DNA of 64,000 bases from a virus (Duplodnaviria; Heunggongvirae; Uroviricota; Caudoviricetes), in the IMG/VR virus record IMGVR_UViG_3300048930_000918; one strand, written 5' to 3'. Positions 1 to 64,000 of this stretch are shown here, piece by piece. Each line of letters begins with the position of its first letter. Within the stretch, counting starts at the first letter, position 1. The position numbers and the translations under genes were made by a program. The notes beneath the pieces were generated by a model. It worked only from the letters and a program-made list of their open reading frames with translations, made no database searches and was not told the DNA's origin.

Positions 1-1704
1 TTGTAATCTTTGGTTAAAATCATTACGCTCACGCTCTAAACTGACTCGTTGATTACGTTCTTTTTCAAATTGAGGTGCGTTTTGACGAGCTAACTCTTCC
101 TGTCTTGTTTTATATTCTTCAGCAGATTTTATCGAGTTATCCCTGTTTTCAAGTTCTCTCTCAAGCTCGTTATATCTATTCTTAAGATCAGATATAGAAG
201 AAAGATCAATACCTTGGTTATTAAAGTTATTGAATACATTACCAATCCCGCTATCAACGCCGACTGCAACGCCTGTATTTCTAGTGTTATTAAGTAATCT
301 TGGTTGCTGCCAGCTTCTCTCATTCTGATATGATCTATATAACTGTTCGTTATTTTCCTGATCGTTTTTCCATTTATCAAGACCCTTTAAATTAGTACTT
401 TTTATATCAGCTAGTTTATTACCAAAATCACTATTTGCTAACTGATCATATTGACCTAATTGACCTATTTTATTTATATCTCCATACTGGATAGCCGTTA
501 CGCCTTTTAACAAATCCTCTTTTGTTGCTTTACTACGAGCACCAAGTGTAGCCTCACTTAACTCTCTTGTTCTATTGGCAACAGCTTGTAGATGAGATTG
601 AGAACCATAAGTACCTTGTTTGATATACTTGGCGTTTAAGGCATTTATATCGGCTTTTAATTTTCTTTTAGCTTCTGTATCAAGTGCTGCAAATTTAGGA
701 TTAAGTTGCTCAGGTAATCCTTCTACGGCTCTATTAATGGAATTAGGAGTATTTATAACATCTTTACGTGTAAGTTTCCTATTCAGATAATTTTCATCTT
801 TATAAAAAGGACTTAATTCTTCCGCAAGTTTATAAGATGTATCCATTTTCTGGTTAATAGGTTCAATAAGTTTACCTTGATAAACAGGCGTATTTGTTCT
901 TGCAGCATTTTCCCACTGATCACTTGGTTTACCTGTATCGATGCCATATGCTTGTAGTGCTTTTGTTAATTGTTGAGCGTTTAAATTATCAAGATCAGGA
1001 TGACCCGCTAAATCGCCGCTTTCCCCTCCTCCAAGGTTACTTAAAGCTTGTTGCAGGTTTTGAAGGCGAGCGTAAGGATCGTTTCTTTCTGCTTCAAAAC
1101 GTGCTTTATCAGCTGTTAATCCTTTATTTATTATCCCTTGTTTTTGTTCCCCATATCCGTATAAATCATTTATTAGGCTTCTTTCTCTTGCCTCTTTTGA
1201 TCTAGACAATTGATTAAGAGCTGTAAATGCCGCTCTGTTTTTCTTACCCTCTAACTTTCTAATCGGAGCATTTAACGTCTCAATATCAGAGCCAAGTTCA
1301 CTTAGTTTAGTACCAATATCCTGTTGTAATTTATTCTCAAGTTTTGGTAAATAAGGGTTAAGTCTTTGACCATATTGCTTATTTAACTTATTTAAAAGAA
1401 TATTCTGATTAAAATTACTTTGGCTAGATTCAACATTACCTAAAATATTATTTATATTATCAGGTGTTATACCTTGTGCCTGAGCATTAGCAAGTGAGTT
1501 TAATCCGCCTTGATATGGCATACCTTTAGCAAGTCTTCTTTGCTCTAAGCTTTGTGCTCTTTGGGTTAGAGCTGACATTGGAGCTAAAGTTTTACCGGGA
1601 TAAGCTGAGTAATTAGTACCAGCTAACTTAGCTGAGTCTCTAAGTAATATTTGCTGAGCCCTGTTTTTTAGTTCCCCGAAGGATAATTGATTAATTGGTG
1701 GCAT
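1..1704 (-). CDS. Large phage virion/structural protein, start ATG at 1704, continues past the left window edge (more than 567 aa in-window)
   Basis: Manual reverse-complement translation from ATG at 1704 (MPPINQLSFGELKNRAQQ...) is stop-free to position 1. It is missing from the ORF track only because no stop lies inside the window. The product is Q/N/K-rich and coiled-coil-like. The start is separated by 2 nt from the upstream gene's stop (TAA-TT-ATG). Confidence 0.5.
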   Translation of the reverse strand, partial: MPPINQLSFGELKNRAQQILLRDSAKLAGTNYSAYPGKTLAPMSALTQRAQSLEQRRLAKGMPYQGGLNSLANAQAQGITPDNINNILGNVESSQSNFNQNILLNKLNKQYGQRLNPYLPKLENKLQQDIGTKLSELGSDIETLNAPIRKLEGKKNRAAFTALNQLSRSKEARERSLINDLYGYGEQKQGIINKGLTADKARFEAERNDPYARLQNLQQALSNLGGGESGDLAGHPDLDNLNAQQLTKALQAYGIDTGKPSDQWENAARTNTPVYQGKLIEPINQKMDTSYKLAEELSPFYKDENYLNRKLTRKDVINTPNSINRAVEGLPEQLNPKFAALDTEAKRKLKADINALNAKYIKQGTYGSQSHLQAVANRTRELSEATLGARSKATKEDLLKGVTAIQYGDINKIGQLGQYDQLANSDFGNKLADIKSTNLKGLDKWKNDQENNEQLYRSYQNERSWQQPRLLNNTRNTGVAVGVDSGIGNVFNNFNNQGIDLSSISDLKNRYNELERELENRDNSIKSAEEYKTRQEELARQNAPQFEKERNQRVSLERERNDFNQRLQ

Positions 1705-1706
1705 AA

Positions 1707-2831
1707 TTAAAATCTAATAGGTGTTCCTGTAAAATGAGGGTTATCATAATAGTTTAACCATCTACCTGTTTGGGAATACTCCTGAGGGCTACTTACCCTA
1801 TTGTAAATAGGTTCTATATCAATTCTTTCTTCCGGTAAGAATTTACGTCTAGCTATTCTACGTCTTGCTCTTTCCTGCTCAAGCTCATAAGCTTCCTGTT
1901 GCGCCATTTCTTCAGGAGTCAGTCTTTGCGCAAGTAACTTGGCCTTAGCGTCTTTTCCTTCCTGCGCAGCTGACTTTGGTTTAGGTCTATTGAACCTATC
2001 ATATACACTAAGTCCAGCTGTACCAAGTGCTAATAGGTTTTTAGGTTTAGTCGCAAAATCCAAGCTATTGGTTTTTAATTTTTCAAAAAAACCTAAATCT
2101 TTTTTACCTCCTCTTTTTCCTTTTCTAACAATATATTCTGTTACATCTTCATCACCAGCGTTATCAAAGTCATAGTCAGCTCCTGCCGATAATCCTTCAC
2201 CTCTACCTCTTCCTCCTATACTAGATAGAGCTCCTCCCCCAGCTAGATAATCAGAAGCACCAAGTGATTTATCAGCTCCGGTAAACGGTAAACCCATACC
2301 TCTAATACCACCTCCCATTTGGGACATGTTACCAAACCAGCTACCCATATTATTACTGCCATAATTCTGAAGAGCACCGCCAATCGAATTAGCACCGAGT
2401 TTGCTTAAACCTTGTCCTACCATATTACCTATCATTGGAGCAGCTACTCCGTAACCGGCTCCTTTTAATGCTCCGATTAAAGGATTCTCTTTATCACCTC
2501 GAATAAGAGAACGTGTTGCCCCACCAAGAGCACCGCCAACTGGTCCACCGAAAATAGCGGCAGTTGTTCCAATAGTATCGGCTATAGTCCGTTTTGGGTT
2601 TTTAATAGTTTTATTTATTGTTCTACCCGGGTTTTTAATGAAGTTCCTGACTCCTCTAAAAAAATACTCTGGTAATCCGGTATCAGGATTAATAGTACCG
2701 CTACCGCCTACTTTTTTAAGCATTTTAGCTTCTAAAGGATTAATATGAGCAAGTACTGTATCGCCTCCTCTTCCTTTTTTCCTTGTTTGCTCCAGAATAT
2801 AATTGACGTCTTTTTTAGTATATTTTTTCAC
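1707..2831 (-). CDS. Gly-rich phage virion protein (374 aa)
   Basis: ORF track. Long Gly/Ala/Ser-rich central region (GGPVGGALGGATRS, GGRGRGEG). Sits in a tight operon with its neighbours, overlapping by 4 nt. Confidence 0.5.
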   Translation of the reverse strand: MKKYTKKDVNYILEQTRKKGRGGDTVLAHINPLEAKMLKKVGGSGTINPDTGLPEYFFRGVRNFIKNPGRTINKTIKNPKRTIADTIGTTAAIFGGPVGGALGGATRSLIRGDKENPLIGALKGAGYGVAAPMIGNMVGQGLSKLGANSIGGALQNYGSNNMGSWFGNMSQMGGGIRGMGLPFTGADKSLGASDYLAGGGALSSIGGRGRGEGLSAGADYDFDNAGDEDVTEYIVRKGKRGGKKDLGFFEKLKTNSLDFATKPKNLLALGTAGLSVYDRFNRPKPKSAAQEGKDAKAKLLAQRLTPEEMAQQEAYELEQERARRRIARRKFLPEERIDIEPIYNRVSSPQEYSQTGRWLNYYDNPHFTGTPIRF

Positions 2832-3109
2832 TTCTTTTTACCTCTAGCGTTAATCATAACAATATACACGGCTTTTGCCCAATCGTCCCAGTTTTTAAAC
2901 TGATCAGTTTTTTTAGAACCTTTTGTAATTGTAGCTGATGGTATACTATTTGTTCTAAATATACCAACACCAGCTATTTTATTAGCCCATTCCTGCCATT
3001 CTTCACCTGCCCTTGGCACTGGTAAACGCTCATTTTTATAATTTTTTATAAGCTCTGCTGACCATTTCTCAAAAGTTATATATTTAGGAAAGGGTAAATT
3101 ATTAATCAT
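2828..3109 (-). CDS. hypothetical phage protein (93 aa)
   Basis: ORF track. Shows the 4-nt overlap coupling typical of this operon. Confidence 0.4.
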   Translation of the reverse strand: MINNLPFPKYITFEKWSAELIKNYKNERLPVPRAGEEWQEWANKIAGVGIFRTNSIPSATITKGSKKTDQFKNWDDWAKAVYIVMINARGKKK

Positions 3110-4725
3110 TGATTACTTCCTTCTTTATAATTAATAAGTATTGTACCGACATTATAAGGGTAAACACAAGTAAAAGTAACAGTCATAAATCTAGCTGAGA
3201 TTCTTAAATCTATTTTACCCGGTGATATTTCAGGATATAGATTATAATTAAGAGGTGTAGTTAATGTTCTAGGGGTACTTGCGTATTTTTTATAACTAAC
3301 ACCTATAATAAGTTGATCGTTAATTGTTCTAGTATAACCGGCTGGAGCTGGAAAATCAGGTTCTATTTGATCTAAAACTATATATTTATCAATAGCGTTA
3401 CCATTTTTAGCCGGATTAAATGCAACAAAACCGAAATAAGGAGTTGTAAAGAAAGAAAAAATATTTTTTTGAATACCACCTAGTCTTACTTCATTGTAAC
3501 CTGTTTCTTGTTTCCATATTGATTTATAACTATTTATTAGGTTATAAGGATAATTAGCACAACTATCACCATAACTAAAAATATCACCGGTAGCTTCATA
3601 GACAGTAACGCAATCACGTCTGATAGCCGTATCGTACCAACTATTTTCCCGCACGTTATAAACAAGCTCTCTAGTGCATCCTATTACTGGATCATTTCTA
3701 TTTATTTTTTCAGGATAAGCCCAGCGTATCTCGCCGTAACGGGCTATTTTATATCCATAAATTTTTTGTCTTTTATTTAAGTCAACGTTTTCAAGGAAAT
3801 ATTCAAAATTAACGTCGTTCTTAACACTATCTACTATGCCGTTATAAACAAAAACTCTATCTGTTCCAAGCCAGAAAAAAAGGCTGTCATATTGAACAAC
3901 TGCTCTTGAAGACATTAAAGATGAATTAGTTGTTATTTCCTCTCTTTGGAAATCAACAGGTTGATCTGCATTAGCAGGATCAGCTACGTTGGTTAAATAT
4001 ATAACTGAGTTTTCTGTCCAGAATAAAAAGCTAGGTGAATTAGTACCACCCCTTATACTTGCTCCAAAGATAAGTTTATTTTCTGATATTTTATAAACAC
4101 CTGAATCTCCTCCTGAAAACTCTAAAGGGTTTCTTGTTCTACTTCTAATAATTGTGCCATTATTACCATATAAGTATAAACAAGGATTGGAAAATAAAAT
4201 TCCACCTGATACAATGTTATTAGTATTACCCGGTATCAGTCCATCGATATAGCCTTGAAAACTATCGTCTTGTAACATACTTTTCCAGTATAAAGTACCA
4301 TTATTAGAACTAAGTATATTATCTCCATTGGAAATAGAAAGTAATGCTAAATAAGGATTACCATCTTGTCCGATAAATTTTGCTGATTGCCATGTTCTGT
4401 TTTGATCATTTGTTAAAAATAAATCCTCTTGTCCTGTATCCGAACCTAAAACAGCAATATCATCGCTAACAGTATTTAGATCAGTAATGCACCTATGTAC
4501 TTGATTGTGTGATGCGTAAATAAGTATATAATTATTGGCCGTATTATAAATAGTTAAAAAGTTAGGTGTAATATTATTTATAGGACGATGAATTTCCTTA
4601 TTACCTTTCATCTTCTTTATTTTACCGCCAACAAATCTTATCCATTGACCATCAATGCAATATTCATCTTGAAACTCAGTACCGTCTCTTTGTATTCCTG
4701 TTTTATATACTAAAGGTATGCGCAT
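3106..4725 (-). CDS. hypothetical phage structural protein (539 aa), possible tail component
   Basis: ORF track. Lies in the structural operon and shares start/stop with the neighbouring ORF at 4725. Confidence 0.5.
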   Translation of the reverse strand: MRIPLVYKTGIQRDGTEFQDEYCIDGQWIRFVGGKIKKMKGNKEIHRPINNITPNFLTIYNTANNYILIYASHNQVHRCITDLNTVSDDIAVLGSDTGQEDLFLTNDQNRTWQSAKFIGQDGNPYLALLSISNGDNILSSNNGTLYWKSMLQDDSFQGYIDGLIPGNTNNIVSGGILFSNPCLYLYGNNGTIIRSRTRNPLEFSGGDSGVYKISENKLIFGASIRGGTNSPSFLFWTENSVIYLTNVADPANADQPVDFQREEITTNSSLMSSRAVVQYDSLFFWLGTDRVFVYNGIVDSVKNDVNFEYFLENVDLNKRQKIYGYKIARYGEIRWAYPEKINRNDPVIGCTRELVYNVRENSWYDTAIRRDCVTVYEATGDIFSYGDSCANYPYNLINSYKSIWKQETGYNEVRLGGIQKNIFSFFTTPYFGFVAFNPAKNGNAIDKYIVLDQIEPDFPAPAGYTRTINDQLIIGVSYKKYASTPRTLTTPLNYNLYPEISPGKIDLRISARFMTVTFTCVYPYNVGTILINYKEGSNQ

Positions 4726-5411
4726 TAATTATTAGCTCTTATTACGGTTCTATCAGCACTTCTATCAGTATTCATCCTATTAATTGTCTCTAGTTCCTGA
4801 TCAAACAATGATTGATATTTATTACGTTTTTCTTCATCATCTAAAAATAAACATGCCTCAATTAAACATGAATAAAGAAGTAGGTTAGGATAACGCTGAG
4901 TAAGGAAATTAACGGGATAGTCTTGATTAAATAAAGGAATACCTTGATATATAATATCAAAATTATAAATAGCATCGCTTGTAGGAGCGAAAAACCATAC
5001 AAAATTACCATAAGTATTTGCTAAGCTATTATTGTTAAGATTTTGGGTATGATCAGCATAATATTTTGGTTTACTTCTTTGTGTATTTTGATATAAAGGC
5101 CAATAGGTTCTGCAAAAATCATAAGACCTTTGTTGAAGAAAGCTTACATTGTTATTAGAATCAATCATTTGAACGCTAATTGTATTTAACCAATTAGCGG
5201 GTTTTTTTAAAATAAATGTTCCAGGTGGTATATTTCTAAATGTTGTTATAATCTCAAAACCCAAATCCTTGGCGTTATTATAAATCCTTATTATCCCTTG
5301 TTGAATTAAATATGGTATTTGGTCAACAAAAGGATTATCTGTCCTAAGCATGTAGGTTTGCAGAGTTTCAATTAGAATAGGATATGTAAGGGTATAATTG
5401 GTATTAGACAT
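4725..5411 (-). CDS. hypothetical phage protein (228 aa)
   Basis: ORF track. First gene of the leftmost minus-strand sub-operon, diverging from the plus-strand gene at 5491. Confidence 0.45.
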   Translation of the reverse strand: MSNTNYTLTYPILIETLQTYMLRTDNPFVDQIPYLIQQGIIRIYNNAKDLGFEIITTFRNIPPGTFILKKPANWLNTISVQMIDSNNNVSFLQQRSYDFCRTYWPLYQNTQRSKPKYYADHTQNLNNNSLANTYGNFVWFFAPTSDAIYNFDIIYQGIPLFNQDYPVNFLTQRYPNLLLYSCLIEACLFLDDEEKRNKYQSLFDQELETINRMNTDRSADRTVIRANN

Positions 5412-5490
5412 CTATAAACTAAGTAATTTATTGATTAAAAATTTAATTTATAATATATTACAATTTTAATACTTTATCATCAAAAACCTT

Positions 5491-5898
5491 ATGAAATCAG
5501 CAGCTAAAATTCCATTTAAAGGTAAAAAGACTCCTTATAACCTAAATGAGGTTGATGTTAACCTTTTACTTAAAAATCCTTCTCATATTCGTAAGGTAGT
5601 TAAAGGTAATTATAAGGAAGAAAGTAACTATGACGAGGATGAGAGTGAGGAAGAGGAAGAGGAAGAGGAAGAAGGTGAGGATGATAAACTAGAATCCCAT
5701 ATGAAGCGTTATATTACCGAGTATTTTGATAACAAATACAATAAGGAAAGAGATCAGCGTAAAAAAGTAAAGCAGAGATTCGATTTCATAGATAATTATA
5801 TACCTAAATTTCCATATAACGCAGTTACAGTCGGTAAAACTTTAACAGAAATAAAAGACGAAGTGCAAAAACGTCGTAAATTAAAAAATAGCAAATAA
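5491..5898 (+). CDS. acidic poly-Glu protein (135 aa); paralog of 55235..55657
   Basis: ORF track. Conserved N-terminus (KIPFKGKKTPYNLNEVDVNLLLKNPSHIRK) shared with the ORF at 55235..55657. Contains a run of 9 Glu and an overall acidic stretch (DEDESEEEEEEEEEGEDD). Confidence 0.55.
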   Translation: MKSAAKIPFKGKKTPYNLNEVDVNLLLKNPSHIRKVVKGNYKEESNYDEDESEEEEEEEEEGEDDKLESHMKRYITEYFDNKYNKERDQRKKVKQRFDFIDNYIPKFPYNAVTVGKTLTEIKDEVQKRRKLKNSK

Positions 5899-6105
5899 TA
5901 AAATAAAAATATTTACAAAACTTTCATAATTTCTTTGTTTTTCTTCCTCTAATCTTAAATTAATGACAGGTACTATTATACCATTAACTATTAAGATATA
6001 AGTTATTAGTTTATAATTAGGTTTTTGTTTATAGAAATACTTATGTTTAAGTATTATAAAATATAGTGATAATCATTATTTTTATTATCAAAACTAAATA
6101 ATACA

Positions 6106-6297
6106 TTAATGATCCAAATAAGGGTTAGGGCATAAATCAGTCATCATCACACAAAGCGCTCCGACTATTTCTGCAATTAATATAAGATTATCTGTCTCAA
6201 TAAATAATAGCCTAGCTAATATTATAAGGATGAAGATGTTTTTAATAAAACTGGCGTTAGATGCTATTAAATTAAAAAAATTCTTCATAGATAACAA
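6106..6297 (-). CDS. small hydrophobic two-helix protein (63 aa); member of a 3-copy family
   Basis: ORF track. Hydrophobic, with the core ARLLFIETDNLILIAEIVGA shared with small ORFs at 54579..54758 and 55083..55238. Confidence 0.4.
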   Translation of the reverse strand: MLSMKNFFNLIASNASFIKNIFILIILARLLFIETDNLILIAEIVGALCVMMTDLCPNPYLDH

Positions 6298-6566
6298 CTA
6301 AAACTTGAGGAGCAAATTGATTTTTAATCTATTGCTCCATAACAGAGAATAATATAATAAGAAAATTTGTATTTGTCAAATTAAAGAAACATTTTGTTCC
6401 CTTAGAAATAAAAAATGTTTCTTTAAGAGTCTAATAACCTTGTAATATTTTAGCAACAGTTAACAACGTATTTATTAATAATTATTTTTTGTATATAAAT
6501 AATTATTGCAATAGAACATAAATAATTATATATCTTAGTTATATTTCAACTAAAAGAGGACTAAAT

Positions 6567-6773
6567 ATGAATTACATATTAAATAGAACACAGAAAATAT
6601 TTAATGCTATCGATAAATTGAAAGAAACAGGTGAACTCACAGAAGATGAGACAACATTTATTAAAAGCCTATCGGCAATGGAACTATCATACATTAGTGA
6701 TGTATTATACCATGCTTATGATTATAAAACAGCTGCTACACTATGGGAGATAATTAAGGATAAGGGGGAGTGA
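6567..6773 (+). CDS. hypothetical protein (68 aa)
   Basis: ORF track. Preceded by the junction motif AAAAGAGGACTAAAT-ATG. Confidence 0.35.
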   Translation: MNYILNRTQKIFNAIDKLKETGELTEDETTFIKSLSAMELSYISDVLYHAYDYKTAATLWEIIKDKGE

Positions 6774-6774
6774 T

Positions 6775-7251
6775 ATGAGAAAATATTTACTGATAATTTT
6801 ATTGTTACCAATTAATTGTTGGGCTAGTTCGGAAACAAATACTTTTAGTGCTATTTGTGAAGTGCAAAAAACTGTTCATGTTCCAATAGGTAACAATGAT
6901 AATAAACCGGAAGCTACTTTTGAATTAGATGAGAAACCTACGGGCGAAACTTACAGGTTAATTATTAATAAAAAAGGTAGAATTAATATTGAGTATAAAT
7001 CAAAAGCAAACCCTTTCTTAGATTGGGATTTAATAAGTGAAATGAAAAAAGACAATGTTAGATTTAACATGCTTAGAGATGAAAAGTATAACCTGGTATT
7101 TATGTTAACATATTTACCTTTTCAAATACGAACCTTTTATTTTGATTTAGATACATCCGGTAATGGATTTTTATCAATTGTTGAAAGTCGCTGGGTTGGT
7201 ATTGTTAAGTATCAAGGTTTAACCTTTTGCATATGTAAAACAAAAAGATAA
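6775..7251 (+). CDS. secreted/exported protein with N-terminal signal peptide (158 aa)
   Basis: ORF track. N-terminus MRKYLLIILLLPINCWASSE is signal-peptide-like. Start is 2 nt after the upstream stop. Confidence 0.45.
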   Translation: MRKYLLIILLLPINCWASSETNTFSAICEVQKTVHVPIGNNDNKPEATFELDEKPTGETYRLIINKKGRINIEYKSKANPFLDWDLISEMKKDNVRFNMLRDEKYNLVFMLTYLPFQIRTFYFDLDTSGNGFLSIVESRWVGIVKYQGLTFCICKTKR

Positions 7252-7256
7252 ATATT

Positions 7257-7469
7257 ATGGATAACTTTTTCAGAAAAATATGTGATTTTTTTATAGGTAT
7301 ATATGGAGTAACAGGAATTTTATTAGCGTTAGCCGCTGGTAGTTTTTATTGGTTCATGCGCATCGCTATTATAATATTCTTAATAGTATTGGTTTTTAAA
7401 TCACTAGGTCTTTTATTGACCATATTTATAATAATATTGTTATTAATTTTCTTTAGAGATGATGATTAA
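7257..7469 (+). CDS. small two-TM membrane protein (70 aa), holin-like topology
   Basis: ORF track. Two hydrophobic segments followed by a charged C-terminus (FRDDD). Confidence 0.4.
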   Translation: MDNFFRKICDFFIGIYGVTGILLALAAGSFYWFMRIAIIIFLIVLVFKSLGLLLTIFIIILLLIFFRDDD

Positions 7470-9757
7470 TTATCGCTAAAATCTCTTGATAATACCACTG
7501 GTAATTTATTGTAATAATTTTTACCTTGATTCAAATAATTATGCTTTTTTAAATTATTATACCAGTTACCAATAGTTCTAGGTTCTATACCTAGAACTTT
7601 TTGGGCATACGCAGGATCAGTTAAAAATTCCTGTAATATGTTATAATTAGGGTTTAACCTTGTCATATTAGAAATTTCTGTTTTAAAAGGTAGTTTAGGT
7701 ATATATTTGGCAACTTTTAAAGGTTGTTGTACTTCCGGACCTAAATAATTAGTTACCATTTCTCTTAATTGGGCCTTTGGTGTTGTAGCTGAACCAAACC
7801 TGGAATTACCGGATGCAACAGTAGCCCTGTTTTTTAAATATTTATTTACTCTGTTAAATTCTTCCAATTCTTCAGGAGAATATATTTCTTTAAGTTTATT
7901 AATTCTTTGTCTTAAAAAATTACTTGATTTATCATAACTAGGTAAAGCACCCTCAATATCTGCTGCCTTATTAAGGTACATATTTCTTATATATGCCTTT
8001 GTCAACTTTTCAGCATCAGTATCTTTTATTTGCTTGGAATATTTACCTACACTTTCTTGGGGAGCTTGCAAAATATGTCTTGCTAAATCATCAGTAGCAG
8101 TTTTATAATCACCCCATTCATCTTTACTAACATATTTCTTTAATAACTTATCCCTATTTATTTCGTTTATATCAGGGGATAATTCCTTGTAAGCTTTTCT
8201 ATGCACCAATCCTTCGGGTGTTGCTTGCAAATCTGCTTCTAACGCTTTCTTTTGATTACTAAAATGTCTGATTAAAGCTTTATCACCACCTTCATCAGAT
8301 CTCTTTATTTGTTTAATTTTTTTACCAATCCTTTTAATGGTATTATCAATATGAACAGGTTTATAATTACCGCTTTCAAGATTGCTTATCTCTTTTTTCA
8401 AATCAACAATTTTTAATGTTTTTTCACGAAGTCCTGGGACTAATTCACTTAATATTTGTTCTTTAGCTTGGAAAGATAAACCTGGATATTTCTCATCTAT
8501 TTCCCTAACAATAGGTGATATATCTTTTTCAAGCACACTTAATTCCTTTTTGGCACTATCCGCTAATTTTTTATATTTAAGAGGTAAAATGTTTTTATTC
8601 TTTCTCAATCTTTCTTCCAGATCATCTACTTCTTTTAAAGCAGCTGATTCAGTATATTTATCTAAGTTCTTAACGGGATATGTTTCGTTTGCTTTTTCCA
8701 ATTGTTCGTATAAAGGAGCTGTCTGTTCTTTTCTTGTTTTCTTAAATTTATTAAGATTATCTACAACAGTTTGCCTTCCAGCTTCCCCTACTTCTACATT
8801 GGTTGGGTTAAGTTTATTACCTACTTCGTTTAATCTATTACGTAAAATTTCATCATTAAGTGCTTGTCTGCGTTGAATATCTGTAAAATTAGGAGCGTAA
8901 ACGTTATGTAAGTTTGAAATATCATTATTTAAAGCAACCTCAGCTGTAACCGGAAATATACCTATTTCTTCAAAATTCTCAGGTCTGAAATTACGTATTT
9001 CAGATAAACCTTTATCTTTTGTTAAATCTTTAACTAGCTTGTTTACCTTGAGTTCCATCCTAGTTTGTTTGTTATTATAACGAGGAAGAATATTTGTAAC
9101 TTTTTTAGTTAACAAAGGAGTATTAACGTTAATACTGGCAAGATCACCTATTGGCTCTGCATATTGTTCCGGTAATCCTATATCTGTTAATTTCTTTGAA
9201 ATTTCATTAGAGACTATACCTGATGCTGCTCCTTGTTTAGCACCTTCTTTAAAACCACTAATTAAAGGTTTCGCTGCTTTTACAGTTCTAGCTGCATTTC
9301 CTGCTTTACTAAGACTTCCTAACAAACCAAAACCACCTGCAAATTCTAATGGTTTTGAAATATATTTCTGCATATTATTCGCAGGCCTTGGTTCTAAATC
9401 AACACCGGTACTTTCTCTAACGTAATCTCTTAAATCTGATGAATCAGGTATATTTGAACTAATAACATCAAGATCAGGAACTTCTACATTATCGTTAGTA
9501 AAGTCGGGAGCATATAATCCACCGGGATTACGATTAGCTTTACTTACAGCTATAGCTTCTAATCCTTGTGCCCCTAGTTTAGGTAAATCACCAATAGAAG
9601 TAATACCTTTAAGAAAAGATTTACCAGCTGTTGATAACAACGTTTCACTTGGTTTATCCGGAACAAAACGTAAATCATCAATATTATCATTAACTACTGC
9701 TACGTCTTCATCGGGAATAAACCTTAAATCTTCTAAGGAGTTCATTTTAAATCCCAT
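7466..9757 (-). CDS. large phage virion protein (763 aa); paralog of 51054..53324
   Basis: ORF track. Shared blocks with 51054..53324 (e.g. PVTAEVALNN.IS.LHN.YAPN). Overlaps the upstream gene by 16 nt. Confidence 0.6.
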   Translation of the reverse strand: MGFKMNSLEDLRFIPDEDVAVVNDNIDDLRFVPDKPSETLLSTAGKSFLKGITSIGDLPKLGAQGLEAIAVSKANRNPGGLYAPDFTNDNVEVPDLDVISSNIPDSSDLRDYVRESTGVDLEPRPANNMQKYISKPLEFAGGFGLLGSLSKAGNAARTVKAAKPLISGFKEGAKQGAASGIVSNEISKKLTDIGLPEQYAEPIGDLASINVNTPLLTKKVTNILPRYNNKQTRMELKVNKLVKDLTKDKGLSEIRNFRPENFEEIGIFPVTAEVALNNDISNLHNVYAPNFTDIQRRQALNDEILRNRLNEVGNKLNPTNVEVGEAGRQTVVDNLNKFKKTRKEQTAPLYEQLEKANETYPVKNLDKYTESAALKEVDDLEERLRKNKNILPLKYKKLADSAKKELSVLEKDISPIVREIDEKYPGLSFQAKEQILSELVPGLREKTLKIVDLKKEISNLESGNYKPVHIDNTIKRIGKKIKQIKRSDEGGDKALIRHFSNQKKALEADLQATPEGLVHRKAYKELSPDINEINRDKLLKKYVSKDEWGDYKTATDDLARHILQAPQESVGKYSKQIKDTDAEKLTKAYIRNMYLNKAADIEGALPSYDKSSNFLRQRINKLKEIYSPEELEEFNRVNKYLKNRATVASGNSRFGSATTPKAQLREMVTNYLGPEVQQPLKVAKYIPKLPFKTEISNMTRLNPNYNILQEFLTDPAYAQKVLGIEPRTIGNWYNNLKKHNYLNQGKNYYNKLPVVLSRDFSDN

Positions 9758-10872
9758 CCTCTATTTTTAGCTTCTTCTAAGTCTTCAAGATGTACTTTTC
9801 CAGTTTTACCTGTTTTGATGTTAACGATAGCAACATAACCATTTTGATCTGGAATCGGTTGTGTTCCTTCTTCTGTCTCAGGTAAATCACTTATATCGTA
9901 AGCTATACCTTGGTCAGCACTTATATTAGCTGCTTGAGCTTCTAAAGCCATTTCTCTATTTAAATCTTTTAATTTTTCTTCTAACGTAGGTAAACTGTCT
10001 TTTTCATTAGGAAAAAATGGTGATAACCTATCATAAAAACCTTGTCCTAACACACCTTGTCCTTTTAAAGCTCTTTCAGCATTAACACGGAACTTACCCA
10101 GGGTAGCGTATAATAATTTTCGTTTGGCTGTTTCATCCTGATAATCTTTTATATCGAATACATCCCCTATGAAATCTTTAACAGGATTAGCTATAAATGA
10201 TACACCACCCATAGGGGCATATGTATTATTTTTTGTAATATCCTTTAAGTTTGACAACTCTGTGTCTATTTTATCAAGTTCATGTTGTGATGTATTAATA
10301 GCTTTTTTAACATTATTAGCTTTTCTCTGCTCTACCTTATCTAATTTTTTATAAGGTTTACCTTCATAATCAACAGTTTGCCCTACTCCATTAGCCATCT
10401 TAGCCATCAAAGACTGATTATGATAATCCCTTATCTCACCAAGCTTCTCATGCTCTAACGCCATTTTCTGATCGTTCATCTCTCTATTATAGGCATCCTG
10501 CTCCATACGAGCTGCTTTAGCTTCCTCACCCGCTCTAAACCTTCGTGCCATATCAGCGTGCAGACTATTCTGATGTTGAGCTGCCATCTCTGACTCATCA
10601 TAAGCTCTCATACCAGCGGGGACTCCTCTAGCTGCTGCGGCAAACTTACCCATAAAGCCTCTACCGGTAGGCGTCTGATCTTGGTTTAACGCCTCACTAA
10701 AACCCATTAAGCCGTTGCGGAACGCTCTATCTGATTGATCTTCATCAAGTGCTAAAGATTGTTTGGCACTTTTAACAGCACGCATCACACCCTCATCAAA
10801 AGGTGATTTCTTCTGCATATTCTGGTCAATATATGCCTGACGATCAAGCATGTCCTGGATGTATTTGCTCAT
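9742..10872 (-). CDS. phage virion protein (376 aa); paralog of 53328..54350
   Basis: ORF track. N-terminal ~140 aa nearly identical to 53328..54350 (MSKYIQDMLDRQAYIDQNMQKKSPFDEGVMRA...). Confidence 0.6.
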   Translation of the reverse strand: MSKYIQDMLDRQAYIDQNMQKKSPFDEGVMRAVKSAKQSLALDEDQSDRAFRNGLMGFSEALNQDQTPTGRGFMGKFAAAARGVPAGMRAYDESEMAAQHQNSLHADMARRFRAGEEAKAARMEQDAYNREMNDQKMALEHEKLGEIRDYHNQSLMAKMANGVGQTVDYEGKPYKKLDKVEQRKANNVKKAINTSQHELDKIDTELSNLKDITKNNTYAPMGGVSFIANPVKDFIGDVFDIKDYQDETAKRKLLYATLGKFRVNAERALKGQGVLGQGFYDRLSPFFPNEKDSLPTLEEKLKDLNREMALEAQAANISADQGIAYDISDLPETEEGTQPIPDQNGYVAIVNIKTGKTGKVHLEDLEEAKNRGWDLK

Positions 10873-10874
10873 AA

Positions 10875-11270
10875 TTAAAAGTTTAAAGGTGTTTCATTAA
10901 GTACGCTAAATGTTATTTCACAATCAAATAACTGACTAGGGCTATTTGAAAAACAAACCAGATTCTCAGTAACAATAGGATTAGTATTGCTATATTTAAG
11001 TATAAGCTGCATATCAAAATAAGCAATAACATCAACTGTTTGATATGATTTAACCTCAAATTCCTTAATTTTAAAAATACTAACAGGACTAGTTTGTACC
11101 CTATTCTTTTTTAAATTAAATCTTATTGGCTGATTACCTAAATTAACTAAAGAAATACCATTGATTATTAAAGTATGAGGATAATTTATCGAATCAGTAC
11201 CTATTAAAGTTGTTTGCCCGTTACTTAAATTAGCATATGGTAAAGGTTCATAATTTATAAATACCCCCAT
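10875..11270 (-). CDS. hypothetical phage protein (131 aa)
   Basis: ORF track. Start is 3 nt from the upstream stop. Confidence 0.45.
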   Translation of the reverse strand: MGVFINYEPLPYANLSNGQTTLIGTDSINYPHTLIINGISLVNLGNQPIRFNLKKNRVQTSPVSIFKIKEFEVKSYQTVDVIAYFDMQLILKYSNTNPIVTENLVCFSNSPSQLFDCEITFSVLNETPLNF

Positions 11271-11276
11271 AGATAT

Positions 11277-11504
11277 TTACCTGCAAATAGTATTTTTAAT
11301 CTCTTCCAAACTATTTTTCATATCTTCGCATAAGCTATTGATTAATGCGCATGAGTTTTTAAATTCTTCAGATTCTTTATTAGGATTATTTATAATTTGC
11401 GCTACCGCTGTTTTTACATTTTCCCATTCAATAGCAATATTGTTAACAATATTAGCCTTTTTCTTTTGTTCAGCTATTAAAGCTTTAATCTGTTCGTTGT
11501 TCAT
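11277..11504 (-). CDS. hypothetical small protein (75 aa)
   Basis: ORF track. Lies in the operon immediately downstream of the fibre gene. Confidence 0.4.
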   Translation of the reverse strand: MNNEQIKALIAEQKKKANIVNNIAIEWENVKTAVAQIINNPNKESEEFKNSCALINSLCEDMKNSLEEIKNTICR

Positions 11505-11519
11505 TTTACCTCTTTATTA

Positions 11520-14500
11520 TTAAATAATTCCAAAATAAATAGCACTGATAGATACGTTTTTAGCAGTAAGTGTTCCGCTAATAGCTCCTCCGGTACTATT
11601 AGATGCTGAGTAGTATAACTCAAAAGTGTCAAGATTAGAAATATTAGTTACAACACTAAATGATAAATATGCGTAATTACCGCTATAGCTAATTGAACTC
11701 ATTATATCAGTACCATTTTTATATAAAAAATACTTCTGATAAGCACTAGATGAAGTATGATAACTTACAATCGATACATTTATAAGTGCTCTGTACGTTT
11801 TATTTAAATTAGACGTAAATAAAGTAGGTGTATTAGGAGCTGCTCCTGTGTTAAAATTAGTTATGTCTCTATAAATCACATTGCTTGATTGAACAACTAC
11901 GTTAGATGTTGAACCTGAAGTAGAAACACCTATATTATTATCTGTCCATAGAAGACTTATTGAAGGTGGATTATCGATTATATTAGCACAACTAATTCTT
12001 CCGGTGCCTTCACCTACTATTAAATCCGTTCCATTTATACCTAAATTACAAGTATTGCTTGCGCTAGCTATAGAACCTGCTCCTATTGCTATTGCGTTTG
12101 TATAATTAACATCGGCAACATTTGCCTCTGATCCTATTGCTATATTAGTACTTCCTGTTTCATTACCAAAGAGGGCTCTGTACCCCAAAGCTACGTTATT
12201 AGAACCGGATGTATTATAATATAATGCTTCACGACCAATGGATGTGTTATATCCCCCTGTGGTATTTGAAAATAAAGATTGATAACCTAATGATGAGTTG
12301 TTTATTCCGTTAGTATTTGAATTTAATACTTGATAACCGATCGCCGTATTGTCATTACCATTTATATTAGACAACATTGACTCATGACCGAATACAATAT
12401 TTCTAGCACCTATAGTATTAGATGAAAGAGAACTAAATCCAAAAGCCAAATTACCATTACCTGTAGTATTACCTTGTAAAGCCTCTAGACCAAAAGCGTA
12501 ATTACTTTGACCGGTAGTATTGTTGTATAGAGCTTGCCATCCAAATGCTAAATTACCACTTGCTGTTGTATTAGCTTGCAAAGCTTCTTCACCGATAGCA
12601 ATGTTATAGTTTCCTGTTGTATTACTATATAAACTTTTTGTACCTATACCTAAATTAATATACCCTGTTGTATTACTATAAAGAGCTTGATATCCAAAAG
12701 CTGAATTTGAATATCCTGTTGTATTAGCTTGCATGGCTTGATAACCTAATGCCGAGTTACTTTCTGCACTGGTATTATTAAACAAAGAATTAAATCCAAC
12801 AGCAGTGTTATAAGACCCTGTTGTGTTATAATACAGAGCTTGATAACCAAAAGAACTGTTATGTCTACCTGTACTATTTGTAAATAGCGTATTATGTCCA
12901 AACGCACTATTAGCTATAGCCGTTGTGTTATTACGTAAGCTATTGAAACCGAATGCGCAGTTATTATAACCAGTTGTATTAGAAAATAAGGATTGGTAAC
13001 CAAAAGCATTGTTTGTCGAACCTTCAGCAGTACTATCATCATATGTAACATTATTATAAAGAGCTTGGTAACCGAAAGCAGAGTTATACAAACCTAAAGT
13101 GTTAGAATATAAAGCTTGATAACCAAAAGCCGACAAATTAGATTTTAAATTTCTATATAAAGATTGATATCCAAAAGCTACGTTATTACTAGTCGATACG
13201 TTATAATAAAGAGCCTCTGTTCCAAAAGCTGAGTTATTAGAACCTGATTCATTACTATATAATGTTTGATAACCATAAGCACAGTTACCTGATGATCCAA
13301 TATTATTTGTTAAAGACGAATTACCCACAGCACAGTTTGTACCTCCAGTAGTATTTGAATTTAATGAGTTTATACCATAAGCAACGTTGTTATTTCCATT
13401 TGTGTTAGAAGCTAAACTTTGTAACCCGTAAGCACAATTAAAAGAACCTCCTGAATTAGATATAAGAGATTGTGAACCAAAAGCACTATTAGCCGTTCCG
13501 CTTGTATTGGAAGTTAATACATCATAGCCGAATGCACAATTATTAGACCCATTTATATTACTATATAAAGCTCTATAACCAAAACCACTATTATTACCTC
13601 CTATTGTAGTAGAATATAGGGTTTGATACCCAAAAGCTGAATTGTTATCTGCTGATATATTAGAAAAAAGGCTTTGGTAACCAAAAGCTGAATGACCTTC
13701 ACCATTAGTGTTTTTATTCAAGGATTGATACCCAAAAGCTGAGTTGTTGTTAGTAGTATTATCTTTTAATGCTTCTACCCCAAAAGCGGCATTATTGCTT
13801 CCTCCCACATTAGAATGTAAAGAATTATAACCATATGCGCAATTATTGCTTCCTGATACATTAGAATATAAAGACTCAACCCCAAAAGAAGAGTTGCAAT
13901 CACTTCCTACGTTAGAAAAAAGAGAGCTATTACCGAACGCAGAATTATTATCACCTGTTGTATTAGAAAAAAGACTTTGATATCCATATGAGCTGTTACT
14001 TGCACCTATTGTATTTGAATACAAACTTTGATTACCAAAAGTAGAGTTATAACTAGCCGATACGTTAGAAAAAAGAGATTCTGTTCCAAAAGCACAATTA
14101 TATTCACCTGTAGTATTTGAATATAAAGTATGGTAACCTAAAGAAGAATTATTACTAGCAGTAGTTGAAGAATATAAAGCCCTATCACCAACAGCAACAT
14201 TACAACCACCTCCTATATTAGCTCTTAAGGATTGATAACCTATTGCTGTGTTAAAATCCCCGTCTACATTTGAATATAAAGCTTGATATGAATATGCCGA
14301 ATTATGTTCACCTATTGTATTAGAATATAAACTTTGATAACCGAAAGAAGAATTGTTACTACCGGAAACATTTGAGTTAAAAGCTTGAAATCCAAATGCA
14401 CTATTAGCTGTTCCTGACGTATTGAACTGTAAAGCCTGATAACCGAATGCTGAATTAAAACTATTAGTGTTGTAAAAAAGGCTTTGTGTTCCAAAAGCCG

Positions 14501-16007
14501 AATTACCATTACCTATTAAGTTATTACGTAATGTTTCTAATCCGAAAGCAACGTTATCACTACCTCCGGTATTATTTAACAAAGAATCTATACCGAAACA
14601 ATGATTGTCATTACCTGTAGTATTTGCGTTACCTGCATTTATACCTAAAAATATATTATTACTTACATTTTTTAATGTAACATTAGACCAGTTAGGGCTT
14701 GTCGAAGCTCCTGATATAAATAACCTATTAGCTAGAACAGGAACAGCCAAACTAACAATGGAATCACTAGCTCCGCCTATTAAAACTGAGTTATTTGTAA
14801 CGTTTTGAATAGCTACGTTAGTTAAACCTAAATTAGCTCTTGATGTAGAAACGTCATCAACATCAGATAAATTATTAAGTACTTGTAAGAAACTAGAAGG
14901 CCCGTATGCAAATTTTATAAAACTTATAGGGTCTGTTCCAACTGTTGTAACAACAAGTGTCTCAAGCCAAATAGTAGTATAGTTTATAGTACCTACTTCG
15001 ACAGGTATAATTGTCCCCGGATGTATCTCAATATCAGTGTCATAATCAGTAGAACGAGTTAATACCCATGCCGTTGAACCATCACCGACAACTGTTACAA
15101 CGTAGATACCATTTTCATATTGAGTGGTTTGATCTTTAACAAGAATCCTATCATTAACGCTAACAGCTTCATCATCAATTACTAATGCAGCTAAAGCACC
15201 TGAATTAGTAAGTGTAGCACCTACTCCTGATGTACCATTGCTATAAGTACCCGTTAAATTAGCTGTAGTAGCTGCGTAACAAGGAGCTCTAAAACTAAAA
15301 CCGGCAGCAATAGCGTCCACATAACCTTTATTTGCGGCTTGTTGATCCAATACCGGAGCTGGTACAAGTAATGGTACGTCATTTGCAAAAGTAACAGTTG
15401 TATCGGTTCCACCTGTGTTTTCAACAGTAAATACGTTTTGAACTGATCCTAAATTGTTAATCAAATTAAAATTAAAAGTTCCGTATTCCGTGTTTAAATA
15501 AGGAGTATCTTGTAAAAATTGATATTTATAACCGTTATTATTTACAAAATTAAACTCTGTTAAAGAAGATTCCCCAGGATCATTAGCATTAAAATTATTT
15601 AATAAATTAAAAGAAACAGGTTGAACCGCTACTGCGCTGTAAGAAATAGTTTGAGTCGAACCTTGTACGTTTATAACAGGAGGTACTGTTATAGGTACAT
15701 TAAAAGTTATTGTATTATCGTTATTAAAACTAATAAAATCAAATCCGGTAGGACTTGCTCCAACGTAACTTTGAATTGTTAATTTACCAATAGTATCGGT
15801 ATCATTAGTAGCGTGAATCCACCTAAAACCCGATAAAGTATTATTCCTAAATTCAAAACTTGTTTGAGGTGTAATTAAACTTGTCGGAACAAACAGGTTT
15901 TGTAACTGAAACGAAGAAGCAGGTTGATTGAAAATAAATTGTTGTGTATCCCCAAGGATGGATAACGCAGGTGTTATCCCGGATACTGTTATACTGCTCA
16001 TGGCCAT
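11520..16007 (-). CDS. giant tail fibre / adhesin-like protein (1495 aa) with a beta-solenoid-type repeat array
   Basis: ORF track. About 45 tandem 17-residue repeats with consensus N-S-A-F-G-Y-Q-[AS]-L-x-S-N-T-x-G-x-x over roughly aa 470-1250. Distinct N- and C-terminal domains. Positioned beside the coiled-coil fibre gene. Confidence 0.7.
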   Translation of the reverse strand: MAMSSITVSGITPALSILGDTQQFIFNQPASSFQLQNLFVPTSLITPQTSFEFRNNTLSGFRWIHATNDTDTIGKLTIQSYVGASPTGFDFISFNNDNTITFNVPITVPPVINVQGSTQTISYSAVAVQPVSFNLLNNFNANDPGESSLTEFNFVNNNGYKYQFLQDTPYLNTEYGTFNFNLINNLGSVQNVFTVENTGGTDTTVTFANDVPLLVPAPVLDQQAANKGYVDAIAAGFSFRAPCYAATTANLTGTYSNGTSGVGATLTNSGALAALVIDDEAVSVNDRILVKDQTTQYENGIYVVTVVGDGSTAWVLTRSTDYDTDIEIHPGTIIPVEVGTINYTTIWLETLVVTTVGTDPISFIKFAYGPSSFLQVLNNLSDVDDVSTSRANLGLTNVAIQNVTNNSVLIGGASDSIVSLAVPVLANRLFISGASTSPNWSNVTLKNVSNNIFLGINAGNANTTGNDNHCFGIDSLLNNTGGSDNVAFGLETLRNNLIGNGNSAFGTQSLFYNTNSFNSAFGYQALQFNTSGTANSAFGFQAFNSNVSGSNNSSFGYQSLYSNTIGEHNSAYSYQALYSNVDGDFNTAIGYQSLRANIGGGCNVAVGDRALYSSTTASNNSSLGYHTLYSNTTGEYNCAFGTESLFSNVSASYNSTFGNQSLYSNTIGASNSSYGYQSLFSNTTGDNNSAFGNSSLFSNVGSDCNSSFGVESLYSNVSGSNNCAYGYNSLHSNVGGSNNAAFGVEALKDNTTNNNSAFGYQSLNKNTNGEGHSAFGYQSLFSNISADNNSAFGYQTLYSTTIGGNNSGFGYRALYSNINGSNNCAFGYDVLTSNTSGTANSAFGSQSLISNSGGSFNCAYGLQSLASNTNGNNNVAYGINSLNSNTTGGTNCAVGNSSLTNNIGSSGNCAYGYQTLYSNESGSNNSAFGTEALYYNVSTSNNVAFGYQSLYRNLKSNLSAFGYQALYSNTLGLYNSAFGYQALYNNVTYDDSTAEGSTNNAFGYQSLFSNTTGYNNCAFGFNSLRNNTTAIANSAFGHNTLFTNSTGRHNSSFGYQALYYNTTGSYNTAVGFNSLFNNTSAESNSALGYQAMQANTTGYSNSAFGYQALYSNTTGYINLGIGTKSLYSNTTGNYNIAIGEEALQANTTASGNLAFGWQALYNNTTGQSNYAFGLEALQGNTTGNGNLAFGFSSLSSNTIGARNIVFGHESMLSNINGNDNTAIGYQVLNSNTNGINNSSLGYQSLFSNTTGGYNTSIGREALYYNTSGSNNVALGYRALFGNETGSTNIAIGSEANVADVNYTNAIAIGAGSIASASNTCNLGINGTDLIVGEGTGRISCANIIDNPPSISLLWTDNNIGVSTSGSTSNVVVQSSNVIYRDITNFNTGAAPNTPTLFTSNLNKTYRALINVSIVSYHTSSSAYQKYFLYKNGTDIMSSISYSGNYAYLSFSVVTNISNLDTFELYYSASNSTGGAISGTLTAKNVSISAIYFGII
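12250..14600 (-). repeat. in-frame 51-nt tandem coding repeat array (about 45 units) inside the 1495-aa gene
   Basis: Periodicity is visible in the translated protein (..NSAFGYQALYSNTTG..). Spurious antisense ORFs 14312..14509 and 14605..14808 fall inside it. Confidence 0.7.
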
Positions 16008-17230
16008 AATATTTCTACCCTATCGTGCATTAAATCCCAAAGAAAAGTAAAACTAACTGCGTCAAAATCTTCATCCGGGTTTTGTTGTAAATTCTTAACT
16101 CTATCACCACCCATGTCTAAATCACCGGGTGTTCTTATTGTGTCTATAACCCCTGCTATAGGCGGTCCACCTTCCACAAATCCGGTTATTGTAATATTAG
16201 TAGCTGTTCCTATAGCTGCTTCCAATGTTTGTAAATTAACTCCGTCTGTCGGGTTAACAGGATTAGCTAGATTTATTAATTTATAATTGTAAAAAGAGAC
16301 ATCACCGTCAGCAGGTATGGTGTTTAGTCTTAGATTATCAATTCTATTATTCAAGTCTGTTATTTGTCCATCAATAATAGCTACCTGAGCCTGAAGAGCT
16401 GTTACCGCCGCATCTAAAGCTACTACTTGTGCTTGAAGAGCAGTTACTGCAGCGTCTAATGCTGCAATTTGACCCTGTAATGCTAATATTTCACCTTCTA
16501 TAAAATCTACTTCTAGTTCTAACTCATCAACATCAATCTCAAGTAAACTTAAGTCATCTGACTTTTCTGTAATTGCCTCAAAAGAAGAGTTAAGAGCACC
16601 CCTCCATATTTTACCTCTACCCTCTATTAACGGGTGTTCAACTCCGGTATATACTCCTAAATCCGGTAAGTTACTTTCATCTATTTGCTTTTCAGCCTCA
16701 GGTCTATTGCTTCCGTTACCCCTCCATATTCGGTTATGATCTAATCCAGGTAGATTTCCAGTTTTAATAGTACTTGCAGCAGCAGGTCTTCCACTACTAT
16801 TACCTAGCCATAATTTATTTTCGGCTAGGTTAGCCATATTAGCTAAAGGTAAAATAATAGTTTCTTTAGGTCTGTTATTATCATCACCTATCCAAACATT
16901 ACCTTGTGTTAAATTAGGAAGAGAAGAAGGAGGTATGACACCTGTTGTGCTAACAATACCTGCCGTGTTATATAAAATTCCGTCTGCTAAACTATTTAAA
17001 ACCTGAGCATTCGGTAACTGTGAATTTGGAAAACCTATAATAAAAGAAGCTGAAGCACAAACGCTATAATCACGTCTTAAATTTATTAAATCTAATCTTA
17101 AATCAATTAATGCCGGTGAAGGGGTAGCTATTCCTTGTCTGTTACCAACTAAAGCATAGTTATAGTCAGCAAGAACCCTGCCTGTAACAGGTGATATAAA
17201 ATTATGTAAAATATCAAACTTAATTTTCAT
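15998..17230 (-). CDS. tail fibre-like protein with trimeric coiled-coil segment (410 aa)
   Basis: ORF track. Heptad-repeat segment LQGQIAALDAAVTALQAQVVALDAAVTALQAQVAIIDGQITDL. Overlaps the fibre gene by 10 nt. Confidence 0.55.
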   Translation of the reverse strand: MKIKFDILHNFISPVTGRVLADYNYALVGNRQGIATPSPALIDLRLDLINLRRDYSVCASASFIIGFPNSQLPNAQVLNSLADGILYNTAGIVSTTGVIPPSSLPNLTQGNVWIGDDNNRPKETIILPLANMANLAENKLWLGNSSGRPAAASTIKTGNLPGLDHNRIWRGNGSNRPEAEKQIDESNLPDLGVYTGVEHPLIEGRGKIWRGALNSSFEAITEKSDDLSLLEIDVDELELEVDFIEGEILALQGQIAALDAAVTALQAQVVALDAAVTALQAQVAIIDGQITDLNNRIDNLRLNTIPADGDVSFYNYKLINLANPVNPTDGVNLQTLEAAIGTATNITITGFVEGGPPIAGVIDTIRTPGDLDMGGDRVKNLQQNPDEDFDAVSFTFLWDLMHDRVEILWP

Positions 17231-18300
17231 GCTGTTAGATGCCCTAAAAATGTAGTTATATTATCTATATCATTGCTGAACCATGTTGCAGCTGTATCTT
17301 CGTAATATTCCAATATTTCATCTGTTGTATTATCTAATTCAGTATCTAAATTAATATCCAGGTTAGGTTGAAACCTGTAATAATATAAATTATTAAGGCT
17401 GTAAGTAGCTTCAAGATATAAATTTTTAGAAATTGATTCTTGACCGCCTGTACCGGATATATCAAATAGAGAAAATAAATTAGGTATGCTAATAATAGGA
17501 TCAGCACTCGCTCCAAGTAATGTTGTTGGCGCATCATCGTCAAAACCCATTTCACCAAGTCCTGTTCCTATAGATAAAACACAACATCTATTAGCAGTAG
17601 GTTTTAAAATAGTAGCTAGGTTTCTGCCAAAAGAAGAAGGGTTGTTTTGATAAACTCCTCCATCTATAAATCTACCATTTAAAGTTCCGGGTGCAGTTCC
17701 GTTTAAAACAATAGAAGGTAAGTAAAAAGGAGCAGCTGAAGTAACTAAAGCAACATTACTGATTAATTCGTTTTGTCCAACAAAATCAATATAGTTAGCA
17801 TTAGAACATAATGTATATGTACCTGTGTCTATGTTACTTGTTCCTTCTCTAAAATTAACTTTATAAGTAGGAATAATACTATTAGTAAGTAAATCCTGCA
17901 TTGTCATAGAACCAAACAAAGATTGTATTTGAGAAGTAAGTAATGCTGATCCGTAACCAGTACCTGGATCTGTTGCGTAAAAAGGAACACCTGAAATAGT
18001 TAAAGAATATATTTTATCAGCAGTAGTTGCTACATTAGAGGGAGTGCCGTTTGTGCTGAAAATAAGTTTACCTTGAGTTGTAAATAAAGGAGATAAATCA
18101 TCAGTACTTTTACCGATAGCTAAAGCAAGTGCCATCATACCACCTATGGAAGTGCCGCATATAACATCAAAATATTTCCATAATTCATTAGGATTAATTC
18201 CCCATAACTGAACAAATTGAGATAAGAAATTAAGAGATAGATATCCTCTCTCCCCTCCTCCGTCTAACTCTAATATTCTAAGTGTGTATGGATCAGACAT
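17227..18300 (-). CDS. patatin-like phospholipase (357 aa)
   Basis: ORF track. Oxyanion-hole motif DGGGERG, nucleophile elbow G-T-S-I-G (GxSxG), and catalytic Asp motif IDGGVYQNNP (DGG). ATGA overlap with the downstream fibre gene. Confidence 0.8.
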   Translation of the reverse strand: MSDPYTLRILELDGGGERGYLSLNFLSQFVQLWGINPNELWKYFDVICGTSIGGMMALALAIGKSTDDLSPLFTTQGKLIFSTNGTPSNVATTADKIYSLTISGVPFYATDPGTGYGSALLTSQIQSLFGSMTMQDLLTNSIIPTYKVNFREGTSNIDTGTYTLCSNANYIDFVGQNELISNVALVTSAAPFYLPSIVLNGTAPGTLNGRFIDGGVYQNNPSSFGRNLATILKPTANRCCVLSIGTGLGEMGFDDDAPTTLLGASADPIISIPNLFSLFDISGTGGQESISKNLYLEATYSLNNLYYYRFQPNLDINLDTELDNTTDEILEYYEDTAATWFSNDIDNITTFLGHLTA

Positions 18301-18508
18301 CTAATATGCTACCTATTAAACTTGTATTTTCTTCAGCTTGGTCATCACAACATTTAAAACAACAATCGTACTTATTCTCATTATGAACAACCGGTTTAGT
18401 TGAATGATAAATTTTAGCGGCTATATCTCTTTCCCAATAAAAAATTACTCTATGACAAATATTAAATATAGGTGAAGTTATTAACCTGCAAACACTGAGT
18501 AAAAACAT
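18293..18508 (-). CDS. small Cys-rich protein (71 aa)
   Basis: ORF track. Contains a CCFKCCDD cluster. Confidence 0.35.
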   Translation of the reverse strand: MFLLSVCRLITSPIFNICHRVIFYWERDIAAKIYHSTKPVVHNENKYDCCFKCCDDQAEENTSLIGSILDV

Positions 18509-18518
18509 TTCATACCTG

Positions 18519-18749
18519 TTAATTATTAACCAATGGTCCTACTGTAAAAGGTCTTGGATTTGTTACAGGTTTAGGATCGTCTTTTACTAAAGGCGTTCTT
18601 AATTGTTCATTAGGTTTATCAAGTTCATCTATCCCTACCCATAAACCTGTCCATATCTTATGATTACCCGCCCATTCATATTGCTTATGTAATTCTTCAT
18701 ACATTTTCCAGCTTCGGTCGCACTGATAACGCCTTTTTTCAATTCTCAT
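18519..18749 (-). CDS. hypothetical small protein (76 aa)
   Basis: ORF track. Overlaps the upstream gene by 11 nt. Confidence 0.35.
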   Translation of the reverse strand: MRIEKRRYQCDRSWKMYEELHKQYEWAGNHKIWTGLWVGIDELDKPNEQLRTPLVKDDPKPVTNPRPFTVGPLVNN

Positions 18750-19824
18750 AATAACTATTTAAATCATATCCTATTGTCATATCAACATTCTCACTATCGT
18801 TAGATGTTGCTAGTGTAAAGACTTCATCATATTGAGCTTTGAAAACATCTGCCATTTCCGGTTTATACTTAACGGAAAGCATCCATGTAAGACCTGCTGC
18901 TAAAGCTGGATACATACGAGCCGGCACTGATGTTGTATTATAAAACTCACCTGCATCGTACATTGTTTTTACAAACGAATACTGTAGCACCAGATAATCG
19001 TTAGTCGGAGTGGGCCAAAGATTAATATTCGGTGATAATGATTTATCAAAATAATAAGTAGTCGGTCTTCCTTGGAGATACTTTTGGGAAAAAGATAAAT
19101 AAGTATCACGGCTAACAGGACTTATTTTTAAATCTATTGTGTTATTTCCAAAATATATTTCCTGTATGTCTAATGTAGCTCCTCCTATTTCTCTAACTCT
19201 ATATGTCATTGCTGATACGGGTGTTATAACATCTGCCCATCTAGTTACTCCTGTCTGATACTCATAAGGATGAGTCCAATCAACATTTAAAGTTGACCAG
19301 TTAGCATTATCGTTAGAATATTCAATGACTAAATTATAATTAGTGTTTGTATTTGACCTAACACCTATAAACGTGATCGATTTAGATACACCCGGTCCAT
19401 ACGTATAAGATATATTGCCGTCAGCAACGTTTTGAACGCATGAAGTGGAAAAGTCATTGTCAAAAGCAGATAGAGGATTACCGCCTCCATTGTTATCATA
19501 TGTATTCGCTGTATTTGATTGTGCTGTTCCATTTAATTGTCTTGTAAAAGTTCTCTGTAATACCTCTAGAATATCTGTAATTGATGTACCAAGTGTATAT
19601 CTGGATTGTCCCGTATTTAGAGGTAAATACTCTTTGTTTATTGTCCAAAGATTAATGCTCTTACTAATCCAGTCAAGAAGAAGAAAATTAAGACTTCTTC
19701 TTGCTGATTGTAGTTGAACAGGTACTAATTGATCACCGGCAAAACCGATTCTCTCAAAACATTCGAGAATAAGATCATCGTTTTCAAGTGATTGAAAATT
19801 ATAAGTACCTGATACAATAGCCAT
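18739..19824 (-). CDS. putative tail tubular protein A / adaptor (T7 gp11-like N-terminus) (361 aa)
   Basis: ORF track. The N-terminal segment (ILECFERIGFAGD...ARRSLNFLLLDWISKSINLWTIN) resembles the T7 gp11 N-terminus as I recall it (ILASIGEP...ARRILNKINRQIQSRGWTF). This is an unaligned, from-memory comparison. Confidence 0.4.
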   Translation of the reverse strand: MAIVSGTYNFQSLENDDLILECFERIGFAGDQLVPVQLQSARRSLNFLLLDWISKSINLWTINKEYLPLNTGQSRYTLGTSITDILEVLQRTFTRQLNGTAQSNTANTYDNNGGGNPLSAFDNDFSTSCVQNVADGNISYTYGPGVSKSITFIGVRSNTNTNYNLVIEYSNDNANWSTLNVDWTHPYEYQTGVTRWADVITPVSAMTYRVREIGGATLDIQEIYFGNNTIDLKISPVSRDTYLSFSQKYLQGRPTTYYFDKSLSPNINLWPTPTNDYLVLQYSFVKTMYDAGEFYNTTSVPARMYPALAAGLTWMLSVKYKPEMADVFKAQYDEVFTLATSNDSENVDMTIGYDLNSYYEN

Positions 19825-19838
19825 TTTACGTAAATAAA

Positions 19839-20552
19839 TTAGTAAGTATTACCCATAAAACTAAAAAAAGTAGGCGAAGTTATACTATTATCTTTAACTC
19901 TAATAACACACTGTAAACCCGATACATTTGCTATTACCGTAAAAGCATTACCAGATCGTACTGTGGCTTCTGGAATACTAACTGAATTAAGTATCCTATA
20001 GTCTACAGGTCTTGTAGTTTCATTAACTAGCTCAGTTCTTTTTAACAATATTTTTCCTTCTCTAACAGTTGTTAAAAACAACCATGTGTTAGCTGGAACA
20101 GCACCCACTCTATTCGGAGATATATATGTAGTTGAAATTACAGGTCTAACATTTCCTACTTTAGAAATTGTTGAGGTAAAGTATATAGCAACATCATCCC
20201 CATAACCTAAGGTGAATTGATCGTTAATATCAGCAGAAATAGATATAGACGTTATTGTTTCAAACATATGTTCTGATGAAACTGTATTAGCATTAGGTCC
20301 TTGTAGATATTCAACTACGTTATAACCATTATTAACGCCTGTTAAAGTAAATGTTATAGCACTTAAATCCGCAGCACTAGTGATTAGTAAGCTAGAAGAA
20401 TAATTAAACTTATTAAAATTAATAACTCCGTTGTATTCTATTAAACTACCATTAGGAGTTAAGTTTAACACCCCCTCATCTGCGTTCAGAAAAGTACCTA
20501 AGCCGTCAATATCAGTACCATATAGTACTGTGTTTTTAAGCAAGATTGCCAT
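19839..20552 (-). CDS. hypothetical phage structural protein (237 aa)
   Basis: ORF track. Start overlaps the stop of the small upstream ORF (TAATG). Confidence 0.45.
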   Translation of the reverse strand: MAILLKNTVLYGTDIDGLGTFLNADEGVLNLTPNGSLIEYNGVINFNKFNYSSSLLITSAADLSAITFTLTGVNNGYNVVEYLQGPNANTVSSEHMFETITSISISADINDQFTLGYGDDVAIYFTSTISKVGNVRPVISTTYISPNRVGAVPANTWLFLTTVREGKILLKRTELVNETTRPVDYRILNSVSIPEATVRSGNAFTVIANVSGLQCVIRVKDNSITSPTFFSFMGNTY

Positions 20553-20671
20553 TATTTTTTATTAGTTTCTTTTTTAACTTTAATATCCATTTTTACACTA
20601 CCTTTTTTCGGGGCACTTTTTTTAGTGCCCTTACAAAGAATATTAGCAAGTGGTCTACTGTGTGATGCCAT
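20552..20671 (-). CDS. small Lys-rich protein (39 aa), translationally coupled
   Basis: Not in the ORF track (shorter than 60 aa). GGAGG lies 6 nt upstream of the ATG at 20671. Product is MASHSRPLANILCKGTKKSAPKKGSVKMDIKVKKETNKK. Its stop overlaps the start of the next gene (TAATG). Confidence 0.35.
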   Translation of the reverse strand: MASHSRPLANILCKGTKKSAPKKGSVKMDIKVKKETNKK

Positions 20672-20682
20672 TTGCTACCTCC

Positions 20683-21618
20683 TTACATTGATATTGCGTA
20701 TGCGCAACGCCAGTTAGTTACCCCAAAAGAGTATCTTTCCTTAGCTGCAAACCACATATCACGAGTAGCGTTATCAACCCAGCTCCATGCCTCAAGCTTA
20801 TCTCTTTCATAATGGATAAGCCCTCTTTCAGCATCAGTAACGATAGCTGAGAAAGTAGGTGAAGTAATATAGTTATTAACTGTATAACCGCCCGGTAAAT
20901 AACTATCGTTATAAATGGCGTTTATATCGCTAACACCTGAATAGTAAACTCCTCCATCACCGGCAGCGTTATTCGGAGTATTAACAGAAGTTCTATACTG
21001 GCTATTAAGTATAATACTAGCAGCAAACTGGTTAGCCGGTCCAACTACTAGAGTCTGAGGCATAGTTTGAGTTAGAATACCGCTTAATTGCTTGAATTGC
21101 TGAATTGCAACAATAGCGTTTTGTATACCTACTTCGCTAAGCGCTACGTTAGACAGGTTGGAGTTAGTACCCCCATTGTCTAGAGGGTGGTTATTAGCGA
21201 AGAAAGGCACTCCGTCACTAGTTAGAGTAACGTTTCCTAAATTGAAAACGTTAGCTGCTACCTGAGACTTGGCTGCTCTTAAAGAATTTCTAAGAGCAAT
21301 CAAGTGCTGAGGGAATTGTGATTTATAAAGGTTATCCTTCATAGCTTCATCGGTTATGGAAAAACTTAATCCATAAGTAGTATGTAGGTATGAAGTTTGG
21401 TAACGCACAGTCATAGTATCCTGAGCAACAGCTGCTCCTTCATTCTTGACTTGTGCAATTCCTAGAGACTTGAATTCATCTTCAAATTCGATTTTCTTAT
21501 CTGAAGTATAAGTCTTAAAAACTTTTTTCCATTGATCAGGGTATGTATCGTAGTTACCGATAACAGCTTTAACCCCTGGTCTAAGTAATGGATATATCGA
21601 TGCGGTATTGATTGACAT
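20683..21618 (-). CDS. candidate major capsid protein (311 aa)
   Basis: ORF track. Size and position between the scaffold-like gene and the adaptor-like gene fit a capsid protein. No diagnostic motif can be verified by eye. Confidence 0.35.
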   Translation of the reverse strand: MSINTASIYPLLRPGVKAVIGNYDTYPDQWKKVFKTYTSDKKIEFEDEFKSLGIAQVKNEGAAVAQDTMTVRYQTSYLHTTYGLSFSITDEAMKDNLYKSQFPQHLIALRNSLRAAKSQVAANVFNLGNVTLTSDGVPFFANNHPLDNGGTNSNLSNVALSEVGIQNAIVAIQQFKQLSGILTQTMPQTLVVGPANQFAASIILNSQYRTSVNTPNNAAGDGGVYYSGVSDINAIYNDSYLPGGYTVNNYITSPTFSAIVTDAERGLIHYERDKLEAWSWVDNATRDMWFAAKERYSFGVTNWRCAYAISM

Positions 21619-21648
21619 TTATTTAACCTCTTTATATTTCATTAATTA

Positions 21649-22641
21649 TTAAGCAGGAGTTACACTTGCAATACCTGGTCTAAACGCATGATTATTAATA
21701 ATCCCGTATACGTTTAAGAATGGAGTATTGAAATATGTACCGGCAACACCAGTAGCTGGTTGTCCAAAAAGTGCAGGAACGTTTTGTGGATCTTGAGTAA
21801 ATCCTAAAACTTTAAATGAAGTGGATTCATCTCTAGCATACTCGTTAGCCCCGTTAGCAACAGAAGGTCCGTCAGTTGTTCCCGCTAAAGAAGGACAAGC
21901 ATAATATGTTGAAACTCCGAGAGGATTAGATGGACCTGCTCCACCATAGTTAGCTATAAGAGGGTTATCATTATAACCAGCTACAACAGCTCCTGCTCCA
22001 TTCCATGTAGTAATAGTTGTTAAACTCCCAGATCCACCAGCACCTCCACCAACAACACTTCTTCCTGTCAATAGTGCTAAATTAGAACCAATTATTGCAC
22101 TGTTAGCTGGTTGCGGGTTAGCTGCCGCTCCTCCTGTATTAGGCCAAGTAGCATTTTGAAGCTGCATACATGGTAGTACTAAGAATCGAGTATTTACAGC
22201 TTGACTTGATCCGAACCAAGTACCTAATTGTACATCCCATATAACATTTGGATCATCAATAACATAGGCTTTAACAACAGATGTAGCAGGAGTTCCAGCT
22301 ACCCAATATTCCTGATTGTAATAAGTACCATTCACCCAGTATTCACAACCCATAAATACCCCTACTATAGGAGGGCTAGTTGTAATAACTGTAGGGTTAC
22401 CAGCAGCATTTGTTGTAACAGTTGGGTTATATCTGGTAATAGTTGATTGACCCCCTTTGTAATAATTGCCTACAACTGAATCAGCTATAGCTGGTGCAAA
22501 AATAACAGGATCACCTTTATTCAATGTTGAAGCAGTAACAATGTCTATAACATAATTACTATTTGTTCTTATATCGTCAGCTCCGCCGTTTAAATGACTA
22601 TAAGGTCTTAAACCAAAGGGAGCATTTACGCCATACGCCAT
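21649..22641 (-). CDS. phage structural protein (330 aa), Gly-rich C-terminal half
   Basis: ORF track. Alternative capsid or decoration candidate. Confidence 0.45.
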   Translation of the reverse strand: MAYGVNAPFGLRPYSHLNGGADDIRTNSNYVIDIVTASTLNKGDPVIFAPAIADSVVGNYYKGGQSTITRYNPTVTTNAAGNPTVITTSPPIVGVFMGCEYWVNGTYYNQEYWVAGTPATSVVKAYVIDDPNVIWDVQLGTWFGSSQAVNTRFLVLPCMQLQNATWPNTGGAAANPQPANSAIIGSNLALLTGRSVVGGGAGGSGSLTTITTWNGAGAVVAGYNDNPLIANYGGAGPSNPLGVSTYYACPSLAGTTDGPSVANGANEYARDESTSFKVLGFTQDPQNVPALFGQPATGVAGTYFNTPFLNVYGIINNHAFRPGIASVTPA

Positions 22642-22826
22642 AAATTTACCTTAAAATAGTTAAGTTAATTAAAAATATTCTGTGTGATTTTATCTATTTG
22701 AAAGGCCAGATATGCCCATGAAGTAATGAAACTTCCCCGACGTGATGCGGATATATTTGCTTTTTTGCAGAGATAAAAGCTAACTCAAAGCCACTAGGGC
22801 GGAATTTATTAAACGATATTATGACA

Positions 22827-22859
22827 TAAAAATTAACTAATTGTCAATTAGTTAATTTT
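22827..22859 (-). terminator. AT-rich palindromic hairpin with flanking A/T runs (possible terminator/operator)
   Basis: AAAAATTAACTAATTG-T-CAATTAGTTAATTTTT has perfect 16-bp arms. It lies directly after the stop of 22859..24001 and before a 217-bp intergenic gap. Confidence 0.35.
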
Positions 22860-24001
22860 TATATTAAAGAGTAAATCATAACAGATATTCCCTCAGGAAA
22901 ATCAGTTAACATTTCACCTGATAAGTCAGCTAATACTATATTTACATAGTCTTCCGTCTTTACAACGTCATAACCAACTCTTGTTTGCAACGGAGGTGTA
23001 CTATTATTGTTAGCACAACTTATAAATACTCCGTATTCTGTTGACCCCATAGGCGTAGTAAAATTAATCGTATATTGAAAACTTAATGCATCATAAGTTA
23101 CACTATCTACATTATAATTACTTGTTACAACCAATGTACCTGATGTATTTGTAAAGCGACACCATGCCTTAGATATATTAGGACCTATGAAAGCAGTAGT
23201 AGCACTTAAACTAGCTATATTACTGATGTTACCGCTTGTATCTATTTTAACGCCGTTTAATATTAAATATGAAGTACCTGTTGTATTAACATTCATATCA
23301 GTATTATTAGATGTATTACTAATTTCATTACCGCTAATAGCAATATTACCGGCTGTTACCTGATCAATTTCAATAGTATTATTTAAGTTAATAACAATAG
23401 GATCACCAAAACTACTTCCATCACTATTTGTTACAGTGATATTGCCATCACCGGCAAGCAATGTTATGTACCAAGGATCAGCTTCATTATTGTTTATAAC
23501 AACCAACCCTTGAGTTAATGATCCTAGTGTATTAATTTTGTTTATTAATGTCGGGACATCTATACTTACTGTGCCGTTAGGATTAACCACAGTACCATTA
23601 GTAATATTAATACTCTCATCAGGGCTATCAATAGTAAAAGTACTAATAGCCGGTACTCCGTTACCAAGTGGCAATATTAACCATACACCATTAGCAGTTG
23701 TGCTATCAGTAAGAGTTATCGCAAGACTTGCACCGACAGCTAAATTAACCAGTAGTGTTGCTCCATCGTTTAGCATGATACTAACATCATTAGCCCCGAT
23801 ATTACTAAACGCTATTGAAAACCCCGGTCCTGTCTCAGTAGCGTCAGGTAATATTAACGATAACGCTGCCACATTAGCATTTATGCCCATAAGGTCTTGA
23901 ACGGTAGTCTTAGATACATCCGAAGAATACGGATAATCAAGATATACATCTTCATTCATTATTAATTGTGCATAACTGCCGTTTGGTGGGTAATACGCCA
24001 T
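22859..24001 (-). CDS. phage structural protein (380 aa), beta-rich repetitive
   Basis: ORF track. Many short N/T/G/I-rich repeats suggestive of a beta-helix decoration or fibre-like fold. Confidence 0.5.
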   Translation of the reverse strand: MAYYPPNGSYAQLIMNEDVYLDYPYSSDVSKTTVQDLMGINANVAALSLILPDATETGPGFSIAFSNIGANDVSIMLNDGATLLVNLAVGASLAITLTDSTTANGVWLILPLGNGVPAISTFTIDSPDESINITNGTVVNPNGTVSIDVPTLINKINTLGSLTQGLVVINNNEADPWYITLLAGDGNITVTNSDGSSFGDPIVINLNNTIEIDQVTAGNIAISGNEISNTSNNTDMNVNTTGTSYLILNGVKIDTSGNISNIASLSATTAFIGPNISKAWCRFTNTSGTLVVTSNYNVDSVTYDALSFQYTINFTTPMGSTEYGVFISCANNNSTPPLQTRVGYDVVKTEDYVNIVLADLSGEMLTDFPEGISVMIYSLI

Positions 24002-24002
24002 C

Positions 24003-24446
24003 TTAATTTCTCACTGTTCCTATTGAATGACTTTTAACATTTTCATTTTTAAAGTTATAAGCCGGTGAAGTAACAACTCTTTCATGAGACAAGTTGATTC
24101 TTCCTTCTTTTTCAGCTTCGCCGATTGCCAGTTCTCTCTCAAGTAAAATAACATCACCTTGGCATATATATTTACGTGATAAAGGGTTACGATCCAGAAT
24201 ATCACAAAATCTTTCAGGGTCTCTATCAATAGGTACTGGTCTCCAACCTCTACGAAGACTTGCATCCAGCGCGGAATCATTTTGACCCCTTATACTATGT
24301 CTTTCCCAAAAATATTCAAATCCCGGCTTCTTTATATGATCAGGCACATCAGTTGAACTAACATAATCCATGTTATATTTAACACGATTAGGTTCTTTAT
24401 CAAGCTTTCTGCTCTCTAAACCTCTTGATTGTCTCTCGCTACTCAT
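24003..24446 (-). CDS. hypothetical phage protein (147 aa)
   Basis: ORF track. Shares the boundary at 24446 with the upstream gene. Confidence 0.45.
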   Translation of the reverse strand: MSSERQSRGLESRKLDKEPNRVKYNMDYVSSTDVPDHIKKPGFEYFWERHSIRGQNDSALDASLRRGWRPVPIDRDPERFCDILDRNPLSRKYICQGDVILLERELAIGEAEKEGRINLSHERVVTSPAYNFKNENVKSHSIGTVRN

Positions 24447-25486
24447 TATTTACCTCTTCTTGATTCTTTAATATCTTCTATTTTAGCTTTAAGATAATCT
24501 TTCTCGCTAATACCTAAATTCTTTGCATAATCCTTTTCCCATGAGTCAAGTTTAACCTGAATCGTACTAGTATTACCACCACTGGAAGAAAAATTATTAC
24601 GCACACTACCAACACTTGAGGTCTTATAACCTGACTTAGGCTTTTCTACCTTGATCGTATCAATAAACTCATCAAGAACATCAAGGTAATCTTCGCTTAA
24701 AATATCTTCAGCTCTACCTTGGCGTCTTAATTCCCCGTCAAACTCCTCTATAAAAGTTGCAACAGCTTTCTGAATACGAGGATTATACTTATTTGAACCT
24801 TCGATAAGTTCAGGTCTATTATTTAACCATTCCTTGGCATTATCTAGTACCTCATCATCAATTTTTTCAACTCTCTCAGGTATATTCCTAATTTCTTCCT
24901 GCTCTGTTTCTTCTACGTTATCTATTCTACCATTACGAGCTTCAAATTCATTAAGCTTCATTAAGGCTTTATAGTATAAATCATCAGCTTCAATAAGTAG
25001 GTCAGGATCTTCACCAAGTAAAGCCTGTTTTCTAAGCCCTTTTATTTTCTCAAGATCGCTAATTAGATTATTTTTATATAACTCAGCATTAGAACTAATA
25101 GTATTTTGTAAATATTTTCTTAGTTCTTCATTCTCCTGTTCTAATTTCTGACGATCAGCGTAAACACCTTTGCGTTTTTGCTTTTCCTTGTAGTATTTCT
25201 CTCTAAAAAGATCAAGTTCGCTAGGTTCTTCCTCTTTTTCTTCTCCCTTAAGTTCATTTTTAGCCTCTTTTTTCTCTTCTACCACCTCATCATCAGCAAT
25301 ATTAGCCTGCTCAAGGTCTTCCAAGTTCTCAAGTCCATCAACTCTTGGGTCAACATAATCTTTTTTTTCTATATCTTTCCCGAAAATACCTGCTTCCTGT
25401 TCTTCCTGAAGATTTTTATCAATCTCAGCTAAAACAGCAGCAGTATCGTCGTTAGGATCAATGCCGTAGGTTGTATTATCTTTCAT
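24446..25486 (-). CDS. scaffold-like acidic coiled-coil protein (346 aa)
   Basis: ORF track. Highly charged and helical (EEKKEAKNELKGEEKEEEPSELD). Located between the portal and capsid candidates. Confidence 0.45.
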   Translation of the reverse strand: MKDNTTYGIDPNDDTAAVLAEIDKNLQEEQEAGIFGKDIEKKDYVDPRVDGLENLEDLEQANIADDEVVEEKKEAKNELKGEEKEEEPSELDLFREKYYKEKQKRKGVYADRQKLEQENEELRKYLQNTISSNAELYKNNLISDLEKIKGLRKQALLGEDPDLLIEADDLYYKALMKLNEFEARNGRIDNVEETEQEEIRNIPERVEKIDDEVLDNAKEWLNNRPELIEGSNKYNPRIQKAVATFIEEFDGELRRQGRAEDILSEDYLDVLDEFIDTIKVEKPKSGYKTSSVGSVRNNFSSSGGNTSTIQVKLDSWEKDYAKNLGISEKDYLKAKIEDIKESRRGK

Positions 25487-25496
25487 TTGCTACCTA

Positions 25497-25904
25497 TTAT
25501 TTCACATATCTTGGGTCTGGAACGATCATCATCGGCGCATCATCAACAATTGAAAACACAGGTAACTTCTTATAAGTATACCTAATACCTGCATGTCTTG
25601 GAAAAGCTACCCAATCACCTACTTTATACCAATGTCCCCAGTCTTTATAACGCTCACCGCTAAAACCACATTTACCAATCTTTGCAACATAACCGACTAT
25701 CTCATGGAAAATATCCTTGGTGTTATCAAGAATTATCCCGCCTTTTGTTTTTTTAGGTTGAATGTATAATCTGATTAAAATATCTGTAGGTTTAATAGTA
25801 CAATCTTCAAATAACTTCAGCTCTTCCTGAATGTCAAAACTATCTAAATCAATACCTATCTCATCGTTATCTGAAAAATCTGATTGCATAAAAATATTAC
25901 TCAT
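25497..25904 (-). CDS. GroES-like co-chaperonin fold protein (135 aa)
   Basis: ORF track. The segment IKPTDILIRLYIQPKKTKGGIILD...VGDWVAF...IVDDAPMMIV matches the GroES pattern I-x-P-x-D-R-V-L-V-K/TKxGGI-L/VxVGDxVxF/DILAIV. Has an acidic N-terminal extension. Confidence 0.45.
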   Translation of the reverse strand: MSNIFMQSDFSDNDEIGIDLDSFDIQEELKLFEDCTIKPTDILIRLYIQPKKTKGGIILDNTKDIFHEIVGYVAKIGKCGFSGERYKDWGHWYKVGDWVAFPRHAGIRYTYKKLPVFSIVDDAPMMIVPDPRYVK

Positions 25905-26094
25905 TTATTCCGTCCTCCCTGCTTACTAGTTTTATATAATCCTCAAGTTTTGTTAGTGCATATCTAATACCAAGATTAAACTTGTAATCCTCCATTGTCT
26001 GTATACCACCGCTAACAATACGATTCTCAATACTTTCTAAAGTATCCTTAATGTTTTTATTAATCTCTGTTAATATATATTCATGGTCTTTCAT
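25897..26094 (-). CDS. hypothetical small protein (65 aa)
   Basis: ORF track. Overlaps the downstream gene by 8 nt. Confidence 0.4.
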   Translation of the reverse strand: MKDHEYILTEINKNIKDTLESIENRIVSGGIQTMEDYKFNLGIRYALTKLEDYIKLVSREDGINE

Positions 26095-26099
26095 TATTT

Positions 26100-28472
26100 T
26101 TATCCTCCAAATTTGCTTCTTAATTTTTCCATTTCAATTTTAGCCTCAAGCAGTGCTTTCTCTTTCTCAAGTTTAAGTTTCTGCTTGGTCTCTTCAAAGT
26201 GCAACTGTGCTTTAAAGCTATCTGCTTCTAACTGATCATCTGCAATTTGTTTTCTAATTAAGCTTTCCTCTCTCTTCTGTTCAATTTCAGCTTTAATTAA
26301 CTCATTAGGGTCAAGTTGTTTATCCTCATCAACATTATTACCAAGCCCAAGAGCTGTTATTGCTTCAGCAGCTCTTAGTGCTAACATGTCTTGGGCTTCT
26401 TTGTCATTAGGATCAACCTGACTTAAATCTATACCCATTTCATTTTGCATCTGGAGCATGAACTTAAGTGCCATATGCTCCTGTATATGTGCGGCCGACG
26501 CTTCATTATCAACACCAGAGTGCACAACAATATGAGCATCATGATTCTGCTCGATACCTGCTCTTACGGGTTTACCCTGCATCAAGTCCATATTCTCGGT
26601 TATAGGATCACGAGGCTCAACTTCCTGTTGCTCACCCTGCGCAAGTAAACTTTCTATCTCATCCTGAGGTAATCCTTGCGCCTTGAATATCATTTTAATA
26701 GCTTCAACAGCGTTTACCTTATCAGGTAACTGCATCGCTGTTTGAAATACTGCCTCCGCTTTCATCACCCGTTCAATAGTAGAGTTAATAGAAGGGTCCG
26801 ATACCGGTACTAACTGAACGGAATCAACATAATGATCTCTTGTGATAATATATTCCTCGCCGTTAACAAAAAACTCTTCACGATCTATTACCTCCTTGAA
26901 TATCTCATCAAGAAGTCTTAGCTCCTGAGAAAATGAATTATGAATGGATTTTTGAACTTTAGACTGTATCTTGTTCTTCTCTTGCAGAAACGCAATAGCC
27001 GTACCTGTCGGGATATCTTCTCTTGAGTCCATCATCCCAAGTTCACTAGTAGATAACTGATCTTGCATCTGACCTATTATCTCCTGTCTTAGCTGCATCA
27101 AAGCCTGAGACGGCCCGTTCGCAGGAAGAGGTGCAAACATCTGTCTTATATCTCCTGCGCTATCTAGAAACCTCCATTGACCCGCACCAAGAGTTATATC
27201 AGTTATCTGCTGCTTGCTTGTTCCTTTCTGAATAAAACCAGCTGGTAAATTCTGATAGGTCGCTGCATCAATAGTCTGTCTTAACATGTTGGTAACTGTT
27301 ATCGCTCCGTTACCTGCCATTCTGGCCAATCCTTGGCCCCATATATCAAACCCAGTGTAATACTGGTATGCAACGAAAAACTTACGTCTCTTAAACTCTT
27401 TATCGTTTTCTTTCCAGTTACGCTCTATCCTTAGTATCTCTCTGCTTTCCTTATCTATGGTAACTATATAAGGTTTGGCCACCTCTGTTATTTCATCGGA
27501 ATTATAGGTATCATCAAACGTCTCAAGGTTTAAATAGATATGAGACTCATAAACATCATGGAGTGAACGCTGTGTATAAACATCAAGATCAATAACGCTG
27601 TTGGATGTTTTGGTTTCTTCCTCACTATCGTTATAGCTGTTATCGTTCTCATTTGCTCCAACCTTTAAATAAGGTAGTTCAACATCACGGTATATTTTGT
27701 TCTTCTGATTAAGTAATACTTCACGAGCAGATAGCTTTAAAATATGTGTTAGTCTATCTGAGTCGAGAATCGAACTACAATCTATATTGACAAGGAAGTT
27801 CTCAGGTAAGATAAACCTTGATAAAGGCATTTTAAGAATATTATCGTAATAAACCTTACGAATGATTGTGCCGTAAAAACCCAAGTAATATATAAACTTC
27901 TCATAGTCCTTATAATATTCTGAGTCCTTAACTGTTAGATAATAATTAAGCCACTGACTCCTTACTTTAGATATATATTCTAACTCTTCCGTTTCCTGTC
28001 CGAATATTTTAAACCCAGCTGGCCCACTTTCAGGTAACATTTCAGCTACAGTCGTTGCGCAGAAACGAATCACAGCTGTCGACAATGTGCTATCAACAGT
28101 ACGACAAGCTTGTGAGAAAGGTATACTGGTTAAATCTTCACCATCGTAACCAGTATATTTTTTAAGCTTATTATGAAGATCTAGCCAAGGTTGTCTTGCT
28201 TCTATATCCTCATCAATGGCTTCAAGTACAAACTCAGCAAGCTTCTTAAGCGTGCCGTCTTTCATATTAACGGCAAGGTTTGAATGAAACTTACTGTCCT
28301 TTGGTTTATCTTGATCAGGGTCGCCTATTTCATAAACACTTGATCCGTCTTCAAGATCGTTAACTTTATTAATAACATCCAAGTTAACATTGGGATCAAT
28401 TGCTGCTAGTTCGTTATCAAGAGTTGATTGCCTGCTAGTTCTGTTAAGCCGTAGCCTTTCTTTATTTTTCAT
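26100..28472 (-). CDS. portal protein candidate (790 aa) with C-terminal coiled-coil
   Basis: ORF track. Large protein immediately downstream of TerL. Long C-terminal helical/coiled-coil tail, as in P22-type portals. Confidence 0.6.
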   Translation of the reverse strand: MKNKERLRLNRTSRQSTLDNELAAIDPNVNLDVINKVNDLEDGSSVYEIGDPDQDKPKDSKFHSNLAVNMKDGTLKKLAEFVLEAIDEDIEARQPWLDLHNKLKKYTGYDGEDLTSIPFSQACRTVDSTLSTAVIRFCATTVAEMLPESGPAGFKIFGQETEELEYISKVRSQWLNYYLTVKDSEYYKDYEKFIYYLGFYGTIIRKVYYDNILKMPLSRFILPENFLVNIDCSSILDSDRLTHILKLSAREVLLNQKNKIYRDVELPYLKVGANENDNSYNDSEEETKTSNSVIDLDVYTQRSLHDVYESHIYLNLETFDDTYNSDEITEVAKPYIVTIDKESREILRIERNWKENDKEFKRRKFFVAYQYYTGFDIWGQGLARMAGNGAITVTNMLRQTIDAATYQNLPAGFIQKGTSKQQITDITLGAGQWRFLDSAGDIRQMFAPLPANGPSQALMQLRQEIIGQMQDQLSTSELGMMDSREDIPTGTAIAFLQEKNKIQSKVQKSIHNSFSQELRLLDEIFKEVIDREEFFVNGEEYIITRDHYVDSVQLVPVSDPSINSTIERVMKAEAVFQTAMQLPDKVNAVEAIKMIFKAQGLPQDEIESLLAQGEQQEVEPRDPITENMDLMQGKPVRAGIEQNHDAHIVVHSGVDNEASAAHIQEHMALKFMLQMQNEMGIDLSQVDPNDKEAQDMLALRAAEAITALGLGNNVDEDKQLDPNELIKAEIEQKREESLIRKQIADDQLEADSFKAQLHFEETKQKLKLEKEKALLEAKIEMEKLRSKFGG

Positions 28473-28614
28473 TAATTGACAACAAAAATATTAATGGTTA
28501 TTATATCTCTGTTGTCTTTTAGTTTTATTGTTTTCCTAAAAACAACTTTTCAATTACTTGCTCATTTTTCCCCTTAATATTGTTGTTAGTCCTCCAATGT
28601 TAAGGGGTTTTCTT

Positions 28615-30159
28615 TTATCTATACCATGCTTGTGTTTCTTCTCCTATATCATCAGGCTCATAATAGTCTTTAGGATTCTTAATACTGCTACCGTCTCTAA
28701 GTACTATCAATGCTTGTGTTAACGTGTCAGTATAGTCCAAACTCCTTGGATTTGGAAAGTAACTGACTTCGTTAACAAATTCATCTGCAAAGTCTTCCAT
28801 CCTATCAGGATTATTAACTTGGGCTGGCATCCATACAACACCAGCTTCAATAAGAGGAGTTATCAACCTAACACGCTGGGTTTTATCACCATGCTTGTTA
28901 GGGATGAATGGAAAACCATTAACCCCAGCCCTTCTTAAATCCTGCAACAACGGCTCACCAGACGCCTTTGCTTCTATTACAATCTTATCTGGCTTCTTAT
29001 ATATTAATCTTTTATTAACTACTTCGCCGACATCCATATAATTATCAGCAAGCCTTTTAATCCTTTCCCTTAGTTCTGGATATTCAAGCCTGCCACGCCA
29101 GCAGGATAATAATATCACATTTGTATTATCGTATCCATCTTGAAATAATCCCCACGTGCTACAAGCAGAGTAAGCACTATCATCATTAGCAGTAAGGGCA
29201 GTATCCCAGCTTTGAATTACATAATCTATTTGAGGTAATCCCCACTTGAATAGCTTAAACCAATGCTTCTTAATAATACCCCCCTCAAGCGGTGCTGGTC
29301 TTTGTTGGTAAAGAGCAGCGTATCCATAAGAGCCTAGTTCTTTCTTAAGCTTCTTAACATCATCAAGCGTTAATCTTTTAGTAAGTAATTCACCATCCTT
29401 TGTTCGTTTATCTTCCCAAGGTTTCCCACGTGTCCAGTACAAGGGAACAGTGGGACGTTTGCTCTCTGGCTCATATTCTAAAGGTAGTATCAGCTTGACC
29501 CATTCATTATTAATGTCGTTAGCAATTACGCAGCCAGATACATCTTTCTCATCACCTCTTTGCTGTACAAGTACTCGCCTATCATTAGGCAAATCGTTAA
29601 GCCTGTTATACCACTTCATCGACCACCAGTTGTTAATACTATCTCTTACAACCTCTGATTCACCTCCTACTACGTTTGGATCATCTGTGAGTTGAATAGA
29701 ACCCCCTTTGCCGATAACAGATGAGCCGACAGAAGTTGATATACGATAACCTAGTTTGTCATTAGCAAAATAACTCTTTGAGTTCTGATCATCTCTTATC
29801 TTGAACAGATTCCCCCAGTTCTCCTGATACCAGTTACTTTGTATTAGAAGTCTGCTCTTATCCGCAATGTCTAATGATAAAGAGTTGGTACATGATGCGC
29901 TTATTATCTTCTCTGTTGGGTCTTTAATCCAAACCCATGCAGGGAACGCAATGCTTATTAAATTTGTTTTACCAAGACGAGGAGGTATGTTTATTAATAA
30001 ATTCTTAATCTCTCTCTTATACACAAGCTCCAGGTGCTCAGCTATAACCTCCAAAAACCATTCATCTACAAACTTGCTATGCCCTTCAATAATTGGCCAT
30101 GCTTGTATGAAGAATGAATATAAACTCTGCTCTGCTCTTTCCTTAAGTGTGAAGATCAT
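28615..30159 (-). CDS. terminase large subunit (514 aa)
   Basis: ORF track. Walker A-like PPRLGKT. C-terminal RNaseH-like nuclease signature (IQSWDTALTANDDSAYSACSTWG). Confidence 0.85.
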   Translation of the reverse strand: MIFTLKERAEQSLYSFFIQAWPIIEGHSKFVDEWFLEVIAEHLELVYKREIKNLLINIPPRLGKTNLISIAFPAWVWIKDPTEKIISASCTNSLSLDIADKSRLLIQSNWYQENWGNLFKIRDDQNSKSYFANDKLGYRISTSVGSSVIGKGGSIQLTDDPNVVGGESEVVRDSINNWWSMKWYNRLNDLPNDRRVLVQQRGDEKDVSGCVIANDINNEWVKLILPLEYEPESKRPTVPLYWTRGKPWEDKRTKDGELLTKRLTLDDVKKLKKELGSYGYAALYQQRPAPLEGGIIKKHWFKLFKWGLPQIDYVIQSWDTALTANDDSAYSACSTWGLFQDGYDNTNVILLSCWRGRLEYPELRERIKRLADNYMDVGEVVNKRLIYKKPDKIVIEAKASGEPLLQDLRRAGVNGFPFIPNKHGDKTQRVRLITPLIEAGVVWMPAQVNNPDRMEDFADEFVNEVSYFPNPRSLDYTDTLTQALIVLRDGSSIKNPKDYYEPDDIGEETQAWYR

Positions 30160-30179
30160 ATAGTTACAGTTAATATATA

Positions 30180-30398
30180 CTACCTCCAGTGTTGTGATAC
30201 ATAACCATGCTTAACCATGTTGTTAAGTTTTTCTATTATATCTTTATCTCTTCTTTGCTGCATAGATTCTTTAAACTTAAAGAAAGCCTCATCATTTATA
30301 ATAAATACCCGCCTTTCTTTAGCGTTGTATTCGTCATATTCTCTATCTAAAAAGTTTACTGTCTCAACCTCTGTATGTATCCTAGTTATTTTAATCAT
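30180..30398 (-). CDS. hypothetical small protein (72 aa)
   Basis: ORF track. Confidence 0.4.
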   Translation of the reverse strand: MIKITRIHTEVETVNFLDREYDEYNAKERRVFIINDEAFFKFKESMQQRRDKDIIEKLNNMVKHGYVSQHWR

Positions 30399-30747
30399 TA
30401 TTCTTTTTAAGTTCTAACTTGGACACAGTATATTTTATCCTTTCATTAGTATTTATTTGGTTAATTAATTGTTGTTTTAAATCTTCAATCCTATAAACAT
30501 CTATATCTTCAATAAGCTTACATATATGATCAACCATTATATTTATCATATCTAAATTATTCGTTTTATTTAAACGATTCTTTAAAATATCAAAACTTAT
30601 ATTTAACCAATCTCTTTTACTATTAAAATAATTAACCTTTTCTTCTTCAGTCATTTTTCTTTTATTAGCAACATCACCTAAACCTAAACCTATAAATATA
30701 TTTTCACCTCCAGTAATGTGTTTTATTTCTTCTTTTTTTGTTTCCAT
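30391..30747 (-). CDS. hypothetical protein (118 aa)
   Basis: ORF track. Confidence 0.4.
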   Translation of the reverse strand: METKKEEIKHITGGENIFIGLGLGDVANKRKMTEEEKVNYFNSKRDWLNISFDILKNRLNKTNNLDMINIMVDHICKLIEDIDVYRIEDLKQQLINQINTNERIKYTVSKLELKKNND

Positions 30748-30753
30748 ATAGTA

Positions 30754-31281
30754 TTACTCATTTTTAATTAATTTAGTTTCTTCCACCACAAAATCAGCAT
30801 CAATTGCCGTCTCACTATCCATACCAAACCCCATGTCTCTACGATATTTATCATAAAGTTTAATATCTATCTCTTTTTGTCTTCTCTGGTTGTCTGTTAA
30901 TGTGTTAATATTAACATTAACCTCAGGTTGATCATGATTCTCTTTCCACCTACCTTGAGTTTTGAGATAGAACACTATAGCACCAGTGTCAGCCTCAGGT
31001 GCTAAGCCCATTGCTTTATCGTGTAATTTCTGCGCAAACCTATATAACTTCTCGGATTTAGCCTTTTTATATACCTCGGCAATCCTTTGATCACGAGCTA
31101 ATAATTTATAAAAAGTTTCCTGATTAATCTTAAAGTAATCTGCTATTTGTAAATAGTTTAAATAAGGTGCTATTTCTGCTAATTGTTCTAGTTGTTCTTC
31201 TGTAAAAACTATCGGAGGTCTCCCGCCTAAATCTACTTCTTTCTTTTCTGACCCCGTAACATTTTTCAGCTTTTTAGACAT
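30754..31281 (-). CDS. terminase small subunit-like protein (175 aa); paralog of 46465..47082
   Basis: ORF track. Lies two genes upstream of TerL. Shares blocks with 46465..47082 (IADYFKINQETFYKLL vs IAGYFGIFKNTFYKIL; FYLKTQGRWKE vs FYLKAFAGWKD; IDIKLYDKYRRDMGF vs LDVKLYSKFCRENGF). Confidence 0.45.
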   Translation of the reverse strand: MSKKLKNVTGSEKKEVDLGGRPPIVFTEEQLEQLAEIAPYLNYLQIADYFKINQETFYKLLARDQRIAEVYKKAKSEKLYRFAQKLHDKAMGLAPEADTGAIVFYLKTQGRWKENHDQPEVNVNINTLTDNQRRQKEIDIKLYDKYRRDMGFGMDSETAIDADFVVEETKLIKNE

Positions 31282-31296
31282 TAACTTCTCTATTCA

Positions 31297-31599
31297 TCAA
31301 TTCTTTAAATACAAATAATCAAATTCATCATTATTATAACAAAATAGTCTATTTTCACTACATACAACCCAGTCACCTAATTTTAATATATGTTGGTTAT
31401 TGCCGTAACGATGTATGCTATCTTTATATAATGCACAAACCACTATTACGTCATTACCCTCATGTAATTTAATCATATTGTCATGAATATATAACTTTAA
31501 CCAGTCTGGATATTCACTAAATCTATCCTCTAGTTTTTTAACATTATCAACATATTGTACAGCTTCCGCTTTACTAAATTTATATTCACACATTGTCAT
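31297..31599 (-). CDS. hypothetical protein (100 aa)
   Basis: ORF track. First gene of the late operon. Confidence 0.4.
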   Translation of the reverse strand: MTMCEYKFSKAEAVQYVDNVKKLEDRFSEYPDWLKLYIHDNMIKLHEGNDVIVVCALYKDSIHRYGNNQHILKLGDWVVCSENRLFCYNNDEFDYLYLKN

Positions 31600-32169
31600 T
31601 TTGTCTTACTCCCTATTTTATCATCATAAGTAGGTTTATTTATAAATTTATCACTTAAATAAGCTATTAATCCCTTCATCTTTATTTCTTCCTTAAATAA
31701 TAGTCTATCATTTCATTTAAACAATTAGTAACTAACCAACTTTCTATATTTAAATCAACATTATTTTTTAAATTCATCGGATCAGCCCAAGGGAATGTCT
31801 TATACATCCAATCGTAACACATAATACTACTATGTTGATTTAAATATTTAATAACTTTTAATCCGAATTGTTTATTAGTAAGTAAAATTTTTTATATATT
31901 TATCTAATTTCTTATAAACTTTTTCATAATCATATGTAGTAAAACTCTCTTCGCCCATATCTTCAAATGTAATTTCCAATTCTTTCCTAGAGTTCATCTA
32001 ATTTCTCAACTATTTGTTTAAAACCAATTAATCCTAAATGATACACATATACTATAAACACCACCAATACTAAATGTTTTGCAGTCAGCAAACTATATAT
32101 CTCATTAGCAGGAAATAATGCCATGATGCAAAACATGTTGATGCTTAAATATATTAGATGGTTCATTCT

Positions 32170-32607
32170 CTAAAATATTTCTTCACCTCTGTTTATATTA
32201 TAATCAACCCTAATAGGTTTTTCATCTTCTATATCGTCAAAAACATCTGACTGTAAGCCAACACTCTTTATATAATTACCAAGGATGTATCTTATTTGAC
32301 CGTTAACTGACCTTGCTTCATTTTTAGCAAATCCGCATATTAGTTCATAGTCATGCTTACCGAGTCTTAAAGTAATAGGAATCAATAGATCTTTATTATC
32401 TTCTATACTATTAGTTGCATTAACGTTATCACTTTCTTTTTGGATAAAAGCAGATTCAAAATTTGTATTCTCATTAATCCATTTACCCGCAATCATCCTA
32501 TAATGGCTATTAATAGGTCGCGCTTCTTTGTGTGCAATGTCACTAATAATATTATGGTCCTCTTGATCAATCCTTAAATTTATAATTACTGTTTTCTTTT
32601 TGCTCAT
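32170..32607 (-). CDS. hypothetical protein (145 aa)
   Basis: ORF track. Isolated gene at the edge of the control region. Confidence 0.4.
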   Translation of the reverse strand: MSKKKTVIINLRIDQEDHNIISDIAHKEARPINSHYRMIAGKWINENTNFESAFIQKESDNVNATNSIEDNKDLLIPITLRLGKHDYELICGFAKNEARSVNGQIRYILGNYIKSVGLQSDVFDDIEDEKPIRVDYNINRGEEIF

Positions 32608-33028
32608 AAAAATATAACAACTTACTTATATTAAACAATATATTATAACAAAATTTATTTGTCAATACTGAATATACATAAATAATGTAGTTTTTTGTAT
32701 TAGATAATATATACATAAATATCAACATTAAAAACCTATAAAATTTATGTTTATAATTAAATATTGTTCTTTATAAACTACTAAACCCTTCAAATAATAA
32801 CAAATAACTAATATTTAAATACATATTGGATCATTACAAATATTATATTTTGTTATATTTTGTTATATTTTATTATATATATAAATAACTCTTAAGTACT
32901 ACAAATAACAACAATTAATATACTACTATAAAACTACATTTTATAGTAGTATAAATACATATAATTAATGTGAATTGATATTTATTGCTGTTTATTGCTG
33001 TTAAATGATTATATATAAATATACAAGA

Positions 33029-33306
33029 GATCGGCGATCGGCGACCCAATTATATACAAGATCGGCGACCATTCAAACCTTTATGTTTATTATCATTGGA
33101 GGTTCTTGGTGCCGAAATCGCCGATCTTTTTCCTATTGTAGACCAAATGAAAATATATTATTTTAAAATTTAAAATTTAAAATTTCTATCAGCTCCCATA
33201 TAAGAATACTTCGGCGACTTCAGCACTTATATACTTAAATAATAATAAATATAAGGGATTAAAGTATCGCCGATCTAAGTCGCCGAAGTATCGCCGATCG
33301 CCGATC
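33029..33306. promoter_or_regulatory. GC-rich motif cluster (GATCGGCGA / TCGCCGATC, at least 8 copies) bounded by a perfect 16-bp inverted repeat, with short AT tandem repeats inside
   Basis: GATCGGCGATCGGCGA at 33029..33044, and its exact reverse complement TCGCCGATCGCCGATC at 33291..33306. Further copies at 33060..33068, 33118..33126, 33211..33218, 33267..33275 and 33280..33286. TAAAATTT x3 at 33161..33186. The region lies in the 1.17-kb non-coding stretch between the divergent late and early operons. Confidence 0.5.
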
Positions 33307-33543
33307 TAGTAAAAATATTCCATTGGTATTATAAAAACCCACAATAAACACTGCTTCCTAAAACAACCAAACCCTCTAATTTCTCATTTAAACCTAGTTT
33401 TTAGCATCATATTCACATACTTAGCTACCATACTATATTAAATAGACATTCACGCTTATAAACCCTATTAAAACACGATTTCAAACAGCTGTTACCTTAA
33501 CAACACACATTTAATATTTGTAATAAAAAATAATTTTTAGTTA

Positions 33544-33572
33544 TTGACAAGTTAACAACATGCGGTTATATT
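33544..33572 (+). promoter_or_regulatory. sigma70-like promoter candidate for the plus-strand early operon
   Basis: TTGACA (33544..33549), 17-nt spacer, TATATT (33567..33572). About 200 nt upstream of the first plus-strand gene. Confidence 0.4.
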
Positions 33573-33777
33573 CAGCTTACGAGCAACTGTTAATTGAAAC
33601 AAAAAAATGAGTGATGAAAAACAATATAATAATATTTTAAAGTTAATTAGGATATCTTTAGTTCTTTATATGAGATGCCTTATGTTAATGAAACTATTTA
33701 TTATAAAAGAAGAAAACTAAAACATAAATTGGCATATAGAATAGATGCTTTGATAACAAGATGGGAGGTAAAAAAAA

Positions 33778-33960
33778 ATGAATATAATTGAAGCGATAAA
33801 AGCAGCAAAGAATGGTAATAAGGTATATAGGGATATAAAGATAGATGAGAAACTTACATTTAGATCATGGATTCCTTTTGTTGATCTGGAGCAGGAAAAG
33901 TTTACATTATCAGATATATTAGCTGATGATTGGGAAGTAAGTGAGTATAAAAATGACTGA
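33778..33960 (+). CDS. small protein (60 aa); paralog of the C-terminal half of 37658..38308
   Basis: ORF track. MNIIEAIK...DDWEVSEY compared with MNIIECIK...SDWEVSRVE at 37976. Confidence 0.4.
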   Translation: MNIIEAIKAAKNGNKVYRDIKIDEKLTFRSWIPFVDLEQEKFTLSDILADDWEVSEYKND

Positions 33961-34097
33961 TAACAATAAAAAACAATGGGAAAATGAGGCTAACAGATAT
34001 CACATTACTGATGATGAAATACAGGTTGTAAATATAAAAACAAATGAGATTGTTTTTAGTAGTAAACATGATGATTGATAAAAAAAGAGGACTGAAA

Positions 34098-34220
34098 ATG
34101 ACAGAACTTGAAAATAAAATTGTAGAACTGGTAACTGATAACTGGCGGGATAAGGAAGTAGAGACCAACCTTACAAAATTGCGTCTGATGTTAAAACAAT
34201 ATTACGGAGCAAGGAAATGA
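34098..34220 (+). CDS. small protein (40 aa)
   Basis: Not in the ORF track. Junction motif AAAAAAGAGGACTGAAA-ATG. Its stop overlaps the next start (ATGA). Confidence 0.3.
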   Translation: MTELENKIVELVTDNWRDKEVETNLTKLRLMLKQYYGARK

Positions 34221-34468
34221 TAAAATATGAAAAAGGCAGGAATAAGAAAATAACTATCTCAATATTAGCTGATCATAAATTCAAGTTAAGGAAAACCAAT
34301 CTTGATATGGATGAGGTTTTATATCTCTTAACGATCAATCTGGCTAGTCTTATAGTTGCTGAAAATATAAATGTAAACTCGAATAAAATAAATAACCTTA
34401 TAGATGATCTTAAACGTAGTCTCGAGTGGTATACTATGAGGAAAAGTAGCAGAGGAGTAAATTTATGA
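34217..34468 (+). CDS. hypothetical small protein (83 aa)
   Basis: ORF track. Confidence 0.35.
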   Translation: MIKYEKGRNKKITISILADHKFKLRKTNLDMDEVLYLLTINLASLIVAENINVNSNKINNLIDDLKRSLEWYTMRKSSRGVNL

Positions 34469-34755
34469 GAAACTTTATAACAGCGGCAATAATTGTAATT
34501 CTTCCGATTATGGCGTTTGCAGATACGATGAGTGAGATAAATAAGCTTATGGATAGGATCAAGTCCAATAGTAAGGCATACAGGGTTATCTGTTATTTAG
34601 ACAGGAGACTTACTAAAGGTTTTTCACTTGGTATGTTTGATATAGATAACAAAGAAGAATACTGCTTGTTTCTTAAAGAAGAGATAGTAAAGGAAATTGT
34701 TAAAAAGATTTGTGAAGATGTAAAGGTTAATATCAGTATAGATACTAGCGTTTAA
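34465..34755 (+). CDS. small exported protein with signal-peptide-like N-terminus (96 aa)
   Basis: ORF track. N-terminus MRNFITAAIIVILPIMAFADT. Confidence 0.4.
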   Translation: MRNFITAAIIVILPIMAFADTMSEINKLMDRIKSNSKAYRVICYLDRRLTKGFSLGMFDIDNKEEYCLFLKEEIVKEIVKKICEDVKVNISIDTSV

Positions 34756-34790
34756 TATTAATTTAATATTAATTTAATATTAATTTAATA
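34752..34790. repeat. 12-bp tandem repeat (AATATTAATTTA x3) in the XRE promoter region
   Basis: Seen directly between the stop of 34465..34755 and the start of the XRE gene. Confidence 0.6.
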
Positions 34791-34804
34791 AGAGGACATT
34801 AAAA

Positions 34805-35167
34805 ATGGCAAGACAAAGTGAGTTTATAAAAAACATAGATAAACATGTAGGTTCAAAGATACATGACTTTAGAATAGAAAAAGGATTAAGCCGTCAGATG
34901 TTAGCTAAAAATGTCGGTATTACGCACCAGCAATTAGCTAAATATGAACATGGTGTTAATAGAATATCAGTAGGTAGACTGCTTTTGATATGTAAAGAAC
35001 TAAATAAACCGATAACTTCTTTTATTGAGGAATATAATATTAATAGTGCGAATATCGTACTTGCTAAAGAACGTCTAACAATAGAGTTGGTTAGATCATT
35101 CAATAGTATTAAGGATGAGAAAATAAAAGAAGCAATAAACAATCTTGCGAAAGTAATGAGTAAATAA
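34805..35167 (+). CDS. XRE-family helix-turn-helix transcriptional regulator (120 aa)
   Basis: ORF track. HTH core LSRQMLAKNVGITHQQLAKYEHGVNRISVGRL. Confidence 0.7.
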   Translation: MARQSEFIKNIDKHVGSKIHDFRIEKGLSRQMLAKNVGITHQQLAKYEHGVNRISVGRLLLICKELNKPITSFIEEYNINSANIVLAKERLTIELVRSFNSIKDEKIKEAINNLAKVMSK

Positions 35168-35186
35168 TTAAAAAAGGATTAAAATT

Positions 35187-36041
35187 ATGACATATCAAGA
35201 AAAATCAACTTTTAAATTTATACTAATACTATCTTCAGTATTGATGCTGTTTATATTATTTTTAATGTCTGTAAACAGAATATCACCTGGACAAGTTGGT
35301 GTAATTGTCAACTTACTTGGTAATGAAAAAGGGGTTGAACCTGACACAATGGGTGTAGGTATAAACTTTACCGCCCCTTGGAAAAACGTATATGTATTCC
35401 CTACTTATGATCAGAATCATGTTTGGGAAGATATAAAGTTCCAGACGCAGGAGGGCTTACAGGTATCATCCAATATAGGTGTTACGTTTTCTTTAGAAGG
35501 CGATAAAATACCTGTTCTTTTTGCTAAATATAGAAAAGGGATAGAAGAAATCACTGATATATTTATTAAAAACAATGTTCGTGATGCTATTAATGTTGTT
35601 GCTTCAAAAATGAAAGTTGAAGACTTGTATGGTGAGAAAAAAGAAGAATTTTTTTATAATGTCAAAAAGATTTTATCTGAGGAATTGATACAAATAGGCT
35701 TTAATATCCATAAAGTATATATCATTGGTAATTTTGATGTTCCCTCACTTGTTACAGAAGCGTTAAATCGTAAAATTGAAGCTATACAAAGAGCTGAACA
35801 AAGAGAAAATGAACTTAGGGAAGCTGAAGCAGAAGCTAAAAAACAGATAGCGAAGGCTAAAGGTGAAGCACAAAGTAAAATTGTAGCTGCAACAGCTGAA
35901 GCAGAAGCTAATGAGAAACTGTCTAAATCCATCACTAAAAAATTGATACAGTTAAAATTTTTAGAAAAATGGAACGGCATATTACCTAAAGTCAGTTCAA
36001 ATAATGACTTTATTCTGGATTTAAAATCAATGGAGGATTAA
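35187..36041 (+). CDS. SPFH/band-7 (prohibitin/HflC-like) membrane protein (284 aa)
   Basis: ORF track. N-terminal TM anchor, SPFH core, and a C-terminal Ala/Glu/Lys coiled-coil (AEAEAKKQIAKAKGEAQSKIVAATAEAEANEKL). Confidence 0.7.
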   Translation: MTYQEKSTFKFILILSSVLMLFILFLMSVNRISPGQVGVIVNLLGNEKGVEPDTMGVGINFTAPWKNVYVFPTYDQNHVWEDIKFQTQEGLQVSSNIGVTFSLEGDKIPVLFAKYRKGIEEITDIFIKNNVRDAINVVASKMKVEDLYGEKKEEFFYNVKKILSEELIQIGFNIHKVYIIGNFDVPSLVTEALNRKIEAIQRAEQRENELREAEAEAKKQIAKAKGEAQSKIVAATAEAEANEKLSKSITKKLIQLKFLEKWNGILPKVSSNNDFILDLKSMED

Positions 36042-36145
36042 AAACATGAACGATATTGAAATGGTAATTTTAATCCAGAGCGTACCACTTGTTATTGGTA
36101 TAATAGGGATAATCATAATGGTTATAAAAGAATTCAGGGATTAAT

Positions 36146-36406
36146 ATGAATAATGATTATGAAGAGGATCAATATAGGTATGCAGTAGCTATGTTTTTGA
36201 GAGCACAATACTCAAACAAGGATATTTTAGAAAAGAAAATAACACCTGAAACTTTGCTTGTAAAAATAAAAAATCAATTCCCTGAGTATAATGATGATAA
36301 GTTACTATTAAAACTTTTAAGGGAAGTATTATACACAGTATTGGTTGAATTAAAGAATATTAGTAAAAAGGACATGAGTAAATATATAGATAGGAGGTTT
36401 AAATGA
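36146..36406 (+). CDS. hypothetical small protein (86 aa)
   Basis: ORF track. Confidence 0.4.
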   Translation: MNNDYEEDQYRYAVAMFLRAQYSNKDILEKKITPETLLVKIKNQFPEYNDDKLLLKLLREVLYTVLVELKNISKKDMSKYIDRRFK

Positions 36407-36666
36407 GCAATAAGGAATTATTAAAGGATTTAGCCAAGATAGCTGAGAAAAACGGCATGAAGAGAATACTTGTTATTAGTGATAAAGGTATTGCATATGA
36501 AAACGTTACTAATGAAACACTTAATGACCTTATGTTAGGTGTTAATTATGTCATGTACGGCATGGTCGGTGATAACAAACTTAATGTTGATCACATACCA
36601 GTTATATTTGAGGAATATGGTCGGATAGTTCAGGGTAATATTAAAAATGCCATTAAGCCATCTTAG
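36403..36666 (+). CDS. small protein (87 aa); paralog of 36864..37184
   Basis: ORF track. KRILVISDKGIAYENVTNETLNDLM compared with KTAILITDKGFLLHGIDYDEELVSELIF. Confidence 0.4.
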   Translation: MSNKELLKDLAKIAEKNGMKRILVISDKGIAYENVTNETLNDLMLGVNYVMYGMVGDNKLNVDHIPVIFEEYGRIVQGNIKNAIKPS

Positions 36667-36863
36667 CCTCTTGGCATGGGTCAGTATATTGCTGAAGTTT
36701 ATAAAGGAAAGTGAAAAACAATAATATAAAAGAGGATAAAATAGAAAACATTATGACTATAACACTATCATTAATACTTGGGTTAGTTGTTATGAAATAC
36801 CTTTCAAAGTGGGGAATTGTTGATAAAATTCACGACAAAATATTTAAACAATGAGGACTAAAA

Positions 36864-37184
36864 ATGAAAGATTTAGAAATTAATAAAGAAAAACTAATCA
36901 AGGAACTAAAAGAATTAGAAAATAATAAAGAAAAAGTAATTAAAGATTTAGAAAAATTTCTAATATCACATAATCTTAAAACAGCTATTTTGATTACAGA
37001 CAAAGGTTTTTTACTACACGGTATTGATTACGATGAAGAGTTAGTTAGCGAGCTTATTTTTACAGCTAATATTATATTAAATAGGCTTGTAAATCAAAAT
37101 AGACTCACAATAAAACAAGTGGGCGCTATGTTAGATACATATAAAGAATACATATTAAATTACGTTAAAGGTAATCATCATTGA
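36864..37184 (+). CDS. small protein (106 aa); paralog of 36403..36666
   Basis: ORF track. Preceded by the junction motif AATGAGGACTAAAA-ATG. Confidence 0.4.
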   Translation: MKDLEINKEKLIKELKELENNKEKVIKDLEKFLISHNLKTAILITDKGFLLHGIDYDEELVSELIFTANIILNRLVNQNRLTIKQVGAMLDTYKEYILNYVKGNHH

Positions 37185-37217
37185 ACTTGTATTATTAAAT
37201 AACAATGAGTAGTAAAA

Positions 37218-37463
37218 ATGAATAAAATAGAAAAACTTGTTAATAAATTAATCCCTTATATTTTTTTAATATTACTTTTAGTACTTAGTATTTTACTTAT
37301 AATTGGTACTTATAATGTTTTATTAGAAAATTCGTATATTTTTTATAATCCAATTACAAAAATAATGACTATAGGACTTTGTTTTATAGTTATATCCATT
37401 TGTTTATTGATGTTTTATATGGTTATTATAGATATTATAAAAGATAAGAAAAAGGAGGACTAA
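37218..37463 (+). CDS. small two-TM membrane protein (81 aa)
   Basis: ORF track. Ends ...KKKED with the stop embedded in the next gene's RBS (GAGGACTAA). Confidence 0.4.
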   Translation: MNKIEKLVNKLIPYIFLILLLVLSILLIIGTYNVLLENSYIFYNPITKIMTIGLCFIVISICLLMFYMVIIDIIKDKKKED

Positions 37464-37464
37464 A

Positions 37465-37656
37465 ATGCTACCATTACTTATAACACTGCTTTTAACAGCA
37501 CTTATTCTACACGCTATTATAAACGGCAATCATCATAGAACAGTTATAATACTGACATGCTGTATCATGATCTCACAATGTTTCAACTGGTATATTCAGG
37601 AAGAAAAAATACAAGCTCTAAAAGATAGAATAACAGAAATTGAGGTAAGTAAATAA
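37465..37656 (+). CDS. small membrane protein (63 aa)
   Basis: ORF track. Confidence 0.4.
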   Translation: MLPLLITLLLTALILHAIINGNHHRTVIILTCCIMISQCFNWYIQEEKIQALKDRITEIEVSK

Positions 37657-37657
37657 T

Positions 37658-38308
37658 ATGAATAGTATGTTTGAAAGTGTACAGTTTATTAATCCGTTAA
37701 TGAAGAAAAGTAAAAAATCCGTATTTTTGGCTTATAGTTATAAAGATTGTTTCTCTCATATTCCATATTGGTTGGAAGAACTTATTTATGATGGTGTAAT
37801 CGGTTTTAAACATAATAATGATATGGATGAAAAACTTGATTATTTAACATTAAATGGTTCAAAAATAAATTTATACGATTATATAGTTAAATATGACAAT
37901 AACGATAAAATATACATTAAAAAATTTAAACAAAGACAAAAAGAGAAAAATAACAACAAAAAAGGAGGACTAAAAATGAATATTATTGAATGTATAAAAC
38001 TTTTTATTGAGAAAGATATTAAAAAGTTTGAAAGAGGAAATAATACTAAAATTGATTTGAGTATTATTGATACATTTTACGATTATTCTTTTGAAAGTAT
38101 AGTTTCAGAGATAAAAGATATTGAAATAGAAGATTTTACTTCTTCCGATTGGGAAGTATCACGTGTTGAAATAGATGAGACAGAAGAAAAGATTATATTA
38201 GATTTAATTAAAGACCCTCTTAATGATGATCTAACAGTAGAAGAATTAAAAAAGATAGCAAGAGATACTTGTACTTTAAGAATGATTGAACAGGAGATAA
38301 TAGAGTAA
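37658..38308 (+). CDS. hypothetical protein (216 aa); probably two genes (37658..~37975 and 37976..38308) fused in-frame at a junction motif
   Basis: ORF track. An internal AAAAGGAGGACTAAAA-ATG at 37962..37978 is in-frame (read as KKGGLKM), so no stop separates the halves. The second half is paralogous to 33778..33960. Confidence 0.45.
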   Translation: MNSMFESVQFINPLMKKSKKSVFLAYSYKDCFSHIPYWLEELIYDGVIGFKHNNDMDEKLDYLTLNGSKINLYDYIVKYDNNDKIYIKKFKQRQKEKNNNKKGGLKMNIIECIKLFIEKDIKKFERGNNTKIDLSIIDTFYDYSFESIVSEIKDIEIEDFTSSDWEVSRVEIDETEEKIILDLIKDPLNDDLTVEELKKIARDTCTLRMIEQEIIE

Positions 38309-38334
38309 AAATAACATTAAAAAAAGAGGACTAA

Positions 38335-38508
38335 ATGAAAGCAAAAAGAATTGAAGTAGACGCTATAGACTATGATGGATTATGTACTAAGTGTGACTCA
38401 TATATAAACGAGCCTGTAATTATTAAGATAGGTAATAGTTTATATGAAAGTAACTTATGTAAACCTTGTATGAACAAAAATAATTTAACAGGGATTAATT
38501 CCGTATAG
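38335..38508 (+). CDS. small Zn-ribbon-like protein (57 aa)
   Basis: Not in the ORF track. Junction motif AAAAAGAGGACTAA-ATG. Has CxxC...CxxC (CTKCDS...CKPCMN). Confidence 0.4.
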   Translation: MKAKRIEVDAIDYDGLCTKCDSYINEPVIIKIGNSLYESNLCKPCMNKNNLTGINSV

Positions 38509-38530
38509 ACATTATAATATTGGAGGATGA

Positions 38531-38764
38531 ATGAAAAAATATAGAGGTAATACACAACAACCTGTTAATAAAAGCAGAAAATTTGTAACAGTTAGCTTGC
38601 CGTTAGATATTACTGATGTTTTAGAACGGATAGCTAAGGTAGAGAATATAACGAGAAGTTATCTAATAACAAATATACTTGATGAGTATGTTAAAAAATA
38701 CGATATGAAGTTATTAGAGCAAAGGGAATACGTAAAAGATAGTACTATGGATTTTAACAAATAA
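38531..38764 (+). CDS. ribbon-helix-helix (CopG/Arc-like) DNA-binding protein (77 aa)
   Basis: ORF track. RHH-like pattern (KFVTVSLPLDITDVLERIAKVENITRSYLITNILDEYV). Confidence 0.45.
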   Translation: MKKYRGNTQQPVNKSRKFVTVSLPLDITDVLERIAKVENITRSYLITNILDEYVKKYDMKLLEQREYVKDSTMDFNK

Positions 38765-38781
38765 ACAACAAGGAGGACAAA

Positions 38782-39273
38782 ATGAGCGGCAATACACCTA
38801 CAGAAAGAAAATATACTAAAATAAAGAACTTTACCGAGAAAGATCAAGTGAGAATTAAATATTCTCTTTTAGGTAAGGAAAAGAAACTTATGTTATCTGT
38901 TTACATCGGTGAAGATGTTTATAATCAACTAACAGAGGGAAAGGAGTATAAAAGACTTATAACAACATATATTCCCGGTGATATGTTGATTGTAACACCT
39001 ACTAACGATGAAAAGGAAGGGTTGATACACAGATATAATGGTAGCGGTAGATTTAAAACAACCTGTATTCGAATTAGCTTGGGTAGACTAAAGGATTTAA
39101 AATTAAGTAAAAGTGATTTTAAAAATAGAGTAGTTGAATATAACATGGTTTACGGAGGTATTGATGAACCATCCAACGCATTGAGGATTAATATTAGTAA
39201 CAGAAGAAAATCAGATTTACTGTTACAGATCAGAAAGAACAGGTATTTAATATTTATGAAGGTAGTAACTTAG
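38782..39273 (+). CDS. hypothetical protein (163 aa)
   Basis: ORF track. Preceded by the junction motif AACAAGGAGGACAAA-ATG. Confidence 0.4.
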   Translation: MSGNTPTERKYTKIKNFTEKDQVRIKYSLLGKEKKLMLSVYIGEDVYNQLTEGKEYKRLITTYIPGDMLIVTPTNDEKEGLIHRYNGSGRFKTTCIRISLGRLKDLKLSKSDFKNRVVEYNMVYGGIDEPSNALRINISNRRKSDLLLQIRKNRYLIFMKVVT

Positions 39274-39278
39274 GTTAT

Positions 39279-39608
39279 TTGGCTGAGCAATATGGTGAAA
39301 ATAATATTTATGAACAATTAAAACCAGGTTTAGCCGCATTACGCAATTCTCCTTGTTCTATTAAAGACAATATAGCTAAACAAAAAATAGAGGGTGCGCT
39401 AATACCTTATACTACTTTTAATGATTTGGATGAGATAAAAGAAAAAATTGATGAATTATTAAAAAATCAGGAAGCGTTAGCTGAATCAATGAGTCGTACA
39501 ATTGAACTTTTTAATACTGCATTAATTAAAGAAAAAGATGAATCTAAAATATTAAAAGTACATAGTTATAAAATTTTGTTTAAAAAAATATTCGGAGGAA
39601 GTAAATGA
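39279..39608 (+). CDS. hypothetical protein (109 aa)
   Basis: ORF track. Confidence 0.4.
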   Translation: MAEQYGENNIYEQLKPGLAALRNSPCSIKDNIAKQKIEGALIPYTTFNDLDEIKEKIDELLKNQEALAESMSRTIELFNTALIKEKDESKILKVHSYKILFKKIFGGSK

Positions 39609-40156
39609 CACAATACAAAATAAATTTTGAAAATTTATTAAAAACAAGATTCAAATATATGTTTCCTTATTTATCCAATATGGAAATTGATTATACTGAT
39701 GCACCATCTATTGACTATCCTAACGTTGAGAATGGTAATAGAACTGCATATGGTAAAACTTATCAAGCGACAATAAGAGATTTTAAAGGTAATACTGACA
39801 ATGATATGAGTATGTTTGAGCTTAATTATAATGACTTAATACATGTTAACGACGTATCAATTGTTAATGGTGATGTTAATTATCATATAGATGATGCTTT
39901 CTTGAAAATTTTTGAGGAAATGGAAAGAGATGCAATTATCGCTACCAAATTATATTTGGATTCTAATCATTTTGATTTGGTTGACGAAACAAAACATAAA
40001 AATAATCTATATATCAGAAAGGATTTTGAATATTTTACTTACTATGTTTATGACGCTTATGATACATATAATTTGGTTATTAGAGTTAGGCTTATAATGC
40101 GAAGAAAAGAAGATAAACAAGTTGATAGGTTTAGTATTGTAATTAACGATATATAA
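39605..40156 (+). CDS. hypothetical protein (183 aa)
   Basis: ORF track. Last gene before the terminator. Confidence 0.4.
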   Translation: MTQYKINFENLLKTRFKYMFPYLSNMEIDYTDAPSIDYPNVENGNRTAYGKTYQATIRDFKGNTDNDMSMFELNYNDLIHVNDVSIVNGDVNYHIDDAFLKIFEEMERDAIIATKLYLDSNHFDLVDETKHKNNLYIRKDFEYFTYYVYDAYDTYNLVIRVRLIMRRKEDKQVDRFSIVINDI

Positions 40157-40193
40157 TACTATAATAATTAACATCTTTTTTCTTAATAAAAAA

Positions 40194-40226
40194 CCTCTTA
40201 AGTTAATTCTTAAGAGGTTTTTTTTT
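40194..40226 (+). terminator. rho-independent terminator (bidirectional-capable)
   Basis: CCTCTTAAG-TTAATT-CTTAAGAGG has a perfect 9-bp stem, followed by TTTTTTTTT and preceded by an A-run. Confidence 0.65.
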
Positions 40227-40367
40227 ATTAACAATTTAAAAAAGAGGTTTCATATTAAACCTACATAAGCTAAAAAGCCTATCTCTTTTTATATATTATA
40301 AAGGAGGGAAAATGTATAGAGAAATTTATATGATAAAATCTATTAAATTTTGATAACTTTTCACACA

Positions 40368-40388
40368 TAATCCACAAAATTATCCACA
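40368..40388 (+). promoter_or_regulatory. two DnaA-box-like 9-mers (TAATCCACA and TTATCCACA) in direct orientation
   Basis: TTATCCACA at 40380..40388 matches the DnaA-box consensus exactly. TAATCCACA at 40368..40376 has 1 mismatch. They lie in the intergenic region upstream of the replication module. Confidence 0.3.
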
Positions 40389-40508
40389 AAGACATAATTT
40401 TTAAACTAAATTAATTAACAATTAATAACTAAATATATTTTTAACTTTTTTGTTTACTTATAATAATTATTAGTGTATAAGGTTGAAACTATTTATTTAA
40501 AGTAAGCT

Positions 40509-40691
40509 ATGAAAAGAATACTTATTGAAGTTGACGATGATCTAACAGAGTTGATTGATAAAGAGGCACGGGATAGTCAACGTACTAGGAAATCACAGGT
40601 AACTTTTATTGTTAAGAGTTATTACAAACAAGGTTTAGCTAAACTAGAAGAACGCAGGAATGCTTTAACGGAAGACACTTTTAGGTATTAA
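40509..40691 (+). CDS. ribbon-helix-helix (CopG/antitoxin-like) protein (60 aa)
   Basis: ORF track. MKRILIEVDDDLTELIDKEA is a typical RHH N-terminal strand plus helix. Confidence 0.5.
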   Translation: MKRILIEVDDDLTELIDKEARDSQRTRKSQVTFIVKSYYKQGLAKLEERRNALTEDTFRY

Positions 40692-40713
40692 CATTTAAGA
40701 GAGGACTAATTAA

Positions 40714-40935
40714 ATGAAAATCAATGATGCAATAAAATTTATCTATAATCATCGTTATAATATTATTACAAGAGAAAATAGCTATTATATGATCATTAAG
40801 ATACAGGATAAATTATTTAAGTACTATCAATCCTATAATAAACCAGGTACTACTTTTATAGATAAATTAGAGCCCTATTCATTGGTAAATGAGATGGAGG
40901 ATAGTGAGTGTAACGATTGGATAGTAATAAGGTAG
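40714..40935 (+). CDS. hypothetical small protein (73 aa)
   Basis: ORF track. Preceded by the junction motif AGAGAGGACTAATTAA-ATG. Confidence 0.35.
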   Translation: MKINDAIKFIYNHRYNIITRENSYYMIIKIQDKLFKYYQSYNKPGTTFIDKLEPYSLVNEMEDSECNDWIVIR

Positions 40936-40938
40936 ATT

Positions 40939-41130
40939 ATGCAAATAGTAGCACCTATGATAAATTTTCTTCTATGGATGCTTATATCTTATTTTATGTT
41001 ATATAGACAAAGAAAAAGATACGAAAAAATAATTGAAGGAATGCGTCTTGATTTTATCAAGAAACAGAATGATACTGATTTAAAAATGAGAATTGAATAT
41101 GGGCAGAAAAGAGAAGACAGAGACATTTAA
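40939..41130 (+). CDS. small membrane protein (63 aa)
   Basis: ORF track. Single TM (MINFLLWMLISYFMLY). Confidence 0.35.
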   Translation: MQIVAPMINFLLWMLISYFMLYRQRKRYEKIIEGMRLDFIKKQNDTDLKMRIEYGQKREDRDI

Positions 41131-41275
41131 ATTAAGGTTATTTGCAGCTTTTATAATTGCTGTATTATTAACGAGTGGTTACTTCATGTCTAAAAATCAA
41201 AAAGAAAGTAGCATGGATAATATTATTAGTTTAAAACTACATCACTAAACAATTTATTTACCTTAATTTATTTAA

Positions 41276-41402
41276 AACTTAACAATGAAAAAATACTGTA
41301 TCAGTTTTTTCAACAACTGCACTGATGTTATAGCAAAACAAGAGGAGTTAAGTTTTGAAGAGATTTTAAGCTACTTTAATAAAGTATTTACAAAACCTTT
41401 CA
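41276..41402 (+). repeat. left copy of a 127-bp (at least) perfect direct repeat covering the primase gene start; partner at 63874..64000
   Basis: Exact identity from 9 nt upstream of the ATG through 118 nt of coding sequence. The partner copy is cut off by the window end. Confidence 0.85.
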
Positions 41403-43678
41403 CTGGCAAAAAGAATTTAGGAGCTATGGTCTGTGGCTCTTTTAAGGATAATAGGAGATCGGGCGAGAACTTAACATCACGTAGTATTTTAACCTTTGAT
41501 CTTGACGGGTATGAAGAGGATTTTAATAGTTTAAAGAATGAGATTGAAAACAGTCTTGGTAATTATACTTACATTTACTACACCACTAGCAGCAGTACTT
41601 TAATTAAGCCAAGAGCTCGGATATTACTTTTTATTGATAGGGATGTTGATAGAGACAGCTATGGTAACTTGGGAAGAAAGATAGCAGCTAAAGTATTTTC
41701 ACCTATTCTTGTAAGAGCTATTAGTGATGAGTCCAGTTTTACCCCCTCTCAACTCATGTATTTACCAAATAAGGTAAATGATGATTTTAGAACCGGTAAG
41801 AATCAGAAAGAGCTTATAAAGGTTGATGATTATATTGCTGCTCGAGAGGAAGTTAAGAAAGAGGAGGATGAGGAGTTAAAGGATTTTATAGCTGTAAGTA
41901 ACAACACTCCATTACCTAATCTGACAAAAGAAAGGGTTATGGAAACACTTGGTAACTACGATTGCAGTGAGACGGGTTACCATGAATGGTTTAAGGTATG
42001 TCAGGCTCTTCACCATCAGTTTAAAGGATCAGAAGAGGGGCTTCAGATATTTACTAATTGGAGTTTAACCGATACTCGTTATTCTGAAGAAAGAATTAAA
42101 CAGGAATGCAGACTTAAATATAAAAGTCTGACAAAAAAAATTGATAATCCAGTTACTTTTGCGTCTGTTATAAAAATAGTAAATGAGAAAAAAGGGAGTC
42201 CTAATAAAATTGATACGAATTTAAATAACGAGGGAACATATGAGAAGACAAAGGCACTATCTTTAGACTTAGACCCTGAAATTAAACAATTACTAGAGCA
42301 GATAAAACAAGATACTTTTGGAATAGACAACGAAACTGGAGAACAAAAACAATTACCACTTGATTTTACTAAATACTTAAATCTTATAAAGGAACTAAAG
42401 AGAAGACATTTAGCCAAGGGTATTGGTTTAGATAAAAAGCGAAACCTAAACTATACTACTCTCAACAGTATATATCCCGATATAATAGAATATAATAATT
42501 CACTTTCATTAGAGGAAAATGACGATAAACCATACACAGGAGAACAGTTTTTAGAAGATGTAGCAAAGAATACAAATAATGGATTAAAAACAGGTTTCTC
42601 AGACCTAGATAATAAAATAGTTATTCAACCTTCAAGCCTCGCTTTTATAGCTGGTAGGCCATCGCACGGCAAAACTACCATGATGCTTAACATATTAAGA
42701 AATATGCTTGAGGATAAAGATAATAAAGACAAAGCATTTTTGTTTTACAGCTATGAGGAAACAAGAAGCGATATTTTAATAAAAATAGTACTCAGTGTTG
42801 CCAATTATTCAGAGCTTGAGGAAGAATTGAGAGAGGAAGGGGTAGAAGGAGTAAATCTCAGGCAACAGGCATTAAATCAATTTAAGAATTACAAACTAAA
42901 TAATACTTCATTAAATCCAATATTAGAAAAAGCATATAAAAAAGTTAATAGCTGGATAGAAGAAGGAAGATTAGAGATACTTACTCCAAAATCCAATACG
43001 GAAAGTTTGAGCGCTGCAATTATAAATCGTTGTATGGCTTTCCAAAGAGAAGAACAACAAACACAGCAGGCAGGATTAAAAAAAGAAGTTGCAGCAGTAT
43101 TTATCGACTACGTGCAGAAACTAAGCACTGAAGAGAAAAGAGATAACAGACAACAAGAAATCCAAAGAATATGTCAGACTTTACTTTCAACTGCACTGGA
43201 TAAAAGATTTACAACTTCAATAATATTAGGAGCACAAGTGAACAGAACAGTAAAATCATTAGATACTTTCAATTTAGATAACATGAGAGAGTCAGGAGAT
43301 ATTGAACAGGATGCAAACCTTGTACTTGGGATATGGGATGAGCAAGCCGGTAAATTAGACTCATTCTGCCGAAAATTACAAAAACTTGAAGACAAGGAGA
43401 TTAATGATACTACAGAAATGGATAAATTAGACAAAGAGAAAGCAAGAATAAGTGAAAAAATAGAAGAACTACAATCAAGTAACAGTCAGAACAAGCCTTT
43501 AAAAATAAAAGTTTTAAAAAACAGAAATGGGGTCAAAGATGTAATAATTGACCTTTGTTGTAACCCAAACCTTTTTCGTATCAAGGATAAATATGAACTT
43601 GAATATGATATCGACAAGTTTAAGAAAGACCTTGAAGAACAAGAAAACTTAGCACCCAACAATCATAAGAAAGAGTAG
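41285..43678 (+). CDS. primase / DnaB-like replicative helicase fusion protein (797 aa)
   Basis: ORF track. C-terminal half carries the DnaB-type Walker A FIAGRPSHGKTTMMLN plus downstream helicase-like blocks. The N-terminal half is assigned as primase-like by context only. Confidence 0.7.
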   Translation: MKKYCISFFNNCTDVIAKQEELSFEEILSYFNKVFTKPFTGKKNLGAMVCGSFKDNRRSGENLTSRSILTFDLDGYEEDFNSLKNEIENSLGNYTYIYYTTSSSTLIKPRARILLFIDRDVDRDSYGNLGRKIAAKVFSPILVRAISDESSFTPSQLMYLPNKVNDDFRTGKNQKELIKVDDYIAAREEVKKEEDEELKDFIAVSNNTPLPNLTKERVMETLGNYDCSETGYHEWFKVCQALHHQFKGSEEGLQIFTNWSLTDTRYSEERIKQECRLKYKSLTKKIDNPVTFASVIKIVNEKKGSPNKIDTNLNNEGTYEKTKALSLDLDPEIKQLLEQIKQDTFGIDNETGEQKQLPLDFTKYLNLIKELKRRHLAKGIGLDKKRNLNYTTLNSIYPDIIEYNNSLSLEENDDKPYTGEQFLEDVAKNTNNGLKTGFSDLDNKIVIQPSSLAFIAGRPSHGKTTMMLNILRNMLEDKDNKDKAFLFYSYEETRSDILIKIVLSVANYSELEEELREEGVEGVNLRQQALNQFKNYKLNNTSLNPILEKAYKKVNSWIEEGRLEILTPKSNTESLSAAIINRCMAFQREEQQTQQAGLKKEVAAVFIDYVQKLSTEEKRDNRQQEIQRICQTLLSTALDKRFTTSIILGAQVNRTVKSLDTFNLDNMRESGDIEQDANLVLGIWDEQAGKLDSFCRKLQKLEDKEINDTTEMDKLDKEKARISEKIEELQSSNSQNKPLKIKVLKNRNGVKDVIIDLCCNPNLFRIKDKYELEYDIDKFKKDLEEQENLAPNNHKKE

Positions 43679-43682
43679 AAAG

Positions 43683-43871
43683 ATGGAACAAATTGAAGGA
43701 AAAAACTATTTAACTATTTTAGAAGTCATGAAAAGGCTAGAAATATCTAGGCAAACCATACTTAGATATAGAAAACAGCAGAAATTAGACTTTATTAAAT
43801 TAAGAGGAAAAATTTATATAACTGAGGAAAGTTATAAAAGTTTGTTTATTCCTGAATCAGAAAAAAAATAA
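43683..43871 (+). CDS. AlpA/excisionase-like HTH protein (62 aa)
   Basis: ORF track. LTILEVMKRLEISRQTILRYRKQQK is an HTH_17-like segment. Start is 4 nt after the primase stop. Confidence 0.5.
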   Translation: MEQIEGKNYLTILEVMKRLEISRQTILRYRKQQKLDFIKLRGKIYITEESYKSLFIPESEKK

Positions 43872-43966
43872 AAATTCATTTTCTAAAAAGCGTCTTGTAC
43901 CCTGTTATTTTATCATATACAATACAGTGTATTTAAGTTTATTAAAACGTATTTAAGGTTAATGAT

Positions 43967-44218
43967 ATGTCTACAATCACCGCTCGTATTCCAGATGAAT
44001 TAAACGCTGCTCTTTCCAAGGTTGCCAAAGTAATGGAGAGACCTAAAACATTTCTGATATACAAAGCCGTTGAGCAATATATCAGGGAGGCAGAGCAGGA
44101 TATAGAAGATGCTGAAATAGCTCTCGCAAGGATGAAAAGCCCTGATAGAAAATTTTATACTTCTGAAGAAATCAAAGAAAGACTAGAGGCTAGATACCGC
44201 AGTGAGCATAATTTATAA
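43967..44218 (+). CDS. RHH-type antitoxin (ParD/CopG-like) (83 aa)
   Basis: ORF track. MSTITARIPDELNAALSKVAK fits the RHH pattern. Overlaps the downstream toxin gene by 17 nt. Confidence 0.6.
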   Translation: MSTITARIPDELNAALSKVAKVMERPKTFLIYKAVEQYIREAEQDIEDAEIALARMKSPDRKFYTSEEIKERLEARYRSEHNL

Positions 44219-44465
44219 AACAAAGTGGGATGATAGGGCAGAGGAAGACCTTGAGCAACTTCCTTCAGAGATTGCCTTAAAAGTTCACGATCGGGTTGAG
44301 AGCCATTTAACACAGCTACCTAAGCAATTAGGGAAAGCATTAGTTGGTCAGTATAAAGGTTTATATCGATATAGATATGGGGATTACAGAATACTATATG
44401 AGATTGATGCAGATAATAGGTTAATTATTATTATTAAAATAGGACACAGAAAAGAAATTTATTAA
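44202..44465 (+). CDS. RelE/ParE-family toxin (87 aa)
   Basis: ORF track. Family signature GLYRYRYGDYRILYEID...IIIKIGHRKEIY. Confidence 0.75.
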   Translation: MSIIYKTKWDDRAEEDLEQLPSEIALKVHDRVESHLTQLPKQLGKALVGQYKGLYRYRYGDYRILYEIDADNRLIIIIKIGHRKEIY

Positions 44466-44611
44466 TTCTGGTTTTTAATTCTATGTCTGTAAATTAGCCA
44501 TTGCAGACATGGAATTATAACTAAATACATTAACAAATTAACCACCTATCAATACAAAAAATATCAGACAGTTAATTCATTCTAAAATTTTATATATACA
44601 ATGAGGTTTAC

Positions 44612-46072
44612 ATGGCAAAAATTATTCAACTACCTAAACGAGACGTTATTAAATCACTACTTGATGCAAATCACCAAGTAAGGGGAGGGGATAATAAAAA
44701 CTTTTTAGAAGAAGAGTATGTTTACCTCAATAACCGAGAAAACATATTAAAAAAACAAATAACAATCGTTCAATTATTATCCGATAATAATATAAAGCTG
44801 TTTGATGAAATAAAAAATATTGAATCAAATAAAATTAAAATACTCCCTTTAGCAGACAAAAGTAATGTTTTTTATAGTGCATTGAACTTTTTACCAAAAC
44901 CACCAAACGATAAAAACAATGTTCTTCCATTATTCGAAAAAGAAAAAGATAGATTACAATATATTAATAATCTAACCAATCAGGAATTACATAAACACTA
45001 TCAAGATCAGATCAATAATCTAAACTTGGAATTAAAATATATTCAAAACATTATTAAAACATTAAAAGAGAGTTCAAGTAATAACAATACACCTAAATTT
45101 AAAACCATACCTACATATAACGGACTCAATAACACACTAAGTAAAACTCAAAAAGAATTAATAGCACCTTTCTACAAAAAAGATAAAACCGAGAATGAAA
45201 GAAAAATTTTACAAGAAATACTGCTAAATCATGTTAAAAAAGATAATGACTTTACTAACGATCAGAAAATAGAAATTGCACAATATATAATAAACAAAGA
45301 ATATGACAAAGCCTTTGATAACTATTTGATGTTTCCTCTTACAAGAGATGAACAAAGAATATTAAGAGCTTTAAGAGAAGAAATGTATGAACAAATAAAG
45401 ATAGGAAAGATTACAGGAATGGGTCAAACTTCTTATGAAGCATATATATTGTACAATAAATTTTTTACTATCTATGGTGTAAGCAAAGACAACAAAACAA
45501 GAAAACCTATAAAAGACATCTTGTTCGGTCGTACAACAAAAGGACTTCATAAAAATATTCTTTTAGAGCATGAAAATCTAGTTACTACATCCTTAATTCT
45601 TCAGGTACAAGAAATAAAGGAGAAAACAAATCTATCTAAAGAAAATTTAGGTACTGGGTTTATAATTACAATGCCTTCCTTCCTTTTTGTAAACGAAGAC
45701 AAATTAAAAGCAAAGAACTATTATAATCAAGAGAATGAAGGTTATAGAAGATTTATGAAGACAGGGAGAATGGCTCAATCAGATGCAGCAACTAAGATAG
45801 CATGTAAATTAGAAGTACTATGCCATTGTACTATTAATAACAAAAAGAGAAAAGGTAAGAAAGTATTACTTGATTTAGAAACATTAGTCAAGATAGCTGG
45901 ATATGAAAGACGTTACCAACGTAAACCTAGCGAAACAATTAATAAGATTAAAATTATATTAGATAGTCTTGTTGAGGCTAATTATTTGATAGAGGAATGG
46001 TGTATTAAAGAAGGTAAATTTAGACAGAAACAATATATTTTTAAACCTTTAAAAATACCTCTTTCCCAGTAG
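44612..46072 (+). CDS. hypothetical 486-aa protein, candidate iteron-binding replication protein
   Basis: ORF track. No recognisable motif. Its last codons run directly into the 6x22-bp tandem array. Confidence 0.35.
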   Translation: MAKIIQLPKRDVIKSLLDANHQVRGGDNKNFLEEEYVYLNNRENILKKQITIVQLLSDNNIKLFDEIKNIESNKIKILPLADKSNVFYSALNFLPKPPNDKNNVLPLFEKEKDRLQYINNLTNQELHKHYQDQINNLNLELKYIQNIIKTLKESSSNNNTPKFKTIPTYNGLNNTLSKTQKELIAPFYKKDKTENERKILQEILLNHVKKDNDFTNDQKIEIAQYIINKEYDKAFDNYLMFPLTRDEQRILRALREEMYEQIKIGKITGMGQTSYEAYILYNKFFTIYGVSKDNKTRKPIKDILFGRTTKGLHKNILLEHENLVTTSLILQVQEIKEKTNLSKENLGTGFIITMPSFLFVNEDKLKAKNYYNQENEGYRRFMKTGRMAQSDAATKIACKLEVLCHCTINNKKRKGKKVLLDLETLVKIAGYERRYQRKPSETINKIKIILDSLVEANYLIEEWCIKEGKFRQKQYIFKPLKIPLSQ

Positions 46073-46195
46073 GGATAGGGTGTACGCCCAGTAGGGATAG
46101 GGTGTACGCCCAGTAGGGATAGGGTGTGCGCCCAGTAGGGATAGGGTGTGCGCCCAGTAGGGATAGGGTGTGCGCCCAGTAGGGATAGGGTGTGG
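46065..46195 (+). repeat. tandem 22-bp repeat array, 6 copies (CCCAGTAGGGATAGGGTGT[A/G]CG), iteron-like
   Basis: Seen directly. Copies 1-2 have A, copies 3-5 have G, and the last copy is truncated. Each unit contains a TAGGGA/TAGGGT sub-repeat. Confidence 0.85.
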
Positions 46196-46464
46196 AAATT
46201 TAGAAAACCAAATGCCCCAGAAGATGTAGTTGAAATAAGGGTTTTAAGGCTGTTTTTTAACTCTTGTTTTTTAGGTGATAAACTTAATAAAAATGATAAA
46301 TTTTTATTGCGCAAACTTTTTTCATTACCATTCAAAAAGTTTGCTTTATTCACTTAATATATAAGCCGATATATTTTTATTGGAATATCGGCTTTATATA
46401 TAGAACCTTTCCTTGGTCATCTTTTATTCCGAAGGGTGCTCGGAATGGAAAGTTTTTAGTAAGA

Positions 46465-47082
46465 ATGCCTATAATTATAATGACCAGTAAAGCATTAGAA
46501 TATATATTAAACCATAGTACAAAAGAGGTTAAAAAAATGAAAGTGTCCAATAAGAAAGTTTTAAGTAAGAGTAACTCTCTTGAACTAACCCAAATAGATG
46601 GAGAATATATTTTTACCAAGGAAGGTATAGCTCGAATTTTTGAATTAGCTGGTAGATTAACTGCTGATGATATTGCGGGATATTTCGGTATTTTCAAGAA
46701 CACATTTTACAAGATTTTAGAGCGGCAATCTGAAGCCATGGAAGCGTTTTTCAAAGGGAAGTCACATGCTGTCAATACTGTCTCTGAAGCTTTATATCGA
46801 AAAGCTATTGGTGATAGTGATATAGGTGATACCACCGCTGCAACATTTTACTTGAAGGCTTTTGCAGGTTGGAAAGACGCTAACATTCATGACGTAACAT
46901 TAAACGCAGCTGTAAGTACGCCTTTGACTGAAGAAGAAAAAGAGTTGAGAACTTTAGATGTTAAACTATATAGCAAGTTTTGCCGTGAAAATGGTTTTGA
47001 TTTTTTAATGGATACGAAAGAAAAACTTGAAAAACTCAGAGAGATGGACGAAGAAGATGAGGATATTAATCACCTCTCATAG
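46465..47082 (+). CDS. terminase small subunit-like paralog (205 aa)
   Basis: ORF track. Shares blocks with 30754..31281 (see that feature). Acidic C-terminus. Confidence 0.45.
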   Translation: MPIIIMTSKALEYILNHSTKEVKKMKVSNKKVLSKSNSLELTQIDGEYIFTKEGIARIFELAGRLTADDIAGYFGIFKNTFYKILERQSEAMEAFFKGKSHAVNTVSEALYRKAIGDSDIGDTTAATFYLKAFAGWKDANIHDVTLNAAVSTPLTEEEKELRTLDVKLYSKFCRENGFDFLMDTKEKLEKLREMDEEDEDINHLS

Positions 47083-47135
47083 ACATTCTATACTTTTTGA
47101 GTTAAAATATGTTAACAGATTAAAGATTAATTAAA

Positions 47136-47984
47136 ATGTTATCAAGCGAAGTATTGAATTTTAATACCATACGAACAAATAGACATTACATAAAGTCCAG
47201 ATCACCTAAATATGATGTAGTGAAAAATAATGCTCTAAAATATGGAGTACGCTCAAAACATCTAGTTTTACCTTGGGAGAACAAAGCTGATTATGATATT
47301 CTTCTTGCGGCTTTAATAGCTGAATATAACCCTGTAGGACCGACAGAAGAGTTTTACGTTCAAGAGATTGCAACCTATATCTGGCGTAAAGGACGTATTA
47401 TCCACGCTGAAAGTGCTAGCTTACAATCTGCTTTAAACCGAACCATTGGAATTAATGGGCAATTCGGCAGTCATCCCGCTAAAGATGCTCTACTTGACAA
47501 TAACTCCGTCAGCGTAATGGATTACGATGTTAAAAAGGCTATAATGGCTACTGAGGATGAGAACCAATTGGAAATAACTGAGTTGAAAGAATTACACTCT
47601 CATTGTATTAACGCCGAGAAAATACTGTTAGAATTTAACTCTTATGATCAAGGGTTAGATGCTCTACATATAGACGACCAGAATAAGTGGCATGAAACTT
47701 TAGATAAGGGACAGGACGAATGGACTTCGGAGAATGCAGAGGATTTACTAAGCTGGGTATCTGAATTAAAAGCTGATTATGAAGCACGCATTAATGAAGT
47801 CGAAAACAGATATCAAGTAAAACGGCAGACCTTAGGTAAAGCGTATCTAACTAACGATAGCTATGATAAAAATTTTAAATATGAGGTTGGATTCTCTCGC
47901 CAGCTTGAGAGAAGTATAGCAATGCTTCTAAAGTTACAGGAAATGAGAAAGAATAACAATTATCAATCAAAAGTTAATAATTGA
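47136..47984 (+). CDS. hypothetical protein (282 aa)
   Basis: ORF track. Confidence 0.4.
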   Translation: MLSSEVLNFNTIRTNRHYIKSRSPKYDVVKNNALKYGVRSKHLVLPWENKADYDILLAALIAEYNPVGPTEEFYVQEIATYIWRKGRIIHAESASLQSALNRTIGINGQFGSHPAKDALLDNNSVSVMDYDVKKAIMATEDENQLEITELKELHSHCINAEKILLEFNSYDQGLDALHIDDQNKWHETLDKGQDEWTSENAEDLLSWVSELKADYEARINEVENRYQVKRQTLGKAYLTNDSYDKNFKYEVGFSRQLERSIAMLLKLQEMRKNNNYQSKVNN

Positions 47985-48670
47985 TTAAGATTTTACTTTA
48001 TAGTTTATCTTCTTTATTTAAACTATCTAAAATTTTACATTTATCGATTTACTATCAATAGTAAAAAACTTATTAGAACTAATAAATCTATCTATACCTT
48101 TTGAAAAAGGATAATTGGAAGATATTATTTTTATACAGCGGTACATTTCACTATCTTCCGTATTAATCATTAAAAATAGCCTATTTTCTGGATGCACGCA
48201 AAGCAAATTACGCACTGATTTATACCTCCATAATATCTATAGCTTATAATAGATCATCTAAAAGTCATAACAAATTATAAGATATTCACAAAAAACCTTA
48301 ATAACTTTGTGGATTATCTACCTATATATACTTACAAATTAAGCACCTTGAACCTATTGCCTAGAAAAGAGGCAGATAGATAGTTTAATTGGCGTAGTTT
48401 TTTTTTGTCTTTAACTATTTTTTATTCTAATACCGGCTTATCAAATTCTAGAGTATGCTATTCCTAAATATTGTTAAAAACTATTTACAATTTATGTTTG
48501 ATATATTATTTTGCCTAAAAAAAATAAGGAGTTTATTGTTGTGCGTTTTATAATAATTGTGATAATGATTTACCTTATAGCAACATCTTTACCTTTTGAG
48601 GCTTGGTTAATGATTTTTGCTTTCAAAGGGGTACAGACTTTAATCGAAATATGTTTAGATAGGTTATTTA

Positions 48671-49627
48671 CTAAGAAACAAGTTTAGAAAAAATAGAGGA
48701 CAGGATACTTTTAATCGGTTTTGCGGATGTCATATCTTTATCTTTTAAATCATCAAATGACGTCTGACCTTCTAAAATGTCAGAATTGATTTCTTTTACT
48801 TTACCATTTTTAACTAATAGTTTCGGTTTTTGATAAACATTTTTTGTTTTACCGGTTTTTCTGTTGGTAACTTCATGAACAAAGGTTTTTTTAAAAAAGA
48901 ATTTAACTGCAACAACTCTGCGTCCCTCTTTTTCTTCCTCAAACCTTAAATCCATATCGTAATTATCGTTAATTTCTTGGCATGCGTGGTTTAGAATTTT
49001 AGCTTTAAAATCACCATATAACTTAAAACTATTACCTACTGCAAATGCTTCTCTTAATTGATCTACCGACTTTAACATCCACCCTGTCTCTTTGAACTCC
49101 TGTAGTAATTCATAAAGCCTTGTTGTGTAAAGACTACCGAAATTTGCTATTTCCTTGAGGTTATATAGTACAAATTTTTTCTTAACTTGTGCTAGGTACG
49201 GCATAACGTCATCGGTAAATTTGACTGTAATATATCCACCTCCTTTATTATATTTTGCCATTGAACAAACGTTTATTCGCCATACTTCTTTCAGCTCTAT
49301 TCTTTCCACTTTAATATCAGTCTTCATTAACTTATCTACCGCTTTTTGAAGAAATCTATAACTATTATCAATATCGGTATTAAATAACTCACTAAACTCT
49401 TTAGCGGTTAAAATATGTTCTCTTTGTAACTGTTCCGGTTGTAGATATTTTCCAAATTCATCAACCCCTCCTATTTTACTGACCAAATGCAAGAATACCT
49501 GATAATCACTATTAGTAAAATTACCGAAGTTGGCATTATTCAATTTTTTACTTTTATAAGACTTTGGTGTTTTAGATTTTAATACCTTAGGTAATTTGTT
49601 CTGCATTAATTTAATATCTATTTTCAA
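48671..49627 (-). CDS. Rep_3-family replication initiator (318 aa)
   Basis: ORF track. Rep_3-like blocks (GGYITVKF...LYNLKEIANFGSLYTTRLYELLQEF). Iterons lie 50 bp upstream. Confidence 0.6.
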   Translation of the reverse strand: MKIDIKLMQNKLPKVLKSKTPKSYKSKKLNNANFGNFTNSDYQVFLHLVSKIGGVDEFGKYLQPEQLQREHILTAKEFSELFNTDIDNSYRFLQKAVDKLMKTDIKVERIELKEVWRINVCSMAKYNKGGGYITVKFTDDVMPYLAQVKKKFVLYNLKEIANFGSLYTTRLYELLQEFKETGWMLKSVDQLREAFAVGNSFKLYGDFKAKILNHACQEINDNYDMDLRFEEEKEGRRVVAVKFFFKKTFVHEVTNRKTGKTKNVYQKPKLLVKNGKVKEINSDILEGQTSFDDLKDKDMTSAKPIKSILSSIFSKLVS

Positions 49628-49676
49628 ATATGAGTAATTGTAATACTACATATTTAATAGGTCAAATAGAAAAAAA

Positions 49677-49742
49677 CAGCTGTAAAAACCTCATAGTTCA
49701 GCTGTAAAAACCTCATAGTTCAGCTGTAAAAACCTCATAGTT
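49677..49742. repeat. three perfect 22-bp iterons (CAGCTGTAAAAACCTCATAGTT) upstream of the Rep_3 gene
   Basis: Seen directly as three contiguous identical copies. Confidence 0.85.
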
Positions 49743-49975
49743 CAATCCTTGAATGCCTTATTTCAACTAGCAATGGGGGGTAGTACAAATAATACTTCGT
49801 ATATACAAATAAATTTATGAAAGGGATAAGTGTGTGGATAACTTTAACATTTTTTGATTAAAAAAAAGAAAAAACTATCTATTAATTTGAGTTCGCTACG
49901 CTCACAAAAATATTTTTTATTTTAAGTGGTTGGCAAAAAGAATTTTTAGTTTTGCTTTTAAGGTTAGTTTTATAT

Positions 49976-50800
49976 TTACGTAATCCTCTTTGGGGAATTT
50001 AAATAATTTTTATTTGAAATTACCTTTTGACCTGTTTTATCTTCAAGTTCCAATCTTGCAGTCTTTGCAATTTTACCTCCAGCTTTACCTGCTTTTCTGT
50101 TTTCAATCATTCCTTTTGCATTTAAGCTTTCAGCAATTTGCCTAGTTGATAATTCAGCAAGAGCAGTAAAAAGTAGCTCTGCCTCTGTCATATGGTCTCT
50201 TAGGTTGTGTTTTTTTTCTAAACCTTTAAATTTTTGATGCTCTTTTATACTACTGCCAAAGCATTCTTGGTGAATGATGTTTGTTAAAGTAGCATAATCT
50301 TTACCTTCTTTAACATCATGGTCTTTCCAATAATCAGTTAACTTGTTTCTAGTTTCCTGACCTGACATTCTTCGCCTTATCCACTCATCGCTATAACCTA
50401 GCTTTTTCCAGTTACTTCTTGCTCTGTTAATCGATCTTTCAGGATCGGCAATTTCTTGTATACGTTCATAACCGACTTTAGCAAGCCACAACTTAAAAGG
50501 CTCTGCTTTAGGTGATGGGATTGATTGTATAATACGGAATAACGACTCGGTATTCGCACAATCAGTTAAGTATTTCTTACCATCAGAAGCTTTTAATTTC
50601 AGTCCGTGACAAAATGTCACGACCTCACTACCTTCTTGAGTTAATCGTTGTTTTAATTTTCTCCAATAAGCACCAGCATTAGTACTATCAGTTAATGCAC
50701 CTACAACATCAACAACCGAGAAAAACCATGTATCGGATTTTTTATCGTAGATTCTACGAATTTTGTGATCTTCAAAAATAGCTAAATCATTTTTCGTCAT
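49976..50800 (-). CDS. Bro-N domain protein (phage antirepressor-like) (274 aa)
   Basis: ORF track. N-terminus LAIFEDHKIRRIYDKKSDTWFFSVVDVVGALTDS is a typical Bro-N block. Confidence 0.6.
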   Translation of the reverse strand: MTKNDLAIFEDHKIRRIYDKKSDTWFFSVVDVVGALTDSTNAGAYWRKLKQRLTQEGSEVVTFCHGLKLKASDGKKYLTDCANTESLFRIIQSIPSPKAEPFKLWLAKVGYERIQEIADPERSINRARSNWKKLGYSDEWIRRRMSGQETRNKLTDYWKDHDVKEGKDYATLTNIIHQECFGSSIKEHQKFKGLEKKHNLRDHMTEAELLFTALAELSTRQIAESLNAKGMIENRKAGKAGGKIAKTARLELEDKTGQKVISNKNYLNSPKRIT

Positions 50801-51053
50801 AAAATTACCTAATTTGATATTAAAAATTTACTAACTATTCATTTTTAAACAAACTTAAGAAAATAGTATAGGTATATAATTCTTATAGCTCTATTTCTTA
50901 AATAAATACGTTTATAGTAGTATTTATGAGTGGTAATAGGCAACCATAGCTTAAATATATTTAAGCTATTATAAGGTGATTAAAATAGGAAATTCATATT
51001 TAATACATTTTAGGGTTTAAATCCGAATTATCCTTAATTTTGGTAGTTCATCA

Positions 51054-53324
51054 TCATTCCTGATTATTAGCTAATCCCATCAATTGAGCGAGGTATCCTT
51101 GATGTTTAGGCATTAATTCCTTTAGATTTGTGCTTTTCCTCTTTAATACTTTTTGAGCATATACAGGGTCGCTTAAGAACTCGTACAAGGTATTATAACT
51201 TGGATTAGGACGTGTTATTTCCTTTAAACTAGAACCTATTTGCTTCAAACCAGGGATGTGAGTAGCCTTTAAAACGGAACCTGTTTTTTTGTGTGGCTGT
51301 ATCACTTGGTCGCCGAGGTATTTTCTAGTTATATCATCCAGCATCCTTTTAGTGTTGGTAGGAGAACCGAAAGCACTATTGTCAGACAACACTATACTCC
51401 TGTTCTTCAAGTATTCGTTTAGCTTATCAAGCTCTGACATCTCATTTTTATCTAAGATTGCTTCAAGTCTTGGTCTTTGCTGTTTTATAAAGCCAGAACT
51501 CTTGGCATAACTAGGTACTCCACCCTCTATATCCACCGCTTTACCTAAGTACTTATCCCGTAAATAAGCTCTTGTTAATTCATCTGTTCGACTTCCTCTT
51601 GTCCACTTTCCATATTTTCTTACAGAATCAAAAGGAGCTGCTAAAATCGATGGCGGTAACTTCTCTGCGGGCGTCAAGAATTGTCCGTACGGGTCTTTGG
51701 CTATGAAACTATTTAAAAATTCGTCTTGTTCTACTTCATTGATTTTAGGTGAATGTTTTTTATATGTCCGCCTTGCCTTCGAACCTGTATCAGTAGCTTC
51801 AAGGTCTTTCTCTAACGCATCAGCATAACGATTTAAAAAATTTCTTTCCTCTTTGGTAGTAGATTCTTTAAGAGCTTCATTTCGCATATTTTTGAGCGTT
51901 GAGTCAATGTGAGCTGGTCTATATTTACCCCTCTCAAGACCTTTAATTTTTGCTTCTAAATCACCTATTTTCTGAAAATCAGGATTTTCCAGCATTAATT
52001 GTTTTCTAACAGCTGGAGATAATTTATTGATATCAATTTCTGATTTTTTACTACTAATTTTAGATTTCTTTTGAAGCTCAGCTAGCTCGTGCTTTAATTT
52101 TTTCAGTAAAGTAGCATTCTTATCAGGTAGCATTCCAGAATAACGCTTTAAAGTTCTTTCAAGTTCGCCAGTATTATCAGCAATTCCTTGATTTATAGCA
52201 CTCTCAAAATTTGTTACTGGGTATAGATTTTGAGATTCTAGTTGTGCCTGATAGTACGGCGCAGATGCTTTTTCTCTAATCTTTTTTAACTTCCCTACTT
52301 CTGTATTGAAAAATTCCCTTCCTTCCCTGCCAACTTCTTCCACTGTAGGGCTATAATTTTCTACGCCGATTTTATCTATTTTACTTCTTAGAACAGCGTC
52401 ATTTTGTTTTTGTTTATTTAAAATTGTACTAGAATTAGGTGCGTATGTATTATGAAGCCCTGAAATTTGATTATTCAAAGCCACTTCGGCAGTTACGGGT
52501 ACAACATCAAGCCCGTCAGCTTTAAATTCATTTAATTTTTCTAAATCTTTCCCTTTGGTTAAATCATTTACCAAAGCACTGACTTTTCTTTCTGCTTTCT
52601 TTGTATCTATTTTCCTATTATATCTTGATGCAAAAGGTATCTTTATGTCTGAAGCTTTTTGTGCTCCCAGTTTAACAGCAGGTATCGGTCTAGTGTTTCC
52701 AAGTGCTATACCTGTTATATCCGCAACAGGTTCAGGTACGCCATAGTATTGATTTAGTCCGCCTGAAATACCACCTCCGGCAGCTCCGGATAATAAACTT
52801 TTGCCATAATTAACGGCGGTAGTACTTGGAAAAGGCATATTAGCCGTTGCACCTACAAAATTGCCTGATTTATAGAGTACATTTCCCAGTTTATCATCTT
52901 CATCAGGTCGCATTGACTCCAGAGCTTCTAACCCTTTTTCTGCACTATTAGCCATTACTTGTGCTGACTGCGGTAAAATTGGAGCAACTACCCCTGGGGC
53001 AACTTCCATAACACCAGCTCCGAATTGGTCAGCTGCCTCAGCTAATCCTGCACTACTAAAACCTGCTAATGCTCCACTGCCAAATTGCTTGGCTCTATCA
53101 AGTAATGAAAAATTGTCTTCTTGATCATCTAGGACACTACCACCCCTTCGTAAAGCCTCAGGAATATTCTTAACTTTAATTTTCCAAAGCTTACCATCCT
53201 TGGACTGGACTTTGATTTTCTGATCTTCATTAACTAATCGACCGCCTCTCTCAAACGCTTTTCCAACATTCTCGGGCTTAATGTCCCATATTCTCCCGTC
53301 TCTTGATTGAACCTTAACTTTCAT
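51054..53324 (-). CDS. large virion-protein paralog (756 aa) of 7466..9757
   Basis: ORF track. Shared blocks (DVVPVTAEVALNNQISGLHNTYAPN; C-terminal PNPSYNTLYEFLSDPVYAQKVL). Confidence 0.6.
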   Translation of the reverse strand: MKVKVQSRDGRIWDIKPENVGKAFERGGRLVNEDQKIKVQSKDGKLWKIKVKNIPEALRRGGSVLDDQEDNFSLLDRAKQFGSGALAGFSSAGLAEAADQFGAGVMEVAPGVVAPILPQSAQVMANSAEKGLEALESMRPDEDDKLGNVLYKSGNFVGATANMPFPSTTAVNYGKSLLSGAAGGGISGGLNQYYGVPEPVADITGIALGNTRPIPAVKLGAQKASDIKIPFASRYNRKIDTKKAERKVSALVNDLTKGKDLEKLNEFKADGLDVVPVTAEVALNNQISGLHNTYAPNSSTILNKQKQNDAVLRSKIDKIGVENYSPTVEEVGREGREFFNTEVGKLKKIREKASAPYYQAQLESQNLYPVTNFESAINQGIADNTGELERTLKRYSGMLPDKNATLLKKLKHELAELQKKSKISSKKSEIDINKLSPAVRKQLMLENPDFQKIGDLEAKIKGLERGKYRPAHIDSTLKNMRNEALKESTTKEERNFLNRYADALEKDLEATDTGSKARRTYKKHSPKINEVEQDEFLNSFIAKDPYGQFLTPAEKLPPSILAAPFDSVRKYGKWTRGSRTDELTRAYLRDKYLGKAVDIEGGVPSYAKSSGFIKQQRPRLEAILDKNEMSELDKLNEYLKNRSIVLSDNSAFGSPTNTKRMLDDITRKYLGDQVIQPHKKTGSVLKATHIPGLKQIGSSLKEITRPNPSYNTLYEFLSDPVYAQKVLKRKSTNLKELMPKHQGYLAQLMGLANNQE

Positions 53325-53327
53325 GTT

Positions 53328-54350
53328 CTACAAATCTCCGAAATCATCAGAATCATTGATATTATTAGGAGTACTGCTAACATTGTCGGATACAGTGCCA
53401 TCGCTGTATCCGCTTAACCCTTCTGTAGTATTAGGCGTAACATTTACCATTCCTGAATCATACCCTCCTTCCTTGGCATCCCTTATTATTATTTCTTGCA
53501 TCTTTTTCAAGGTGGCTAAATTAGTTGCATCTGAATTATAAGGGGATATATGCGGTAATGATGCAAATTCAATTTGATTGGTGTAATTCATTAACTTATT
53601 TCCATATCCCGCTAATAATGAACCAAGAGTCTCTATCTCGGCTTGCTCAGGTGTTAAAGGAATAGAAATACCCCCCTTCTCTGCTAGCCAGTTATTGTTA
53701 ACAGTTCTTTTTAATAATCCTGCTTCTCCTTTAGAATCCTCACCTGTTGCTTCGGCTAACGCCTGATTTCTATTAATAGTAGCTATTGCGTTATCAATTG
53801 TGCGTGTAATCCCTTCCATTCCTAGTTTGTGTTTCTTATCAAACGGAGTTTCTTTTTTCTGAGCACCTGCTGCCATTCTGGCAAATATAGATCGTTTATG
53901 ATGATCTTTCATCTCACCCAGCTTTTCTTGTTCTAGTGCCATTTTCTGGGCATTCATCTCTCTATTATAAGCATCCTGCTCCATCCGAGCTGCTTTAGCT
54001 TCCTCACCCGCTCTAAATCTATGTGCCATATCAGCAAACACACTATTCTGATTCTGTGATGCTTCTTCACTCTGATCATAAGCTCTCATCCCAGCTGGTA
54101 CTCCTCTTGCAGCTGCTGCGAACTTACCCATGAATCCCCTACTCATTGGGGTCTGATCCTGATTTAAAGCCTCACTAAAGCCCATTAGTCCCGTGCGGAA
54201 TGCTTTATCTGATTGTTCTTCATCCATCCCGATAGACTGCTTGGCACTCTTGATCGCCCTCATCACTCCTTCATCAAAAGGTGATTTCTTCTGCATATTC
54301 TGATCAATGAAAGCTTGTCTATCAAGCATGTCCTGCATGTATTTACTCAT
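53328..54350 (-). CDS. virion-protein paralog (340 aa) of 9742..10872
   Basis: ORF track. N-terminus MSKYMQDMLDRQAFIDQNMQKKSPFDEGVMRAIKSAKQS is near-identical to 9742..10872. Confidence 0.6.
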   Translation of the reverse strand: MSKYMQDMLDRQAFIDQNMQKKSPFDEGVMRAIKSAKQSIGMDEEQSDKAFRTGLMGFSEALNQDQTPMSRGFMGKFAAAARGVPAGMRAYDQSEEASQNQNSVFADMAHRFRAGEEAKAARMEQDAYNREMNAQKMALEQEKLGEMKDHHKRSIFARMAAGAQKKETPFDKKHKLGMEGITRTIDNAIATINRNQALAEATGEDSKGEAGLLKRTVNNNWLAEKGGISIPLTPEQAEIETLGSLLAGYGNKLMNYTNQIEFASLPHISPYNSDATNLATLKKMQEIIIRDAKEGGYDSGMVNVTPNTTEGLSGYSDGTVSDNVSSTPNNINDSDDFGDL

Positions 54351-54518
54351 AATTTACTTCTAATTTCTTTAACATCCCAATTATATCATAATATTTAAGT
54401 ATCTTAAAGCTTCTTTCCCTGATGTTTTAAGTATCTCAACATGAATAGATTGTTTACGTTGAAAATTATTGCGACAGAAAAAATATAACATAAGGTTTCA
54501 AGGCATAGATACGTAAAT

Positions 54519-54562
54519 GGGGTTCTTTGCGAGAAAAATTGTCCTTTCCCGCAAAGAACCCC
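54519..54562. other. GC-rich 13-bp-stem hairpin (GGGGTTCTTTGCG ... CGCAAAGAACCCC)
   Basis: Seen directly, with an 18-nt loop. No downstream T-run on either strand. Confidence 0.5.
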
Positions 54563-54578
54563 TAAATAAGCTGTAAAA

Positions 54579-54758
54579 TCAAAAGTAAACTATTCTAAAT
54601 GTGTAATATCTAGCAAAACATCAGAAAAATTTTTAATTATAAATCCAAGAGCTGTTAGAATCTCTAAAATTAAATATAACGTATTCTCTTCAAGATGAAT
54701 TAATCTTGCGAACAGTAGTAGAACTAGAATATTGAGGCTGATGATGATATATTTCATT
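54579..54758 (-). CDS. small hydrophobic protein (59 aa), family with 6106..6297 and 55083..55238
   Basis: Not in the ORF track (under 60 aa). Product MKYIIISLNILVLLLFARLIHLEENTLYLILEILTALGFIIKNF... Confidence 0.35.
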
Positions 54759-55082
54759 TTTTACCTTTATGTGATAATGGATTATAAGAAAAATACAAAA
54801 AATATTAAAAATTCTTTTATAATTCAAATCTTCTTTAAGAAAAATTTTAACCCTAATAAAATAACAAAATATGCTTCCTAATAGTCCTTGGGTTAAAATT
54901 GGGTATTTTTCAGAAAAAAGTTCTTCAAGTTTACCTACCCATGGTTTTATGAAAAAATTAATTATTACAAATAAATAGAAAATATTGGATATTTTAATTT
55001 TTTCTTTTTTAAAATATCTAGTATGTCCGATATAGAATAATATGCTGACGAAAAGAAATGATTAAACTGTAAACAAAATCAA

Positions 55083-55238
55083 TCATTTTTTGTGATGTTC
55101 CATATTCCAAAATAATACACAACACGCAATACCTATCCCTTCCATAACTAAAAACAAATTATCGTTTTCAATGTATAGGAGTCTACCTGCAACGATCAAA
55201 GCAAGACAATTTAGTAGTACTATTAGAATTTCTTTCAT
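55083..55238 (-). CDS. small hydrophobic protein (51 aa), same family; start overlaps upstream stop (ATGA)
   Basis: Not in the ORF track. Product MKEILIVLLNCLALIVAGRLLYIENDNLFLVMEGIGIACCVLFWNMEHHKK. Confidence 0.35.
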   Translation of the reverse strand: MKEILIVLLNCLALIVAGRLLYIENDNLFLVMEGIGIACCVLFWNMEHHKK

Positions 55239-55657
55239 TTTACCCACTCTTTAACTTTTTCTTGGATTATGCCTTTCTTCTTTCTGGATTCTCTCATTTT
55301 TTCCTTATATTCTTCGTTGGGAAAAACGGAATCATGAAAATTCTTAATTACGTCCAATCTTTTCCTAACCTTACCTCTTTGCTCTGCTTCTTTTAGATGC
55401 TTCCGAGCCAGATAATCATCAATATACTTCTTCATATGTCGCTCTAGCTTATCATCACCTATATCTTCCTCCTCCTCTTCTTCGTCAGCTTCGTCAGCTT
55501 CGTCATCGTGGTAATGTTCTTCTTTATTACCTTTGACGATTTTACGAATATGAGACGGGTTTTTCAGCAGAAGGTTAACATCAACTTCATTTAGGTTGTA
55601 AGGAGTCTTTTTACCTTTAAATGGAACTTTACTTTTAGATTTCATGGTAACTTCCAA
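55235..55657 (-). CDS. acidic protein (140 aa); paralog of 5491..5898
   Basis: ORF track. Shared N-terminus (KVPFKGKKTPYNLNEVDVNLLLKNPSHIRK) plus acidic tract DDEADEADEEEEEED. Confidence 0.55.
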   Translation of the reverse strand: MEVTMKSKSKVPFKGKKTPYNLNEVDVNLLLKNPSHIRKIVKGNKEEHYHDDEADEADEEEEEEDIGDDKLERHMKKYIDDYLARKHLKEAEQRGKVRKRLDVIKNFHDSVFPNEEYKEKMRESRKKKGIIQEKVKEWVK

Positions 55658-55787
55658 TATTAATTTTCAACCATATTATACAAAAATATTTATGCCTTGT
55701 ATACCAATTAAAACCTGATATTGCTGTACTTTTTAATTAAAATATGTTAGTATTAAATCTTAATTTTAACTTAACATGTTAAAATAA

Positions 55788-56120
55788 ATGATAGATTTTA
55801 GATGTATTTACTTACCTTATTGTTTATTGAAGCAAAAGAATGGCAATTATTTAGTTTTAAATTGGAATTATAAGCCTTTAGGTTTTGCTACTAATGATTT
55901 TTTACAATATGAGGATTATCCAATAGAAGTTAAGTTTAGAGGTTTAACTAAGATTACAGCAGCTAAATTATCATGGAACGAATCTAGTGATGTAGAAAAA
56001 ATATTTTTATATAACGATGGTTGTATTCCCACAGTCTCTGATGAGAATATGAAGAAATATTTAAAAAAATTAAAAATATTAGCAACACTTAAAATTGAAG
56101 ATATGCAATACAAGTTGTAG
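55788..56120 (+). CDS. hypothetical protein (110 aa)
   Basis: ORF track. Confidence 0.35.
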   Translation: MIDFRCIYLPYCLLKQKNGNYLVLNWNYKPLGFATNDFLQYEDYPIEVKFRGLTKITAAKLSWNESSDVEKIFLYNDGCIPTVSDENMKKYLKKLKILATLKIEDMQYKL

Positions 56121-56137
56121 TAGAAGAGGCTAAGCAA

Positions 56138-56761
56138 ATGAAAGAAAAAGAACTAAATAAATCCGAAGCGGAAATTGTCAATCAGTTAAAGATGATGTTA
56201 GCTTCTTACCAAACGTTACCTGAAGGAAGGAGTAGGATAAACAAATTTATAAATAATGAGCGCCAAAAAATCAATAATATTCCAACAATAGAAGAAATTA
56301 AAGAGGTTTTATCTTCTTGTTATTTCAATAAATATAGCCTTCCAGAGGCATTGATAGTAAACGCTTTAATTGAATTTAACAGGGAAAAATATCAAAACGA
56401 AAATAGATATGGGCTATTAGCGCATATTAAAAGCTTAATTCGAGGTAGAAATAGCAACCTCGAATTAAAAAATTTAATTAAAAAGAATACTCATGTTAAT
56501 CGTATTAAAGCCGGAACTGCTGCATTTAATATTCTGAAAGAAAAAATAACACAAAAAGGATACACACCAAACTTAAAATCCTCAGAAATATGGGATAAAA
56601 TTCAAAAGGATATTGAGTGTTTTGCTGATCACGTTGATTGGTTGGTACTTTCAGCAGAATTAGTTTTACATCGTGACGAATTTGAACTTTTCTCACTAAG
56701 GTCAGACCTATCTTATGAGAGAATGTGTCGTTTAAAAAAGTTAGTTAATAATGCAACCTAA
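56138..56761 (+). CDS. hypothetical protein (207 aa)
   Basis: ORF track. AAGAGG RBS upstream. Confidence 0.4.
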   Translation: MKEKELNKSEAEIVNQLKMMLASYQTLPEGRSRINKFINNERQKINNIPTIEEIKEVLSSCYFNKYSLPEALIVNALIEFNREKYQNENRYGLLAHIKSLIRGRNSNLELKNLIKKNTHVNRIKAGTAAFNILKEKITQKGYTPNLKSSEIWDKIQKDIECFADHVDWLVLSAELVLHRDEFELFSLRSDLSYERMCRLKKLVNNAT

Positions 56762-56776
56762 TTTACAACACTCAGC

Positions 56777-57151
56777 ATGAGCAAAGAACCAATAATGGAA
56801 GATAATACACCAACTGAAGATTTACATGAAATAGCAGATGTTAAATTTCTAAGAATGTTTGAATTAGTTAAGGATAAATACGAACTATCCTTAATTCCAA
56901 ATACATATGTTTATCCTGAATTGAGAGGAAAAATATTGTGGACGATGCAAGCGGACTCACTAAAAGAGTTGTTATATTCAATCACTATCATTAGTAAAAT
57001 CCTAAAAAGCATAGTAGTTTTCCAAGATACTATTGAAGCAGTGGAGATTAGAGAAATAGAAACTGGAAAAGTTCTACTGCGATTAACTATATTAGATATT
57101 TTTACTGGATGCTTTACTCGTAGAGAGATGAATAGTAATAAAACTAATTAA
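56777..57151 (+). CDS. hypothetical protein (124 aa)
   Basis: ORF track. Confidence 0.4.
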   Translation: MSKEPIMEDNTPTEDLHEIADVKFLRMFELVKDKYELSLIPNTYVYPELRGKILWTMQADSLKELLYSITIISKILKSIVVFQDTIEAVEIREIETGKVLLRLTILDIFTGCFTRREMNSNKTN

Positions 57152-57383
57152 CAAATTTTTCCTGATAAAAAATAATAAAAACTCCTGTAGCTACCCAAAT
57201 TTAAATAACCATTGCTACCAATTAAAACTAGCCTCAGGTATTTAATTTTATTCAACAACGTATTGCGCACTGTAATAAATTCCAAAAAATTATTAATCAG
57301 CATTTCGGCTAATCGTCAATTTCATTTACTATTTTTCTGATTTCCATTTTTTTGAATCTGAAAATCAAAGTTATAACAAACAT

Positions 57384-57992
57384 TTGCAGAATTTTGTTAT
57401 ACGCAATATGCAAACTAAATTTGCTTGCTTAATAAAATTCGTTTCTTTAGAATTAGTTACTTTTTTTAAATTCTATGAGTTGTCCTACTCAAAAAAGTTT
57501 CAATGGAAAAACAAAGATGAAATGGTTATTATGCAAACTAGTTATGATTTAATGTCTAGGCCGAATATTGATGATATTAATAAGCAAATAAAAAGTATAC
57601 TTGATACTATGATACAATTAATTCAAACAGTAAAATCATTAAATTTATTAACTGATGGGACTATTTCTGAGGAAAAAATAAATTATTTAAGAAATTTCCT
57701 TGATACTAGACTAAATAATGAGATATCTGAATTACAAGAAAACACAGAACAAAAAAATCAATGTTCTAGAGAAAATAATAATTCAAACCTTACCACTTCC
57801 CAATTAAATGAACTCATACAAAATAGATTAGATACTATTATAAAATTAGTTAAAGCAATCACATTATTAAGTGATAAAAATATTTTCTTCGACCAAAAAG
57901 AATTATTAAATACTCTTTTGCAAAAAGAGCTAAATAATGAGATATCTGAATTACAGAAATTGCAAGAGGGAAAGCTGAGTTTGGTAAATTGA
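57384..57992 (+). CDS. hypothetical protein with internal duplication (202 aa); true start may be downstream
   Basis: ORF track. LDTRLNNEISELQENTEQ repeats as LQKELNNEISELQKLQEG. Confidence 0.35.
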   Translation: MQNFVIRNMQTKFACLIKFVSLELVTFFKFYELSYSKKFQWKNKDEMVIMQTSYDLMSRPNIDDINKQIKSILDTMIQLIQTVKSLNLLTDGTISEEKINYLRNFLDTRLNNEISELQENTEQKNQCSRENNNSNLTTSQLNELIQNRLDTIIKLVKAITLLSDKNIFFDQKELLNTLLQKELNNEISELQKLQEGKLSLVN

Positions 57993-58046
57993 TTAAAAAC
58001 AAACTATAAAAAGTAATAATATTGCGTATATGATGTTCTCACTAGT

Positions 58047-58859
58047 TTAATTTTCGTCTTGTGGGTCATATGTGTCTTCTCCATATAACCTAGTAATTTT
58101 ATATAGGTTTGGGTTATCATGAATATAAGAAACCTGAACATCTACTATATAAGCTAAATCTTGCCAGTTTTTATTGGCAAATTGTATGTTAGATGACATA
58201 GCAAGTATTTTATCATTTTCATTGTCAAAAATTACTTTTTTAGGTTTTTGATCAATTTCAGGAATTATAACTTTACCGCTATTACTAGTATGTTTTTCAT
58301 TAAAATTAGCACTTGCCCAATACATTAAAACCTTAAAATATTGCTTTGGTTGATCTTCTGTTAAACCTTCTAATTTTTTATTTAAACCATTTTGTATTGC
58401 ATTTGCCTTTGTAGAATCAATAGTAATTATATTATTGATGATTTTATTATTATTACCTTTAACATCTATTACTAAATTACTCCCATGATCATTTGCTGTT
58501 GAATTGATTATATCTGATAATTCTATAAAATCCTTTTTAGTTAATATATGTTTTGATTCCTTTGTAATACCTAAAAAAAAGTCATAACAGTTTTTTAAAT
58601 AAGAACTAAATTCTATTATAGAATTTACTTGATTAATTGTTTCCATAACTACAGGTATTAATTCTGCATATATAGAACCACTTTCTAATTTTGATATATA
58701 TAACTTCCTTTGATTTTTGTTATAATCAAAGAAATCACTTCTTTTTAAAAAATTGTCATACTGATTACCTAAAGCATTTAAAGAAGCAGTAAGTTGATTT
58801 AATTCAATAGGTTGTTTATTATTTAGTTTTATAGTTAACTTCACTTCATTATCTGTCAT
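58047..58859 (-). CDS. hypothetical protein (270 aa)
   Basis: ORF track. Confidence 0.4.
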   Translation of the reverse strand: MTDNEVKLTIKLNNKQPIELNQLTASLNALGNQYDNFLKRSDFFDYNKNQRKLYISKLESGSIYAELIPVVMETINQVNSIIEFSSYLKNCYDFFLGITKESKHILTKKDFIELSDIINSTANDHGSNLVIDVKGNNNKIINNIITIDSTKANAIQNGLNKKLEGLTEDQPKQYFKVLMYWASANFNEKHTSNSGKVIIPEIDQKPKKVIFDNENDKILAMSSNIQFANKNWQDLAYIVDVQVSYIHDNPNLYKITRLYGEDTYDPQDEN

Positions 58860-59172
58860 ATTACCTTTTATTTTTAATTGTTTTGGGTTACCTTTTTACT
58901 GCCGTAAATCGTAAGTTTTATTATAAGGATTGCCGTAGTGTTCCTTTAACTTTGATACTTCCATGTTGAGTGATATTCGCATACATGACTACATCCCATA
59001 AAAACGTAATATAAGTTTCCTTTAAATGTTTTATTTAAAGTAGTGAGGCAAATATACATTAAATATCTTGAAAACCAAAGCTGGTTAAAGCATATTAATT
59101 TTAAAAATATCTTTAATGATATTAAATAAATAACTGATAATAGTACATTATTATATTAAGTATCTTTAAAGT

Positions 59173-59874
59173 ATGGATTGTTCAACCCCTTGCCAGTATT
59201 CAATCAGATTAATAGACAAGTTAAAGTCATTGGATACTAAAAATGTATTGGATTTTGAGTTAATTAATAAGGCTATTTACTGGGCTAAGAAGTATCACGG
59301 CAATCAGAAAAGAAATAGTGGTGAGCCGTATTATTCGCATCCATTAGAAGTAGCTTATATATTTGCTGAAAACATAGCATTAGGAGAATATAAAAGATAT
59401 TACACAACAGACTTGATAATTAGTACTATATTGCACGATACTATTGAAGATACTTTGTTAACTAAAGATATGATTGAGCAAGGTTTTAATCAATCTATTG
59501 CTAACAATGTTGAAGACTTAACAAGAATTAAAACAGATAAAAAATTTACAGCAGGGGAAACTTTAGAATTAATATACCCCCAGAATAAAAAAGGTATTTT
59601 GTATATTAAAATTTGTGACAGACTCCATAACTTACGGACTATAGCCTTTGTTTCAGAAATAAAAAGAAATAAAATTATTGAGGAAACTATAAAATACTTT
59701 ATCCCTCTTTGTGCTTTCTTAGACCTTTATAATATAAAAAAAGAACTAATAACAATAAGTTATTATCACAAATTATTAGAAGTTCCTCAAGACTTAATCT
59801 CTAATAGTGGTTCTTCGCTCCCTAACCCTTTTTCTGATTCGTATCTAATAAAATTGAATAATCCCCAACCATAA
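59173..59874 (+). CDS. spoT: SpoT/RelA-like HD-domain (ppGpp hydrolase) fragment protein (233 aa), lacks synthetase domain
   Basis: ORF track. GNQKRNSGEPYYSHPLEVAYIFAE, ILHDTIEDT and IKICDRLHNLRTI match the E. coli SpoT N-terminal HD domain blocks. The 3' end overlaps proP on the opposite strand by 88 nt. Confidence 0.75.
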   Translation: MDCSTPCQYSIRLIDKLKSLDTKNVLDFELINKAIYWAKKYHGNQKRNSGEPYYSHPLEVAYIFAENIALGEYKRYYTTDLIISTILHDTIEDTLLTKDMIEQGFNQSIANNVEDLTRIKTDKKFTAGETLELIYPQNKKGILYIKICDRLHNLRTIAFVSEIKRNKIIEETIKYFIPLCAFLDLYNIKKELITISYYHKLLEVPQDLISNSGSSLPNPFSDSYLIKLNNPQP

Positions 59875-61121
59875 AGAATGATTACCGGACCAAATAAAAT
59901 TAACAATCCGTAATTACCATAAAATTTAATCAGATAAGCAATTCCGAATGAACTGACTACGTACATTAACGCCCGAGATATTGCGAATATAAGAGAGACG
60001 CTGGTAAATCGTTTGAAAACTGGAAAGGATTTATAAAAAATAGGAACGGCTGGGAACTCAGAGGGCATAAAGAATATTACAAATAACTGAATTAACGAAA
60101 ATTCAAAGACAGTAGAAACATTATTTAAAAGAAATGGTAAACCAAAAAAAACAGGAACACTAACAAGCCATTTTATTTTCAATATTTTTAAAGGATTTAT
60201 ATAACGTACCAACCAAGTCATCAGAATTACTGAAGATAAATCAAATAATGAAAGGACAAAATTATGATCTATAATTTGTGTAGAAGTATAGTTAAAAGAA
60301 TTTTTTAAAACATTAGCTCCATGTATATATATGAAATAAAGGTGATACACAGGACAGGCTAGCTGAATAAAAAACAGTGATATTGCCAATTTCTTATTAA
60401 CAGCTTCCTTGAACCAAAATTTTGCCGTTACTTCTTCTTTATTAAGATTAAATTTATTGCATAATCTAGCTACCTCTTGTCTAGCATCAGCAAAATCAGC
60501 TGTTTCCCTTAAACTTTTTCTTGCAAAAAAACCAACAAACGCAACAACAGCACCTATCCAAAAAGCTATACGCCAATTATATCCATCGCTTATAGAAAGT
60601 TTAGCTATGAATAAAGCACACATAGTACCAGAAAAACTACATATATTAGTAAAAGCAACAGCAGGATAAACTAAAGGAGGTTTTATCATTTCTGTTAAAT
60701 ATACCTCTGCTCCGATAGCCTCACCCATAGAGCTAATGCCTTGAATAATACGACATATTGTAACAGCCCAAGCAGCAATAATGCCTATCTGATTATAGGT
60801 AGGTAAGTTAGCCATGATTACACAAGTAATGGCCATCGCAAAGCTAGTAATTATTACAGTATAACGGCGTCCCATCTTATCACCTAAACGACCAATTAAA
60901 TAAGCTCCTATAGGACGAAAAAAGAATGTAGAACAAAAGGCAAATGCTGATAATAAAGATGCAGTGAACGGATCAGTCTTAGGGAAAAACAACTCATTAA
61001 GAAGTACTGCCATGTGAACGTATAACATAACGTCAAAATACTCGAGAAACGTGCCTATAGATAACAACCCTATAGCCTCTCTCTGTTCTCTTGTAAGACT
61101 TTTTTGTTCTTTTATTATCAA
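59787..61121 (-). CDS. proP: MFS transporter, ProP-like (proline/betaine) (444 aa)
   Basis: ORF track. 12-TM-like hydrophobicity pattern, with an MFS-type N-terminal motif region. Confidence 0.65.
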   Translation of the reverse strand: MIIKEQKSLTREQREAIGLLSIGTFLEYFDVMLYVHMAVLLNELFFPKTDPFTASLLSAFAFCSTFFFRPIGAYLIGRLGDKMGRRYTVIITSFAMAITCVIMANLPTYNQIGIIAAWAVTICRIIQGISSMGEAIGAEVYLTEMIKPPLVYPAVAFTNICSFSGTMCALFIAKLSISDGYNWRIAFWIGAVVAFVGFFARKSLRETADFADARQEVARLCNKFNLNKEEVTAKFWFKEAVNKKLAISLFFIQLACPVYHLYFIYIHGANVLKNSFNYTSTQIIDHNFVLSLFDLSSVILMTWLVRYINPLKILKIKWLVSVPVFFGLPFLLNNVSTVFEFSLIQLFVIFFMPSEFPAVPIFYKSFPVFKRFTSVSLIFAISRALMYVVSSFGIAYLIKFYGNYGLLILFGPVIILYGWGLFNFIRYESEKGLGSEEPLLEIKS

Positions 61122-61248
61122 GGTATTACTCTAATTGCTTTTAGTAATTAGAAAAACAAATTAAATTCATTATGAAAATTATTTTAACCAAATTTATAAA
61201 ATTTAATTTTAGGATAGTGTTTTTTTTACATAGAAGCTACAACTAGCC

Positions 61249-61431
61249 TTAAGTATTTATTAGTTTTTTATACTGTTCTTCGGATATTATAAATACAGTA
61301 TTATCCTTATACTGTATGGCTTGCGTCTTAAGTAAAGCATTATTTACAATAATATCTAAGAATAATCTTGCGTCATTGGCGGGTATTTCATTAAGAGTGT
61401 GTAAATCAAAATCGTATTTGTAATTAATCAT
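61249..61431 (-). CDS. small protein (60 aa), possibly orphan Phd/YefM-like antitoxin
   Basis: ORF track. Loose resemblance to the Phd/YefM N-terminal pattern. No adjacent toxin gene. Confidence 0.3.
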   Translation of the reverse strand: MINYKYDFDLHTLNEIPANDARLFLDIIVNNALLKTQAIQYKDNTVFIISEEQYKKLINT

Positions 61432-61727
61432 ATTAAACCTCTAAAACTAGTCATTAAAACTGGTGCTAGGGGCTGAAGAAAATTATTACACGTAACAATC
61501 CGGCTATACTTCATGCCAAGAGGCATTTATAAATAGCGCACCCCTAGCATGAAGCTTAAAAGGTCTTAAATATGAATCTTAGATTGTTAAATGATATTCT
61601 TCAGTATCACTAACAGATTTAAAGCTACTTAAATTAATATCAATAAGCAAGAATTATTTACTTATTTAGTTATTGATTTTTATAACTATGTGTTATATTT
61701 ATTATTAAATATAATAAATTAATAACT

Positions 61728-62330
61728 ATGAAACTGATTAAATTAGTTAGTATATGGAATCCAAAAGGAGGACAGGGTAAAAGCACTCTAGCTATTAACC
61801 TTGCGGCCTCCTCCGTAGAGCTAGGCTTAAAACCTCTGGTTATTTGCCAAGACCCGCAAGGAACTTCATTATTATACTATAAATCAGGCAACTTGCCTTT
61901 TGAAGTTCTAGATAGCGTGCCAAGTAATCGCCCAGAAGCAGATATTGTCATATTCGATCATCAGGCTAGCGACTGGGAAGTGCCTGCTAACAATTTGATC
62001 GTAATGCCTCTTAAACCAGCAAGAGATCAGTATGCTACTTATATTGACGCTTATAGAAGAGCCGAGTTACTTGAAAAAAGAATAATCACTGTAGTAACAG
62101 ATGGGCAGGAACATAGAGCCAGTGAAAAGCAAACTATGGACTACCTCAAGAGTAAAGGTGCTTACGCTATTGCTGCCAGCGGAGTATTTAGCCGTGCAGC
62201 TAGCGAGTATATGACAATATTTGACCCAAAGATGAATAAGGCATACAAAATCAAAGAACGCAGAATGGAAATTAATAAGATTCTAGCAAACATCTTAATT
62301 GACAATGAGGAAATAAAAAATAATGACTAA
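61728..62330 (+). CDS. parA: ParA-type (small, ParF-like) partition ATPase (200 aa)
   Basis: ORF track. Deviant Walker A NPKGGQGKSTLAINLA. Confidence 0.8.
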   Translation: MKLIKLVSIWNPKGGQGKSTLAINLAASSVELGLKPLVICQDPQGTSLLYYKSGNLPFEVLDSVPSNRPEADIVIFDHQASDWEVPANNLIVMPLKPARDQYATYIDAYRRAELLEKRIITVVTDGQEHRASEKQTMDYLKSKGAYAIAASGVFSRAASEYMTIFDPKMNKAYKIKERRMEINKILANILIDNEEIKNND

Positions 62331-62595
62331 TAATTGGATAGACGAAGAAAACGCAAGAGCAAGCGAGTTAGCTAAAACTGGAACTACTGCTAACAATAAC
62401 GCTCCGCTACTGGTAAAAACCACACCTAAAAATGCTCCAGTTCGTAGTATCAAGAGCATTTATATTCAGGAATCGTATAGCCTAGCTTTTGATAAGCTGG
62501 TATTTGAGCAGAAAATAGCTAAAGGCAAGAAAGCTCCGCAGTTGATGGAGGAGGCTATAGAGTTATTGTTAAAAAAATATGGTGGGAGTTTATGA
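62323..62595 (+). CDS. ParG-like RHH centromere-binding partner (90 aa)
   Basis: ORF track. Overlaps parA by 8 nt. Disordered N-tail plus a C-terminal RHH-like segment (RSIKSIYIQESYSLAFDKLVFEQKI...). Confidence 0.45.
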   Translation: MTNNWIDEENARASELAKTGTTANNNAPLLVKTTPKNAPVRSIKSIYIQESYSLAFDKLVFEQKIAKGKKAPQLMEEAIELLLKKYGGSL

Positions 62596-62862
62596 AACTT
62601 TTTCTCTATGTTATTAATATCCCAGAGGGGACATCAATAGTAAGCATCTTTCAATTCCTGAAGCAATCTTTTTTCTTTCTTAACAGTTAAGATTTCGTAA
62701 GAGTTTTAGTAAATATAATTTAGATAACGAGATTTAGGTGTAAAAATAACCCTGTTAGCAAATTTACTAGAAAAAACATGTAACTAATTGAAAAAAGTTG
62801 TTGTATATTGTGTTAAGTTGTACTATTCTAAGAATAGATAATAACTTTAGGAAAAATAAAAG

Positions 62863-63822
62863 ATGAGCTATCTAACTAATACAAGCAGTCTAGTTAATAT
62901 AGAAGCACAAAATTTCTCAAAATACCTAAGAGAATTTATCTCAGAACAGGATATTAAGGAAAATAGCAAGGGAACTTACAGGAGAGCTTTAAATCAGTTC
63001 TTTTCCTTTATGTCTAATAAATCTATAGGGCTAACTGGCAACGATATTTTGGAGTATAAAAAGTTTCTAGATAGTCAGGGATTAGCTGCTTATACAATTA
63101 CGGCTTATCTAGTAGTAGTAAGGAGGTTTTTTGCGTGGACTGAATCAAAGAAGATATACCCTAATATTGCTAAAACCATAAAGGGGATGAAGAACCCAAA
63201 GGGGTTTAGAAAGGAGTGCTTGTCAAATGGACAAATTGCTAGAGTATTAAAAGGAATTAATCAATCTACTCTTCAAGGTAAAAGGGACTTTGCTATTATC
63301 AACTTATTGCTTAGAACAGGATTGAGGACTATTGAAATTCAAAGAGCCGATATTGGAGATATAGCAAAATGTGTAGATGAGGCTAAGTTCTATATTCAAG
63401 GGAAAGGAAGGGATGCTAAAGACGAATATGTAGTACTTACCTATACTTCTCTAAAACCAATCTTAACTTATTTAGAAGCAAGAGGGCAAGCCGATAAATC
63501 TGCTCCTTTATTTGCTTCAATATCCGATCGTAATAACGGCGATAGAATGACAACTAGAAGCATAAGCAGACTGATTAAGAATGCACTGATTAAAGCTGAT
63601 ATTGACGATAAAAAACTGACAGCACACTCACTTAGGCACACTGCTATAACTAATGCTCTAAAAGGCGGGGCAAGTCTTCAGGAAGTAAAAACGATGGCAA
63701 GACATGCGAATATTAATACCACGCTAATTTATAGCCACAATATAGAGCGTATGGCTAATCCAGCAGAAAGGGTTATCGATAAATACATGGAAGAACACAC
63801 AGAATTTTTAACCTCAATTTAA
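62863..63822 (+). CDS. tyrosine recombinase / phage-type integrase (319 aa)
   Basis: ORF track. C-terminal catalytic blocks TGLRTIEI and HSLRHTAITN...NTTLIYSH (R, H-x-x-R and Y nucleophile). Confidence 0.85.
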   Translation: MSYLTNTSSLVNIEAQNFSKYLREFISEQDIKENSKGTYRRALNQFFSFMSNKSIGLTGNDILEYKKFLDSQGLAAYTITAYLVVVRRFFAWTESKKIYPNIAKTIKGMKNPKGFRKECLSNGQIARVLKGINQSTLQGKRDFAIINLLLRTGLRTIEIQRADIGDIAKCVDEAKFYIQGKGRDAKDEYVVLTYTSLKPILTYLEARGQADKSAPLFASISDRNNGDRMTTRSISRLIKNALIKADIDDKKLTAHSLRHTAITNALKGGASLQEVKTMARHANINTTLIYSHNIERMANPAERVIDKYMEEHTEFLTSI

Positions 63823-63873
63823 AGTAAACAAATGAATGATGATTTTATTAGTTGCCATGATGGCATCTCTAGT

Positions 63874-64000
63874 AACTTAACAATGAAAAAATACTGTATC
63901 AGTTTTTTCAACAACTGCACTGATGTTATAGCAAAACAAGAGGAGTTAAGTTTTGAAGAGATTTTAAGCTACTTTAATAAAGTATTTACAAAACCTTTCA
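63874..64000 (+). repeat. right copy of the 127-bp perfect direct repeat (primase start region)
   Basis: Identical to 41276..41402. A 13-bp palindrome TGCCAT-G-ATGGCA at 63853..63865 lies just upstream, 31 bp after the integrase stop. Confidence 0.85.
63883..64000 (+). CDS. second copy of the primase/helicase gene, 5' end only (runs off the right window edge)
   Basis: First 39 codons identical to 41285 (MKKYCISFFNNCTDVIAKQEELSFEEILSYFNKVFTKPF). Confidence 0.6.
   Translation, partial: MKKYCISFFNNCTDVIAKQEELSFEEILSYFNKVFTKPF

Follow-up and report, generated by a model that had tools for sequence, protein, structure and literature searches.

Known phage satellites change capsid size or packaging specificity. 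SaPI satellites and some PICI satellites (the latter being phage-inducible chromosomal islands) carry a small terminase subunit of their own (TerS_SP), as do the minimal satellites of the PICMI type, and satellite TerS genes typically lie without an adjacent gene for the large terminase subunit (TerL). P4 exists as a plasmid or in integrated form and encodes an integrase, a primase-helicase and an AlpA/Vis-type regulator, while its helper supplies all virion proteins; the P4 cos site is read by the helper terminase, P4 is not known to have a TerS of its own, and its Sid and Psu proteins remodel capsid size. Few routes of horizontal gene transfer are obvious in obligate intracellular Rickettsiales; even so, their plasmids are mosaics and widely shared. 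Phage packaging genes have been described on Wolbachia plasmids, together with the speculation that plasmids free of phage genes may act as satellites (PMC9560607). A subgroup of the marine VEIMEs (Eppley et al. 2022) has ParA/RepA-like genes, no capsid genes, and a TerS nearest to that of co-occurring phages, as set out in the sections of the report drawn on here (PMC9618062); the same sections record VEIMEs physically found in virus particles and propose that they are packaged as concatemers into helper capsids. Our literature search found no published TerS-bearing satellite plasmid for Rickettsiales and no description of Megaera phage-plasmids or satellites.

The locus analyzed here lies in a window of 64,000 nucleotides (the whole stretch of DNA under study) from a Caudoviricetes record, in which the genes of a podophage run into a 22.6-kb unit carrying a second small terminase gene, TerS2. 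The unit is like SaPI, PICI and PICMI in lacking the virion-morphogenesis and TerL genes: no TerL, portal or capsid gene was found by all-against-all comparison with the phage block or by tblastn for TerL and portal, and its TerS homologue is related to that of the co-resident phage. As in SaPI and PICI, an integrase, an AlpA-type helix-turn-helix (HTH) gene and a primase/replication module are all present on the unit, and a relative on a metagenomic contig (L017) is integrated beside a tRNA gene with a P4-type integrase. The differences are four. First, rather than being integrated at a chromosomal att site, the element forms a closed cycle of 22.6 kb and carries Rep_3 and ParA; because it is a plasmid, it is no PICI in the strict sense. 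Second, no recognisable capsid-size-redirection or Ppi/Rpp genes are seen on it. Third, it adds diverged copies of four helper late-region genes. Fourth, its host is, on our best reading, a Megaera-like Rickettsiaceae endosymbiont, and the element is known from sequence alone. An earlier, sequence-only reading had likened the arrangement to a PICI-type satellite; the satellite part of that comparison is strengthened by the late-gene paralogs, a cassette under selection and the L017 island, whereas the chromosomal-island part gives way to a plasmid.

The closest counterpart in lifestyle, by analogy of gene content, appears to be the marine VEIME subgroup with ParA/RepA-like genes. Like these, the window element is small, has maintenance genes of plasmid type and a phage-related TerS, and lacks capsid genes; unlike them, it is known from genes alone while VEIMEs have been seen in particles, and duplication of the helper late region is reported only for the window element, as far as the sections of the VEIME report used here extend. 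P4 is similar in being plasmid-capable and in combining an integrase, a primase-helicase and an AlpA-type HTH gene; the window element differs in having its own TerS, and no Sid or Psu homologues were seen on it. Among named replicons, the plasmids of Candidatus Megaera polyxenophila (Rickettsiaceae) come nearest, with a TerL about 50% identical, 84% nucleotide identity in the Rep_3 region and the SpoT-HD/MFS cargo in common. Phage-plasmids of this lineage (CP113869.1, CP113870.1, AP017967.1) share with the window the host lineage, a TerL of about that identity, ParA and the cargo, but they carry TerL and portal genes, whereas the 22.6-kb unit has only TerS and a few late-region paralogs. What sets the element apart from all of the satellite systems compared is that it has diverged versions of four further late-region genes of the helper; for a satellite to bring its own forms of several other late-region proteins would be unusual. 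We put forward, as an evenly balanced proposition, that the window element bears a satellite-type hitch-hiking cassette whose TerS would redirect the phage packaging motor. A cassette that uses the motor of a resident phage would offer a concrete and testable route of horizontal transfer for the Rickettsiales.

TerS2 and the phage small terminase

The plus-strand open reading frame listed for the window at 46465..47082 encodes 205 aa. The TerS2 gene itself probably occupies 46537..47082 (181 aa), because the proteins of all 13 homologue clusters (177–185 aa) begin at the methionine matching 46537, and this codon is preceded by a GAGG at a distance of 8 nt. The start at 46465 was dropped, since no homologue has the extension and nucleotide homology to related plasmids and elements begins only at 46520. 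The 5' extension (46465..46536, plus strand) is probably non-coding and overlaps a promoter-like -10 (TATAAT, 46470–46475); a promoter and terminator scan gave numbers no higher than in shuffles.

The resemblance of this gene to the TerS-like gene beside TerL, noticed earlier from shared sequence blocks, is borne out. TerS2 is 36% identical to the phage's own small terminase TerS1 (175 aa; 30754..31281, minus strand) across 130 aa (BLASTP, E 1e-24), and the similarity is not limited to the HTH but reaches the C-terminal helix. The family phrog_309, "terminase small subunit", is matched by TerS2 over residues 26–176 (E about 2e-15 to 4e-15) and by TerS1 at E 1e-9. This is a specific family match; Pfam and NCBIfam searches with TerS2 returned no TerS model and only sub-threshold HTH matches, and a PDB sequence search with TerS2 family profiles gave 1s7o, an unrelated HTH protein, as its sole match. 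TerS1 is two small genes upstream of TerL (28615..30159, minus strand; phrog_38, E 5e-67), which is the only large terminase of the window, as tblastn found no other. No TerL is found anywhere on the 22.6-kb unit or on the related contigs L001, L009 and L017.

A combined profile of TerS1 and TerS2 recovered 5,264 relatives at E <= 1e-3 among 1.84 billion representative proteins, and phrog_309 was matched by each of the 35 superfamily members sampled. The homologue sits just upstream of TerL and portal in Psychrobacter Y8A, Roseobacter CRP-901 and Moraxella Mcat8, and in Vibrio 1.213.O it is the first gene, abutting TerL. At profile level TerS2 can be assigned to the TerS family, and this gene position in cultured phages supports the assignment. 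Two features tie TerS2 more closely to TerS1: the two align over their full length, and the C-terminal motif D[IV]KLYxK[FY]xR[DE]xGF occurs, among the 1.84 billion representatives, only in the TerS1 and TerS2 families, other superfamily members having a shorter or different C-terminus at that place. Identity between the two proteins is highest in the HTH (44%) and amounts to 26% in the long helix, 43% in the next helix and 33% in the C-terminal helix, which takes up residues 132–151 of TerS2. Because of the full-length alignment and the lineage-only motif, TerS2 is best described, at the level of sequence, as a diverged paralog of the same phage lineage's TerS and no generic HTH protein; the outcome in which a TerS match was missing and the likeness was confined to a shared HTH domain, allowed for in the sequence-only reading, is not what was found. 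A G-R-P motif was also considered as a discriminator of TerS1 and TerS2 and was dropped, being present in just 18 of the 35 superfamily members.

In the AF2 model of TerS2, helices 28–38, 43–49 and 54–63 make up the HTH region (pLDDT 88–91) and are followed by helices 65–90 and 99–109. The predicted layout, an N-terminal HTH and then a helical oligomerisation core, is as expected of a TerS. Comparison was made with the known small terminases Sf6 gp1 and its P22-like counterparts (PDB 3hef, 3p9a); the best match of a structure search with the model was Sf6 TerS, at a weak score. The modeled fold is consistent with a small terminase, a likeness that does not amount to independent proof.

Megaera replicons also have TerS-like genes that are more remote, with about 33% identity to TerS2, namely at 19968..20552 of CP113870.1 (L014) and at 6477..7067 of AP017966.1 (L015), the latter having three such places. 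They are found between DNA polymerase B and helicase genes, and lie about 8 kb away from TerL or have no TerL nearby. TerS-like genes are thus repeatedly uncoupled from TerL in the Megaera lineage and, since these adjoin helicase genes, superfamily members may have non-packaging roles too.

Late-region paralogs and conservation of the cassette

An all-against-all comparison of the two blocks identified TerS2 and four other plasmid genes as diverged paralogs of phage genes, and the pairs are limited to TerS and these four, none of them a capsid gene. The 756-aa protein (51054..53324, minus strand) is 37% identical (E 2e-104) to a phage protein of 763 aa (7466..9757). The 340-aa protein (53328..54350, minus strand) is 64% identical over 238 aa (E 4e-99) to a phage protein of 376 aa (9742..10872); this N-terminal part is conserved and the C-termini are unrelated, and nucleotide identity is 79–83%. 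The 140-aa protein (55235..55657, minus strand) is 65% identical across 103 aa (E 3e-37) to a phage protein of 135 aa (5491..5898, plus strand), and a hydrophobic 54-aa protein (55083..55247, minus strand) is 46% identical over 37 aa (E 2e-6) to the product of the ORF at 6106..6297. The phage 376-aa and 763-aa genes, which together span 7466..10872 on the minus strand, lie between the gene of a 1495-aa fibre-like protein and that of an SU10-type adaptor. The 340-, 376-, 756- and 763-aa proteins have no match in PHROGs, Pfam or PADLOC, and we infer a virion location for the 756-, 340- and 140-aa paralogs solely from gene position. Residues 41–172 of the 756-aa protein contain a Gly/Ala-rich segment of about 110 aa. 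Dozens of proteins of about 600 aa, encoded on 52–64-kb contigs and including Megpolyxen_01615 of a Megaera plasmid, have an N-terminal part with 60–69% identity to this segment and are otherwise unrelated; the segment resembles a conserved module for attachment or targeting.

TerS2, the 282-aa gene that invariably follows it (47136..47984, plus strand), and the 756-, 340- and 140-aa genes form a cassette that recurs in relatives. The 282-aa protein has no match in Pfam, PHROG, NCBIfam, PADLOC or PDB. Two plasmid contigs, L001 (35.5 kb) and L002 (19.8 kb), carry ParA, ProQ, resolvase, DUF927 and Rep_3 genes, and a contig fragment, L009 (10.3 kb), has Rep_3 and Bro-N and, over the part available, no partition gene. 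In all three the 282-aa gene comes directly after TerS2. L001 and L009 extend far enough to show the 756- and 340-aa genes next; at the nucleotide level these contigs are 88–97% identical to the window. A different setting is seen in L017 (JACCDN010368097.1), where the order is tRNA-Ser, P4-type integrase, 361-aa gene, PolA, PriCT_2 primase, VapE, TerS2, 276-aa gene, 756- and 340-aa genes and 133-aa gene, with no Rep_3, ParA or Bro-N. To judge from this gene order, the cassette also occurs in a classical integrated-island layout, and because it is found there without Rep_3, TerS2 is tied more closely to the late-gene paralogs than to Rep_3.

Pairwise dN/dS is 0.08–0.36 for TerS2 and 0.14–0.22 for the 282-aa gene; for the 756-aa gene it is about 0.11 in most pairs and 0.28 in the nearly identical pair L001/L017, and for the 340-aa gene about 0.2, with dS up to 0.48 across these genes. 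These ratios indicate that the cassette genes are maintained by purifying selection on three different backbones. In IMG/VR contigs and GTDB species genomes the TerS2 family is absent or has only distant members, JGI and GenBank metagenomes yielded one locus (L017), and the SRA runs with TerS1 contigs and those with TerS2 contigs do not overlap among the matches listed.

The cassette could instead be the remnant or domesticated module of a degraded phage-plasmid belonging to the same lineage. TerS2 would then be an ordinary sequence-specific DNA-binding protein with no packaging role, for example a regulator or an accessory factor of plasmid replication or partition. The surroundings would suit such an origin: the lineage's Megaera plasmids are mosaics with many transposases and introns, TerS2 is placed among replication genes in the window, the distant TerS-like genes of CP113870.1 and AP017966.1 adjoin helicase and polymerase genes, and the HTH is the best-conserved part of the protein. 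In a random remnant, however, one would expect neither that the same five genes stay linked on three backbones that are unrelated nor that purifying selection acts on them at dS 0.3–0.5. Conservation goes beyond the HTH to the whole length of TerS2, including the lineage-specific C-terminal helix, and the L017 cassette, having neither Rep_3 nor ParA, is untied to that replication system. We therefore regard a remnant without packaging function, in either of these forms, as unlikely.

Organization of the 22.6-kb unit and its junction with the phage

The circular unit carrying TerS2 comprises 22,598 bp (41276..63873), about 0.4 of the size of the phage genome, and is delimited by an exact 127-nt repeat (41276–41402 and 63874–64000, the window end) at a spacing of 22,598 bp. 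The repeat begins 51 nt past the integrase stop and 9 nt before the primase ATG. The integrase, AlpA-like gene, primase, Rep_3 gene and iteron-like array named by the sequence-only reading are all present. In order around the circle, the primase-helicase (PriCT_2 and DnaB_C; 41285..43678, plus strand) is followed by the HTH_17 gene of AlpA/excisionase type (43683..43871, plus strand; PF12728, E 3e-8), and then, beyond TerS2 and the 282-aa gene, by the Rep_3 initiator (48671..49627, minus strand; Rep3_N E 3e-28, Rep3_C E 2e-15) with three 22-bp iterons upstream (49677..49744), the repeat unit of which is also kept in L001. ParA (61728..62330, plus strand) and a tyrosine integrase (62863..63822, plus strand; Phage_integrase, E 4e-23), the last gene, complete the circle. 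No tRNA gene is present in the window.

The array upstream of TerS2 is perfect and GC-rich, with six 22-bp units (CCCAGTAGGGATAGGGTGTGCG; 46065..46196), and a 486-aa ORF with no family match ends within it. The ORF and the array, which together span 44612..46196, are specific to the window plasmid, being absent in L001, L009 and L017, and may serve as a centromere, or as another initiator together with its iterons. The iteron-like array of the sequence-only reading exists; its association with TerS2 does not carry over to relatives, and Rep_3 has iterons of its own. Two functions were rejected for the array: that of TerS2 pac site, as it is not beside TerS2 in L001, L009 and L017, and that of Rep_3 iterons, as these are at 49677..49744 and the array abuts the 486-aa ORF.

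The phage and the plasmid have in common an exact stretch of 359 bp at the start of the primase gene (41276..41634, plus strand). A second copy of the start of this stretch (63874..64000, plus strand) is the k-mer overlap that closes the circle. Between positions 29909 and 41634 of the window, an independent phage contig from a sibling JGI sample (Ga0498918_0002397, 56,335 bp) has 100% identity to it; identity is about 85% on to 42193, beyond which the contig is unrelated and runs into the phage's own primase (PriCT_2 and VapE), then DUF2800, SSB and SNF2 genes. It has an exact 127-nt prefix/suffix overlap and closes as a podophage circle of 56,208 bp without the plasmid unit. The plasmid is present in the same sibling sample only as fragments of 2.7–2.8 kb, one of which (L023) ends within the repeat; phage and plasmid are both present in JGI sample 3300048834. 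The longest contig carrying TerS1 measures 78,933 bp, which is 56,208 + 22,598 + 127, and if the window is taken as the final 64,000 nt of that contig, 14,933 + 41,275 gives 56,208 exactly. Because of this sum, and because the phage closes alone, the source contig looks like a single walk round a figure-of-eight made of the 56.2-kb phage circle and the 22.6-kb plasmid circle.

A related observation concerns the primase. Its N-terminal/PriCT_2 part (41285..42193 of the window) is common to phage, plasmid, L017 (81%) and L009 (76%), and the plasmid and phage genes are identical over the first 350 nt. All of these similarities end at 42193, after which the C-terminal helicase is DnaB_C in the plasmid and VapE in the phage and L017; the corresponding coordinates (L021 11377.., L017 4979..6760, L009 1..3060) describe domain shuffling.

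Virion genes and plasmid replication and partition genes are contiguous in the window, though the phage closes alone in the sibling sample, and a true cointegrate phage-plasmid of 78.8 kb, formed through the 359-bp repeat and holding two TerS proteins of different pac specificities, has to be weighed. The contig truly runs from phage through the shared stretch into plasmid, exact identity over 359 bp would permit homologous recombination, and related Megaera replicons are phage-plasmids with ParA. We nevertheless consider a cointegrate distinctly unlikely. The phage closes alone at 56,208 bp, and the short plasmid fragments beside it imply a different abundance; the exact sum of phage, plasmid and 127, with the 127-nt terminal overlap, is what an assembler's single pass through the loop would leave; and 78.8 kb exceeds a headful sized for 56 kb. 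Most likely, then, the replicon of TerS2 is a 22.6-kb plasmid of its own, with the 359-bp repeat as its sole connection to the phage in this contig, since the phage closes at 56.2 kb without the TerS2 unit in the sibling sample. The unit that the sequence-only reading had seen at 41–64 kb is real, with sharp limits and a length of 22,598 bp, but probably a replicon apart from the phage, and the proposal that the second TerS belongs to the backbone block of the same element as TerL is probably wrong. In practical terms, a short exact repeat between phage and plasmid can yield an assembled contig that resembles a single phage-plasmid.

Proposed packaging of the plasmid

Hitch-hiking, with TerS2 on a plasmid of its own, remains the reading that we favor. 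Several lines of evidence speak for it. TerS2 is a paralog of the phage TerS and is accompanied by four further late-region paralogs, by integrase, AlpA-type HTH and primase genes and by no TerL, portal or capsid gene, in a cassette conserved under purifying selection. The 359-bp stretch links phage and plasmid, and both were present in one sample. The marine satellites with ParA/RepA-like genes and a phage-like TerS offer a precedent (PMC9618062). In the sequence of events that we propose, the co-resident 56-kb podophage would turn on its late genes, and TerS2 would oligomerise on a pac site of its own element, probably within or close to the TerS2 gene. TerS2 would then bring in the phage TerL through the C-terminal helix held in common with TerS1, and concatemers of the 22.6-kb plasmid (or of the island) would be packaged by the headful into phage capsids, where the 756-, 340-, 140- and 54-aa paralogs would take over from, or add to, the phage versions.

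Binding of TerS2 to its own pac site and to TerL, and encapsidation of the element, are what we infer from gene content and sequence. Retention of TerL binding is an assumption, as the C-terminal helix is just 33% identical to that of TerS1. A search in and around TerS2 and TerS1 for direct or inverted repeats of the pac-like kind proposed as a check by the sequence-only reading returned only short matches at chance level, and a Rep_3 theta plasmid does not obviously provide the concatemers that headful packaging needs. A further and rather doubtful step is that the cassette may re-equip particles with its own versions of late proteins, possibly internal or ejection proteins, and may move between Rep_3 plasmids and tRNA-integrated islands; if so, there would be a virus-borne route of plasmid exchange among endosymbionts of protists.

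Satellites and plasmids often carry anti-phage functions, a TerS that has diverged but keeps the helix facing TerL could end in non-productive complexes, and the Bro-N protein next to Rep_3 is a PADLOC defence candidate, so that TerS2 might act as a decoy that sequesters or misdirects TerL and shields the host population, with transfer not under selection. Such interference is very improbable, as it leaves unexplained why four diverged late-region copies accompany TerS2, and the TerS-bearing satellites described in the sections of PMC9618062 drawn on here package themselves with TerS.

Additional genes of the plasmid and the phage

Several other genes were noted on the plasmid. The Bro-N gene (49976..50800, minus strand) matches PADLOC candidate PDC-S13 over its full length (E 1.5e-123). 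An antitoxin-like gene (DUF6290) and a ParE toxin gene (E 8e-17) overlap at 43967..44465, between the AlpA-like gene and the 486-aa ORF; plasmids of the L001 type have a SocA_Panacea pair instead, between the 282-aa gene and Rep_3. The cargo at 59173..61121 consists of two overlapping and convergent genes, one for a SpoT-like HD-domain protein and one for an MFS transporter, and the same pair, disrupted by IS256, is found on the Megaera phage-plasmid CP113869.1 (21936..25224).

On the phage side, the 1495-aa protein (11520..16007, minus strand), probably a long beta-helical fibre, contains dozens of diverged repeat units of 51 nt (17 aa) at 12162..14651 and matches virion-structural and tail-spike families of PHROG (E 1e-142). 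In the early region, the gene of an SPFH/Band_7 protein (35187..36041, plus strand; phrog_200, E 8e-72) adjoins a Cro/CI-type HTH gene (34805..35167). Within the phage structural operon lies the gene of a patatin-like phospholipase (17227..18300, minus strand; PF01734, E 1.6e-19), notable because patatins serve Rickettsia as invasion factors; the Megaera plasmid CP113869.1 has a patatin gene in its structural region too.
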